DNA of 64,000 nucleotides, from assembly GCA_002269645.1 (NCBI GenBank), contig NIVC01003730.1, positions 1-64,000 on the forward strand, given 5' to 3'. This document shows positions 1 to 64,000 of this stretch, piece after piece. Source of the DNA: Macrostomum lignano (lineage: Eukaryota). The notes under the pieces are model-generated. The model did not search any database and was not told the origin of the DNA. It saw only the letters and a program-made list of their open reading frames with translations. The position numbers and the translations under genes were made by a program. Within the stretch, counting starts at the first letter, position 1, and the number at the start of each line of letters is the position of its first letter.

Positions 1-877
1 GGCCTTTTCGCTTGTTCTGGTTCCAGAACCGCAGAACCAATTTGTGAGGTATAAATTTTTGTCTCCATAACTAGAGGGAGATACTTGCTATAAGTTTTTA
101 TTATTGAATGAAAAATCGCCAAGAAGAAATTGAAAAATTGTGGTAAGTGAGGTGTTAAGGCAGTCAAACATTCAACAGAATTAAATAGTTATACTGCTGT
201 TTTTCTTGGAAGATCCGAACCGATTCTGATTCTGGAATTGGTAATATGAAAAGCCTCTATGCCAACACCCTTGAACGTCTTCGACATGTTTGATTTGATA
301 ATTTATGGGCCAGCGCCCAGCACTAGCTAGCAGGACTAGTAAGGTAGTATTCCTACAAGTTTATATACTTATATTTTCCTAGCTTTTTGTCCATTTTTAA
401 TGAGCCGGTAAGAGAAAGAAAGAGGAGGTAAGAGGACCCATGCCATAATGGAGGTACCGTGGTGTGGCGTGGCGCACTTCATTATAGACTTCCATACTAT
501 TTGTATTACATAACAGACCCTAAGCTAATAATAGTATAGTATCAGGGCCTAATCCATTTATCGTAATTGTATTTGTAATTGTATCCTGTACCAAATCTAA
601 ATTTGTTAGTCCTAATCTAAATTTGTGCCCCACTAGTGTAGGCCTAGTGTAGGTTGAACTTAAATAAAAAGCTAACTAGCGGCTAGCCCAATTAAGGATT
701 AAGGACTAGCCTAAGACTAAGAGTCTTCAGCCAGTGATGTGTTGTTCCTGTGACCTACAAATATGCATGCAACAAAACAAAAGGGGTAGGCCCTAGCAAA
801 TAAAAAAAAAACATTTTTTGTAAGATACTCTTTGCCAAGCAATTAAATTAGGGGCAATGGCTAGGCTAGAGTTCCAA

Positions 878-1053
878 CACCAAAACCATTTTCTAATGGC
901 TAGGCCCTATGGCTATGGATCATGAACTTCATTAGTAGATAATGATATGAACTTCATTAGTAGATAATGATATGAACTTCATTAGTAGATAACTGCTTAG
1001 GCCTACAGAAGACTGCCACCATAGGCCTAGCCATTAGAAAATGGGTTCTGGTG
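878..1053. repeat. About 33-bp imperfect inverted repeat (878-910 and 1021-1053) enclosing a 25-bp tandem triplication (922-992)
   Basis: CACCAAAACCATTTTCTAATGGCTAGGCCCTAT versus the reverse complement of ATAGGCCTAGCCATTAGAAAATGGGTTCTGGTG; ATGAACTTCATTAGTAGATAATGAT about 2.8 copies. Confidence 0.75.
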
Positions 1054-1562
1054 CTTAAGTGCTAGAACTCAAGCTATTGGGCTTACATAAAAAATAAAAA
1101 TATGAAAAGAAAAAAATAGGCCTACTTTTTATTTTATAGAGAATTTTTTATAATTATACCTTTTATAACCATAGCATAGGCCTAGGGCTTTATTAATGGT
1201 TAGGCCTATAGAAAAAACAATAGAATTTTATCAATAACAAAATTTATTTATTTTTGTATCGATAACCATATTTTATATTTTTTCTTATAGTCTTAGACCT
1301 ATCTGTGACCAATATTTATAGCCAATAATTTTTTTAGTTAGTAATACTTCCTTAAACATTTTTTGCTATAATAATAGCCAATAATTTTTTTAGAGATTTT
1401 TTGCCTAGCAAAGTGCTACCAGCTAGCAATACTTAGGCCTTGTATATTATAGATTGAATATGCCTATTAGGACCTTTATTGGGAACTATTATAATTGTAA
1501 AAATATAGCTAGGAATAGTATTTTGTTGTTAGTGTAGAATACATCTAGGCCTATGGCATTCA

Positions 1563-1895
1563 ATGCTTATCAATTTATTTCTATTTTTTTCTCTTTTCTA
1601 TTATTTTCTTTCCTTTTTCTTTTTTTTCTTATTTTCTATTTTCCACTTTTTCCACTTTTTCCTTTTCTCTTTATTCTATCCTTTTTCTCTTTTCTATCTT
1701 AGTCTTTTTTCCTTTTTCTTTTCCCTTTTCCCTTTTCCCTTCTTCTCTCTTATCTTTCTTTTTCATTTTTCTTCTCTTATTTTATCTTTTTTCTTTCTTC
1801 CTCTTCTCCATTCTCTTTGCTCTTTTCTTTCTTTGCCTTTTCATTCTCCCTTTTTTCTCCCTTTTCACTTATTTTTCTTCTTCCCTTTTTTCTAG
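1563..1895 (+). repeat. Polypyrimidine low-complexity tract
   Basis: About 330 bp almost entirely T/C. Confidence 0.9.
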
Positions 1896-3040
1896 TAATC
1901 TTAAAGTAACAAAAATAATGAAATCTCCAATGTTTATCAATATATTTTTGAGAATAATGTGATCAGTAGATCAGCTTATCATTTGGTTCCCAAAAAGATT
2001 GGGTAGCAAAAGGCCCTAAATTATTTGTAGTCTAGCCTTCTTTGATGGTGGCAAATGCTAAATGGTTTCTTTTTTTAACTTTATCTTAACTTAAGCAATT
2101 GTCATCCCAACTATAATATATGTGCCATCAAACATCATTGTTGCTTGCTTTTAAATCTCAAGTCTTTTAAGTATTAAATGGCCATAGCCATATTTATATG
2201 TTTTTCTCAAAACCTATATTTTTAAGTTTTTATAGCTATATTATAGCTACAGTCCCCTTATATATTTAAGGCCTAAGACTAGGCCTAACTTTTGCAGGTA
2301 TTTTTGCAAATGTTTTAGCTATTTTTGTTGTATTATATATAAGAAGCCAAAAAAATCTTTGTCATAGAAATTAGTAAGATAAAAATATTTTGAAAGTTTT
2401 TAAAACAAACTTTTTACAAAATTGATCAATAGTGCCATATTGGGAAAACATATACAAAAGTGTAGATATTTAGGTAAACATTTTTTGTAAATTTTTTATT
2501 CCTTGACCACTTTTCAAAGGTGTCTTTTATTCAAGCAAATGAGATAACAAAGTAAAACATCTTCAATTCATAGCCATAATCAAACAAAAAGAAAAAACTG
2601 TCAAGAAAAAAATCAATTTTACAATTTACCCTTGGTCTAGCCAGTCTACCATGATTTTTGCCAGCTGGATTAGTTGAATATATTTTAGTATATTGTGGAG
2701 ATGCATAGGGATCTAGACCACAGAAACAATTAGGATCCTATCTCACTTTTCTATATACTTATACATTAAATACAAATCCCAATCTTACTCTCATAAGCCA
2801 AAAATCCCAGGATCCCAGCAAAAATTATTAATCCATTGAACATGACCAAGCATACACAGGGTACAGGCATTATTGATGACATTTTCTATTGTAATTTAGA
2901 GATTATCTTGTGCAGAGTGTCAGTCAGATTGTCATTGCATTATTTATCGATTATTGCCAACCATTGCTGCCAGTGACGTGTTAAAGAAAGCATTTACTCC
3001 TTTCTCTCTATCAGCAAGCCTTGCACTTTAAAGCCTTGAG

Positions 3041-5337
3041 ATGGCTCCTCCAAGCTTCAGCGATCTCAGCAAAGATGCCAACGATCTCTACAATAAAGAC
3101 TTCAATTTTGGCTCAGTCAAAGCCGAGCTAAAAACCAAAGCCCAGCTGTTGGACTCCGAATTCAAGTCTAGCGGCTCGCACGATATGGAAACTGGCCGGG
3201 CGGCTGCGGATGTTGAAGTTAAGCGATCGTTTAGAGACTACGGCATCACCCTGACTAATAAATGGAAAACCAGTAATGCCATTACAGCGGAGGTTGCCAT
3301 CGAAGACCGCTTAGCTAAGGGTCTAAAGAATTCATTCGAGATTAATTTTGAGCCCAACACAGGGAAACGTAGCGCCAAAGTTAAAACAGGATTTAAACGG
3401 GCCAATGTGAACACTGCGCTGGATTTGGAGTTTAAGACTAATTTTCCCACCGTACTGTCTAGCGCTGTGTTCGGCTATCAGAACTTCTTCGCCGGTGCCA
3501 GCGTTGGATTCGATACTGAAAGACAGAAACTGACCAAACTTAGCTACGGTGCGGCTTTTCAGGTCTGAGTCATCTCCTGAAGCTGCCGAACCCTCCTTGA
3601 ATACTGATTCTCTGGGGTGTCCAACCCCTCTGAATATTACTAGTAATTTCTCTCCCTGAAATACCTCAGGGATGCATCTGAAGCTATCATCCAACCTATC
3701 CATGAAGTACAGAGATGCATCTGAAGCTACCAACCCATCCCTGAAGTACAGAGATGCATCTGAAGCTATCATCCAACCCATCCCTGAAGTACAGAGATGC
3801 ATCTGAAGCTATCATCCAACCCATCCCTGAAGTACAGAGATGCATCTGAAGCTATCATCCAACCTATCCATGAAGTACAGAGATGCATCTGAAGCTATCA
3901 TCCAACCTATCCATGAAGTACAGAGATGCATCTGAAGACTGAAGCTACCAACCCATCCCTGAAGTACAGAGATGCATCTGAAGCTATCATCCAACCCATC
4001 CCTGAAGTACAGAGATGCATCTGAAGCTATCATCCAACCCATCCCTGAAGTACAGAGATGCATCTGAAGCTATCATCCAACCTATCCATGAAGTACAGAG
4101 ATGCATCTGAAGCTATCATCCAACCTATCCATGAAGTACAGAGATGCATCTGAAGCTATCATCCAACCTATCCATGAAGTACAGAGATGCATCTGAAGCT
4201 ACCAACCCATCCCTGAAGTACAGAGATGCATCTGAAGCTATCATCCAACCCATCCCTGAAGTACAGAGATGCATCTGAAGCTATCATCCAACCCATCCCT
4301 GAAGTACAGAGATGCATCTGAAGCTATCATCCAACCCATCCCTGAAGTACAGAGATGCATCTGAAGCTATCATCCAACCCATCCCTGAAGTACAGAGATG
4401 CATCTGAAGCTATCATCCAACCCATCCCTGAAGTACAGAGATGCATCTGAAGCTATCATCCAACCCATCCCTGAAGTACAGAGATGCATCTGAAGCTACC
4501 AACCCATCCCTGAAGTACAGAGATGCATCTGAAGCTATCATCCAACCTCTCCCTGAAGTACAGAGATGCAACTGAAGCTATCATCCAACCTCTCCCTGAA
4601 GTACAGAGATGCATCTGAAGCTACCAACCCATCCCTGAAGTACAGAGATGCATCTGAAGCTACCAACCCATCCCTGAAGTACAGAGATGCATCTGAAGCT
4701 ATCATCCAACCCATCCCTGAAGTACAGAGATGCATCTGAAGCTACCAACCCATCCCTGAAGTACAGAGATGCATCTGAAGCTATCATCCAACCTCTCCCT
4801 GAAGTACAGAGATGCATCTGAAGCTATCATCCAACCTCTCCCTGAAGTACAGAGATGCATCTGAAGCTATCATCCAACCTCTCCCTGAAGTACAGAGATG
4901 CATCTGAAGCTACCAACTCGTTCCTGAAGTACAGAGACATCCCTAATAAAAATAGAAACAAATTAGAATAGAAAGTCAATTGCTGCTCAAACCACACCTA
5001 CACGCAGGTGAAGGACCTGTCCCTGTACGCTGGAGTTGAGAACAGCAGCAACTATTGCGCTTCAGCTTATCACCGCCTGTCTCGTGGCCTGGAGGCGGGC
5101 CTGAAGCTGTGCTACTCAGGCTCCAGCCACGCCGCGGATCTGGGCGTAGCGGCCAAGTACCGATTAAACGATGGTAGCGCTTTTAAACTGCGCCTAAACA
5201 ATCGCAGCCTGTTGGGCTCGTCCTACAGTTTCCAGGTGCGCGACGGCTTCCGCGTGACAATGAGCAGCAATTTGGATTGTAAAAATCTTGGCGGCGGTGG
5301 CCACCAGCTGGGCTTGGCGTTCTGCTTCGAGCCTTGA
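3041..5337 (+). CDS. VDAC: Voltage-dependent anion channel (mitochondrial porin); exons 3041-3562 and 5008-5337, 283 aa
   Basis: MAPPSFSDLSKDANDLYNKDFNFG start and KLRLNNRSLLGSSY...GGHQLGLAFCFEP end are VDAC-like. Donor CAG|gtctga at 3563 and acceptor cacgcag| at 5007 are both phase 0. The joined length of 174+109=283 aa equals typical VDAC length. Confidence 0.95.
3665..4935. repeat. 43/40-bp minisatellite in the VDAC intron
   Basis: GAAGTACAGAGATGCATCTGAAGCTATCATCCAACCCATCCCT and a variant lacking 3 bp, about 30 copies. Confidence 0.95.
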
Positions 5338-6039
5338 TTTATTAGAATTTATAATTATTACTGAAAGTACTGGATTCAAAAGAAATTTAGGATATTTAAT
5401 TTTATGAGATAGCAAGTTAACACTACTCTTAGTACTGGCTTAAATTAGTAGTATATAAAAGTATGCACTTTACAGTTAGTTTGCTAACACAGCTCTAGAT
5501 CTCTATTATGATCTTTACTACTGTTTTTTTGTTAGTTTTCGTTAGTAGTATGCGAAAGAAGCTAGATTTTTCTTTATAATTATTTTACTATAAGCAACGA
5601 AAATGTTAATCCTACTATAGTAATATTATTATCCTGTTTAACTTTACTTTGCCAAGTTTTATTTAACTACCTGGCATTAGCACATTAATTTTCTGTTTGT
5701 CTGGCTCTTCTGCAACACGGCGCTCTTCATATAGATTATATGAAACAACTATTTATTGTTGCATTATAGTTTAAACTAAAGACTTTTTAGCTCTTAATTC
5801 TATTTGATAAAGAAGGACTAACTTTTTTTAAGAAAGACTGTTATAACATTGTTGCTAACCTAGCCATGTTTGAGTTAGGTTTCTCATTGATTTTCTCATT
5901 TGAGAGGTTTAAGAGTCCAGACAGCCTCTATCCCATAGGGGTAAAACTTTCCTTTCGGACAGTCTGTCTCAGTCGTAGGGGCGAGATTTCGGCGCTCGGA
6001 CAGTCTATCAAAAGCGGTGAGATTTCAAACAGTCTGCAC

Positions 6040-6950
6040 TTTATAGGGTTGAGATTTCAGACGGTCTATCCCATAGGGGTGAGATTTCAGACAGTCTGCA
6101 CTTTATAGGGTTGAGATTTCGGACGGTCTATCTCATAGGGGTGAGATTTCAGACAGTCCCCATTTGATAGGGTTGAAATTTTGGACAGTCTGCATTTGAT
6201 AGGGTTGAGATTTCGGACAGTCTGCATTTGATAGGGTTGAGATTTCGGACAGTCTGCATTTGATAGGGTTGAGATTTCGGACAGTCTGCATTTGATAGGG
6301 TTGAGATTTCGGACAGTCTGCATTTGATAGGGTTGAGATTTCGGACAGTCTGCATTTGATAGGGTTGAGATTTCGGACAGTCTGCATTTGATAGGGTTGA
6401 GATTTCGGACAGTCTGCATTTGATAGGGTTGAGATTTCGGACAGTCTGCATTTGATAGGGTTGAGATTTCGGACAGTCTGCATTTGATAGGGTTGAGATT
6501 TCGGACAGTCTGCATTTGATAGGGTTGAGATTTCGGACAGTCTGCATTTGATAGGGTTGAGATTTCGGACAGTCTGCATTTGATAGGGTTGAGATTTCGG
6601 ACAGTCTGCATTTGATAGGGTTGAGATTTCGGACAGTCTGCATTTGATAGGGTTGAGATTTCGGACAGTCTGCATTTGATAGGGTTGAGATTTCGGACAG
6701 TCTGCATTTGATAGGGTTGAGATTTCGGACAGTCTGCATTTGATAGGGTTGAGATTTCGGACAGTCTGCATTTGATAGGGTTGAGATTTCGGACAGTCTG
6801 CATTTGATAGGGTTGAGATTTCGGACAGTCTGCATTTGATAGGGTTGAGATTTCGGACAGTCTGCATTTGATAGGGTTGAGATTTCGGACAGTCTGCATT
6901 TGATAGGGTTGAGATTTCGGACAGTCTGCATTTGATAGGGTTGAGATTTC
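6040..6950. repeat. 32-bp minisatellite between VDAC and SH3BP5
   Basis: TGATAGGGTTGAGATTTCGGACAGTCTGCATT, near-identical from 6184 to 6950, degenerate on the left. Confidence 0.95.
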
Positions 6951-7128
6951 GGAAAAATCCCCATTTAAATCGGGCAAGTCTTCATTTAGGACAGAGATTT
7001 CAAGCTATATTTGTTGCACAGGGCGGGAGTTGGAATCTCAGTTTCACTATGCAACATTGCAGCATCAATAAGCCATACCAGAGGAGACACAGCGAGCCCA
7101 CGAGGCCTGAGCAGACCAGACAGACGCC

Positions 7129-7791
7129 ATGCCAGCCTCCGCTCCGACATCCCCTGCTCTGCCGTCGCCTTCGCTGCACTCGCCGACCCCGTCTGTTTCT
7201 TCATTATCCTCTCGCGTGTCCGCCGAGCTCGAACGGTTGAACTTGTCCGCCCAGCAGCTGAACTCGGCCGAGACCGACCTGACCGAGGCCCGCGCCGAGT
7301 TCCGGCGCCGCCAATCGGCCGGCCTGGAGGCCATGACGGCGGCCCGTGTAGCGGCCGGTCCAAGCTGTATCGAAGCGGCCCGGCCGGCCTACGAAGCCAG
7401 GCGGCGTTGCCAGCTGACCCAGTTGGAGGCGCGAGCCGCCGCGGCTAGATTTCTGCGCCAAGCCTCGCCAACATCCTCGGCCGAGCATCAGCGCCTGGCT
7501 AGACGATGCCACGAGCTCGAAGCCGCCGCGGCCCGACTTGAACGATCGGTGCGCGCCTCGGTGGCCCGTCGGGCCAAGCCGTATTTCGACGCTTGCGAGC
7601 GGCAGCGCCGCCTGCTAGAAGAGCAGAAGGCCCGGGTGGACACGCTAGAAGAGAAGCGGCGCATCTGCAAGCGGGTTTACCAGGAAACCATGGCCGCTTT
7701 AGAGGCCATCAGCGAGGAAGTGCACTCCGTTAGGAAGACCGCCGCCGCCGCTGCTACTGCCACTCCTCCTGCTGAGGGCGGCAACTCCTGA
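7129..7791 (+). CDS. SH3BP5: SH3 domain-binding protein 5-like (Rab11 GEF family), single exon, 220 aa, internally shortened
   Basis: RVSAELERLN...ETDLTEARAEFR, ARPAYEARR, AKPYFD and LEAISEEVH match remembered SH3BP5 coiled-coil motifs (RIQGELEKLN, KPYWEAR, KPYFE, LEMISDEIH). Confidence 0.8.
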   Translation: MPASAPTSPALPSPSLHSPTPSVSSLSSRVSAELERLNLSAQQLNSAETDLTEARAEFRRRQSAGLEAMTAARVAAGPSCIEAARPAYEARRRCQLTQLEARAAAARFLRQASPTSSAEHQRLARRCHELEAAAARLERSVRASVARRAKPYFDACERQRRLLEEQKARVDTLEEKRRICKRVYQETMAALEAISEEVHSVRKTAAAAATATPPAEGGNS

Positions 7792-7867
7792 TGTCTGATG
7801 CTGATGCTTTGATGCTGGAGAATAATGGAGTCTTTTAATGTCACGGTGAGTCTGGTGTCCGAGTGTG

Positions 7868-9086
7868 GCATGGGATCAGTGAGGGATGGGATCAGTGTGG
7901 GATAGGATCAGTATGGGATGGGATCAGTATGGGATGAGACCAGTGTGAGATAGGATCAGTGTGGGATGGGATCAGTGTGGGATGGGATCAGTGTGGGATA
8001 GGATCAGTGTGGGATGGGATCAGTGTGGGATAGGATCAGTATGGGATGGGATCAGTATGGGATGGGACCAGTGTGAGATAGGATCAGTGTGGGATGGGAT
8101 CAGTGTGGGATGGGATCAGTGTGGGATGGGATCAGTGTAAGATGGGATCAGTGTGGGATGGGATCAGTGTGAGATGGGATCAGAGTGGGAAAGGATCAGA
8201 GTGGGATAGGATCAGTGTGGGATGGGATCAGTGTGGGATGGGATCAGTGTGGGATGGGATCAGTGTAAGATGGGATCAGTGTGGGATGGGATCAGTGTGG
8301 GATGGGATCAGTGTGGGATAGGATCAGTGTGGGATAGGATCAGTGTGGGATGGGATCAGTATGGCATGGGATCAGTATGGGATGGGACCAGTGTGGGATG
8401 GGATCAGTGTGAGATGGGATCAGTGTGAGATGGGATCAGTGTGGGGTGGGATCAGAGTGGGATGGGATCAGTGTGGGATGGGATCAGAGTAGGATGGGAT
8501 CAGTGTGGGATGGGATCAGAGTGGGATGGGATCAGAGTGGGATGGGATCAGAGTGGGATGGCATCAGTGTGGGATGGGATCAGAGTGGGATGGCATCCGT
8601 GTGGGATGGTATCAGTGTGGGATGGGATCAGTGTGGGATGGGATCAGAGTGGGATGGCATCAGTGTGGGATGGTATCAGTGTGGGATAGGATCAGTGTGG
8701 GATGGCATCAGTGTGGGATGGCATCAGTGTGGGATGGGATCAGAGTGGGATGGGATCAGAATGGGATGGGATCAGTGTGGGATGGGATCAGTGCGGGATG
8801 GGATCAGTGTGGGATGGGATCAGTGTGGGATGGGATCAGAGTGGGATGGCATCCGTGTGGGATGGTATCAGTGTGGGATGGGATCAGTGTGGGATGGCAT
8901 CAGTGTGGGATGGCATCAGAGTGGGATGGCATCAGTGTGGGATGGGATCAGAGTGGGATGGCATCAGTGTGGGATGGGATCAGAGTGGGATGGCATCAGT
9001 GTGGGATGGTATCAGTGTGGGATAGGATCAGTGTGGGATGGCATCAGTGTGGGATGGGATCAGAGTGGGATGGGATCAGTGTGGGA
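7868..9086. repeat. 16-bp minisatellite downstream of SH3BP5
   Basis: GGGATCAGTGTGGGAT with variants. Confidence 0.95.
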
Positions 9087-9851
9087 AGTCGAAAAGTCGC
9101 GTTACTAAATTAATCTGATTATGAAGACAATAATGTAATGCAGGATTCAAGCTCAAACTCAATCAATGCACCGTTTAAAATTGGTTTCAGATCGCAATTA
9201 GCTCAACTGGTTCGAAATCCGACTCTGCATCTTGAACGAAATCGATGCCAGCTGAATGATTTTCTATAGTCTGACCCGCAATTTTGCAACACTGTCTTTT
9301 AGTTTTTTGTTTTGTATGAAAAAATATCAGTTTATTGCATGAATTCGTGTGCTATATTTATATTATCTATAATCATTTATTGTGCTAGCTTGCGTTTAGT
9401 TTGTAACATTGACGCTTTTATTGCCTATCAGTTTGGATGGCATGTTTTTGTTAATTTAAGTCTTTTATTATGTCATTTTAGGTTTACCTAAATTTCGCAA
9501 TTTTTGTCAATCTTACTGTACTTTTATTTATGACTGTGCATGTACTTTTGCCGCCGAGGCTTGAAGATAAATTTCGAATTTTGCTCGCTATCGCTGGATA
9601 CGCGCCAGCTGTCTGCTCTGCAAAATTTGCTGTTTTGTGTTTTTTGCTTTTTGGAAATTAAACCGCTCGCGCTGACAACACACGATTGAATTGCGAAAAT
9701 ATGCTTTTATACAATATGAAGCGCTGGCCCGTTCTCACCTTGTTGTCATGACAACGGGACCGATGAGCCATTGATTTTATTATATAATATACTTTGCTGA
9801 CTTTGACGTTGCTGGTGTTAGTTTCTGGGTGTCTGTTTTGTCGTTTCTGCC

Positions 9852-9898
<47 letters not shown>

Positions 9899-10015
9899 TT
9901 CTGTCTGTCTGTCTGTCTGTCTGTCATAGTGTCTATCTCTCTGTCTGTCTGTCTGTCTTTTTGTCTGTCTGTCTGTCTGTCTGTCATAGTGTCTATCTCT
10001 CTGTCTGTCTGTCTT

Positions 10016-10070
<55 letters not shown>

Positions 10071-10100
10071 TTCTGTGTCTGTCTTTCTGCCTACTTGCCT
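9852..10100. repeat. (TGTC)n microsatellite directly upstream of ZPR1
   Basis: Interrupted TCTG runs ending about 30 nt before a ctaatttcag acceptor-like site. Confidence 0.95.
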
Positions 10101-10143
10101 GTCCGTCACCGAGTACCACCGCTAATTTCAGCGCTGAGCCATC

Positions 10144-13100
10144 ATGAGCGACCTCGCCGAGCGCGCCGATGCCCAGGCGCAGCAGCCGCTGTTTCCCGGC
10201 CTGGACCCAGACGAACTGCAGGTGACGGAGATGCAGTCGCTATGCATGAACTGCCACAGCCAGGGCGTCACCAAGCTGCTGCTCACTCGCATTCCCTATT
10301 TCAAAGAGGTCGTCGTATCCAGCTTTGACTGTCCCGACTGCGGCCACCAGAGCCGCAGCACCGACCACGCGGAACGAATCCAAGACTACGGAGTCGAGTT
10401 CAAGCTCCGAGTCAGCAAGCCGAGCGATCTCAATCGGAAACTGGTCCGGGCGCCCGGCTCGGAGATTCGCCTGCCCGAGCTCGATTCGGTTTTTCCCGGC
10501 AGTGAGGCCTCGGTCAGCACGGTGGAGGGCGCATTGACTGACGTGCTGGACAACCTGCGCTCCGCCCTGGCCTCCGCGGCCACCTCTGCGGGTCCCGACG
10601 GAGTTGATCGGCTGGCAGCTTTTATTAACAAAATGCAGGGCATGATCGAGGCTGAGAAGTGAGTCTGGGAGCTGTCTGTTCACAATCTACCTGTCTGTTT
10701 ACACATCTGACCGTCTGTTCACAATCTACCTGTCTGTTCACACGTCTGACCGTCTGTTCACAATCTACCTGTCTGTTCACACATCTAACTGTCTGTTCAC
10801 AATCTACCTGTCACATCTGTTCACAATCTACCTTTCTGTTCACACATCTGACCGTCTGTTCACAATCTACCTGTCTTTCACAATCTCCCTGTCGGCCAGC
10901 CCCAGCTTCACTCTTGTCCTGCGCGATCCCAGCGGCAACAGTTTCTTAGAAAACCCGTCCGCCCCGGCCGCCGATCCCTGCCTGACCGTCCGACGCTTCC
11001 AGCGCACCCGTGAAGAAGACGAAGCTCTCGGCATTACGCCCGCCGATGCCGAGGCCGGAACCAATGGCAACGCTTCCAGTGTCGTTGCTAATGGCGACGC
11101 TGACGGTGCGGCTGCGGCGACCGGCTCCGCTAGTGAGGAGTTTGATCGATACGGCGAAGTGTTGAATTTTCAGGTGAGTAAACTCAGTAGTATGTATCGT
11201 ATTTAAGCTTGTGTATTAACCCTGACGTGCCACTAATCAGAATAGAGTTGCCATTTTCACATCTGAGATGCCACTAATCAGAATAGAGTTCCATTTTCAT
11301 ATCTGAGATGCCACTAATCAGAATAGAGTTGCCATTTTCACATCTAAGATGCCACTAATCAGAATAGAGTTGCCATTTTCACAACTGAGATGCCACTAAT
11401 CAGAATAGAGTTGCCATTTTCATATCTGAGATTCAGAATAGAGTTGCCATTTTCACATCTGAGATGCCACTAATCAGAAAGAGTTGCCATTTTCATATCT
11501 GAGATGCCACTAATCAGAATAGAGTTTCCATTTTCATATCTGAGATGCCACTAATCAGAATAGAGTTGCCATTTTCATATCTGAGATGCCACTAATCAGA
11601 ATAGAGTTGCCATTTTCATATCTGAGATGCCACTAATCAGAATAGAGTTGCCATTTTCATATCTGAGATGCCACTAATCAGAATAGAGTTGCCATTTTCA
11701 TATCTGAGATGCCACTAATCAGAATAGAGTTGCCATTTTCATATCTGAGATGCCACTAATCAGAATAGAGTTGCCATTTTCACATCTGAGATGCCACTAA
11801 TCAGAATAGAGTTGCCATTTTCACATCTGAGATGCCACTAATCAGAATAGAGTTGCCATTTTCACAACTGAGATGCCACTAATCAGAATAGAGTTGCCAT
11901 TTTCATATCTGAGATGCCACTAATCAGAATAGAGTTGCCATTTTCATATGAGATGCCACTAATCAGAATAGAGTTGCCATTTTCACATCTGAGATGCCAC
12001 TAATCAGAATAGAGTTGCCATTTTCACAACTGAGATGCCACTAATCAGAATAGAGTTGCCATTTTCATATCTGAGATGCCACTAATCAGAATAGAGTTGC
12101 CATTTTCACATCTGAGATGCCACTTATTAGTATAGAGTTGCCAGGAAACAGGATTCATTATCTATCAAATATTTCATATGATATGTTTCGATGTTTAAAA
12201 TCACTTTCAAACAGTGTCATTCCTAGAAAAGACTGGGCTAGAAAAAGACGACAATAGCTCATAAAATTGCGCAATATACCACTGAAGATTGCCCCTACAA
12301 TTATCGCCCTTTGCTCTCCCCGTCTTTCCGTCTATAGTTTAATTTAGTTATCGATTTTTGTCTACGCAAGTTTTTGTACGCAGTAGGGTTTGGGGAGGTG
12401 GGGGTTTTGGGGGGGGGGGCAGGTTGGGGGTGGGTGCGCTGGCCCCCTATGCCTATATAGATATTCAGTCTCTCCTTCTCTTTCTCCTGTCTCTCTGTCC
12501 CTTTCGTTTTTTATTCATTGATTTTTTTGAAGAAAAACATCTCAACAGCAGACTTGGTTATGCTTCTTCTGTATTTTCAACAGGGTAAGTGGCTGATAGG
12601 TGATAAAATCTGTAATTTGTATTTTATTTATTGTTAGCAACATTAGTGATTAGTGAGTGAGGCACTTCAGTGATTAGTGAGTGAGGCACTTCAGTGATTA
12701 GTGAGTGAGGCACTTCAGTGATTAGTGAGTGAGGCACATCAGTGATTAGTGTGTGAGGCACTTCAGTGATTAGTGAGTGAGGCACTTCAGTGATTAGTGA
12801 GTGAGGCACTTCAGTGATTAGTGTGTGAGGCACATCAGTGATTAGTGAGTGAGGCACATCAGTGATTAGTGTGTGAGGCACATCAGTGATTAGTGAGTGA
12901 GGCACATCAGTGATTAGTGAGTGAGGCACTTCAGTGATTAGTGTGTGAGGCACTTCAGTGATTAGTGAGTGAGGCACATCAGTGATTAGTGAGTGAGGCA
13001 CTTCAGTGATTAGTGTGTGAGGCACATCAGTGATTAGTGAGTGAGGCACTTCAGTGATTAGTGTGTGAGGCACATCAGTGATTAGTGAGTGAGGCACATC

Positions 13101-15715
13101 AGTGATTAGTGTGTGAGGCACATCAGTGATTAGTGAGTGAGGCACTTCAGTGATTAGTGAGTGAGGCACTTCAGTGATTAGTGTGTGAGGCACATCAGTG
13201 ATTAGTGAGTGAGGCACATCAGTGATTAGTGAGTGAGGCACTTCAGTGATTAGTGTGTGAGGCACTTCAGTGATTAGTGAGTGAGGCACTTCAGTGATTA
13301 GTGAGTGAGGCACTTCAGTGATTAGTGAGTGAGGCACTTCAGTGATTAGTGTGTGAGGCACTTCAGTGATTAGTGAGTGAGGCACTTCAGTGATTAGTGA
13401 GTGAGGCACTTCAGTGATTAGTGAGTGAGGCACTTCAGTGATTAGTGAGTGAGGCACATCAGTGATTAGTGAGTGAGGCACTTCAGTGATTAGTGTGTGA
13501 GGCACATCAGTGATTAGTGAGTGAGGCACATCAGTGATTAGTGTGTGAGGCACATCAGTGATTAGTGAGTGAGGCACTTCAGTGATTAGTGAGTGAGGCA
13601 CTTCAGTGATTAGTGTGTGAGGCACATCAGTGATTAGTGAGTGAGGCACATCAGTGATTAGTGAGTGAGGCACTTCAGTGATTAGTGTGTGAGGCACTTC
13701 AGTGATTAGTGAGTGAGGCACTTCAGTGATTAGTGAGTGAGGCACTTCAGTGATTAGTGAGTGAGGCACTTCAGTGATTAGTGTGTGAGGCACTTCAGTG
13801 ATTAGTGAGTGAGGCACTTCAGTGATTAGTGAGTGAGGCACTTCAGTGATTAGTGAGTGAGGCACTTCAGTGATTAGTGAGTGAGGCACTTCAGTGATTA
13901 GTGAGTGAGGCACATCAGTGATTAGTGAGTGAGGCACTTCAGTGATTAGTGAGTGAGGCACTTCAGTGATTAGTGAGTGAGGCACTTCAGTGATTAGTGT
14001 GTGAGGCACTTCAGTGATTAGTGAGTGAGACACTTCAGTGATTAGTGAGTGAGGCACATCAGTGATTAGTGAGTGAGGCACTTCAGTGATTAGTGAGTGA
14101 GGCACATCAGTGATTAGTGTGTGAGACACTTCAGTGATTAGTGAGTGAGGCACTTCAGTGATTAGTGTGTGAGACACTTCAGTGATTAGTGAGTGAGGCA
14201 CATCAGTGATTAGTGAGTGAGGCACATCAGTGATTAGTGATTGAGGCACATCAGTGATTAGTGAGTGAGGCACACATCAGTGATTAGTGAGTGAGGCACA
14301 TCAGTGATTAGTGAGTGAGGCACATCAGTGATTAGTGTGTGAGGCACATCAGTGATTAGTGAGTGAGGCACTTCAGTGATTAGTGAGTGAGGCACTTCAG
14401 TGATTAGTGAGTGAGGCACTTCAGTGATTAGTGAGTGAGGCACTTCAGTGATTAGTGAGTGAGGCACATCAGTGATTAGTGAGTGAGGCACTTCAGTGAT
14501 TAGTGAGTGAGGCACTTCAGTGATTAGTGAGTGAGGCACTTCATTGATTAGTGAGTGAGGCACTTCAGTGATTAGTGAGTGAGGCACTTCAGTGATTAGT
14601 GTGTGAGACACTTCAGTGATTAGTGAGTGAGGCACATCAGTGATTAGTGTGTGAGGCACATCAGTGATTAGTGAGTGAGGCACATCAGTGATTAGTGAGT
14701 GAGGCACTTCAGTGATTAGTGAGATATTGGTGAGGTGTAAGCCAATTTAACAAGAATTAAAGTACATTAGTTGTGGTTAAAGGTAGTATCGCATTAAAAA
14801 GCTGTTAATCTGTTAATCTGTAAACTACTAATCTGTTCTTCATCGGTAGTCTAAAACGAGCAAGCAACGAAACCTTACCGTCTTCCCCAGGTAAACTGCC
14901 CCAACTGCTCCCAGCCAACCGAGTCGCGCATGAAGCTCGTCCGCGTGCCCTACTTCAAAGAGGTCGTCGTCATGGCAACCACATGCGAAGCCTGCGGTCA
15001 CAAGGACAGCAGCGTCAAATGCGGCGGCGGAATCGAACCCCAGGGCGTCCGGCTTGAACTCGCCGTCCAGGAGCCCTTCGATCTGTCTCGCGACGTGCTC
15101 GTGTCCGACTCCTGTATGATCTGCATTCCCGAGCTCGAGTTCGAGACTGAGCAGGGCAGTCTGGGCGGCAAATTCACCACCGTGGAGGGGCTCCTGCTGG
15201 CCATTCGGTAAGGAACTGCCCTGCATCACTTTTCCTGCATTACCCTCCCTGAATCCCCCTCCCTACATCACCCTTACTGCATCCATGCATCACCTCCCTG
15301 CTCTCATCCCTGAATCCCTGAATCATAAGTGAGCGGAGATTGGGCAGGACTGCCTTAGGACACAGCCTTACCGCAACCTTACTAACCAGTTGCTATGCTC
15401 CTCCCCCCGCCCAGCGACAGCCTGGCCGAGACGAATCCCTGCCTGCTCGGCGACGCCACCGAGACGCCTCGATTTGGCGAATTTCTCGCTCGCATCACCG
15501 CTCTGGCAACCGTCGTCGAAGAGCCGGACGCAACCCAGCCTCGATTCCGCCTCATCTTGGACGATCCGGCTGGCAATTCCTACGTGCAGAATCTGTGCGC
15601 CCCCGACCCGGATCCGCAGCTGCAGTGCCAGAAATACGACCGGTCAGAGGAGCAGAACGAGAGCCTCGGACTGACCGACATGAAGACCGAGAACTACGCA
15701 GAGCCGAATAGCTGA
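10144..15715 (+). CDS. ZPR1: Zinc finger protein ZPR1; exons 10144-10658, 10900-11173, 14891-15207, 15415-15715, about 468 aa
   Basis: Two C4 zinc fingers (CMNC...CPDC; CPNC...CEAC) and two LxLxDPxGNS motifs. All three GT-AG introns have matching phases (2, 0, 2), and there is a branch point actaac at 15381. Confidence 0.95.
10672..10890. repeat. About 40-bp tandem repeat filling ZPR1 intron 1
   Basis: CTGTCTGTTCACAATCTACCTGTCTGTTCACACATCTGAC, about 5 copies. Confidence 0.85.
11228..12142. repeat. 41-bp minisatellite, ZPR1 intron 2 (5' part)
   Basis: TGAGATGCCACTAATCAGAATAGAGTTGCCATTTTCA(C/T)ATC, about 22 copies. Confidence 0.95.
12645..14722. repeat. 24-bp minisatellite, ZPR1 intron 2 (3' part)
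   Basis: GTGATTAGTG(A/T)GTGAGGCAC(T/A)TCA, about 85 copies. Confidence 0.95.
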
Positions 15716-15837
15716 ACTGCTTTGTTGGCCTATCTGGTTTTTTTTCTCTGTTCGCCTCGCTGCCTACTGTCACCGTTTCTTTTCGTTTTGATTTTGAAAT
15801 TTGCAGATGTCTGTGCGCACACATAAGGGTGGCAATA

Positions 15838-17022
15838 TCCAAACGGAATTCCCCCTCAGAAGCAGAACAGTCCAAACGGAATTCCCCCCTCAGAAACAGA
15901 ACAGTCCAAACGGAATTCCCCCCTCAGAAACAGAACAGTCCAAACGGAATTCCCCCTCAGAAACAGAACAGTCCAAACGGAATTCCCCTCAGAAACAGAA
16001 CAGTCCAAACGGAATTCCCCCTCAGAAACAGAACAGTCCAAACGGAATTCCCCCTCAGAAACAGAACAGTCCAAACGGAATTCCCCCTCAGAAACAGAAC
16101 AGTCCAAACGGAATTCCCCCTCAGAAACAGAACAGTCCAAACGGAATTCCCCCTCAGAAACAGAACAGTCCAAACGGAATTCCCCCTCAGAACAGAACAG
16201 TCCAAACGGAATTCCCCCTCAGAAACAGAACAGTCCAAACGGAATTCCCCCCTCAGAAACAGAACAGTCCAAACGGAATTCCCCCCTCAGAAACAGAACA
16301 GTCCAAACGGAATCCCCCCTCAGAAACAGAACAGTCCAAACGGAATTCCCCCCTCAGAAACAGAACAGTCCAAACGGAATTCCCCCTCAGAAACAGAACA
16401 GTCCAAACGGAATTCCCCCTCAGAAACAGAACAGTCCAAACGGAATTCCCCCCTCAGAAACAGAACAGTCCAAACGGAATCCCCCTCAGAAACAGAACAG
16501 TCCAAACGGAATTCCCCCCTCAGAAACAGAACAGTCCAAACGGAATTCCCCCCTCAGAAACAGAACAGTCCAAACGGAATCCCCCTCAGAAACAGAACAG
16601 TCCAAACGGAATTCCCCCTCAGAAACAGAACAGTCCAAACGGAATTCCCCCTCAGAAACAGAACAGTCCAAACGGAATTCCCCCTCAGAAACAGAACAGT
16701 CCAAACGGAATCCCCCCTCAGAAACAGAACAGTCCAAACGGAATTCCCCCCTCAGAAACAGAACAGTCCAAACGGAATTCCCCCCTCAGAAACAGAACAG
16801 TCCAAACGGAATCCCCCTCAGAAACAGAACAGTCCAAACGGAATTCCCCCCTCAGAAACAGAACAGTCCAAACGGAATTCCCCCTCAGAAACAGAACAGT
16901 CCAAACGGAATTCCCCCCTCAGAAACAGAACAGTCCAAACGGAATTCCCCCTCAGAAACAGAACAGTCCAAACTGAATTCCCCCCTCAGAAACAGAACAG
17001 TCCAAACTGAATTCCCCCCTCA
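15838..17022. repeat. 32-34-bp minisatellite between ZPR1 and NASP
   Basis: CAGAAACAGAACAGTCCAAACGGAATTC(n)T with a variable C run. Confidence 0.95.
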
Positions 17023-17443
17023 GAAATAAAAAAATTGCATCAGCATCAGCAGTTTTCAAAACTTTGCCTGGCAACCCGAAAACCTGAATTTGATTTAATT
17101 CAATTCCGCTATCTTTTATCCTGAATATTATTTTCTTTAAACCAACTTTCTGAGCTCCCAGTCCGGCCCCGCCTTGCATTTTTCTTGCCTGCAATGTTGG
17201 GTCAGTAGTAGGATTGGATCAATAAAGTAAAGAATTGGCAAGAGGCTTATTGAGGTGGAACGATTTTATTTTAATGAAATTTGTTTTTTCTTTGATTAAC
17301 TTTACTTACAGTAGTATTCAACAGTATCTTCTGTTCTTATACTTGCAATCGAATTATTCTCTGTTTCAGCCCAGTGCGCCGGCCCGAGACACATCAGCAT
17401 AATCATAATAAATCATAATTTTTAATAACAGACTACTCTGATC

Positions 17444-19054
17444 ATGACAGCCGCTGAGACTACTGCTGAGCAGGAGACTACTGTTACTACTACTGCTGCT
17501 GCTACTGACAGTAGTCAGCAAGAGCCGGCCGCAGCCGCTGAGCAGCCGATGGACGCCGAGTCAATCGAGGCCCTGCTAGGCCAGGGCAAGCGGGACTATT
17601 ACTGCGGCGAATATGTCAAAGCTGTCAGTCAGCTGCAGCGGGCCTGCGAAGCCCTGGCCGCTAAGCACGGCGATCTGGCTGACGAGATTGCCGAGCCCTA
17701 CCTGCTGTACGGCCGCGCCCTGCTGGAGGTGGCCAGGATGGAGGCCGACGTTCTCGGCGGAGCCCTCGAAGGCGTACCGGCCGAGGAGGCCAAGACAGAC
17801 GGTGATGAGGCAAAAAAGACATCACAGATTGATGAGGAAGAAAAAGAAGCCGATGCGATGATTGAAAAAGACTCGCTAACCGAGGAGGAGAAGGAGAAAA
17901 TCTCCGAGCAGGTCATCGACGCGATGACTGATGGCGACGGCGAGGAGGCGAAGGTGGCCGAGGAGAAGGACGCTGGAGAGGACAAAGAGGAGAAGCAGAA
18001 GCCGGCAGAGACGGTCGAGCCGGAGGCTGGCAAGGCCGACGACAACAAGGAGGCCGAAACAGCGGCGGAAGGCGAGGAAGCCGACGGCGAAGGCGAGGCA
18101 GACGGCGGCGAGGAGGGCGAAGAAGGCGACGAAGAGGAGGAGGAGGAGGATGAGGAAGAGGAGGAAGTTGGCAACCTGCAGATCGCCTGGGAGGTGCTGG
18201 AGGTGGCCCGCAATGTGTTCGAGAGGCGGCAGGACTGGGCCCGCGTGGCCGACTGCCACATGTGCCTGGCCGAGGTGGGCATGGAGAAGGAGGACTGGGC
18301 GCAGGCCGAGGAGGACTTCCTGGCCGCGGTGAAGGTGTACACCGACTCGGTGCGGGTTGACAAAGGCGACAGGCGGCTGGCAACGGCGCAGTTCCAGCTG
18401 GCCGTGGCCTGTCTGGCTGGCAAGAAATTCTCCGAGGCAAAGCGCGCCTTCGACGACAGTGCCGCCCAGTTGGCCGCCAGGGCCGCCCAGCTGGAGGCCG
18501 CTGAAGGCGACGCCGAAGCGACAGCGGCTGAGCGTCGCGAACTTGACGAGCTGATCAGCGAACTGCGCCAGCGAATGTCGGAGGTTGACGAGGAGCGGCT
18601 GGATTTTGAAGCCGCCAAGCAGCAGCTCCGGTCCGGTGCCGCCAGCATCGCCGGTGCCTTCGCTGACGCCGCCGCCGCCATCGGTGCCGTCTCCACCGAC
18701 GCCACCGCCGCCGCTGCCCAGTCCTCCGCCAATGTCAACGACATCTCCGGGCTGGTGCGCAAGAAGCGACCAGCGCCGACGCCCGCCACCGAGCTGGCCG
18801 CCGAGGTCGCTAGCAGCGACGCCAGCGCCAAGGATGACGCGGCTTCGAATGGCGCCCCGGCCGCCGCCACCGCCGCCGCGGAGGTGAACGGCTCCGGCAA
18901 GGTGACCGGAGCGTCGCCCAACAAGCGGCGTCGAACCCTCGTCGGATCCGGCGAAGTCAACGGAGTCGGCGCCGCTGAGAATGGCGGAGACACCGCCAAG
19001 GAGGTGGAGCCGATGGACCAGCAGGAGGAGGCGGCCGTGGCGCCGGCTGTTTAG
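17444..19054 (+). CDS. NASP: NASP / N1-N2 histone chaperone (SHNi-TPR), single exon, 536 aa
   Basis: GKRDYYCGEY...LYGRALLEVAR TPR1/2, an acidic insertion, LQIAWEVLEVAR and LAEVGMEKEDW TPRs, and a C-terminal NLS LVRKKRP. Confidence 0.9.
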   Translation: MTAAETTAEQETTVTTTAAATDSSQQEPAAAAEQPMDAESIEALLGQGKRDYYCGEYVKAVSQLQRACEALAAKHGDLADEIAEPYLLYGRALLEVARMEADVLGGALEGVPAEEAKTDGDEAKKTSQIDEEEKEADAMIEKDSLTEEEKEKISEQVIDAMTDGDGEEAKVAEEKDAGEDKEEKQKPAETVEPEAGKADDNKEAETAAEGEEADGEGEADGGEEGEEGDEEEEEEDEEEEEVGNLQIAWEVLEVARNVFERRQDWARVADCHMCLAEVGMEKEDWAQAEEDFLAAVKVYTDSVRVDKGDRRLATAQFQLAVACLAGKKFSEAKRAFDDSAAQLAARAAQLEAAEGDAEATAAERRELDELISELRQRMSEVDEERLDFEAAKQQLRSGAASIAGAFADAAAAIGAVSTDATAAAAQSSANVNDISGLVRKKRPAPTPATELAAEVASSDASAKDDAASNGAPAAATAAAEVNGSGKVTGASPNKRRRTLVGSGEVNGVGAAENGGDTAKEVEPMDQQEEAAVAPAV

Positions 19055-19689
19055 CTGGCTGGCTATCAAAAAATTGAGCGAAAATTTTAACAGCCAATTA
19101 TTTATTTCTCAAATATAACAAAACACTCCGCATTTTCTCCCTATCGATAGTGAAATCCTGCCGTGCATTTTTAAAAAATAATAAATACTGGAAAACACTG
19201 GGATGACGTAACCAGAAATTCCACCGGTTTGTCGTAAATACATTTTATTATTAACTATTTTTCGCGCGTATTTAACTTCACGGTTTTCTGTCAGTCATCT
19301 ACACTCTCAGTTTTTTAATACTATCTTACTAATAGTAGCGTCAATTGTCTGACTGGTTTTTTATTCCTAAATTTAAAAAGTCTTACTATTTCTATATTAC
19401 TGTTAGTAATACTAGCAAACCTCTGTCGATTTTTTCTGTCCATCGAAGTTTGGCTAAATTTTGTCATTCATATTTTCTAATTATTGTTCTGGGCCGTTGT
19501 GTTTCTGTTTTTATTAATGTTTCAAGTTTAAAATTTATAATAATAACTTCACGCTGTCCCCTGTCTCAAGTCGTTTGCATGTGTGGCGCCTTCCAAACAG
19601 TTGCATTGTTTAATGATTTCTTCTATCAGCTAATTCTTTTCCAGACTACAGACATTGATTGAAGTGGGCGCTGCTTCATGACAGTCGGG

Positions 19690-19707
19690 GAGACAGACAG
19701 ACAGACG

Positions 19708-19777
<70 letters not shown>

Positions 19778-19922
19778 TAGACGGCAGACAGACAGACAGA
19801 CAGACAGACGGATAGACGGCAGACAGACAGACAGACAGACAGACAGACGGATAGACGGCAGACAGACAGACAGACAGACAGACGGATAGACGGCAGACAG
19901 GCAGACAGACAGACAGACAGGC

Positions 19923-19970
<48 letters not shown>

Positions 19971-20005
19971 GGATAGACGGCAGACAGACAGACAGACAGG
20001 CAGGC

Positions 20006-20050
<45 letters not shown>

Positions 20051-20052
20051 GG

Positions 20053-20083
<31 letters not shown>

Positions 20084-20124
20084 ACGGATAGACGGCAGAC
20101 AGACAGACAGACAGACAGGCAGGC

Positions 20125-20164
<40 letters not shown>

Positions 20165-20203
20165 GGATAGACGGCAGACAGACAGACAGACAGACAGACG
20201 GAT

Positions 20204-20239
<36 letters not shown>

Positions 20240-20402
20240 GGATAGACGGCAGACAGACAGACAGACAGACAGACAGACGGATAGACGGCAGACAGGCAGA
20301 CAGACAGGCAGACAGACAGACAGACAGGCAGGCAGACAGACAGACAGACAGACGGATAGACGGCAGACAGACAGACAGACAGACAGGCAGACAGACAGAC
20401 AG
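19690..20402. repeat. (GACA)n compound microsatellite
   Basis: GACA runs punctuated by GACGGATAGACGGCA. Confidence 0.95.
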
Positions 20403-20624
20403 AGAACCAGGGTATCATTCAGTCTGAATAAGTTCGCTCAGCATTATAACAGAATTTGAGCACAGCTCAGAGTTTTTACCACAGCAGAGTTCATTTCGCC
20501 CAAGTCAAATATTTATTTACAACTCAGTTTCGCAGGCCGGAAATTGCGCCAAAGGCGGTGCCTGTTCCCTATAGTGCCCCTCCGCTGAGCACTGCGTGTG
20601 TTTAAGAGCGGGGCCGGCAATCCC

Positions 20625-20627
<3 letters not shown>

Positions 20628-20701
<74 letters not shown>
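20628..20701. repeat. (GA)n microsatellite
   Basis: Pure GA run. Confidence 0.95.
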
Positions 20702-20704
<3 letters not shown>

Positions 20705-21214
20705 TGATTGACCCAAGTTGGCATCTCTCGATACAACGAAAAATGTTAACATGTTTAGCCTCATTATAATATACATGTAGAGGTCTCTGCAGCAGCGAGC
20801 TGCATTAACTTGTGTGCACTGACGCACTCACGGCCAGTCTAATGTAAACTCTCGAAAATTTAATTAAATCTAGCTTTAAAACCGTGCGAAAGTCTGGGTG
20901 AGATGATCTAGATGTTTAGCTAGCTTGATGTACTCATAACTAAACCATAACGAGGCCTCAAGTGCATCTAAATTACAGAAAATTTAATTAAATTGTAGAT
21001 TTCTTTTAGTTGTGTTCGAGGGATCCGGTGCATGTGCAGTGCTGTTACCATACAACTCGCTGCTTGAGTTCAACTGCGGACCTATACATGTAGATTTGAT
21101 AGATGCGGCACTACGTATGAAGACGGTAGATGTGGCCCCGTGCATGTACATGTAGCTGATATATTGTAAATAGCTTTGTGTATACATGGTACATGCAGTA
21201 GATTTGGCGTTATC

Positions 21215-21965
21215 CAGGGTGTTAGAGAAGTGCATGGCGCCATACAGGGTGTTAGAGAAGTGTCGGCATACAGGGTGTTAGAGAAGTGCCAGGCGCCATA
21301 CAGGGTGTTAGAGAAGTGCCAGGCGCCATGCAGGGTGTTAGAGAAGTGGTGCCATATAGGGTTTTAGAGAAGTGGCGCCATACAGGGTTTTAGAGAAGTG
21401 GCGCCATACAGAGTGTTAGAGAAGTGCATGGCGCCATGCAGGGTGTTAGAGAAGTGTCGGCATACAGGGTGTTAGAGAAGTGCCAGGCGCCATACAGGGT
21501 GTTAGAGAAGTGTCGGCATACAGGGGACGTGTTAGAGAAGTGCATGACGCCATACAGGCTGTTAGAGAAGTGCATGACGCCATACAGGCTGTTAGAGAAG
21601 TGGTGCCATACAGGGTTTTAGAGAAGTGGCGCCATACAGAGTGTTAGAGAAGTGCATGGCGCCATGCAGGGTGTTAGAGAAGTGTCGGCATACAGGGTGT
21701 TAGAGAAGTGCCAGGCGCCATACAGGGTGTTAGAGAAGTGTCGGCATACAGGGGACGTGTTAGAGAAGTGCATGACGCCATACAGGCTGTTAGAGAAGTG
21801 GTGCCATACAGGGTTTTAGAGAAGTGGCGCCATACAGAGTGTTAAAGAAGTGCATGGCGCCATACAGGGTTTTAGAGAAGTGGCGCCATACCGGGTTTTA
21901 GAGAAGTGGCGCCATACAGAGTGTTAGAGAAGTGCATGGCGCCATGCAGGGTGTTAGAGAAGTGG
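21215..21965. repeat. 26-34-bp minisatellite with higher-order structure
   Basis: CAGGGTGTTAGAGAAGTG plus variable tails in a recurring order. Confidence 0.9.
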
Positions 21966-22579
21966 AAGTGGCGCCATCACTGCTCCTGCGAGATCAAATG
22001 TGCATTCAGTGCAAAGCGCAGCCATCCCAGAAGCAGAGGCGCACAAAATGCCAATTCTAGAAAGCAAGAAGCAGTTGAGCTGCCATGAGGCGCAGTAGCC
22101 AAATCAGCAGCTAAATTAGTCATTGCTAAATTTATTTTGTTTCTTTTTCCAAACAACTCGACTCATTTAGTGGTGCAATAAAAAAGCTCGCGAGTTTTTT
22201 ATTCGGCATTGTCATAAAAAGTTTATTAAACAGCTCTGCGCACAAATAATACGCGGTGTGGGCCGTGATGCGCAGCAAACAGCCCTGTCTGTGCTATATA
22301 CTAATTTCATTAAAGCCCCTGAATCATCTCGGGGGTTACATGTAGATAGAGAGGCGTATTATTGTCAGAGCCTGCCCTCTCGCACCGCTTGCACAGTGAA
22401 GAGAAGACGCGACGAACTCGAGTTGAGAGAAGAGAGTGAGACAGAAAGGGAGGGAACAATGATGGACCCCCTACTATCCTATGTTGGCCAAGAAGAATAA
22501 TGACGAATAAAAGGGAGACTCATAGGCTAGCAGGGTCAGTTGCGAAGAAACAGCGGTTAAGCTCTGTGGCTGGGCGAGC

Positions 22580-25500
22580 ATGGTGGATGATCTTCAACGA
22601 CTGTTCGTCCCCAAGCAGGACGGCGGAGTGTTCACCCCGCTGATCAGCTACGGCTCGGTGCTGCTCACCGACTACTCCCGCGGCTGGTTCGGCGGCAGCG
22701 ACAGTCAGACAGGATCGACCGCGGGGCCGTCTGTCGGCGTCGCCCTGGCCGACTGGTACTTCGGCCGGGCGGCGGCGCAGATCCCGCAGTTTGTTGGCGC
22801 GGCTGTCTGGATGCTGATCACCCTGATCGCTCTGGTCTGCATCGCAGTGCTCGCCACCTGGCAGCGCCGGCTGCCGTGCTCGCCGAACAGACACGGCAAA
22901 CGGCTGCCGCCACCAGCCGACCAGTACGCCGTCAGCAATCCTTCGCCGACGCCTTCGTCGGACTCTCTGGCCCTGTCCGCGGCAAAGTCCAGCCGTTGGT
23001 GGCGGCGCCGACGTCGGGAGAAGCTGATGGCCCTGCGGCTGGGGCTGCTGGTTGCGGTATTCGCCGTCTGCACGGCGACTCTGGGCGTCTACTGGAACTA
23101 CAGCGGCGGCTACGGGTTCGGCAGGCTGTTCCAGAGGCAGCAGAAGGCCTCGGACAGCGGCGGCGGTCGCGGCAGTGTCGCCGTAGCCATTAACTCTGCA
23201 GTGCAGCAGGTCTGTTGGTAACATTCATGATCTTGCTTGGGATTAGCGATCTCAAAAACACAGACAGACGGACAGACTGCTCACCTGTTTGACAAATATC
23301 AAATCTGTCAGATAGGGATGCATCCCCGTTAGATCGATAAAATACTGTTAGACAGGCCTCAAACCCTGTTAGACAAGCCTCAAACCCTGATAGACAGGCC
23401 TCACACCCTGTTAGACAGACCTCAAACCCTGTTAGACAGTCCTCAAGCCCTGTTAGACAGGCCTCAAACCCTGTTAGACAGGCCTCAAGCCCTGTTCAAG
23501 CCTCAAACCCTGTTAGACAGGCCTCAAACCCTGTTAGACAAGCCTCAAACCCTGTTAGACAGGCCTCAAGCCCTGTTAGACAAGCCTCAAGCCCTGTTAG
23601 ACAAGCCTCAAACCCTGTTAGACAGGCCTCAAACCCTGTTAGACAGGCCTCAAACCCTGTTAGACAAGCCTCAAACCCTGTTAGACAGGCCTCAAACCTG
23701 TTAGACAGGCCTCAAACCCTGTTAGACAGGCCTCAAACCCTGTTAGACAAGCCTCAAACCCTGTTAGACAGGCCTCAAACCCTGTTAGACAAGCCTCAAA
23801 CCCTGTTACATTGGCTTCAATACTTCAACTCCCCCCGCAGCTGAACGCCTTCATCGAGGACACCCTGACCAGCACCAACACCAGCGTCCTGCAGGTCTGC
23901 TATGAGGCCTTTCCCTCCATCCTGAACCTGGTGAATCGGATCGCCAACCGCTATCTCGACCTGCTGTCGGCCGATTTCCTGCTCACTCCGCTGTTGAACA
24001 GTTTCGATAAATTTCTCAACTTGGTGAAGCTCCTTCTAGCCAGCATGAACGCCATCAAAAGCTCCCGCGACAGCGTGCTCAACCCGCTGAACTCCTTCAC
24101 CACGATGATCAATCGGACTCGAGAAGATCTTCGCGCTAAAGTTGCCGACGTGTGCGCCGGGTCGCCAACGAACGGCGTCCCGGTGGCTCTCTGCGATGGG
24201 GTCAACCGGTACATCGGCCTGCTGTACATCGGCTTGGACTCGCGACGGATCGACTCGGATAGCAGCGTCACCATCGTGACTCTGCTGGACAAGATCTTCA
24301 AGCTCAATGTGACCGAAGTGGAGGCTCAGGTGCGAGCGGAGGGGAGGGAGGAGAGGAGTTGAGAGGAGAGGAGAGGAGAGGAGAGGAGAGGAGAGGAGAG
24401 GAGAGGAGAGGAGAGGAGAGAGAGGAGAGGAGAGGAGAGGAGAGGAGAGGAGAGGAGAGGAGAGGAGAGGAGAGGAGAGGAGAAGAGAGGAGATGAGAGG
24501 AGGTGAGAGCGGGTGAAAGGAGAGGAGAAGAAAAGAGGTGAGAGGAGGTGAGAGGAGACGTGAAGAAATGAGGGCAACAGAGAAGCCCAATAGACCTGAC
24601 AGCGCGGCCCCCGCACCCGCCCGCAGGTGAACTCTGCCAAGTCGCTGCTCACAGGCAGCCTGAGCCTTATCGGCGACGAGATCACGAACCTGTTTAACAC
24701 GCTGGTCGACGAGGTCTCCAAGCAGTTCAAAAGCGCCGTGTCCGGAGCGGAGCAGCTGGGCTCGGAGATGGTCAACATGACGCAGAGCGAGTCCTTTGTC
24801 GGCGCCTTCAACACTGGTGACACTGTCCTGCAGATAATCTCGGCGGTGATTGTGATCGCCTTCTGCCTCACCCTGGCCTGCGTTGCCGTCATCAGCATCC
24901 TGCTGGTGTACTTCTACTATCAGCGCAACCGCTGGAGGCCGCCAGCAATAGTCGCCAGATGGGCGGTGAGGGTCCCCCGGCAGGCTTCGAAGAGACGCCC
25001 GGGGAGCAGCAGTCGCGGCCGCCGCCGCTGCGGAGCTTCGCCAGCATCGTGGAGAATCACGCGGAAACCCTGACCAGGCAGAAGCAGGACCAGTCGGCCC
25101 GGGAGCTGCGCCATCTTCGCAAGATGAACCGCGGCATGCGGCTGATGAAGACCAACCCGATGATCCGCGTGATGTGCGCGCTGGGCGCGTGCTTTGCTCT
25201 GCTGTTTGCCTGCGGCTTCGCCCTGCTGTACGCTGGCAGCATGATTCAGCAGGACGCGTGCACCTACTTTACTTTGCCAGCCAGCACAGCCGTGGTGGAC
25301 AAGCAGCTCGATCGGATGATTGACGACGACCTGTGGCCGGTGGTGCAGCGGCTGCTGGCGGAGAAGATTGAATTTCCTGTGCCGCTGACGCAGTCGATGC
25401 TGCCGAAGGGCCTGCTGGGCGTATTGCTGCGCGACTGCAAGAACTCCAGCGCCACGATATTCCAAATCTACAATCTGGTGACTGCGTTCAACCTGACCGA

Positions 25501-28212
25501 CTTGCTGGAGGCTGACATGGTCAAGAAGGAGCTTTATAGAGGCGAGTGCTGCTGAGTGCTCTGGTAGCTGAGCAGAGGGATAGCTGAGCATAGCTGAGCA
25601 TAGATAGCTGAGCAGAGGAAGCTGAGCAGAGTTAGCTGAGCAGAGGAAGCTGAGCATAGATAGCTGAGCAGAGTTAGCTGAGCAGAGGAAGCTGAGCAGA
25701 GGTACATGTAGCTGAGCAGAGGTAGCTGAGCAAAGGTAGCTGAGCAGAGGTACATGTAGCTGAGCAGAGGTAGCTGAGCAGAGTTAGCTGAGCAGAGGAA
25801 GCTGAGCAGAGGTACATGTAGCTGAGCAGAGGTAGCTGAGCAGAGTTAGCTGAGCAGAGGTACATGTAGCTGAGCAGAGGTAGCTGAGCAGAGTTAGCTG
25901 AGCAGAGGAAGCTGAGCAGAGGTACATGTAGCTGAGCAGAGGTAGCTGAGCAAAGGTAGCTGAGCAGAGGTACATGTAGCTGAGCAGAGGTAGCTGAGCA
26001 GAGATAGCTAAGCAGAGATAGCTGAGCAGAGGTAGCTGAGCAGAGATAGCTGAGCAGAGGTAGCTGAGCAGAGATATCTGAGCAGAGGTAGCTGAGCAGA
26101 GTTAGCTGAGCAGAGGAAGCTGAGCAGAGGTACATGTAGCTGAGCAGAGGTAGCTGAGCAAAGGAAGCTGAGCAGAGGTACATGTAGCTGAGCAGAGGTA
26201 GCTGAGCAGAGTTAGCTGAGCAGAGGTACATGTAGCTGAGCAGAGGTAGCTGAGCAGAGTTAGCTGAGCAGAGGAAGCTGAGCAGAGGTACATGTAGCTG
26301 AGCAGAGGTAGCTGAGCAAAGGTAGCTGAGCAGAGGTACATGTAGCTGAGCAGAGGTAGCTGAGCAGAGATAGCTAAGCAGAGATAGCTGAGCAGAGGTA
26401 GCTGAGCAGAGATAGCTGAGCAGAGGTAGCTGAGCAGAGATATCTGAGCAGATGTAGCTGAGCAGAGTTAGCTGAGTAGAGGAAGCTGAGCAGAGGTACA
26501 TGTAGCTGAGCAGAGGTAGCTGAGCAAAAGTAGCTGAGCAGAGGTACATGTAGCTGAGCAGAGTAGCTGAGCAAAGGTAGCTGAGCAGAGGTAGCTGAGC
26601 AGAGATAGCTAAGCAGAGATAGCTGAGCAGAGATAGCTGAGCAGAGGTACATGTAGCTGAGCAGAGGTAGCTGAGCAGAGATAGCTAAGCAGAGATAGCT
26701 GAGCAGAGATAGCTAAGCAGAGGTAGCTGAGCAGAGATAGCTGAGCAGAGGTAGCTGAGCAGAAGTACATTTAGCTGAGCTGGCAGTATTATTGTGCTGA
26801 CTCAACTGCTTCACACAGGCCGAGAAATGGTCAACAAGCTGGTCGGCGACCTGGACGCGAGCACGCTGATCCCATCGGAGGTGGACAGCATCCTGGCTGT
26901 CCTGCCGGAGTTCGCCAACATCATCGACACGCAGGACTTCTCGGCGAGCATAGCTGAGCTGTCCAAGCCACTGCTGGCCATCGGCGACCGGTTGCCACTG
27001 CTGTTCGGCGATCTGCAGGCCATGGTTCGAATCCTGCTGGACAGGAACCCGTCCGATAATCGGGCCATCTTAATCCAGCACTTCGCTGACAACCTCAACG
27101 GGATGTACACCAGTGACTACCCCGCTCTGAACGGCAGCCTCAACGAGATGAAGCGGCATTTTCTAACTTTGCAAAACAACCGGCTGGTGATGAACTTGAC
27201 GGTTGAGGTGACCGCCAGGCTGGCCGAGCTGAAGGTGGCGTTGTCGAACCGCACCGCCCTGCTGACTGCGGTGGCGACCCGATACGATCAGGTGATCGTC
27301 GGGTTGGGCTTTTCTGGCACGGGTGCCCACTCCTGTCCTCAGAGTGGAAACCCCTGTCCTCAGAGTGGACATCCATGTCTTCAGAGTGGACACCTATGTC
27401 TTCAGAGTGGACACCTATGTCTTCAGAGTGGACACCTATGTCTTCAGAGTGGACACCTATGTCTTCAGAGTGGACACCTATGTCTTCAGAGCTGGACACC
27501 CCTGTATTCAGAGTGGACACCAATATCTTCAGAGCTGGACAGCCCTGTCTTCAGAGTGGACACCCATATATTCAGAGTTGGACACCCCTGTCTTCAGAGT
27601 TGGACACCCATGTCTTCAGGGTTGGACACCCCTGTCTTCAGGGTTGGACACCCATGTCTTCAAAGTGGACACCCAGGTCTTCAGTGAATATCCCAGTCCT
27701 CTAAAGTGGACCAATTGATGCGGACAAGTCAATCTTTTTGTGATTGATATCTCTGTCCTGATATACATGACTGGAACTAAATACGAAGTATTCGGACCAA
27801 AATAAAATGCTAACCTCAATTTTAAAAACACTCCAAAGCGATTTCCGAATTCCAAATTCCAGGTGCTGTCCGAATACACACCCGAGCTGGCAGCCACCCT
27901 CAACAGTCTGCTGTCCAAATTTCTAACCGAATCGGCCGCTGCAGCGGTCTGTCAAGCGTCCTGGAGACGGTCGTGACGGAGTGCTCAGGCAGCCTGTCAG
28001 CTCTGCCATATGGCGGATTCTACGTTGCCCTGTCCTGCGCCCTGCTCGTGCTGCTGAGCATCTTCGCCATGCCGGTGCTGCGCGCGGCGCGCTGGCACAA
28101 GCGGGCGGTGGCCGAGCAAGTCACCTGGAGTGCCTCTACCAAAGCGTCGACATTTGAGACTTCCGCAGATGCAGACCCCGATCAGAGGGGGCTCAATGGA
28201 ACCATTATATAA
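22580..28212 (+). CDS. Prominin-like pentaspan membrane protein, about 920 aa. Proposed exons 22580-23209, 23841-24329, 24627-24965, 25010-25541, 26819-27291, 27907-28212; two junctions are uncertain.
   Basis: Five hydrophobic segments arranged 2+2+1 around two large loops, with prominin-like Cys motifs (DAC after TM4; LLRDCKNSSATIFQIYNLVTAFNLTDLL; GRC...TEC before TM5). Splice phases are consistent, including a GC donor at 25542. Confidence 0.65.
23345..23808. repeat. 21-bp minisatellite, prominin intron 1
   Basis: CTGTTAGACA(G/A)GCCTCAAACC. Confidence 0.95.
24340..24560. repeat. (GAGAG)n purine tract, prominin intron 2
   Basis: Pentamer AGAGG runs. Confidence 0.9.
25565..26780. repeat. 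14/20-bp minisatellite in the prominin GC-AG intron
   Basis: TAGCTGAGCAGAGG with periodic TACATG insertions. Confidence 0.95.
27330..27700. repeat. 21/22-bp minisatellite, last prominin intron
   Basis: TCTTCAGAGTGGACACCTATG and variants. Confidence 0.9.
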
Positions 28213-29349
28213 AATAGCTGTTTTGCCATTGTTGCTATACAGATGCAGCCAACTTCACTGCCACTCACTTCTAACCACAGATACTATAAACACTAGATAG
28301 GCCACTCAGGCTAATTTTCTGGGCAAGTTTTTTATTCTACTTTCTGCTTAGTAGCAATGAAAGGAAGCAACAGTATTATTTGCTAAATTAGACAAATCGA
28401 GTGACTGTTTTTAAGACATCGTTTTGCTAACGCCATAAACAACTAACTTGTTTTGTGCAGTAATGGTGTACATTAAGACGCGACAGACAGTGTGCAATGC
28501 CGCTATCTTTCAAAGTGGAGGAAGGGGGGTAGTCTGGAATAGGGTTAATATCAGTTTCGTATAAGGCAGGGTGAGTGGATCGATAATTTAGGCCCACTGG
28601 TGGTGGGATAGAAAATAAAGGACTGCACATAGCTAGCCTGGGTTAGGGGTGGGGGTTGAGAGGTTGTGGGTTAGAAAATTTGGGGGTGGTGAATCGTGCT
28701 TAAATACAAGCTTATATAGATGAACAGGACAAGAGTCAGAGTTAAAGAAAGTTCGAGTGCATACTAGCTTTTCTATCTAATCTTGTACTCGAGAAATGTT
28801 TTGATTCGAACCACTGCTGTGCTCCCACTTGCACGAGCTTTGTACTAGTGCTATTAACATCCGAGAAAGAAAAATCCGTTGCGAATGCATAAATTACCAA
28901 AAGATGACACTGGCGAAGCGCTGGCAGCAGCTACTGCAGGAGCGTGGATATTGACCTTTATAAACAATTAAATCACGGGGCCTCCGTGTGTTCAGCTTGC
29001 ACTTTATGGACGAGGCCTACTGCTGCCTTACAAAGTGCCACGGATGTGCAAGACATCTGTTTTCGCTGGGACGCAATCCCACACCAAGAGTTGATGCTGC
29101 CTCGGCTCGTTCAAATAGACCAGCTACCCTCTGTGCAAAGGACTGATAAACGATGAAGAGGCAGACGACATGTACCCTCCAGTGCTGGGGCCAATTAGCA
29201 ATCTATCTGCAGCCGAGCCTGCGACTTGCCTGCTGCCAGTGCTGTGGCAGAGCAACCTTCGGCTACCAGATTCTGCGCCGAGAACAGCTGTTGCGGCTGA
29301 AAGCTCTCACCTCTGCAGCCGATTCGCGGGTTCCAAGCGCTAGAGGCAA

Positions 29350-29695
29350 CGATCAAGCGGCTGCAGCAACGATCCCGAGGCCGAAAGTGACAGGCGAATC
29401 AAGCGGCTGCAGCGGCAATCCGAAAGCGACAGGCAAATCAAGCGGCTGCAGCGGCAATCCCGAAAGCGACAGGCAAATCAAGCGGCTGCAGCGGCAATCC
29501 CGAAAGCGACAGGCAAATCAAGCGGCTGCAGCGGCAATCCCGAAAGCGACAGGCAAATCAAGCGGCTGCAGCGGCAATCCCGAAAGCGACAGGCAAATCA
29601 AGCGGCTGCAGCGGCAATCCCGAAAACGACAGGCAAATCAAGCGGCTGCAGCGGCAATCCGAAAGCGACAGGCAAATCAAGCGGCTGCAGCGGCA
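29350..29695. repeat. 39/40-bp minisatellite
   Basis: CAAGCGGCTGCAGCGGCAATCCCGAAAGCGACAGGCAAAT, about 8 copies. Confidence 0.9.
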
Positions 29696-30388
29696 ACATT
29701 CGATGGTCAAGGCAAGTGCAGCGCAGTCGTGCATCCATGGACTGTGGAGGCGTGGCTAGCGCAGCTTCCAGCGGTCGACTGGGCGGCAGGGCGCTCGCAG
29801 TCAGGGGTGCTCTGGTCAAAGGATGTCATCTCATCAGCAGCTCATTGCAGCTGCAAAAGTCCTGCTGCTTATCGGCTGCCTGTTACGAAACCACTGAGGA
29901 TTGGCTCTCCATCGGATACATCCCTGGACCTTGAAGTGGCGCATTCGCCAGTTTTTTTCATCTGTTGGGCCGTTCTGAATGCTGCCTCTGAACAAGGGCG
30001 ACTGGCGACCCTGTTCTTCAACAGCACGCTGCGAGTTTCACAAACAGATGAGCTGATTAAGATGAGAAATCTTTCTATTTTGCTCACGAATATGGATTAT
30101 GGAGTATATGATATAGCTCGTATTTGCTAAATATACAATAGTTGACTGCAATAATATAGCCTTCTATGCAATCTAAAGCATTCACAATGTTGCTTTGAAT
30201 TGTGGAAAGTATAATTATAAGTTTCTTTTTGCAAAAAAATCAATACAATTGCTGCATTGCATTCATCTGTTTTTTTATTTAAAAAAATATAAATAACGCT
30301 AAAATGTTTTTACTACTACTAAGCAGAAAGTAGAGTAAACTGTCGTGTTGTGAAAATTAGCTGGAGTGGCCTATCTAGTGTTTATAGT

Positions 30389-30870
30389 NNNNNNNNNNNN
30401 NNNNNNNNNNNNNNNNNNNNNNNNNNNNNNNNNNNNNNNNNNNNNNNNNNNNNNNNNNNNNNNNNNNNNNNNNNNNNNNNNNNNNNNNNNNNNNNNNNNN
30501 NNNNNNNNNNNNNNNNNNNNNNNNNNNNNNNNNNNNNNNNNNNNNNNNNNNNNNNNNNNNNNNNNNNNNNNNNNNNNNNNNNNNNNNNNNNNNNNNNNNN
30601 NNNNNNNNNNNNNNNNNNNNNNNNNNNNNNNNNNNNNNNNNNNNNNNNNNNNNNNNNNNNNNNNNNNNNNNNNNNNNNNNNNNNNNNNNNNNNNNNNNNN
30701 NNNNNNNNNNNNNNNNNNNNNNNNNNNNNNNNNNNNNNNNNNNNNNNNNNNNNNNNNNNNNNNNNNNNNNNNNNNNNNNNNNNNNNNNNNNNNNNNNNNN
30801 NNNNNNNNNNNNNNNNNNNNNNNNNNNNNNNNNNNNNNNNNNNNNNNNNNNNNNNNNNNNNNNNNNNNNN
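30389..30870. other. Assembly gap (N run)
   Basis: 482 N. Confidence 1.
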
Positions 30871-31227
30871 ACCTGCACTCGGCTAGGCGGACGGAACATT
30901 CACTTTGAACCATCAACGGTTGACGCTGTTGTTGGACTTCCATGTTTTCGATTCTAGGCTGATCTGTTAAGCATTGTTTTGTGTGAATTTTTTAATGGCT
31001 ATACAGTGATGCGTGTACTTTCGACTGCCCATTTTTATGATTTAAAGGGATTAGCCTTTTTATTATACCTGACCACCTGGGCTTAGTAAGGTGCTTTTTT
31101 CGAGGCAGTTTCACAGTTCGTTCCTGCACGAGCCGAGTTTTTTGTAAGCGCGGCGTCAATTTTTACCCCTATCTATAGATAGCAAAATATTTCAAATTTC
31201 AAGTTGATAAATAAAGTCAACCCCATC

Positions 31228-31410
31228 TAGCCTATAGTGGTTAAAAGCGTCGCACTCACGACTGAAAGGTCGGAGTTCGATTCTCGACTCTCTAGGAACA
31301 ATTTCTGTCCTTGAGCAAGACAATTAACTCTGCATTTCTTCAGTTTATCCAGCTGTAAAATGGATGCCAGCATTAGCTGGGGTAATTGAGGGTGTGTGTG
31401 GTGACGCCCC
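31228..31410 (+). mobile_element. tRNA-derived CORE-SINE, copy 1
   Basis: A-box-like TAGCCTATAGTGG and B-box-like AGTTCGATTCT, then CCTTGAGCAAGACAATTAAC...CAGCTGTAAAATGG resembling the MIR CORE domain. Similar to copy 2. Confidence 0.7.
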
Positions 31411-31545
31411 CCCCCCAGTCCTTGGACTGAACAGCCATGCAGCAATCAGACGCCTCACACGCAGGTTTAATAGTGCAGGTGTAATCAATTATTATTGCAA
31501 ATTATTATATTTCTGCATGAAATTACTTTAGATAATAACAACTAA

Positions 31546-34500
31546 TTAACGATAACGACTAACCTCAATGGCGGCGTATAGTCGGTTCTCAGTTTTCAGC
31601 CAGCTGTGAATGTCTGTCAAGTTGCACACCATCACACTGCCCGTAGCAAAAACTGCTGCAACTTTCCAAGATTGTTTAGCAGGCCTCTCTTCAGCCGAGG
31701 GAACGACCTGACGGATTAGACAGTCTGCCTTCGTCGACTTCAACATAGGACTAACCAGCAGCAGGGTGCTCGAGCAGTTCTCGGATGCGCACACGAAATG
31801 CTGGTTCGGAATTGATATCGTGGTTGGGATTGCTTCCAGCTGTTCTGTTCGATTTTCACAGCCTCTGCCAGTGAATCCGAGCCTGCACTCGCACGCACCG
31901 GCTACGCAGAGTCCATTTTTACCGCAGTCGTTCGGACAGATGTCCCGCTCCAAGTCTTTCAGCACGCGACTGTTGCTTCGGACTTCGGAAGCATTGTAGC
32001 CAATGTCTTTCCGGCACACGTCTAGCATTGAGTTAAGCAGAGTCTCCGCGAACTGATAAGTATTTAGTGTCAGGGCGTACCGGATGCAGAGAAACTCAAA
32101 TTGGGCTGCATAGTTTGCTCCGATTTGGTGGTCACTGTGCCCCGAGCATAAAGATAAACTGTAGTTTCGTAGGACCATTTGCACCGATAGAAAGTCTGAA
32201 CAGAACTGCTGCGCCTCTTTTGAAGATATTTTATTTTTTACTGACGAGAAGGTTTCGTTCATAACTTGTGGGTCGGCTGCTGTGGGAATGTGATTCTTTT
32301 CTTCAACTCTTGCTGTAATAGGAATTTCCCTTTTAGTCCGTTCAATGTTCGTCACGTCTACAAGACAGCCGCTTTTGGCCGACTGCTTTTCTACATTTTC
32401 GCAGTGGCATATTTTCATTATCTCGAACGGCTGGTCGATCAGATCCTGACTCTTCGCTTTTCTAGCTGCATGCGTGTACTTCGATGAAAAAAGATTCTCA
32501 CTTGGCCTCTTGACTATGTACTTTACTGCTTCAGATTGACTTGTTGCATACATCAAGCCATCAACATTTCCCGGAATGTCGTACATTGACGGTATAACAG
32601 TTACATCGAGTGCAAATTCCTTTCTGTCACCCACAGGATGTACGCCACCCCTACAGGCTCTGTTTCGCATTTCGCGCAAAGACATGATAAACCGATGAGC
32701 GCAACTGCTTTTTGCTTCCAGATGCGCGCGGAACTTCCAGGCGTAAATTATTGTTCCATAAAATTGTAAGTGTATTCGAACAACATCTAAAGTTGAGTCG
32801 ATCTTGTTTACATTGCGCCGGACGTCGCAGAGTGAATCGGCTCGCATCGTGTCTTCATTTAACGTTTTCGAACCGTTTGGAGCTTTGCAGTGCACTCGAT
32901 GTGTCAGTTCACCGTTATTTTCGTTTGCATTGCCCGAGATGATAATAGTCATGTAGTTGTACCTAACTGCCACTCGAGTCACTACACTTTCATCGGGACC
33001 GTCTTGCACCACCGATTGCGGTCTGGTGATCAAAACTTGCACCTCGTAAGGAAGCACTTTGTTTCGCATAGCTACGTAGACATCACTCTCGCCTCTTTTG
33101 GCTCTTAAGACGTACGTTGAATTCTCTTTGTAGATGCCGCCGACTGGCTTCACGAATGGGTCGCTAAAGATGTGCAGGTAGTTTTGCGGTCCGGAAGCTA
33201 GTGTTCGAAGGTCGACTTTCAGATGGAGTGATTCAAACCGCTCAAAGGCCAGTAGGGAGGGGACGTTTGAATTGCCGTTACGCGTAAAAATCCCATCGGC
33301 TGATGACTTGTATGATATGTTTATTCTCGCCTCGCTCAGCTGTTCTGATTTTTTTAGCCCGAAAACAAATTTTCCCTCGTGGTCCTGGTTATAAAGGACT
33401 AATTTCATGCACACTTTCCGCTGTAGCCGGGAGCGACTATTGCTGCTAGCAAACTCGCATACACTTTCATTGCTATTTTTGTTGTTGGAAAGCACTGCAA
33501 TGTCGGTTCGATCTTTCCTGTATCTTATTTTTCTGGCTACGGACACTGAAAAGGTAATCTTTTGCGTTGTAGGGATGTTCCGAGTGCTAATGCACAGCTC
33601 GACTGGTTTTCCCGGGCGAATAGTGTGCTCACCATGAGTGAAGTTGATGAAAAACGTAAATGAATGAATATTGGAAGAAACCTCGGGAACGCTGAGATTC
33701 ACCGGTTTTACAGTGCAAACAATATTGCTGCCGTATATGTTCTCTCCCGGCTTGGCAATATGGTACCACGGGCAGTTGAAAGTGCAATTTCCTTCACAGT
33801 TCGGTGGAATGTCATGCTCCTTAACATTGCACCGTTTTATGCTTTTCTGATCCCCGTCTCGACCAGTTAGTACAAATCTTATTGTGTAACGGGATTTGTA
33901 CTGGGAACCGTAAACTCCACAAGTAAAGCGTTCGTCTCCGTAATCATTATGTAATTGAAGAATTGGCTTCTTGGGAATCAGAATGTTTTCTGACGGATCT
34001 GCTTCATCACCGATGCAATACGAGTGTGTCTTTGGCAGTGGCAGAAGGAAGTACAAAGTAACCGATTGAGTGCATTTGAGGATTCGTACCGGATAGAAAG
34101 TTTCGTCGGCTAGATGACAGGTTCTTAGCTGGCTCCATACGCGATACGCTCGGGCCCTTGACAGCGATCGGCTTTTCGATTTCTTTTCGACCACAACGTC
34201 GTGCAGCACGTAAGCCGCTCTGCCGCCGCAGTCGGAATCCTTGACTCCGCTGCTGCAGCCTTCGACCATCCGGTTGCCCCAGGGTGACTGAACCCGATAC
34301 CACTGTGGCTTGATCGTCGAGAATAGTTCGGACGCTGGCTGACGCATTGAAGAAGACGATGTGGAGTTCCTCCCCGCTCCTGGTCGGTGTTTTCCTTCCA
34401 GATCCTCAATGACGGGCAATTCGCTTTGTCTTTGGCACGGATCGTGGGAGGCAAAAGCGGTTTCGCAGCGGTAACCAAAGTAGTTGGGTGTGCATTCGCA

Positions 34501-34605
34501 CCGGTCGTATATGGCATCGTATGTTGCACCGTTTAGACAGGGGAAACCAGTTCCTTTGTGGAACAGGGCCAGCGTTAGTAAGAGTGCTATACTGTTTGCG
34601 GTCAT
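31546..34605 (-). CDS. Secreted VWDE-like protein (signal peptide, EGF, D8C/UMOD-like, degenerate vWD, EGF, IPT-like); 1019-aa ORF, may splice onward at 31563
   Basis: Hydrophobic N-terminus. EGF CLNGATY...CECTPNYFGYRC; DPC...WYRV...CGG...C D8C-like block; FSDPFVKPVGG resembles the vWD GDPH start; CPNDCGKNGLCVAGACECRLGFTGRGC EGF. Confidence 0.7.
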   Translation of the reverse strand: MTANSIALLLTLALFHKGTGFPCLNGATYDAIYDRCECTPNYFGYRCETAFASHDPCQRQSELPVIEDLEGKHRPGAGRNSTSSSSMRQPASELFSTIKPQWYRVQSPWGNRMVEGCSSGVKDSDCGGRAAYVLHDVVVEKKSKSRSLSRARAYRVWSQLRTCHLADETFYPVRILKCTQSVTLYFLLPLPKTHSYCIGDEADPSENILIPKKPILQLHNDYGDERFTCGVYGSQYKSRYTIRFVLTGRDGDQKSIKRCNVKEHDIPPNCEGNCTFNCPWYHIAKPGENIYGSNIVCTVKPVNLSVPEVSSNIHSFTFFINFTHGEHTIRPGKPVELCISTRNIPTTQKITFSVSVARKIRYRKDRTDIAVLSNNKNSNESVCEFASSNSRSRLQRKVCMKLVLYNQDHEGKFVFGLKKSEQLSEARINISYKSSADGIFTRNGNSNVPSLLAFERFESLHLKVDLRTLASGPQNYLHIFSDPFVKPVGGIYKENSTYVLRAKRGESDVYVAMRNKVLPYEVQVLITRPQSVVQDGPDESVVTRVAVRYNYMTIIISGNANENNGELTHRVHCKAPNGSKTLNEDTMRADSLCDVRRNVNKIDSTLDVVRIHLQFYGTIIYAWKFRAHLEAKSSCAHRFIMSLREMRNRACRGGVHPVGDRKEFALDVTVIPSMYDIPGNVDGLMYATSQSEAVKYIVKRPSENLFSSKYTHAARKAKSQDLIDQPFEIMKICHCENVEKQSAKSGCLVDVTNIERTKREIPITARVEEKNHIPTAADPQVMNETFSSVKNKISSKEAQQFCSDFLSVQMVLRNYSLSLCSGHSDHQIGANYAAQFEFLCIRYALTLNTYQFAETLLNSMLDVCRKDIGYNASEVRSNSRVLKDLERDICPNDCGKNGLCVAGACECRLGFTGRGCENRTEQLEAIPTTISIPNQHFVCASENCSSTLLLVSPMLKSTKADCLIRQVVPSAEERPAKQSWKVAAVFATGSVMVCNLTDIHSWLKTENRLYAAIEVSRYR

Positions 34606-35371
34606 TTAGTCCGCTTGTTGAAAGAATTTTATCTTTAAAAAGATTGGTATCATAGCTGCAAGGTGTTTTTATCCAGATTATATAGCTGCTGTGGTTACGA
34701 ACAGACTATACTACAGACTAGGTTGAGGGTTGAGTGGCATAAACTAAAGTTCTCTTTTTCTTTGCTGTTCTTTTCAATGCGAAGTTGCCTGCGCAGGCAG
34801 TTCTCTTTCTAATGTACGTTTTAGTGAGCTCACAAAAGCGTAGTAATATATTGTCAATTGGCCAACATATTTGAAGAATAACGTTAACGTACTCACGCAT
34901 TTGTACGTGTTTTGGAATTTCGTTTTTTTCGAAACTGAAGTTCTTTCTTTTAAATAATGGTTATGATGTGATATTTATATGCAGTGGTATATTTTTGGAA
35001 TTATTTTAGTGGAAAAAAGACCTGCACTCTGTCTTGCGTACTGTTATGGAGAACTGTTTTGTCATCTTTAAAAATATTTTCAACGCTCCGTTGTTTTCTA
35101 AAATGTGGAAGTTCGCATTTGTTGTGCCCGGGTCTCTGGCTCTCGGTCAAGTGTGCCCGGCACTGCACTCCCACCCCCCGGCCGCGTGCCTGCGCCAACC
35201 CCCCATTCTGTCTGCGTCAACCCCCCCTCCAGTTGCACCCACCCCACTGCCTGTTAGGCCAGCCGGCTTTGGCTGGCTGCGGCCCCAGTGCGCCCCCTCT
35301 CTCGCCCTGCGATTGGCTGGTGGTCCAGCCAATCGGTATGTTTCCTCTCCCCTCCAATCGCGACCCCGACT

Positions 35372-36303
35372 TGTAACTTTTTCCTTGTTGGATAAGACGA
35401 TCGTAATTTTGGCTAGCTAGGCCTGGGGTAGCGATACCCCAGGGCTTAACCAGCTGATGTGTTCCTTATTACAGAGACCTTTCTCTGTAATCAAAGAACA
35501 CTCACTTCTAGCTCTGTAGCTAGGAAACCCAGTAAGTCAACTTCAGGTACTCAATTACCTTAAATCCGGTTGAGCTGTTCTCTTCCTCGTGTAGTTCTCG
35601 CAATAGGTCTCTCAGTGGATCCGTAGGTCTCGCTTATTCTCGTTGCTCTGGTCCGATTTCTTCTTTGTTTCTCGCCGGCCGGTATCTATCGTTCGGACCA
35701 ATGGGAAGCTTCCAATTACAATGGGTACCCTGCGCCAACTGTGGTTTTAATTAAGCCTTCTTCTTCTAGCAGTGCCTCTATGCACTCTAGGTATAGCTCC
35801 GGTATTCTCTAGTAGATCCTCTAAGACCGTAGTCCTTCGGGCGACTACAGCCAATGGAGTCTCAAAGGGACTCAAGAGTCTCAACAGACTCTAACACTAT
35901 ATCACAAGTGAGTCGACTCAACAACAACTGGCGCAAATAAGAAAGGCTTACCGCAAGTCACTCGACCGAGTCTCGAGTTGATCTAGGAAGTCTTGGCTAA
36001 AGCTTCCTCTTCGGAGCTGCTCCTTCTGGAGTCCAAAATCTGAAGCTCCGGTCCGCTCCGGACCACTTGTATTTATAGGCAAACGGACCCCACATGAGGC
36101 CACGTGAGTTCAACTTCTCAACTGTCAAAAGGTCACGGATTGGTTGCTGTCAAACATGGCAGGTTAGAAAGCTACACCATTGGTTTAGTGTAAAAACGCA
36201 TTATCGCATTTGAGTTATTTTTAGCTACATTTGGTTGGTTCACATGAGTACGGCTGAATGATGCATCTCACCTGGGGTTTGAGTCTGACAAATGCGGGTT
36301 ACA
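35372..36303 (-). mobile_element. Possible solo LTR
   Basis: TGTAAC...GTTACA ends; minus-strand TATAAATA at 36070-36077 with several CCAAT boxes upstream. No TSD found. Confidence 0.35.
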
Positions 36304-38261
36304 CGTGATTGGGTGATTTCTAAATTTAGCATGCTCGAGATTTCTCTCTTCCTATTGGTTAATCAGAATATAACGTATAGTTCAAAGCATACCTTTATAC
36401 ATGTTCTTCATTTTACTACTATGCAAGTAGTACGTTAGCCATTTTTTTATGATTTTTGCAGGAGGTAGAACACTCGACACAGCTAGCACAAATATAAATA
36501 TATGCAGGGGCAGTAGGGGAGGCATCGCTTTCCTTGGTTGAATTGTGCAAGTCACAGCCATAAGTCTAATACTGCAATCTACATGTAGATACCTGTCTAT
36601 TCTATAGACTGAAGAGAGAACATTGAGAGAAGCCACCCCTGCTGCCGCCACCGCTGTTACCCGAAGAAACAGAGTGAGTCGAGTGGCTTTCTTATTTGAG
36701 GGACTGGTGGGAATTAATCTGTGCAATGGGGACGGACTGATTAAGTCTCCTGACGCGATCCCCCGCTCAGAGTCCGAAGTCAGTCCGGCCAGTTGACTGA
36801 CGCCATATTCGGCTCGTTCACTGTGATAGTCAGGGTAGTGATCCGGCCTGTAGCACAACACGTTCAATGTGATGAAAAAACTCACGGGTTTGTACTAGTA
36901 TAGTTTTTCTATTAGAATTAACACAGAAATAGTCGAAAATGATAAATCCAAGTTTAAAATTCGGATCTGCACAACCAGTTTCTGTGGTTCGAATGAGTGT
37001 GTGTGTGAAATGAGCCGTGTGATCACGTATGGCTCGTACGTGTAAAATTTGTCTCAACTGATGTCGGTGTGAACCAGTTTTTAGTCTAAAATATATTGGC
37101 ACCTCTGACACTTACACAGCCACCAGTGAAGGCACCTGTAGCGCATCCAAGGGGAAGAGGCAAGTAAGGCTGGACCACTATAATTATGTCACTTAGACCC
37201 CTTTTTGTCAGACAATTTGTCTTCATAAGTTATTTCCTGAGTCCAATCCTGACCCCATAAAGAACACTAACCATTTTACTATAGCTTTTAAACTTCTATG
37301 CAAAAAATACATCTGTGCCATATGCCATATGCCATTCTAGCTACTTTTTAGTAAGCGAGCTGTAATATTCTTGTCGCAAAAGAAGTTTAATTAGTTTTCC
37401 AGTGTATGCGCAACCTGATGATGTCTGTCTACTCGTAATTGAGCTTGAGTAAGTATCTGCTCCTGTGCGTGCTCATGTGTCTTCGAAAAGGCCCTTTTAA
37501 AAGTAGCGAAAAGGCTACTTGCGTGCCCAGCGCGCGATGGTAAAATTTGCATCAGAAACTGCGTATTAAAAAACACACCAGTTACTCTCATCGGATCTAC
37601 CCAGCGGCATTTTCTGCTGCGTCATTTGCAGGGACAGAGAGTTTTCATAAGAAAACTATTCAATTCTGAGCAAGAAAAGGGACAAACACAGCTAAAGTGT
37701 TCGAACTACAGTTTTGGTTGCCCTAGAGACCTAGTGACGAGTGTTGAAAAAGCCTATAGACTGTCTTTTCTCTCTTTTCTCTGTCTGTCAGACCCACGAC
37801 AGTCTGCATGCGACTCTCTTTTCTCTCTCTTTGCTAGCGCCAAGCCAAATTCGGTTTTGAATAGAATAAATTTGGTCCAAATATCTTCTGCATGGTCTTT
37901 GCGACGACCGCTCAACAATGATAAAGAGCCGCTTGAGTCGCCTCTGCAGCAGTTTGCTTTCAAGTCATGCTTGGCTGAGCCACAATAGAGATAAGCAATG
38001 CCTATGCAGCCCTCCCTCTCCGCTGCATTCTTCTATTCTTGAGGCGGAGAGCTGAGCTCTTTGCACGTTATTAGCTTGAGTAGTTTCCGTTGCTAAGCAA
38101 ACTCAGGAGAGCGCTGCCCTACTGTGGGTGGGTGGGTCAAACCTCTGTAGGCACTATAGGCGCAGTTTAAGATGCAGTAAACTTGTGGAGGGGGTTGCGG
38201 CACACAGCTTGGCAACCACCTCGGCGACCCAGCAACCTGACCCCCCCCTCCGTGCCGTCCC

Positions 38262-38300
38262 TATTTAACCCTCTCCCTCGCCCGCGCTCCGAGCCCTCTT
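38262..38300 (+). promoter_or_regulatory. TATA-like box and Inr-like element of alpha-tubulin
   Basis: TATTTAA at 38262-38268 is followed about 30 nt later by cttcattgc, about 85 nt upstream of the ATG. Confidence 0.5.
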
Positions 38301-38381
38301 CATTGCTACACAGAGACTCCGTCAGTTTCTCTCAAGCCGAAACAGCAGCCTACCCCTCACTTCGCTTTCGAAGCCTTCAAC

Positions 38382-39817
<1,436 letters not shown>

Positions 39818-40244
39818 GCCGGATCTTGACAAAACCAACAGATCGACTTTATTCCAACTCGAAAAATTCAAGCTAAATTGAACTTTTTTGATAAAACATT
39901 CAAAACTTAACAACACCTACTTTACAAATCAAATTTCAACGCTCAAACCAATCAAGTAGTGTTAGTAATTCTATTTGCAGTTCAGATCTTTTAGTTTTAT
40001 TGTAAGGCGAAAAATTGCCAAATAAAATAACAGTTCTTTTCAGCAGATTCACCTACTATTATGAGCAGTTAAACAAATAAACAACGATTACCCAGTTAGT
40101 GCTTTTTACCAACTTTTGGAGAATATAAAAATTCTAAGATTCTTTCCGTATTTTCTTCATTTAATCATTTTCTATAGTTGTAACGCTTTGGCCAGATTAT
40201 ACCTGAACCACAAATTCTTTCTAAGAAATCAATTTACAAATCCG

Positions 40245-43200
40245 CTACGGAGCTTCCAGCCAAAGCCGCAGGAAATATTTGTCTCGCTCCTTCTCGGTTC
40301 GGACAAACTCGTGTGGGATTGGTGGCAGAGTTCGCTCGACCTCCTTCACCGCACTGTAGGGACACCCTGTAAGCGGGGTGACAGGGGAAACACTGGAGTA
40401 GCAAGGGGAGACGCTGGAGTAGCAAGGGGAGACATTGGAGTAGCAAGGGGAGACACTGGAGTAGCAAGGGGAGACACTGGAGTAGCAAGGGGAGACACTG
40501 GAGTAGCAAGGGGAGACACTGGAGTAGCAAGGGGAGACGCTGGAGTAGCAAGGGGAGACGCTGGAGTAACAAGGGGAGACGCTGGAGTAAGCGAGGGAAG
40601 ACACTGGGGTAGCAAGGGGAGACACTGGGGTAACAGGGGAGGCAGTGGGGTGTCAGAGGAGGTAGTGGGGTGTCAGAGGAGGCAGTGGGGTGTCAGAGGA
40701 GGCAGTGGGGTGTCAGAGGAGGCAGTGGGGTGTCAGAGGAGGCAGTGGGGTAGCAGAGGAGGCAGTGGGGTAGCAGAGGAGGCAGTGGGGTAGCAGAGGA
40801 GGCAGTGGGGTAGCAGAGGAGGCAGTGGGGTAGCAGAGGAGGCAGTGGGGTAGCAGAGGAGGCAGTGGGGTAGCAGAGGAGGCAGTGGGGTAGCAGAGGA
40901 GGCAGTGGGGTAGCAGAGGAGGCAGTGGGGTAGCAGAGGAGGCAGTGGGGTAGCAGAGGAGGCAGTGGGGTAGCAGAGGAGGCAGTGGGGTAGCAGAGGA
41001 GGCAGTGGGGTAGCAGAGGAGGCAGTGGGTGTCGGATAAATTTCGTACAGAAATTACCTGTTGGCTCCGCAGGCCCAGTCGTTGCGTTGCCCCTGTAAAA
41101 CGGCAGCTCGACATTTTCGTAAACATCTCGAACATACTTATCCTCATCAAAGGGTATTTTCTGCAAAAGAAAGAATTCTATCAATATATCATTGTGATTG
41201 ATAACAACTGTGAGCAGATTGATAACAACTGTGAGCAGATTGATAACAACTGTGAGCAGATTGATAACAACTGTGAGCAGATTGATAACAACTGTGAGCA
41301 GATTGATAACAACTGTGAGCAGATTGATAACAACTGTGAGCAGATTGATAACAACTGTGAGCAGATTGATAACAACTGTGAGTAGATTGATAACAACTGT
41401 GAGCAGATTGATAACAACTGTGAGCAGATTGGTAACAACTGTGAGCAGATTGATAACAACTGTGAGCAGATTGATAACAACTGAGAGTAGATTGATAACA
41501 GCTGTGAGTATGTGAGTCGATTGATAACCACTGTGAGTAGATTGATAACACCTGTACTGAGTATGTGAGTAGATTGATAACACCTGTAAGTAGATTGATA
41601 ACACCTGTACTGAGTATGTGAGCAGATTGATAACAACTGTAAGTAGATTGATAACACCTGTACTGAGTATGTGAGCAGATTGATAACAACTGTGAGCAGA
41701 TTGATAACACCTGTACTGAGTATGTGAGTAGATTGATAACAACTGTGAGCAGATTGATAACACCTGTACTGAGTATGTGAGTAGATTGATAACAACTGTG
41801 AGCAGATTGATAACACCTGTACTGAGTATGTGAGTAGATTGATAACAACTGTGAGCAGATTGATAACACCTGTACTGAGTATGTGAGTAGATTGATAACA
41901 ACTGTGAGCAGATTGATAAAAATTGTGAGCAGATTGATAACAATTGTGAGTAGATTGATAAAAATTGTGAGTAGATTGATAAAAATTGTGAGTAGATTGA
42001 TAAAAATTGTGAGTAGATTGATAAAAATTGTGAGTAGATTGACAGCGGCACTGTCCCTTCAGTTTCGCAGCATAAGGACCAATCCCAAAAGCAATTTCTG
42101 CCACGGGAAAATCAGCAGGTAAATATCGAGTAAGAACAAACTTTGCAATCATTTATTTGTCTCCAATTTTTTTTGCGTCACCCACCTGTCTGATTGCGGT
42201 GGCGAGCTGGTGTAGAAACAGCGCCCATCTGGGCCTGTAGTAGCCAGCCAGCAGGCCGCTGTACATCCTGGCCGCGTAGTCCTGTATGGTGTTCGGCCCG
42301 GGACCCCAGCACGTCAGCTGATTTCGAATATTGAACTCGTACAGGCCAATCTCCGAGGGGCTGGCGGCGAATGACTTGGCGCTGTTGATGAGTCTCTGCA
42401 GCAGGAAGCGCTCGTCAGTCTGCAGCAGCTTCTCCATGCGGTCAAGAAGTCCCAGCATTGTTGCGCCCGAAGCCCTGGTTGGAAACGGTTGGTGACTGGA
42501 AACTTCATTACACACCGTTAATGTCACCTTCTACAGTCCTTCACTAACTGACTTACTCAACGGCTGTTGCATTCTCAGTGTGAGCAGCCTGTTTGAGCAC
42601 AGTGTAGTACTGGTGAAACCGAATCTGCAGCATCTGTCTTGTGAGGTCCACTTGGTCGTAGCTGGGCGGAGGGAGTTTGCGGATCCAATAACTTTCATGA
42701 CGCCTGCAGTTCACAGATAAACCTGTCCCACCGACTCACTTCAGCATCGCATTGTCGGACTGATTCGTCGCGATCAGCAGTCTCCAAGCGGACTCAACCA
42801 GAGTGACATTGTAGTTCGCGTTCTCGCTTAGAGATAAGGACGGACGAAGCACCAGGACAGGGGTCAGCATGCCAGTATGCGGCGTGTTGTATACTGTGGA
42901 CTGGTGGAGTGCATGCAGGCTGTCAGTAATGCAAAAGGTTCAGTTTACATTTTACAAACAATGAGAATGCCGAGATGGATATGCAATGTAGATAGATCCA
43001 AGATAGATCCAAGATAGATCCAAGATAGATCCAAGATAGATCCAAGATAGATCTAAGATAGATCCAAAATAGATCTAAGATAGATCTAAGATAGATTCAA
43101 GATAGATCCAAGATAGATCCAAGATAGATCCAAGATAGATCCAAGATAGATCCAAGATAGATCCAGTATCAAAGATATCAGTATCAGTATCCAGTATCAA

Positions 43201-46200
43201 AGATATATATATATATATATAAGGCAGATGACAATGACGATGGACAAATGACAGTGGACACAATACTGCAGTAGACACATGAAAGTGGACACATGACAGC
43301 GGACACGTGACTGCAGTAGACAGATAACAATGGGCACATGGCAATGGACACAGCCGTAGACACATGACAGTGGAAACATAACAGTCGACACACAACAGTG
43401 GACACATGACAGTGGACACATGACAGTGGACACATGACAGTGGACACATGACAGTCGAAACATAACAGTCGACACACAACAGTGGACACATGACAGTGGA
43501 CACATGAACAGTGGACACATGACAGTGGACACATGACAGTGGACACATGACAGTCGACACATGACAGTGGACAAATGATAGTGGACACAATACTGCAGTA
43601 GATAGACGAAAGTGGACACATGACAGTGGACACATGACAGTAGACACATGACAGTGGACACATTGCAGCAGACAGATGACAGTGGACACATGACAGTGGA
43701 CAAATGACAGTGGACACATGACAGTGGACAAATGACAGCGGACACAATACTGCAGTAGACAGACGAAAGTGGACACATGACAGTGGACACATGACAGTGG
43801 ACACATGACAGTGGACACATGACAGTAGACACATGACAGTGGACACATGACAGTGGACACATGACAGTGGACACATGAACAGTGGACACATGACAGTGGA
43901 CACATGACAGAGGACACATGACAGTCGACACATGACAGTGGACAAATGGTAGTGGACACAATACTGCAGTAGATAGACGAAAGTGGACACATGACAGTGG
44001 ACACATGACAGTAGACACATGACAGTGGACACATTGCAGTAGACAGATGACAGTGGACACATGACAGTGGACAAATGACAGTGGACACAATACTGCAGTA
44101 GACAGACGAAAGTGGACACATGACAGTGGACACATGACAGTGGACACATGACAGTGGACACATGACAGTGGACACATGACAGTGGACACATGACAGTGGA
44201 CACATGACAGTGGACACATGACAGTGGACACATGACAGTGGACACATGACAGTGGACACATGACAGTGGACACATGACAGTGGACACATGACAGTGGACA
44301 CATGACAGTGGACACATGACAGTGGACACATGACAGTGGACACATGACAGTGGACACATGACAGTGGACACATGACAGTGGACACATATTGCAGCAGACA
44401 GATGACAGTGGACACCTGACAGTGGACAAATGACAGTGGACAAATGACAGTGGACAAATGACAGTGGACAAATGACAGTGGACAAATGACAGTGGACAAA
44501 TGACAGTGGACAAATGACAGTGGACAAATGACAGTGGACAAATGACAGTGGACAAATGACAGTGGACAAATGACAGTGGACAAATGACAGTGGACAAATG
44601 ACAGTGGACAAATGACAGTGGACACAATACTGCAGTAGACAGACGAAAGTGCACACATGACAGTAGGCAAATCAAAGCGGTGAGTGAAGCTTGCGCAGAC
44701 TTCAATCTGCAAATTTGATAAAAAGGCTTCAACCAACGCTGCTGCAGCCTCACCAACAGTCCCTCCCACGCATCCAGCAGGTTGCGATCTGGACGCCCGT
44801 ACCGCCGCCTTGCGTAGTCTCGGATCCACTCAGCCAGCGACTCCGGCTGCTCGGCCCTCCAGTTGAACTCCATCACCAGCTCGTACACAACTTCGTTCTG
44901 CCCGATTCCTTCCGGCTGGATTCCTGTGCCGAGCATGTTTCCAGGGAACTGACGCCGCAGGCCAAAGGGCCCGTGCTGGCCAAAGTTTTGCAGCTGGCCG
45001 TACATGGCGTTGTTACCGCCAAAGTTGTGCAGGGCTGTCCACACGAAATTGTGTCCGAAGAAGCCGTCCAACTGTTGGGCCAGGTTGACCGTTTCGCCCC
45101 ACAGCTCCATCACTAGTAGATGAGTCTGCATTGAGTAGGGCAGGCACTTGACAGATCAGTGACACATTGAGTCAAAAGTCGAATTGTTAAACCGCTCACC
45201 ATGTTGATGGGCTCAAAGAACGCCTTGGCCCGATTGATCGTCCAAAAGTCGGCGGCGTTATTTAAAAACCAGCTTTGCAAGACCCTGGGATATGGCCAAG
45301 TAAAAAAGAGTCTTTTCTCAGTCGATGACCGCAGCGGCTTCTCTATCGACGTGAAAGACTTACCAAACGCCCTGGAGATCGGCACGTAAAAATCCATTAA
45401 GAATTGCAGCGCTGACCGCCCTGATGTAGGCCGGGTCACTGAAGAGAGTTGCCGGGAGAAACAATTAATTATCTATAATGAGCGCTCTGTTGCTTGTAGG
45501 GGTGTTCGGGCTTCCATTTTTCCGGGTTTGGGGTTTACCTCGAACCCGACCCCGAACTTTCCCTGAAAGGAGAACACTTCATCTCAGGCTTTCTACGAGC
45601 TATTGTGCTTTTTCCACGAGTGACGACTGAAGGGAGTTACTCGTCCTGAGGTACATCTAGTAGTCTACGCTCGTACTCATTTGCAGTCCTGGCTCCTGAA
45701 CTCCTATTTATAGTCATCGGCTAGCAATCTCAAGTCTTCACTCCTCTCCTCCCTATAATTTGACTCCTCATTCTTAAGATCTTAGCATTGACTTTAACAT
45801 CCACTTATCCAACTGTTTGCCAACTTGGGTTCAAGCTGTCATTGTTAGCGCAACATTCGAGTGTAGCTTAATGAAGAATTGGAAAATAAAGGTTGAACAC
45901 CCTTGAATTTTTAATTAAAAACTTTTGCATCTACCGCAAAAACAAAAATAAAGTGATTTTTTAAATCCACAAGCATAGTCCAGCGGCCAGCCGGAATGCA
46001 TAGATTCATAGATTTCATCCGTAGAACCATACGTTTGTAATTGAAAACTTAAATTCAAGCATTATTTATTTCGGTTTTTCGAAGTTTAAATTTTCGCCTT
46101 TTTATACTTAAAAAGCGTTACATAACGACAGTAGGAGAAATCTATTTTTAAAATAGCTAAAGTCTTCTTTCCTTTGAACCCGAAAATCCCGAAAACCCGA

Positions 46201-48527
46201 CCCGAATACCCTACCCCGAACACCCCTAGTTGCTTGTGGCAACATGTACATGTAGATGACATTCACGGGGAAATTTTTAAGCTTGAACTGCGAACTCTGA
46301 TGAAGCACATCTACTCACCCGTTGGACGGCAGATTCTCATTAAACGGATCCATAGCGTAGTGATGAGTCACGTGACCGAAGACTTTCACGTTCTGGAAGA
46401 ATTCTCTGTGACTTGAAGTGTCAAAGCGTTAATTGCAATATTATCGCCAATCAAATCTTCACTACAACTGTTACCTCCTTGATGACAGCCGCAGACAAAT
46501 TCGTGAACATCGGGTCGTTCGGGTTCACAAAGTATACTCTAGAATTTGTTAGTGTTGAGTTCAGACAAGCAGATGCATGTATCAAAAAATTGTATTCCAT
46601 CGCACAAATACCTACTGAGAGTAGTTTCGTCCAAAGTTGTTCCAGTCGGATAGTTGAGTATAGTTCACATTTGGATATTTTCTGCAAAATTGATTGCAAT
46701 TAGCAATGAGCTGTGCACACTTCTATTGCACAAACAGCTCAGTCGCAGCTATTGCTCGGCGCATCTGACTGGGGGTCTCGCTACATCCACCCTCCATTAA
46801 GCTAATGGCACCCATTTCGCAGCTGGGTGAAGTGAAGCAATGCAGAGTTTAGTGTCGTGATCAAAGACCCAAATTGTTGCGATTGGCTCGAGAATCGAAC
46901 CGCCGACCTTTTCAGTCGTGGGTCCGAAGCTCCTAACCACTAGGCTACAACCCCTCGGCTATACACATATACAATCTACATAAGGAAGCAGTGGTGTACG
47001 CTCGTATTCCAGAATAAATTGAAGGTGAAAAAGTACAACTCACAATGAACAGAACTACAAATCACTAAAGAGGAATTATGCTCGTAAGCCTTAAGCGGTT
47101 GAAAAGCCTTAAGCCTTAAGCCTTGCGAAAATGAAGAAAATGCAAATTTCTATTGTTTCACGAGTGCTACGAGCGTATAATATCGTTGAAGTGGTGTGGT
47201 GTGTACATGTAGTTTGTTTACTAACGGGATCAAGTGACTGCTTGAAACTAGTGGTTTATTAGCTTATTAGCCCTAACCCCGCCAAATATCTGATATCTTT
47301 GGTCTGTCTGCTGATACAGGTTGCCAGCTAAGAAGACATTCGATTTCACACGGACTAGACTTGCTTAACAAACGAATCTGGCACCATGCCGGAGAACCCT
47401 TGCAGCACGGAAGTGATGCCCAGTGCTGCCATTCGGTCCAGAATACGCCGCTGCAGGTCCACTTGAGAGTCGCACCATGCCTTGGATAGTGGGCCGCCCC
47501 AGGCCTTGAGGTTGCCCATGCGACCCCTGAAATGAGGGAACCGGATTGCTAATCAATATTCCAATATATCGTCCCCAGCATCCAGTCTCTCACCAGGCCA
47601 GAAAAGCGGGCCCGGGAAAGTACTGAACCAAATCCGCCTCGGTCAGCCCGAAGTGACTCATGGCGCCCGCCATCACTCGCTCCTGGCCGGTGAGCGCGTA
47701 CGCCAAATTCACTCCGTGCAAAGCCATCCAGTCAATGTGGCGCTCCCAGTCCGAGAACCGCCACCAAACGTACGAGTAGGAGAACGTCACCACATTCGGC
47801 ATCACTGTGTAGACGTCCTGCGACTCCAGAGTCAGCTGACCGGAAGGCAGCATTGGGAGACGATCCGGTGGCAGGGCTACCTGGGTACCCGACCAGGACA
47901 CCATTGCGGAGCAGTAGCCGGTGAGGTACCGATGCAGTGCCCAGGCAGCGGCAACGCCAGAGTTAGCGCTGATGCTGACATTGTTGCGACCAGTGTTTCT
48001 TATCTGCAGGTCTTTTTGTGAGTAGCAAATTGTTTTGATGAGTAGCATCATTCCTTGACAGAGAAAAGTAGACTGACACTGAATACAATCTGAAATGCTT
48101 TAAACTAATTTCTAATAAAAAAGGCAGGAAGAAGACCTCACAAACGCTTGCAAACGCTGTTAACCTGAATGTATTAGCTGGTATAAACTCTGAACTATGA
48201 AATCCTCAAAATCAATAATCTATCCTATTTTAAAAGCCTATCAAACACTGAGACTAATCATTAATATCACCTACATGTAGATGTGACACTATGATTATGC
48301 TGTAATGATCTCACCAGCGCCCGATGCCTGGGCAGAGCCGTGTCGGGCGTCACTCTGAATGAAAACCGCGCAGCATCGACACCCAGAAGCCGGCTGGCCA
48401 ACTGCTCGACTGCCAGTGCCTGCCGTTGATCCTCCCTTGCTGGGCTGTTGCCAGAAGCAACCGCAGAAACGGCAGTCGCGGCGATAATGAAGAAGACAAA
48501 CAAATCGAATGAATTGCGAGTGAACAT
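40245..48527 (-). CDS. NAGLU: Alpha-N-acetylglucosaminidase (GH89), 14 exons, about 766 aa: 48315-48527, 47594-48003, 47365-47526, 46616-46681, 46475-46538, 46319-46392, 45364-45438, 45200-45284, 44754-45125, 42740-42900, 42557-42661, 42186-42474, 41058-41160, 40245-40366
   Basis: Signal peptide; [25 protein letters not shown] (catalytic Glu), LHNFGG, PEG (catalytic Glu), YDQVDLTRQ and QLTCWGP motifs. All 13 introns give a continuous frame, one using a GC donor at 47364. Confidence 0.93.
40385..41028. repeat. Adjacent related 21-bp and 20-bp minisatellites, NAGLU intron 13
   Basis: GACACTGGAGTAGCAAGGGGA, then GGCAGTGGGGTAGCAGAGGA. Confidence 0.95.
41197..42040. repeat. 21-bp minisatellite with longer variants, NAGLU intron 12
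   Basis: GATTGATAACAACTGTGAGCA plus ACCTGTACTGAGTATGTGAG variants. Confidence 0.95.
42992..44660. repeat. 11-bp (42992-43165) and 14-bp (43225-44660) arrays, NAGLU intron 9
   Basis: CCAAGATAGAT and GACAGTGGACACAT. Confidence 0.95.
45497..46228. mobile_element. hAT-like non-autonomous element in NAGLU intron 6
   Basis: TIR TAGGGGTGTTCGGG / CCCGAACACCCCTA, exact 8-bp TSD GTTGCTTG, subterminal CCCGA repeats. Confidence 0.85.
46765..46950 (-). mobile_element. tRNA-derived CORE-SINE, copy 2 (NAGLU intron 3)
   Basis: The reverse complement has A box TAGCCTAGTGG, B box GGTTCGATTCT and CORE-like CACTAAACTCTGCATTGCTTCACTTCACCCAGCTGCGAAATGGG. Confidence 0.75.
46997..47177. mobile_element. Possible small MITE in NAGLU intron 3
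   Basis: 10-bp inverted termini TACGCTCGTA / TACGAGCGTA with internal AAGCCTT repeats. The TIR is short, so this is tentative. Confidence 0.35.
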
Positions 48528-49989
48528 ACTGAGTCGAGATGGAACGCTGCATGCAGCATGGTCCACTTACCAGTGAACTTATATAATTATTCGATCTAGG
48601 CATTAGACACTTAACCTGCCCGTACACTGAGTGGTTTAAAATGCGCACGCTGCAATGTACAATGTATGTAGCTGTGTGTTCTTGTTTATAGGTGTGCGAA
48701 TATTGGACGGCGGTAAATGACATTTTCAACCGCTCACCCCTATATCAGTAGATCATGTAGCATAAAAAGCTAGCGTACCCCCCCCCCCAGTAACCAACCA
48801 GCCCCAGTGTATTCCGAAGTTGCACAAGTTATAGACACGGCTATTAGGTTCGTCTCAGAATGCTAAAAAATTGTGGTTCACAAAAACATGCAAGTATCTA
48901 AAACGTATAATAACTCATTAATAGAAATTAATGCTTTAATCTACATACTACTTGTATAAACTGCAGCATGCCACACAAATGTACCACTGCAATAAAAGCG
49001 CCGGAATGTACGCTCTATCCTCTGTCTGTATGGTCTATTCTTCAGCCTCAATCGCGCCTCTCTTTCGCCTATCTCAACCCTTGCTTAGATCTGTTTCTCT
49101 TCAACAATTCCATGCCGCGTACACCATTTTCCTACAATCCATAGCTAAATCTCTTCTCCTGTAGCCTGAGCTCTGTCGTTCCATTGGTTGGCTCATTCGT
49201 GGAGTGGACTCAGTCCAACAATGCTCTCGTCTTCAGCGTACATTTGTCCGAATGGCTCAGTCAAACGGCATTTGCTTGTGCCTAAAAATGAGGCTGCAGC
49301 AAACAAAGCAAGCAAGGCTAGAAAGCAGCTCTGCTGTGTAATAGCAGACTTGCAACGGAGGAGTTTCTGGAAAGACAGGTAAGTCACCATGTACACTCCT
49401 AGGTCTCTAGATTTCGTGTCTGGCAATCCGAAATACTTGTAGCTATTTTTTTTAATGTCAAACATGAAATAGGTACGAGCTATGTATATGGAGCTAGAGT
49501 ATGTTGTAGAGTTCTAAAAGTAGCATCTAGATTGGAAATTAAATTTCATCGTACGTTGAATCATTCTCCAGCCACATTGATTTGCTTAGTGACTTACTAA
49601 AGCTCGTAGTCTAGCAAAGTCTGGGTTTGCTAAATACAAGTTAAAATAAAATCTCAATGAAAATTATGTTTTGAAAGCAATGAACAACAATAACGCTGCA
49701 AAAAGAAAGGTCCTACAATGTATAACAGTATGACAGGGCACGCGGTCTAGGGGTGTCGGTACCGGGGGGGGCACGGGGGGGGCTGGAGCCTACATACATA
49801 CAAGGATCACTTTTTAGCATGATCCTCCAAATGACCTTTTTGAATTTCAAGCAAGTGTCGGCCGGTTTTCGGCTTTGGCTTTACTGAGTCTTGGAAGCTA
49901 AGAGTAGCAGCTGATATAATAGTTCATGTTGTTCTCAGTTCCTTTCCACTACAGTTTATCCAATGTTCCTAAGCCTTGTGCTTTTAGTG

Positions 49990-50798
49990 CAGGGGTCAGC
50001 AAACTTTTTACTTCAAGGGCCAGATTGAGAACAGCGTGACTGCCCTTCTGGGTCCGCTTCTCTGGGCCCCCTAAGCGAAACGCGCGCCAGAAGTCCCTGA
50101 TGACTGCGGGCTATAGGGAGAGAGGATGGAGAATAGAGAAGAGAAATACGAGTGCAGGAGAAAGGAGAGGCGAAGGAATAAAGGAGAAGAGAGTAGACGA
50201 GAACAGAGATAAAATAGGAGAGAAGAGAGGAGAGGGGAGATGAATGAGGAGAGGAGAGTCGAAATATAAGAGAGGAGAGAAGGACATGAGAGAGGAGGGA
50301 AGGGAGAAGAGAATGGAGAGGAAACGGGAGATGAGAGGAGAGGAGAGATGAGAGAGGTGAAATGAGAGGAGAGGAGAGAGGTGAGGAGGTGAGATGAGAG
50401 GAGAGGAGAGAGGTGAGGAGATGAGAGGAGAGGAGAGAGGTGAGGGAGGTGAGGAGAGGAAAGGAAATGAGAGAGGAGAGGAGAGGAGAGAGGAGAGGAG
50501 ACGAGAGAAGAGGAGAGGAGAGGAGAGGAGAGGAGAGGAGAGGAGAGAGGTGAGGAGATGAGAGGAGAGGGGTGAGGAGAGGTGAGGAGAGGAAAGGAAA
50601 TGAGAGAGGAGAGGAGAGGAGAGGAGAGGAGAGGACAGGAGAATATGAGAAGAGAGAGGTGAGGGAAGAGAGCTGAGAAGAGACACAAGCCTTGAGCGGG
50701 CCGGATTGCTCTTGTGAATATTCAAAGGACCCAAGGGCCGGATAGAGAGGCTTTGCGGGGCCACATTTGGCCCTCAGGCCGGAGTTTGCCAACCCCTG
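49990..50798. mobile_element. hAT (Charlie-like) MITE containing a roughly 580-bp GA-rich tract
   Basis: TIR CAGGGGTCAGCAAACT / AGTTTGCCAACCCCTG, exact 8-bp TSD TTTTAGTG. Confidence 0.85.
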
Positions 50799-51789
50799 TT
50801 TTAGTGTTTAGCTCTTTTACTTTGGCATCTCTGATCGAAATTCCGAGTCTGCCGCAATCCCAAGACTTAAGCCGCTGCTGGCGCTGCAACTAAAAGCACA
50901 AAAATGCCGTCAGATAAAAGAATGAAGAGTCAGCGCCAAGAAGAACTGAAGGAGGCAGCCAAGAGACCCAGAAAATTACTGGTCTTGCCCTGGCAATTTT
51001 CATTCATTTGAGATATTTACTAAATAAATTGATAGTGCAGTGCAGTTGCGCAATGTTTGAATTATTTGAGAATTTGAACGTTTTTCAGACTTTTGGCCAC
51101 TTTCAACACAATTGAATATTGGCCTGGTTGTCACAATGTCACAAACTGACATAACAGCAGGAGTTTGGGTGCCCTTAGATTAAAAAAAAATCATGTGCAA
51201 TGTGCACCCTCCCACCAATAGCCCCCCACTTTTAAATATGTTCCGACACGATGCATTGCTTTTGTCTGTCTGACTGAGAATGAAGCCACCTACATTACTC
51301 TCCAGCCCCTCCGAGCTGAACCCTCCTCGGCCACTGCTTCTGCAACACCAACGCTAAGTTGCGAATAAATAAAGTACAAATATATGGTTGGATTTTTATC
51401 ACTTTGCTTGGCTTTTGCAGTCCATGGCCCATAGACTAAGGCAAGATGCAGCCAATTGGCCCCTGGCGTAGCGTATGGAGGCAGCGTATATGGAGGATTC
51501 TCAGGCTGACAAAAGCTATATCTAGATCTGAGCCAGCAGGTACAAGACGAATCTGGTAAATTCGTCAAAAAAGCAGCTCAGCATGCTCAGAATGAGATAA
51601 TTAACCAAGACAACGGCTGAGGGATGCCTTTTATAACGGAGGCAAGGAAACAGACGCTACGTTAATCTTCATGCTGTAATGAAATTGAGAGTTATAGATG
51701 TGGAGTAATCTGTTTTCATTTAAATTCCTCAGCTGCCGACACTTCTGAAGCAGCGATAGTCAGGGTGCCCGTCGGACCAAACCGCAGCC

Positions 51790-53318
51790 ATGATGAGCAC
51801 CTCAACCTTCTGCAGAAGCCTGCGACGCCGGTTAAAACTGCGCAACTTCCTCGGTTGCATTGGCCTTCTGGCCATAGCAACTATCCTCTACCGTCTCTTC
51901 GCCGTGGCCCCCGAAAAGTTCACTATGCAGCTCACTGAGCCAGACAGCTACCAAGTAAAAGGAGATTCAGTTAAAAAAATAAAAAGAATTCCGGCAATCC
52001 TTCATCAGACCTGGATATCCGACATCATCCCTAGCACCTACGTGCCCTACGTGCGCAGCTGGGCGAATCACAGGCCCCGCCTTGACTATTACTACTGGAC
52101 AGACGCCAACTCGCTTGAGTTCGTGGCGCGCCACTATCCGGAGATTCTGGCCACTTTCCGAGGTTACCCAGCTCACCTGAGTCGGGCGGACGCTGTCAGG
52201 TACATGCTGCTGCATAAATATGGCGGCATCTATGCCGATATGGACATGATGCGGCTGAGAGACCTGGCCCCGCTGCTCAACAATAGCAGGGAGTTGTGCT
52301 ACCTCAGCCAGGAACGCTACGAGATCACGCGGCTTTACTGGGGATACAACAGGTAGGTTTTGAATTGGCTAAGCTTTAATAGACAGTCTTGAGGACAAAT
52401 ATGCTATTATAGTGAACTGATACACTGATAAACAAAAAACGATATGCGATTTAGACATCCCAATACGGCCAATATACGTACAATTGCGTAATTCCAGTTT
52501 TAGAGCACCATTTAAAGTTTCCATTAAGTTTTTAATTGACTCCGTCATTTAGACAACGCTTCTCAATCTGTATACTTCCAATGACCAATGCACAAAATAA
52601 GAAATAACTTTTAAATGCATGAAAATCGCAAGAAGTCATATCGGTTTTGTTGAAATAGACTGGGAAGAGGTGTTAGCATTTTGCTAGTGTTGTGAAGTAA
52701 TCCAGCGGATGCTCTTAATTGAACTGACTGCCCAAAATCTGCATCCATGGAGAGCGGATTCGTCCTCCAGGGGTGACATTTACGAAATCCAGATTTGGCA
52801 TTGGCTTGTCTTCGTTCTAACACACCAACAGCAGCGTCATGAACGCCATAATGCTAAGCGCGCCGGGCCACAAGTTCATGGAGTACGTTGTCAAGGCTCT
52901 GTCAAGATTCGCCAACAACTCCCCGGACGTCATGACCTCGACGGGGCCGTTATTTCTGCAGAGAGTCTACGAAGAGTTCCATTACCGATCGCCCGTCTGC
53001 GACCTGCGTGACCCGATGTGCCGCTGTGTGGCAGCCGACCCCTACGACTTCATGCCGCAGGTGGACCCGATCCGAATCCCGCTGTTCCGCGGCAAGTGCT
53101 CCTCGCCCAACCAGCTGAAACCCAACGCTGTGGAGGCCTGCCGGATGCTGGACCAAATAGGATGGCGCAACGAGATCTCAGAGATCGGCACCAGGTCCTA
53201 CACGCACCACGGATTTCTGCACTACGGCTTCGAGAACCAGCGGTTGAAGTTCGCCTCGGTGGCCAACATTAGCAGCGTCCGCGCAGACAGGCTCAGCTTC
53301 GGTCGGGAGATTCATTGA
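51790..53318 (+). CDS. GT32 DXD glycosyltransferase (SUR1/CSH1/OCH1-like); exons 51790-52352 and 52835-53318, about 348 aa
   Basis: Type II N-terminal TM; IPAILHQTW, YWTD and RADAVRYMLLHKYGGIYADMD motifs. Donor AG|gtaggt at 52353 with a phase-2 NAGNAG acceptor at 52831/52834. Confidence 0.85.
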
Positions 53319-54012
53319 TGCGACTTTTATACCGCCGCTGACGGCCGTTTCTTTGCTGTTATCGGTCATGGACAACTCAAGTAGCACAAGGTTTTCAAAA
53401 CAAGGTTTTCTTAGAAATGAGCCGGAGGCCGGAATTAGGAACGTGTATTTGTCGCATTGCTAGGGCGTTTATTACAATATGCTCCGGAGAACGTATAGCG
53501 CTAAATGCATGGGGTTTGGCCATAGACGAATTCAGTCGAGAAACAGCCGATTTGTCGGGAGCACACTGAATGCACTGCGATATGCGGCAAATATAGGTTC
53601 CTTCCGGCCTCTGGCTCATTTCTAAGAAAATCTAGTGTAGAGCGTCCTAATACTTTAGTGGTCCATGTACCACATACATTTTTATGTACACATACGCCGT
53701 CTCTTATGTATTACATAATTACTATTCCACATGGCATTTCCTATGATCATGCGGTGGTAAATGTAGTTTTACTTCATTTTATGAATCTCAACTGACTTAA
53801 GCCTTACTACCTATCTGCAAAAAATTCTCGACAACTCCCAAAACAGCAAAACCGCTTTTAAGTGGGTCTACGGCATCAGCCCGCAGCTAGGAAGATTCCC
53901 AAATTCTTGTTTAGACCAATTTTATTGGCCTGCATAATGATGAGTCATAGCAATCGAGAAACGGTGATTACATTATTATCTAGTACCAAGTCTAAATACT
54001 ATTAAGTCCATC

Positions 54013-55196
54013 CAGGGACTACTCAATTCTCGGGACGGGAAACGGCCAAATCATGCAGAAAAAAGATGGAGGCCGATTTTCTCTGTTCTCTGCTGATCTT
54101 ATGTTTTATCGCAAGAGCTTCAGCTTTTCACTATGTACACAAAATTTATCCCTCTTCAACTTCCTGTAGCCTGTTTCTACTCAAATAATTTCGGATAAAT
54201 GCTAGGAGACATTTTATACAGTACCCCTTTAATACACAAACTTGTATTCCCGTGGAAAGCTAGCGCATCCACCAGAATGGCTTTTCCAATTCTCGCGCCT
54301 TTGTTATGCTAGCTTCACATCATATTCACCAAGCTGTGCAACCCGTGTGCATCAGATATTCAATGCTATCGCCGAATATTTCTTTCCAGACAAGGACATT
54401 CATACAACTTCGGTGACTCGTCGCCTATCAAACTGCTTTTTCAAAGGACTTGTGCGAAACTGCAAAACTGCAGAACAAACACCAGACGCAAGTGATCGTA
54501 AAATCACAAAGCTACGCAGTTCGTCTCGTTTATAAGCGCGATTGATACCGACTGAGACTACTGGGTTACAAATTCGATTTGTCGCATTGCTTATATTTGC
54601 TTACTACTATTGGGATACTTTGTTATGCTTACTTTGTTTGTTCTGGTTCATGTGCGTTTTGAACTTGCTTGTGGTTCTCTTGCCTTTTGCTCTTATCGTG
54701 TTTATTGTTCTTTATATGCTTGTTGTGAATGTTGTGTTTCTTGTACTTATGCATTTGGTGTTGTTGAATAATTCTAGTGCACAATAGTGTGTATTCTAGC
54801 GCGATCGTTCTCCAAATCTTGGTATACATGTATTGACTATATACAACAGTTTTGTTAATCTTATATCTTATGTTGAATAACTTCTCGTATAATACAAGCT
54901 TTCACTTCTTGCTTCAATGTTTTCCATAGACTTCTACAAAAGATGCACTTGGCTTATCAAGCATCGAGTTTGTGTATTAAAGGGGTACTGTATAAAATGT
55001 CTCCTAGCATTTATCCGAAATTATTTGAGTAGAAACAGGCTACAGGAAGTTGAAGAGGGATAAATTTTGTGTACATAGTGAAAAGCTGAAGCTCTTGCGA
55101 TAAAACATAAGATCAGCAGAGAACAGAGAAAATCGGCCTCCATCTTTTTTCTGCATGATTTGGCCGTTTCCCGTCCCGAGAATTGAGTAGTCCCTG
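54013..55196. mobile_element. Internally deleted P/Galileo-like foldback DNA transposon
   Basis: 230-bp TIRs (54013-54242 and 54967-55196) are identical by eye, with an 8-bp TSD AGTCCATC. Internal + strand RGKLAHPP...RKITKL resembles a P/THAP9 transposase C-terminus. Confidence 0.85.
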
Positions 55197-55247
55197 AGTC
55201 CATCTTGGTCTAATGCCTATACTGTGGTTATTTGGACAGCCAAATGT

Positions 55248-55345
55248 CTGCGGGCTAATGACCTGCGGGCTAATGACCAGCGGGCTAATTACCTGTGGGC
55301 TAATGACCTGCGGGCTAATGACCTGCGGGCTAATGACCTGCGGAC
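55248..55345. repeat. 15-bp tandem repeat
   Basis: CTGCGGGCTAATGAC, about 6 copies. Confidence 0.85.
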
Positions 55346-56149
55346 TAATAATTTCGTGTCAAAACAGGCTTTTTGCTTGTTACTACTTAAATAAATTTGT
55401 AAAACTCGGAGGAGTTTTGTTAATTGGGGGAGTTAAGGAGTCAAGGAGTTAAGGGCTAACCTCATTGATAATTAGTTGCACTGATGAAAAAAACTGTTAA
55501 TGTGACAAGCAGACTTATTAGATTAATCAACAAGAATCGTGTTGAAATAAATATAAAAAGTCCAGTCAATTGGATAAATTAGGCATTATAATTTATTATT
55601 GAAATAAGCAATTCAGAGCGATCGGTTTAAACAGGCATTTCAGTTAGCAATAGGTGAAATCATATATTGAGTAAATGAGAGCAGTGAGTGTTTGCCGACT
55701 TTGCGAATGCATGCACGAGATGTAATGGGTGTCACACGCAGCGGAAAGATCATTGAGCAGCGACCGGCGACAGCCACCGCTTCTCGGGCTACCCGGCGCC
55801 AGGCAAAAATGCTTTTAATTTTTATCGAGGCACAAAGTATTCTAAATATTAGCAACAATCGCTACTGTAAGCGGTACGTGCGGAATTTATACGAAATGAA
55901 ATTCAATGGGTAGTTTACTAATTAGAAAAACAAAGGAGATTTTCAAGGCATTAGTGCCAAGTTATTTAGCAGCTATAGAAAATTGCACCTTGTAACAGCT
56001 TCAAATAAAACTCAGATGAGCAAAACCAATTAGTTAATTTCTTGGCTTTCGGCAATATTGATTCAATAATACGCTTTAGGCTATGCTAAATGAGAAGATT
56101 ATCTTAATTTAAGCTTGTATGAAGTCGAATTCTAGTGCACACGTTCAAA

Positions 56150-56570
56150 GGCAGAGGATGTACATTGGGGAGAGGGGCTGGCAGCGGATGTACATTGGGG
56201 AGAGGGATGTACATTGGGGAGAGGGGTTGGCAGCGGATTTACATTGGGGAGAGGGGTTGGCAGCGGATGTACATTGGGGATGGCAGCGGATGTACATTGG
56301 GGATGGCAGCGGATGTACATTGGGGAGAGGGGTTGGCAGCGGATGTACATTGGGGAGAGGGGTTGGCAGCGGATATACATTGGGGAGAGGGGTTGGCAGC
56401 GGATGTACATTGGGGAGAGGGGTTGGCAGCGGATGTACATTTGAGAGAGGGGCTGGCAGCGGATGTACATTGGGGAAGAGGGACTGGCAGTTATGTACAT
56501 TGGGGAGAGGGGCTGGCAGCGGATGTATATTGGGGAAGAGGAACTGGCAGTGATGTACATTGGGGAGAGG
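56150..56570. repeat. 30-bp minisatellite downstream of the ATXN7-like gene
   Basis: GATGTACATTGGGGAGAGGGGTTGGCAGCG. Confidence 0.9.
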
Positions 56571-56763
56571 CTTGCGGGTATTAGGATTCAAAAACAGAAG
56601 ACACTATCGAACTTCGAGTAGGGAGGCTATTGTAAAACGTTAAGAGCACTGCATTCGAATTCCGAGAGCAGTCAGAGACCTTTAGGTGGGAAAATTAAAT
56701 CAACGATATTACTTGAGTAGTTGAGTAAGTTTTTTCTAGTTTGGGCCAGGTGCGAATGCTAAT

Positions 56764-58974
56764 TTATCGGTGCTTAGCCTGATGAGCCAGCTGCTGCTGC
56801 TTAACAATGGCCGAGGCGGACAACTGCGGATTCGAGCCCAGGACTACCGGAGCAGCCAACTGTTGCTGCAACAAACTCTGTTGATTAAGATGATGCTGAT
56901 GCTGCATCAGAGAGTGATGATGATGCTGCCTCTGCTGCTGCTGGGGAAGCTGGGCCTGCATAGCGACCCGGTGCTGGGCCAGCCGAGCCCGGCAGTGAGC
57001 GCCGATGCCGGACATCGGGGCCAGGGTGCGCCTGCGGGCCCAGCCCAACAGGGCCAGGCCGCTACCAGCGCCGCCATCAGCTGTGGAGCAGCCTGCCGCA
57101 GAAGTCGCAGCCGAGGCAGCCCGACCGCCGCCGCGTCGAATCAGCAGAAGAGGCTGCGGCGCGCCGAGACAGCGAAACTGAGCGCCAGCGACGGCCTCCG
57201 CAGGCTGCTGCTGGTCGGTGGGCAGCGGCACCGGAGTGGGCGCGGGCGTGGGGAATTCCAAGAAATCCTCGTCAGACGAGTACGCCTCCGGATTAGCCGG
57301 TGGAGGCGGCGATGAGGAGGAGGAAGCGGCGGACGAGCACAGGGCGGTGGCAGTGGGGATGAGCACAACTGGCTGCTGCCGGAAGAACATCTGCAGCGCC
57401 GGCTGAGTTTGCTGGTGCTGGTGGTTCAGCAGCTGCGGCGAGCTGCTCACTGCTGGCAGCGGGCCCGCGGCTGCCGACACCGGCGCGCCGGGTGGAGCCA
57501 CGGCGGGCGGCTGTCCGGATTTGAGGCTCCGGCTGGCCTGCAGCAGGGCATCGAACGGGCGGGTCCTGCCGGGCACTGCGCGCCGGTCTCGCAGGCTGTG
57601 CTTCTTGCAGGTCAGGGAGCGGACGCAGCGCTGGCCGGAGTCGGTGACTACGCCGCAGTGATTGTCCGGGTCAAAGGCGCGGTCTCGGAGCGGCAGGATG
57701 CGCGTTTTGGTGCCGCCGCTTTGCCCGCTGTTGCTGCTGGTGTGGCTGGGCTGATGCATCAGCGGCTGGCTTGAGGCCACGCCGCCAAGAGGCGACATCG
57801 CCACGGCGGTTGTGGGTGTCGCCGCACCGCCTTGCTGACCGTGGCGATGCTGCTGATAGCCAGACGAAGCCAAACTCACCAGCGCAGCGGCGCCAGCAGC
57901 AACGGCCGATGCGGATTCGTCCTCTTCGCGGATTCGAACCACCGGAACCGCATCCTCTTCCGGTTCGAGCGATACGCTGACGGGAGCCTCCTCGAGCAGG
58001 CCAGGCAGCCGCGGGGTCTACGAGAGAGCGGGAGGGCGATTCTTTAAACTGGGCTGTGGGCGATTCTTTAAACTGGGCTGCAGGGCGATTCTTTAAACTG
58101 GGCTGCAGGGCGATTCTTTAAACTGGGCTGCAGGGCGATTCTTTAAACTGGGCTGTAGGGCGATTCTTTAAACTGGGCTGCAGGGCGATTCTTTCCAAAC
58201 TTTAATCTAAGAGATTATCAGAGCCAGTTAAGGACCAGGTGAGTTATATGAGAATCAGGAGACAACTCAGCTACACAACAGCCAGCTCAATACACAGGAC
58301 AGGTAAGACAGGAAAGCAACCTGGGAGTCCTCCGCAGCCATCGGGCTGGCCCAGATTCCTCCGCTGCTGCTGCCGCGCCCGTTGCCAACCTCAGCATCTT
58401 CATCATCGTCCGCCGCCTCCTCGTCATCCTCGGCCACCTCCGCGTCTTCCTGCTCGTCATCTTCATCTTCGACTGCGGTTGTCGCCGACGCCACGGAAGT
58501 TGGCGCTGTGGTGCCGCCCTGCAGAGCGGAGGCCAAGTGGCCAGCGGCGGCGCCGCCAGCCCTGCTAGGAGTCGATGGCGGACTCGTCAGCATCAGCGGC
58601 GAAGTTGACAGCAGCGCCGCCTGGGTCAGCGTGGGCGAATCTGCCATCATGGCAGCTGCCGCCGCCGCCGCGGCTGCCGCAGCAGTGGCGTCGCGTTTCC
58701 CGCGGACTTTCCTTCGGCCTTTGCTGTGCGCGCTGTCCAGGTGCCTGAGCAGGGTGATGAGGCTGGGGAATCTCAGCGAGCATAGGCGACAATCGTGAGC
58801 AACAAAATCTCTGCTCAACGGAGTCTGGCTGAGCAGCGGCATCAGGTCGGACTGGAGCAGCGGCACGTCTGGACTGCTGGGCTCCGGGTTGGATGGGCAT
58901 CGAAGCTGGCCACTGCGCTGGGCTTGGCCGATGGCCGACACCTCGCCCTGGAGCCAGCTGCTCCAGTCTGCCAT
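56764..58974 (-). CDS. ATXN7: Ataxin-7-like / Sgf73 SAGA DUB-module subunit; exons 58321-58974 and 56764-58017, about 635 aa
   Basis: N-terminal WSSW followed by DFVAHDCRLC...HLDSAH zinc finger; SCA7 domain FDPDNHCGV...CVRSLTCKKHSLRDRRAVPGR..FDALL. Phase-0 intron 58018-58320. Confidence 0.8.
58033..58195. repeat. 25-bp minisatellite in the ATXN7-like intron
   Basis: GGGCGATTCTTTAAACTGGGCTGCA, about 6.5 copies. Confidence 0.9.
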
Positions 58975-59177
58975 GCTGCTTCGGCCTCTTGTAGTGGATT
59001 GTTGCTATGCACTTTGGCTTTGAATGCTGGTGCAACTGCAAGTCTGCAATGGACTGCTAGGTTTCAGTGTTGCACTGCGGCTGATTTCATTTGGGGCCAA
59101 CTAATAGCAGTAAAAGGGCAATAAATTTTTTTAATTGGATAGGAAATCACTTTGAATTATATTATTACAATGAATGT

Positions 59178-59253
59178 ATTGTATTGCTGAATGTATTAAA
59201 TATGTATATACTTATATTGTATTGCTGAATGTATTAAATATGTATATACTTAT
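59178..59253. repeat. 38-bp perfect tandem duplication
   Basis: ATTGTATTGCTGAATGTATTAAATATGTATATACTTAT, 2 copies. Confidence 0.85.
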
Positions 59254-59686
59254 ATGTAGACTAATACTAAATAATGAATGATACAATTGATATGAAATAT
59301 ATGATATATTTAATCATACATGTGTGATATACACCACCCAATCCATTTGGCCAACATGGATCACTGAAGAGAGGAGAAATGCAATTAGAAAAGGAAAAAA
59401 ATAAAATAAAAAAGTTACAATTAGAACCAACAAAGCTTTTATTTTTGTTAAAACTATAAGCTTGAATTTTCACAATTAATGTTAATTTAAAAAGCTATAT
59501 AAGTATATATTTGCTATACAAAAATAAAAAGAATAATATTATTAGCTAAATAGGCCCTAACAGATATAGATAATTTTAAAGAATTCTTAAATAGTCCACT
59601 TTTGATATTTAGAACCTTACTACTTAAAATGCTTTAGGATTTAATGTAGATAACTTAGAAATTTTTTTATTTATTAGAAATATATA

Positions 59687-60473
59687 TGGCTCATTCCATA
59701 TAAGCATGGTCGTAACATGACAGGTTATTTTTACTTATAAAATGAAATCTAATAATAGAATATACTAAACCAATATTTTAAATGAAAGATTATTTTGTCT
59801 AGAATATATTTATAGAGTTTCATATAGATATCATCATTAGTATAGATGCTATTAAACCTTAAATGACACTTATGGTCGTAACGACAGGATTTTTGACATA
59901 TAGAAACTAAAAGGTAAAAGTCTTATAACATTTTTCATTTTTGATATTTTGCAATACATTTTTAAAATTTGACTAAGAACATCTTTAGAAATCATACTCT
60001 TTTATTAGAATATATAAACTCAAAAGGCAACAAAGATACAAAAGAAAAGGCAGCCTTATGGTCGTAACATTATGGTCGTAACATATTTTTTTCTGTCAAT
60101 TCAGTAACTTTGAGGTACTAATACATTAAAAATATAATAGATTATTTGGTCACCAATGCTTTTATCTGATGATGCAAGTACTATACTTTTATCTATAGTT
60201 TGTTTCAACCTTCAAAAGCTTTCTATTTGTTTTTAAAAGGTACAAAATCTTAATGATGTCTTTTGCTTTGAAAAATGTCCAAATTTTTACAAAAATGACT
60301 TTTTGCCAATTGATAACATACTAATCCAATATTTTACCATTCCTTTATTCTTAGATTGTATATATTGCACAATATAAACATTTGGTAAAAAATAGGCTAA
60401 TTAGGCAATGGCAAGCAAAAATATTGACTTTTTTCTATTTTCCAAATATGTCCATCTTATATGGAATGAGCCA
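59687..60473. mobile_element. TA-flanked MITE, about 790 bp (Tc1/mariner-like target)
   Basis: TIR TGGCTCATTCCATATAAG / CTTATATGGAATGAGCCA embedded in TA runs; internal ATGGTCGTAAC occurs four times. Confidence 0.7.
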
Positions 60474-62377
60474 TATATATATATAGGCTAGATAGATAAT
60501 TGGTCTATTGTCTAAATAAGACAAAAATTAAATTATGCATACCTATCAATTAATATACTTATTATCAAAATTTTATTTTATTTTATTGTAGCAACAAAAG
60601 TTAAAAGGCTAAAAAAATTATCTCTAGGCTAATAGTTCTAGTAAGTACTAGTAGTTAGGCCTTAATTGATTGAAACAAAAAAATTATAAAGCAAATCAAC
60701 ATACATAGCCTTGGTTTAAGCCGAATGCTTGGCTTAAAAAACTTATAATGGCATATAATACTAGGCTATATAGGCACATAAGATATTTTTCAACTAGATA
60801 TAGGTAGGCATAGGTCTAAAAATTGAAAACCATGATCAGCTGATCAATAAATCAAAATTAAACAAGAAAAATTTTCGATGCAAAAATTCAAGGACTAGGG
60901 TCTAGCCCCAGGGCCTAGACTAGACCTAAGCTGATAGACCCTTTCCCTCGGGCCTCGGCCTAACTAACCTACAGAAGCCTTTAGACCCTAATCCTCTTCT
61001 ACTAGACTAAGAATTGGCAATACAGGCCGACCCTAAAAATAATTTAGTATGGGCCTAAATAATGTCCATAAACCATAATGCATAGTGTGGAACCTAGCTA
61101 ATGAAAAAAGCAATGAATATAGAATGTAACATTCCGATCAGGAGCATAATGATGTTGTGGCATCGGCATGACAAATGGGATTATTGTTCAAGGATGCAGT
61201 TTGCAGAAGCTGTACTCGCAAACCGTTTTCTAAGAAAAATATTCACGATGTACCGAACCGAGGTTGAAGTTCCTGAAGAATCACTTTAGTTAACTTTATA
61301 ATAATTTATCATGAACAAGAACATTATCAAAAATCTTCAGCTGAGCCATCATGCAGCTACATCTATCTAGCATTTTTGTCATGAGTTTATAGTATATAGC
61401 TATACGAGAGTATATCTCGTACATACGAGCGTAGCGTTGCTATGGTTCCATGGCAACTGGGTCCATGGGTCCATGCCTGGAAAAAATTTTCCAGGTCCAT
61501 GAGGTTGGTGCAGTGGCGCCCCGCACTTTGCTCTAGTTCAGAAATTGTGGGAGGGCTAAATTTGAGTCCGATCGAGAGACTACAATTATCAGTATTCAAC
61601 CACAGCAGCAAAAAGGATTTGTATAGGTCTGAACCTGCACATGCATGTACATGCATGTGGCCGTGGGCATACATATACAGCACATGCAAAAATGCCAAGC
61701 GAAGCGACCTAGTTAATGCCGAACATACGGCCTTGCAAACCTAGCAGCGTCCTGTGAAACATTCTGGGATGCAAGTGTAGGCCGCATAACAGTATATATA
61801 GTGGCCCGAATGTGAACCGAAGACTAAATTGGTTGAGGATATAATCTGGGAGTTACGCTATTTACATGTATATGTACAGTGTATAAGGCTAGATCCGGTA
61901 GTACAGGTGGCTCGGCAGCGTCTGCGTCAAGCTTGGCAAAGATAGGAGGTGGACTGTGGAGTGAAGCCGAGGCCACGTACTCAAAATGAAGTGTGGACTC
62001 CTGGTACTGCGCACGCACTGTGGCCTGGTACATGTACATTACGAGTACACTCAAAGTGTGGCGCCACTACATCATGTCTTAAATAAAATGGCGCCCTACA
62101 AAAGACGCTTTCCCCGATAAAAAACTCCGGCTACGCCCAATGGAGCACCGTGAATGGTCCATCTGACTGTCGTTTCTGGTGGCCCTAATATTACCAGCCG
62201 AAACGTCAAACGCCTGAATATATGAGCTGTGTGAGTTATTTTTCTAAATTTACTTAAGCACTTATAATGCATAGTAGGCAGAAATTCCGCCTCCCAGCGT
62301 GGAAATCACACGTTCGCCCAGCACGACAGCTGAGGTTGGCCTGGCCCTCGCGACGTAGCAATGCCCAGATGGTCCAT

Positions 62378-62452
62378 GGCGCGGCGAGGACTTTGATCAT
62401 TGTCTGGTTGATGCAGGAGTTCAAGCGCAAGTACCGCAAGGACATGAGCAGC
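62378..62452 (+). pseudogene. Short HSP70 fragment with a frameshift
   Basis: GEDFDHCLVD then, after a frame change, QEFKRKYRKDMSS. This matches HSP70 GGEDFDNRLVNHFVxEFKRKxKKDxS with an apparent 8-nt deletion. Confidence 0.7.
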
Positions 62453-62482
62453 ACGGCCGGTCTGGATGATCGGGGTTGCTGC

Positions 62483-62819
62483 CAGGGGCGTCGCCATGGA
62501 TTTTATGGTGGGGGAGGACAAACCCAAGAATTCTACATGTACATGTACATGACTAAATTCCTACATGTACATTATTTTCAGAAATCGGTGTTGTCAGCAC
62601 CCATTTTACCGCCGCAGGCACTCATTTTGGTACTGCAGACAGGCACTCATTTTAGCGCCGCAGGCGCTATGTTATGTCGCCCTTTCAGCAAAATTATTGA
62701 TTTCCAAAACGGGTCACAAGGTGGGGTGGGGGGACAAAGCATTGGCATGTTCTTCCATATCTTTTACTGATGTCCCTCCCCTGATGGACATGTCTCCCCC
62801 GCCGGTGGCGACGCCCCTG
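62483..62819. mobile_element. 337-bp MITE with 8-bp TSD (hAT- or P-like)
   Basis: TIR CAGGGGCGTCGCCA / TGGCGACGCCCCTG, exact TSD GTTGCTGC. Confidence 0.85.
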
Positions 62820-64000
62820 GTTGCTGCCATTAGCTCTGTTGGTTCTGCGAGCAGCTCAGGTTGGTCTCCAACTGCAACAAAGTGAATCCAGTGTTTTCCG
62901 GAGACTCAACCTCAAGAAGGAACAGCATCTCACTTGATTCCCAATCTAGATGAGTCAAGGACAACCCCTTACTCTGGAGGATCTCCTGTTGCAGATGTTT
63001 TACACCGCGAAAAAGAATTATTTTTCAATAAAAATCTGCTAAAGCAGCTGAAGTCTAGACTGGAACCGTTTCTGGCAGTCATGGTCCTGTACAAGTACAT
63101 GTAGAAGAGCAATATGGCTGTCTTGGTAAGCCCTACCGGTGCTCTCAATGGAAAGTTTTTTAAGAGACTCTTAAAGGGCCTGCGTCTTCATACGTGTACA
63201 AGCGGCTGCTTCCGGATTCTTGCTCCCTATAACAAAAATCCTTGCCTATAATTGATATTCCATTAGGCTCGAATTCTGCCGCAACAAACGTAAACAAAAA
63301 GTTTTCTCGCTTTAAAAGTGAGTTGCATCATACTACTCTTGAAATTAACAGTGATTAGTGGATGGGCTGCTTGCTAGTCTTTTTGTGAAAAGCAAATGAA
63401 AATCTCAACTCAAGCTGCTGAACTGGTGTCTCAAATATCTTATAAGTAGTCCTTCCTTCCATCTTTCCATTTTTCGAGCAGATTAACAATTCTCTAGCTG
63501 AGTCTGAAAAGCGCGACTTTCTGAAAGAAGATATTTGAGAACAAGCCCTACGAAAGAATTCAAAGTAGCTGTATATTTGTTTCTCACATCGGAGCACGCT
63601 AAAGAAAACTAAAGCCGCTAAAGAGGCTTAACGAATTCTCAACAAAAAGCTGAATTATCCAAAGTCAGGGACTGCATTTGTGATGGGAGAATTTCTACAA
63701 TTTTAGAATAACCGTTTCTGCAATTTAAAACTTGTTCAATTACACATTCTTACAGAATTTAAAATTGTCAGGACAATTAGCCCAAGGACAATATTGCATG
63801 ATAGAAAATTAAGTCTTGGTCTCCCAGAACGTCGATTGTACATTGTCCATGCCTTGTCTGTCAATAAATCAGTAAAAACCTTCAACAGAGCCAATTTCTA
63901 TAACCACAACACATCAATCAATGTTTTTGATCCCTTATATTGTTCTATTTCTATGTGTCATACTCGTAGAAATAGAAGAAAATGGACAAAGCACTTGCTT

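What the first reader, a model, noticed from the sequence alone, without database searches (positions are those of the whole stretch)
3015..19054. Candidate operon: VDAC-SH3BP5-ZPR1-NASP, co-oriented, each with an unpaired acceptor just upstream of its ATG
Seen: four housekeeping genes lie head-to-tail on the + strand. Acceptor-like sites precede each start: ctctctatcag| at 3014; ttgcacag| at 7020 and cattgcag| at 7070; ctaatttcag| at 10131, 12 nt before the ATG; ctgtttcag| at 17369 and aataacag| at 17431, 12 nt before the ATG. No TATA box or obvious partner donor was seen. Without the tandem arrays the spacers are only about 0.5-0.9 kb. Established: flatworms including Macrostomum use SL trans-splicing and have polycistronic clusters. 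Inference: this is an operon resolved by SL trans-splicing whose intercistronic DNA has been inflated by minisatellites. ZPR1 and NASP are both proliferation-associated genes, relevant to neoblasts.
Basis: partly seen in the sequence, partly recalled or inferred. Interest (0 to 1): 0.7.

Follow-up and report, generated by a model that had tools for sequence, protein, structure and literature searches.

The report
Known-type flatworm operon: VDAC-SH3BP5-ZPR1-NASP
Four housekeeping genes of the flatworm Macrostomum lignano lie head-to-tail and are very probably read as one long RNA that is cut into single messages by spliced-leader trans-splicing, but this kind of repeat-swollen operon, and apparently this very locus, is already in the published genome annotation, so it is ordinary.

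Summary
The window is Macrostomum lignano Mlig_3_7 contig NIVC01003730.1. The four co-oriented genes are real: VDAC, an SH3BP5-domain gene, ZPR1 and NASP. The acceptor-like AGs exist, although two coordinates are off (7020 is 7021; 7070 is 7062). Without tandem arrays the stop-to-ATG spacers are 855, 889 and 539 bp.

The operon reading is largely backed by public data.
- GenBank protein PAA79748.1, from a near-identical copy, is reproduced exactly by splicing VDAC exon 2 (donor after 5235) to the AG at 7062. So that acceptor is used, and a primary transcript runs from VDAC across the 32-bp array to SH3BP5.
- VDAC shares a transcriptional-unit name with ZPR1 (Mlig021030) and with NASP (Mlig031262).
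- Published tables flag M. lignano VDAC and NASP transcripts as TRANSSPLICED.
- VDAC transcripts of other macrostomid samples begin with the spliced leader.

Spliced-leader use at SH3BP5 and ZPR1, and a single promoter, could not be tested. Published expression argues against simple co-regulation: after irradiation NASP falls about 3.5-fold while VDAC does not change.

Arrays are not special to the spacers. Three of the four introns are 81-92% array.

Repeat-inflated operons in this species were described in 2021. Verdict: real, probably an operon, already known. Interest is low.

The parts
2334..2343 (+). TATA-like element (TATATATAAG) in the AT-rich (32% GC) DNA upstream of VDAC. It is a candidate promoter for the whole unit. 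This is inferred only.
   Evidence: no gene lies upstream in the window
3013..3014 (+). Acceptor AG 26 nt before the VDAC ATG, behind a strong polypyrimidine tract (14 of 15). It is the candidate spliced-leader (SL) site of the first gene.
   Evidence: The M. lignano VDAC transcript RNA1509_202 is flagged TRANSSPLICED. VDAC transcripts of three other macrostomid sample sets start with 16-31 nt of the SL. The hexamer TATCAG does not fit YTNCAG.
3041..5337 (+). VDAC gene. The coding sequence is 3041-3562 + 5008-5337 (283 aa). The intron 3563-5007 is 88% a 43-bp array (3667-4937).
   Evidence: The protein is identical to PAA88560.1 / PAA88565.1.
5236..5241 (+). Internal donor GTGCGC inside VDAC exon 2. 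A deposited isoform uses it to splice to the AG at 7062.
   Evidence: PAA79748.1 (252 aa, ending ...SYSFQ|HQ*) is reproduced exactly.
6018..6953 (+). 32-bp minisatellite (29 copies) in spacer 1. Its copy number differs among the assembly copies: spacer 1 measures 1312, 1602, 1696 and 1791 bp.
7061..7062 (+). Acceptor AG (TTGCAG, fits YTNCAG) 66 nt before the SH3BP5 ATG. It is shown to be a used splice acceptor and is the probable SL site.
   Evidence: The AG at 7021 is a poorer alternative (GCACAG, with an upstream ATG behind it).
7129..7791 (+). SH3BP5-domain gene: one exon, 220 aa.
7846..7851 (+). Consensus donor GTGAGT 55 nt after the SH3BP5 stop and 11 nt before the 16-bp array. With TTTCAG ending at 9190 it could make the array a 3'UTR intron. 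This is untested.
7862..9086 (+). 16-bp minisatellite (77 copies) in spacer 2.
9657..9662 (+). ATTAAA, the only canonical poly(A) hexamer in spacer 2. It is the candidate 3'-end signal of SH3BP5.
9852..10089 (+). (TCTG)n microsatellite. It forms a pyrimidine-rich tract that ends 42 nt before the ZPR1 acceptor.
10130..10131 (+). Acceptor AG (TTTCAG, fits YTNCAG) 12 nt before the ZPR1 ATG. It is the probable SL site.
   Evidence: It is identical in all copies. There is no direct RNA evidence here.
10144..15715 (+). ZPR1 gene: 4 coding exons, 468 aa. Intron 1 is 92% array and intron 2 is 81% array (41-bp and 24-bp arrays).
15838..17026 (+). 33-bp minisatellite (36 copies) in spacer 3.
17221..17226 (+). 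AATAAA after the array. It is the candidate ZPR1 poly(A) signal and would leave about 125 nt to the acceptor at 17369.
17368..17369 (+). Acceptor AG (TTTCAG, fits YTNCAG) 74 nt before the NASP ATG. It is the favoured SL site. The alternative AG at 17430-17431 (TAACAG) lies 12 nt before the ATG.
   Evidence: NASP genes Mlig028032.g2, Mlig018651.g2 and Mlig031262.g4 are all published as TRANSSPLICED.
17444..19054 (+). NASP gene: one exon, 536 aa.
19180..19185 (+). AATAAA after NASP. It is the candidate 3' end of the unit. Combined with the acceptor at 17369 it predicts about 1.84 kb, the published length of Mlig018651.g2 (1843 nt).
   Evidence: inference

Best explanation
This is a spliced-leader (SL) resolved polycistronic transcription unit (an 'operon') of Macrostomum lignano, of the kind already described genome-wide for this species.

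**Proposed mechanism**
1. RNA polymerase II starts in the AT-rich DNA upstream of VDAC.
2. It reads through VDAC, SH3BP5, ZPR1 and NASP, including the minisatellite arrays in the introns and spacers.
3. Each upstream message is cleaved and polyadenylated.
4. The single 35-nt Macrostomum SL is trans-spliced onto the next message. The acceptors end at 3014 (VDAC), 7062 (SH3BP5), 10131 (ZPR1) and 17369 (possibly also 17431) for NASP.

**Shown**
- Gene identities, order and strand.
- Repeat-adjusted spacers under 1 kb.
- The AG at 7062 is a used acceptor.
- RNA continuity from VDAC exon 2 to 7062.
- Published SL status of M. lignano VDAC and NASP transcripts.

**Inferred**
- SL addition at 7062 and 10131.
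- The poly(A) sites.
- Continuity of one precursor over all four genes.
- The promoter position.

The unit need not be purely single-promoter. The expression data suggest extra control downstream.
For: 1. **Source and copies.** The window is GCA_002269645.1 contig NIVC01003730.1. Near-identical copies on NIVC01000181.1 and NIVC01000618.1 keep the same gene order. All splice and poly(A) contexts are 100% identical in them, so annotation evidence from those copies transfers to the window.
2. **Bridging isoform.** PAA79748.1 (BOX15_Mlig031262g2, 252 aa) equals VDAC 3041-3562 + 5008-5235 + 7063-7071. Its gene range ends exactly at the equivalent of window position 7071. The Mlig_3_7 annotation is built only from RNA data: StringTie/TACO assemblies plus mapped de novo transcripts.
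3. **Shared unit names.** VDAC is Mlig021030g1/g5 and ZPR1 is Mlig021030g3/g7. VDAC is Mlig031262g2 and NASP is Mlig031262.g4. The prefix names a 95%-identity cluster of assembled 'transcriptional units', which the authors say are often precursors holding several genes.
4. **Published SL flags.** VDAC2 transcript RNA1509_202 and NASP genes Mlig028032.g2, Mlig018651.g2 and Mlig031262.g4 are flagged TRANSSPLICED.
5. **Relatives.** VDAC transcripts from SRR28338164-166, SRR7428098/99 and JGI 3300033524 begin with 16-31 nt of the SL.
6. **Operational criteria.** Co-oriented neighbours, a downstream gene that is trans-spliced, and a repeat-adjusted distance under 1 kb. The distances here are at most 855, 889 and 539 bp.
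7. **Acceptor quality.** 7062, 10131 and 17369 fit the published YTNCAG motif. At these three sites the AUG that ends the SL opens only a 3-, 2- or 11-codon ORF that stops before the real ATG.
8. **Promoter hints.** There are no TATA-like octamers in spacers 2 and 3. One lies upstream of VDAC.
Against: - No SL-containing read or transcript was seen for SH3BP5 or ZPR1. M. lignano RNA-seq contigs are not in the searchable collections.
- Published steady-state levels are uncoupled. VDAC logCPM goes from 8.21 to 8.16 at 72 h after irradiation (logFC about 0, not significant). NASP goes from 4.62 to 2.76 (logFC -1.8). VDAC is also about 4- to 12-fold more abundant.
- NASP is in the complete stringent-neoblast list. 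VDAC, ZPR1 and SH3BP5 are not.
- Raw spacers of 1.7-2.4 kb contain AT-rich non-repeat stretches of 32-36% GC that could hold internal promoters. About 60% of trans-spliced M. lignano genes are not in operons.
- Assembled transcriptional units can merge neighbouring genes through read-through. They can also merge them through multi-mapped reads on repeats; mapping allowed 1000 hits per read.
- The window's own NASP may belong to a different unit name (Mlig028032 or Mlig018651) than VDAC.
Confidence: 0.66

Rival explanations
1. Hybrid operon. The four genes are co-transcribed, but one or more internal promoters also feed the downstream genes. The likeliest position is in front of NASP or ZPR1, active in neoblasts. 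Cell-type-specific termination or read-through after VDAC would have the same effect. Either way, output per gene is uncoupled.
For: - VDAC is unchanged by irradiation and is far more abundant. NASP drops 2.7- to 3.5-fold and is a stringent neoblast gene.
- Non-repeat AT-rich segments of 340-765 bp precede the downstream acceptors.
- The evidence for RNA continuity is compatible with this reading.
Against: - No transcription-start data are available.
- No TATA-like element lies in spacers 2 and 3.
- Different mRNA stability, or mixing of signals from several gene copies, could produce the same expression differences.
Confidence: 0.3
2. Four independent genes. Each gene has its own promoter in its spacer. 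The spliced leader only trims each gene's own 5' outron. The shared orientation is chance, and the joint transcriptional units reflect low-level read-through.
For: - Most trans-spliced M. lignano genes (about 60%) are not in operons.
- Raw spacers are 1.7-2.4 kb, and the authors report that regions up to 2 kb upstream of the start site were sufficient for the promoters they tested.
- Expression is uncoupled.
- Four genes sharing a strand has a 1-in-8 chance.
Against: - A deposited isoform splices VDAC exon 2 to the SH3BP5-proximal acceptor.
- VDAC shares unit prefixes with ZPR1 and with NASP.
- No canonical poly(A) hexamer lies between any stop codon and the following array. Upstream transcripts therefore probably run to within about 125-450 nt of the next acceptor.
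Confidence: 0.2
3. Cis-splicing. The acceptors mainly serve ordinary splicing from upstream exons, giving chimeric or bicistronic VDAC-SH3BP5-type mRNAs or 5'UTR exons. They are not spliced-leader sites.
For: - The only directly documented use of 7062 is a cis-splice from the donor after 5235.
- In that copy (L008) no separate SH3BP5 gene is called.
- A GTGAGT at 7846 could pair with downstream acceptors.
Against: - The cis isoform truncates VDAC by 33 residues, replacing them with two (HQ) before a stop, so it looks like a minor by-product.
- On NIVC01000181.1 both full-length VDAC (283 aa) and a separate SH3BP5 gene (220 aa) are annotated.
- NASP is published as trans-spliced.
- No GTRAG donor lies in spacer 3.
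Confidence: 0.07

Closest known systems
Macrostomum lignano operons / multi-gene transcriptional units (Wudarski et al. 2017, PMC5730564; Ustyantsev & Berezikov 2021, PMC8629364)
   Same: - Same species and same genome assembly.
- Co-oriented neighbouring genes and a single 35-nt spliced leader (SL).
- YTNCAG acceptors.
- Spacers swollen by tandem repeats that fall under 1 kb once the repeats are subtracted.
- Conserved housekeeping and neoblast genes.
- Four genes is within the reported range of 2-9.
   Different: Nothing substantive. SL use at two of the three downstream genes was not verified here. This particular cluster is not discussed by name in any paper found. It appears only through annotation names.
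Caenorhabditis elegans SL2-type operons
   Same: - Polycistronic precursor RNA.
- 3'-end formation of the upstream gene is coupled to trans-splicing of the downstream one.
- If the poly(A) hexamers at 17221 and 9657 are used, the distance from poly(A) site to acceptor would be about 125-450 nt. The nematode mode is about 100 nt (background knowledge).
   Different: - M. lignano has one spliced leader and no specialised SL2.
- Stop-to-start spacers are kilobases long and half or more minisatellite.
C. elegans 'hybrid operons' with internal promoters (from my own knowledge of the nematode literature; not checked here)
   Same: This would explain why a downstream gene (NASP) is regulated differently from the first gene (VDAC).
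   Different: No internal promoter has been demonstrated here.
Single-SL operons of tunicates (Ciona, Oikopleura) and the few polycistrons of Schistosoma mansoni
   Same: One spliced leader serves both single-gene and operon transcripts.
   Different: Tunicate operons have almost no intercistronic DNA. Here the spacers are 1.7-2.4 kb.

Membership tests
M. lignano operon (operational definition of PMC8629364) | Immediately adjacent genes on the same strand, not interrupted by a gene on the other strand | tested here: met
   The only minus-strand ORFs in the spacers lie inside tandem arrays. Public gene calls on the copies show the same order.
M. lignano operon (operational definition of PMC8629364) | Repeat-adjusted intergenic distance below 1000 bp | tested here: met
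   855, 889 and 539 bp from stop to ATG after removing TRF arrays. Distances between transcript ends must be shorter still.
M. lignano operon (operational definition of PMC8629364) | The downstream gene of each pair is SL trans-spliced | tested here: inconclusive
   - NASP: published as TRANSSPLICED for all three named copies.
- SH3BP5 and ZPR1: only motif-level support (TTGCAG at 7062, TTTCAG at 10131), plus proof that 7062 is a used acceptor.
- No SL-bearing transcript of either gene could be retrieved.
SL-resolved operon (general, mechanistic definition) | A polycistronic primary transcript spans the genes | tested here: inconclusive
   - VDAC to the 5' end of SH3BP5: shown through the deposited cis-spliced isoform PAA79748.1.
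- VDAC with ZPR1, and VDAC with NASP: inferred from shared transcriptional-unit prefixes.
- No RNA reads were inspected directly.
SL-resolved operon (general, mechanistic definition) | One promoter upstream of the first gene and no independent capped starts for the downstream genes | not testable with these tools
   Only hints are available: a TATA-like element at 2334 and none in spacers 2 and 3. Published expression of VDAC and NASP is uncoupled, which speaks against strict single-promoter control.
SL-resolved operon (general, mechanistic definition) | The organism has an SL RNA, and the first gene or outron carries it | tested here: met
   - The SL sequence is published.
- M. lignano VDAC transcript RNA1509_202 is flagged TRANSSPLICED.
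- Eight transcript contigs of VDAC homologues were retrieved from other macrostomid samples. Seven of them start with SL suffixes of 16-31 nt.
- There is no SL RNA gene in the window itself.

The most novel reading that the evidence does not exclude
The cluster could be a leaky or hybrid operon in which the kilobase-scale minisatellite arrays are not neutral filler. Sitting in the 3'UTR and intercistronic RNA, they would modulate polymerase read-through, 3'-end choice or trans-splicing efficiency in a cell-type-specific way. That would let a ubiquitously expressed first gene (VDAC) and a neoblast-restricted last gene (NASP) share one transcription unit.
Probability: 0.1. Interest if true: 0.5.

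Novelty: already known. Interest (0 to 1): 0.15.

Why it matters
If true it adds one more four-gene example to the roughly 10,000 M. lignano genes already assigned to operons. It changes nothing conceptually.

Its modest value is practical.
- It gives explicit coordinates for the likely trans-splice acceptors and 3'-end signals on this contig.
- It warns that database models fusing SH3BP5 with ZPR1, or truncating VDAC, are by-products of the operon structure.
- It flags a locus where a housekeeping gene and a stringent neoblast gene share a unit. That makes it a convenient test case for how expression is uncoupled within flatworm operons.

Tried and rejected
1. **M. lignano transcript contigs carrying the spliced leader.** Exact-protein look-ups returned only the genome assembly.
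2. **Homology searches.**
   - A concatenated VDAC+SH3BP5 query was swamped by low-complexity words and returned five hits.
   - The ZPR1 search returned no macrostomid transcript. The two best Logan hits (L006, L007) carry no spliced leader and come from other animals.
   - A trimmed SH3BP5/ZPR1/NASP query found no macrostomid relatives.
3. **JGI metagenome scans.** An SL-ZPR1 junction pattern gave 0 hits. ZPR1 relatives gave one hit at 35% identity, which is irrelevant.
4. **UniProt fusion proteins SH3BP5+ZPR1 (A0A1I8GCI3, A0A1I8HMY1).** I rejected these as evidence. Their junctions fall inside the ZPR1 coding sequence (…EEVHS|AQQPLF, …EEVHS|RADAQ), not at 10131, so they look like frame-preserving ab initio models from the older assembly.
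5. **Supplements of four papers.** I searched them for Mlig021030, ZPR1 and SH3BP5. There was nothing for those names. Several of the tables were truncated when stored.
6. **Comparing assembly copies for conservation of the signals.** This has no power, because all contexts are 100% identical.
7. A fuzzy-regex script timed out. The bacterial promoter/terminator scanner was not used because it does not apply to a eukaryote.

Full report
**Where the window comes from.** The NASP reading frame of the window (17444-19054) is found at exactly the same coordinates on contig NIVC01003730.1 of GCA_002269645.1, the Macrostomum lignano Mlig_3_7 assembly. The SH3BP5 protein is encoded identically twice on NIVC01000181.1. 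The whole cluster recurs on NIVC01000618.1.

**Checking the observation.** I built gene models from the sequence.
- VDAC: 3041-3562 + 5008-5337 (283 aa; Porin_3 E=3e-58).
- SH3BP5-domain protein: 7129-7791 (220 aa; PF05276 E=3e-31).
- ZPR1: four exons between 10144 and 15715 (468 aa; jr-ZPR1 E=3e-64; 100% identical over 98% of its length to a M. lignano UniProt entry).
- NASP: 17444-19054 (536 aa). Pfam is weak, but the solved human sNASP structure 7v6p matches at E=7e-31, and insect NASP/N1-N2 proteins match at E=1e-19 to 1e-23.

All four are on the + strand. The acceptor-like AGs end at 3014, 7021 (reader: 7020), 7062 (reader: 7070), 10131, 17369 and 17431. The stop-to-ATG spacers are 1791, 2352 and 1728 bp, of which 855, 889 and 539 bp lie outside tandem arrays.

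The acceptors are weak evidence taken alone. The published trans-splice motif [T/C]TNCAG occurs 3.45 times per kb in this window. A hit within 75 nt of an ATG is therefore expected about 23% of the time, and for all three downstream genes about 1% of the time. Only 7062, 10131 and 17369 fit that motif.

**What is already published.** Ustyantsev & Berezikov (PMC8629364) report the following.
- There is a 35-nt spliced leader (SL).
- 30% of genes are trans-spliced and 15% are in operons.
- Operons hold two to nine genes.
- Subtracting repeats from intergenic distances reveals a peak near 100 bp between trans-spliced neighbours. [quoted passage not shown]
- Their working definition of an operon is co-oriented neighbours, a downstream gene that is trans-spliced, and a repeat-adjusted distance under 1 kb.

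Wudarski et al. (PMC5730564) built the annotation purely from RNA data. They call the assembled transcripts 'transcriptional units' and note that these are often precursors holding several genes. They cut them into genes at SL and poly(A) peaks. Units that cluster at 95% identity share a name prefix.

**Evidence bearing on this locus.** The strongest item is GenBank protein PAA79748.1 (BOX15_Mlig031262g2, 252 aa) on NIVC01000618.1. It is identical to VDAC up to …SYSFQ and then ends HQ*. I reproduced it exactly, in both the window and the copy, by joining three pieces:
- VDAC exon 1;
- exon 2 up to an internal donor (…TTCCAG|GTGCGC, exon end 5235);
- the nine bases CAT CAA TAA that follow the AG at 7062.

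The deposited gene range ends at the base equivalent to window position 7071. Two things follow. The AG at 7062 is a used acceptor, and a primary transcript runs from VDAC across the 32-bp array to the 5' end of SH3BP5. All these sequence contexts are 100% identical in every copy.

Further items point the same way.
- VDAC is Mlig021030g1/g5 and ZPR1 is Mlig021030g3/g7 on NIVC01000181.1.
- VDAC is Mlig031262g2, and the 2018 neoblast table lists NASP as Mlig031262.g4. The NCBI tags come from annotation version 1 and the table from version 3. Even so, two genes independently known to be neighbours sharing one of tens of thousands of prefixes is not plausibly a coincidence.
- Published tables flag the M. 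lignano VDAC2 transcript RNA1509_202 and NASP genes Mlig028032.g2, Mlig018651.g2 and Mlig031262.g4 as TRANSSPLICED.
- Transcript contigs of VDAC homologues (59-77% identical) from SRR28338164-166, SRR7428098/99 and JGI sample 3300033524 begin with 16 to 31 nt of the SL. This agrees with the reported conservation of the SL across Macrostomum.

**What could not be shown.** I found no SL-bearing transcript of SH3BP5 or ZPR1. M. lignano RNA-seq contigs are evidently not in the searchable collections, and no macrostomid orthologue of these genes was retrieved. Promoters and transcription starts cannot be tested with these tools.

**Evidence against a simple single-promoter operon.** The numbers below come from the eLife 2016 expression table.

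| Gene | logCPM at 0 h | logCPM 72 h after irradiation | logFC |
|---|---|---|---|
| VDAC | 8.21 | 8.16 | about 0, not significant |
| NASP | 4.62 | 2.76 | -1.8 |

In the 2018 re-analysis NASP goes from 6.18 to 4.52. NASP is in the complete list of 357 stringent neoblast clusters; VDAC, ZPR1/ZNF259 and SH3BP5 are not. So the steady-state output of the first and last genes is uncoupled. That calls for an internal promoter, cell-type-specific read-through, or different mRNA stability. Signal mixing among gene copies is a caveat.

**Refining the 'inflated intercistronic DNA' idea.**
- Tandem arrays cover 25% of the window and 50% of the cluster.
- They fill introns even more than spacers. The VDAC intron is 88% array, ZPR1 intron 1 is 92% and intron 2 is 81%. 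The spacers are 52-69%.
- Each non-coding interval has its own private repeat unit (43, 32, 16, 4, 39, 41, 24 and 33 bp).
- No AATAAA or ATTAAA lies between any stop codon and the array that follows it.
- The only canonical hexamers outside the arrays lie after them. ATTAAA is at 9657. AATAAA is at 17221 and at 17407; the second lies downstream of the 17369 acceptor. Spacer 1 has none at all.

The arrays are therefore probably transcribed as part of the upstream gene's 3'UTR or precursor. If those signals are used, the true distance from poly(A) site to acceptor would be about 125-450 nt. This is inference. Array copy number differs among the assembly copies (spacer 1 is 1312, 1602, 1696 or 1791 bp) while the flanks are identical.

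**Choosing among acceptors.** At 7062, 10131 and 17369 the AUG that ends the SL would open only a 3-, 2- or 11-codon ORF that stops before the true ATG. At 7021 and 3014 it would open 73- and 39-codon overlapping ORFs. At 17431 it would extend NASP in frame by five residues. Together with the motif fit, this favours 7062, 10131 and 17369. The published length of Mlig018651.g2 (1843 nt) matches 17370 to about 19212, that is, the acceptor at 17369 plus the AATAAA at 19180. This too is inference.

**Surroundings.**
- Upstream of VDAC the window has 3 kb of 32% GC DNA with no gene and a TATA-like element at 2334.
- In the copy on NIVC01000618.1 the nearest upstream gene call is a BTB_2 gene on the opposite strand, about 7.5 kb away.
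- Downstream of NASP there is no recognisable + strand gene for about 19 kb. Next come a teneurin-EGF-like ORF (-), a tubulin gene (+), NAGLU (-), a DXD glycosyltransferase (+) and an SCA7-domain gene (-).

The cluster therefore holds exactly these four genes.

**Verdict.** The operon interpretation is probably right (about two-thirds confidence for a polycistronic, SL-resolved unit) but unproven for two of the three junctions, and published expression data complicate it. Both the phenomenon and apparently this locus are already in the public annotation and literature. Novelty is 'already known' and interest is low.

Noticed in passing
L009 = NIVC01000181.1:197489-218754 (window equivalent 12645-14723): On NIVC01000181.1 two VDAC-SH3BP5-ZPR1 copies face each other. 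The turn-around point lies inside the 24-bp array of ZPR1 intron 2, and both ZPR1 models are 'partial'. The two arms differ in the length of the 32-bp array (spacer 1 is 1602 vs 1696 bp). This is probably an assembly artefact or a collapsed duplicate rather than a real palindrome.
   Followed up: partly
window 3563-17026: Every non-coding interval of the cluster carries its own private minisatellite (units of 43, 32, 16, 4, 39, 41, 24 and 33 bp). Three of the four introns are 81-92% array; the 207-bp ZPR1 intron 3 has none. Arrays cover 50% of the cluster and 17% of the rest of the window.
   Followed up: partly
window 9852-10089 and 19691-20403: (TCTG)n just upstream of the ZPR1 acceptor and its reverse complement (AGAC)n downstream of NASP bracket ZPR1-NASP as an inverted pair. 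The first gives a 238-nt pyrimidine-rich run that ends 42 nt before the acceptor at 10131.
   Followed up: no
window 7846-9190: A perfect GTGAGT donor 55 nt after the SH3BP5 stop, together with a TTTCAG acceptor ending at 9190, brackets the 16-bp array. The array may be a 3'UTR intron, matching the way the other arrays sit in introns.
   Followed up: no
window 7063-7071, 10132-10137, 17370-17402: At the three motif-matching acceptors, the AUG that ends the spliced leader would open only 3-, 2- or 11-codon mini-ORFs that stop before the real start codon. At the alternative AG at 17431 it would be in frame with NASP.
   Followed up: partly
UniProt A0A1I8GCI3 (P0002), A0A1I8HMY1 (P0011), A0A1I8F5P2 (P0005): Database proteins fuse SH3BP5 to ZPR1 through junctions inside the ZPR1 coding sequence. 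They look like gene-prediction artefacts of the operon layout in the older assembly.
   Followed up: yes
window 12385-12440: A G-rich tract (runs of up to 11 G) lies in the non-repeat island of ZPR1 intron 2, between the 41-bp and 24-bp arrays.
   Followed up: no
window 20627-20702: A (GA)n microsatellite of about 75 bp lies downstream of the (AGAC)n array.
   Followed up: no
window 31546-57942: Other genes in the window, in mixed orientation: a 1019-aa ORF with a teneurin-like EGF domain (-, 31546-34605); a single-exon tubulin (+, 38426-39817); NAGLU exons (-, 43197-48051); a DXD-motif glycosyltransferase (+, 51790-52356); and an SCA7-domain gene (-, 56764-57942).
   Followed up: partly
L015 = JGI 3300033524 contig Ga0316592_1030621: An environmental JGI data set contains a VDAC transcript that carries 31 nt of the Macrostomum spliced leader. 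A macrostomid (or a close relative with the same leader) was therefore present in that sample.
   Followed up: no
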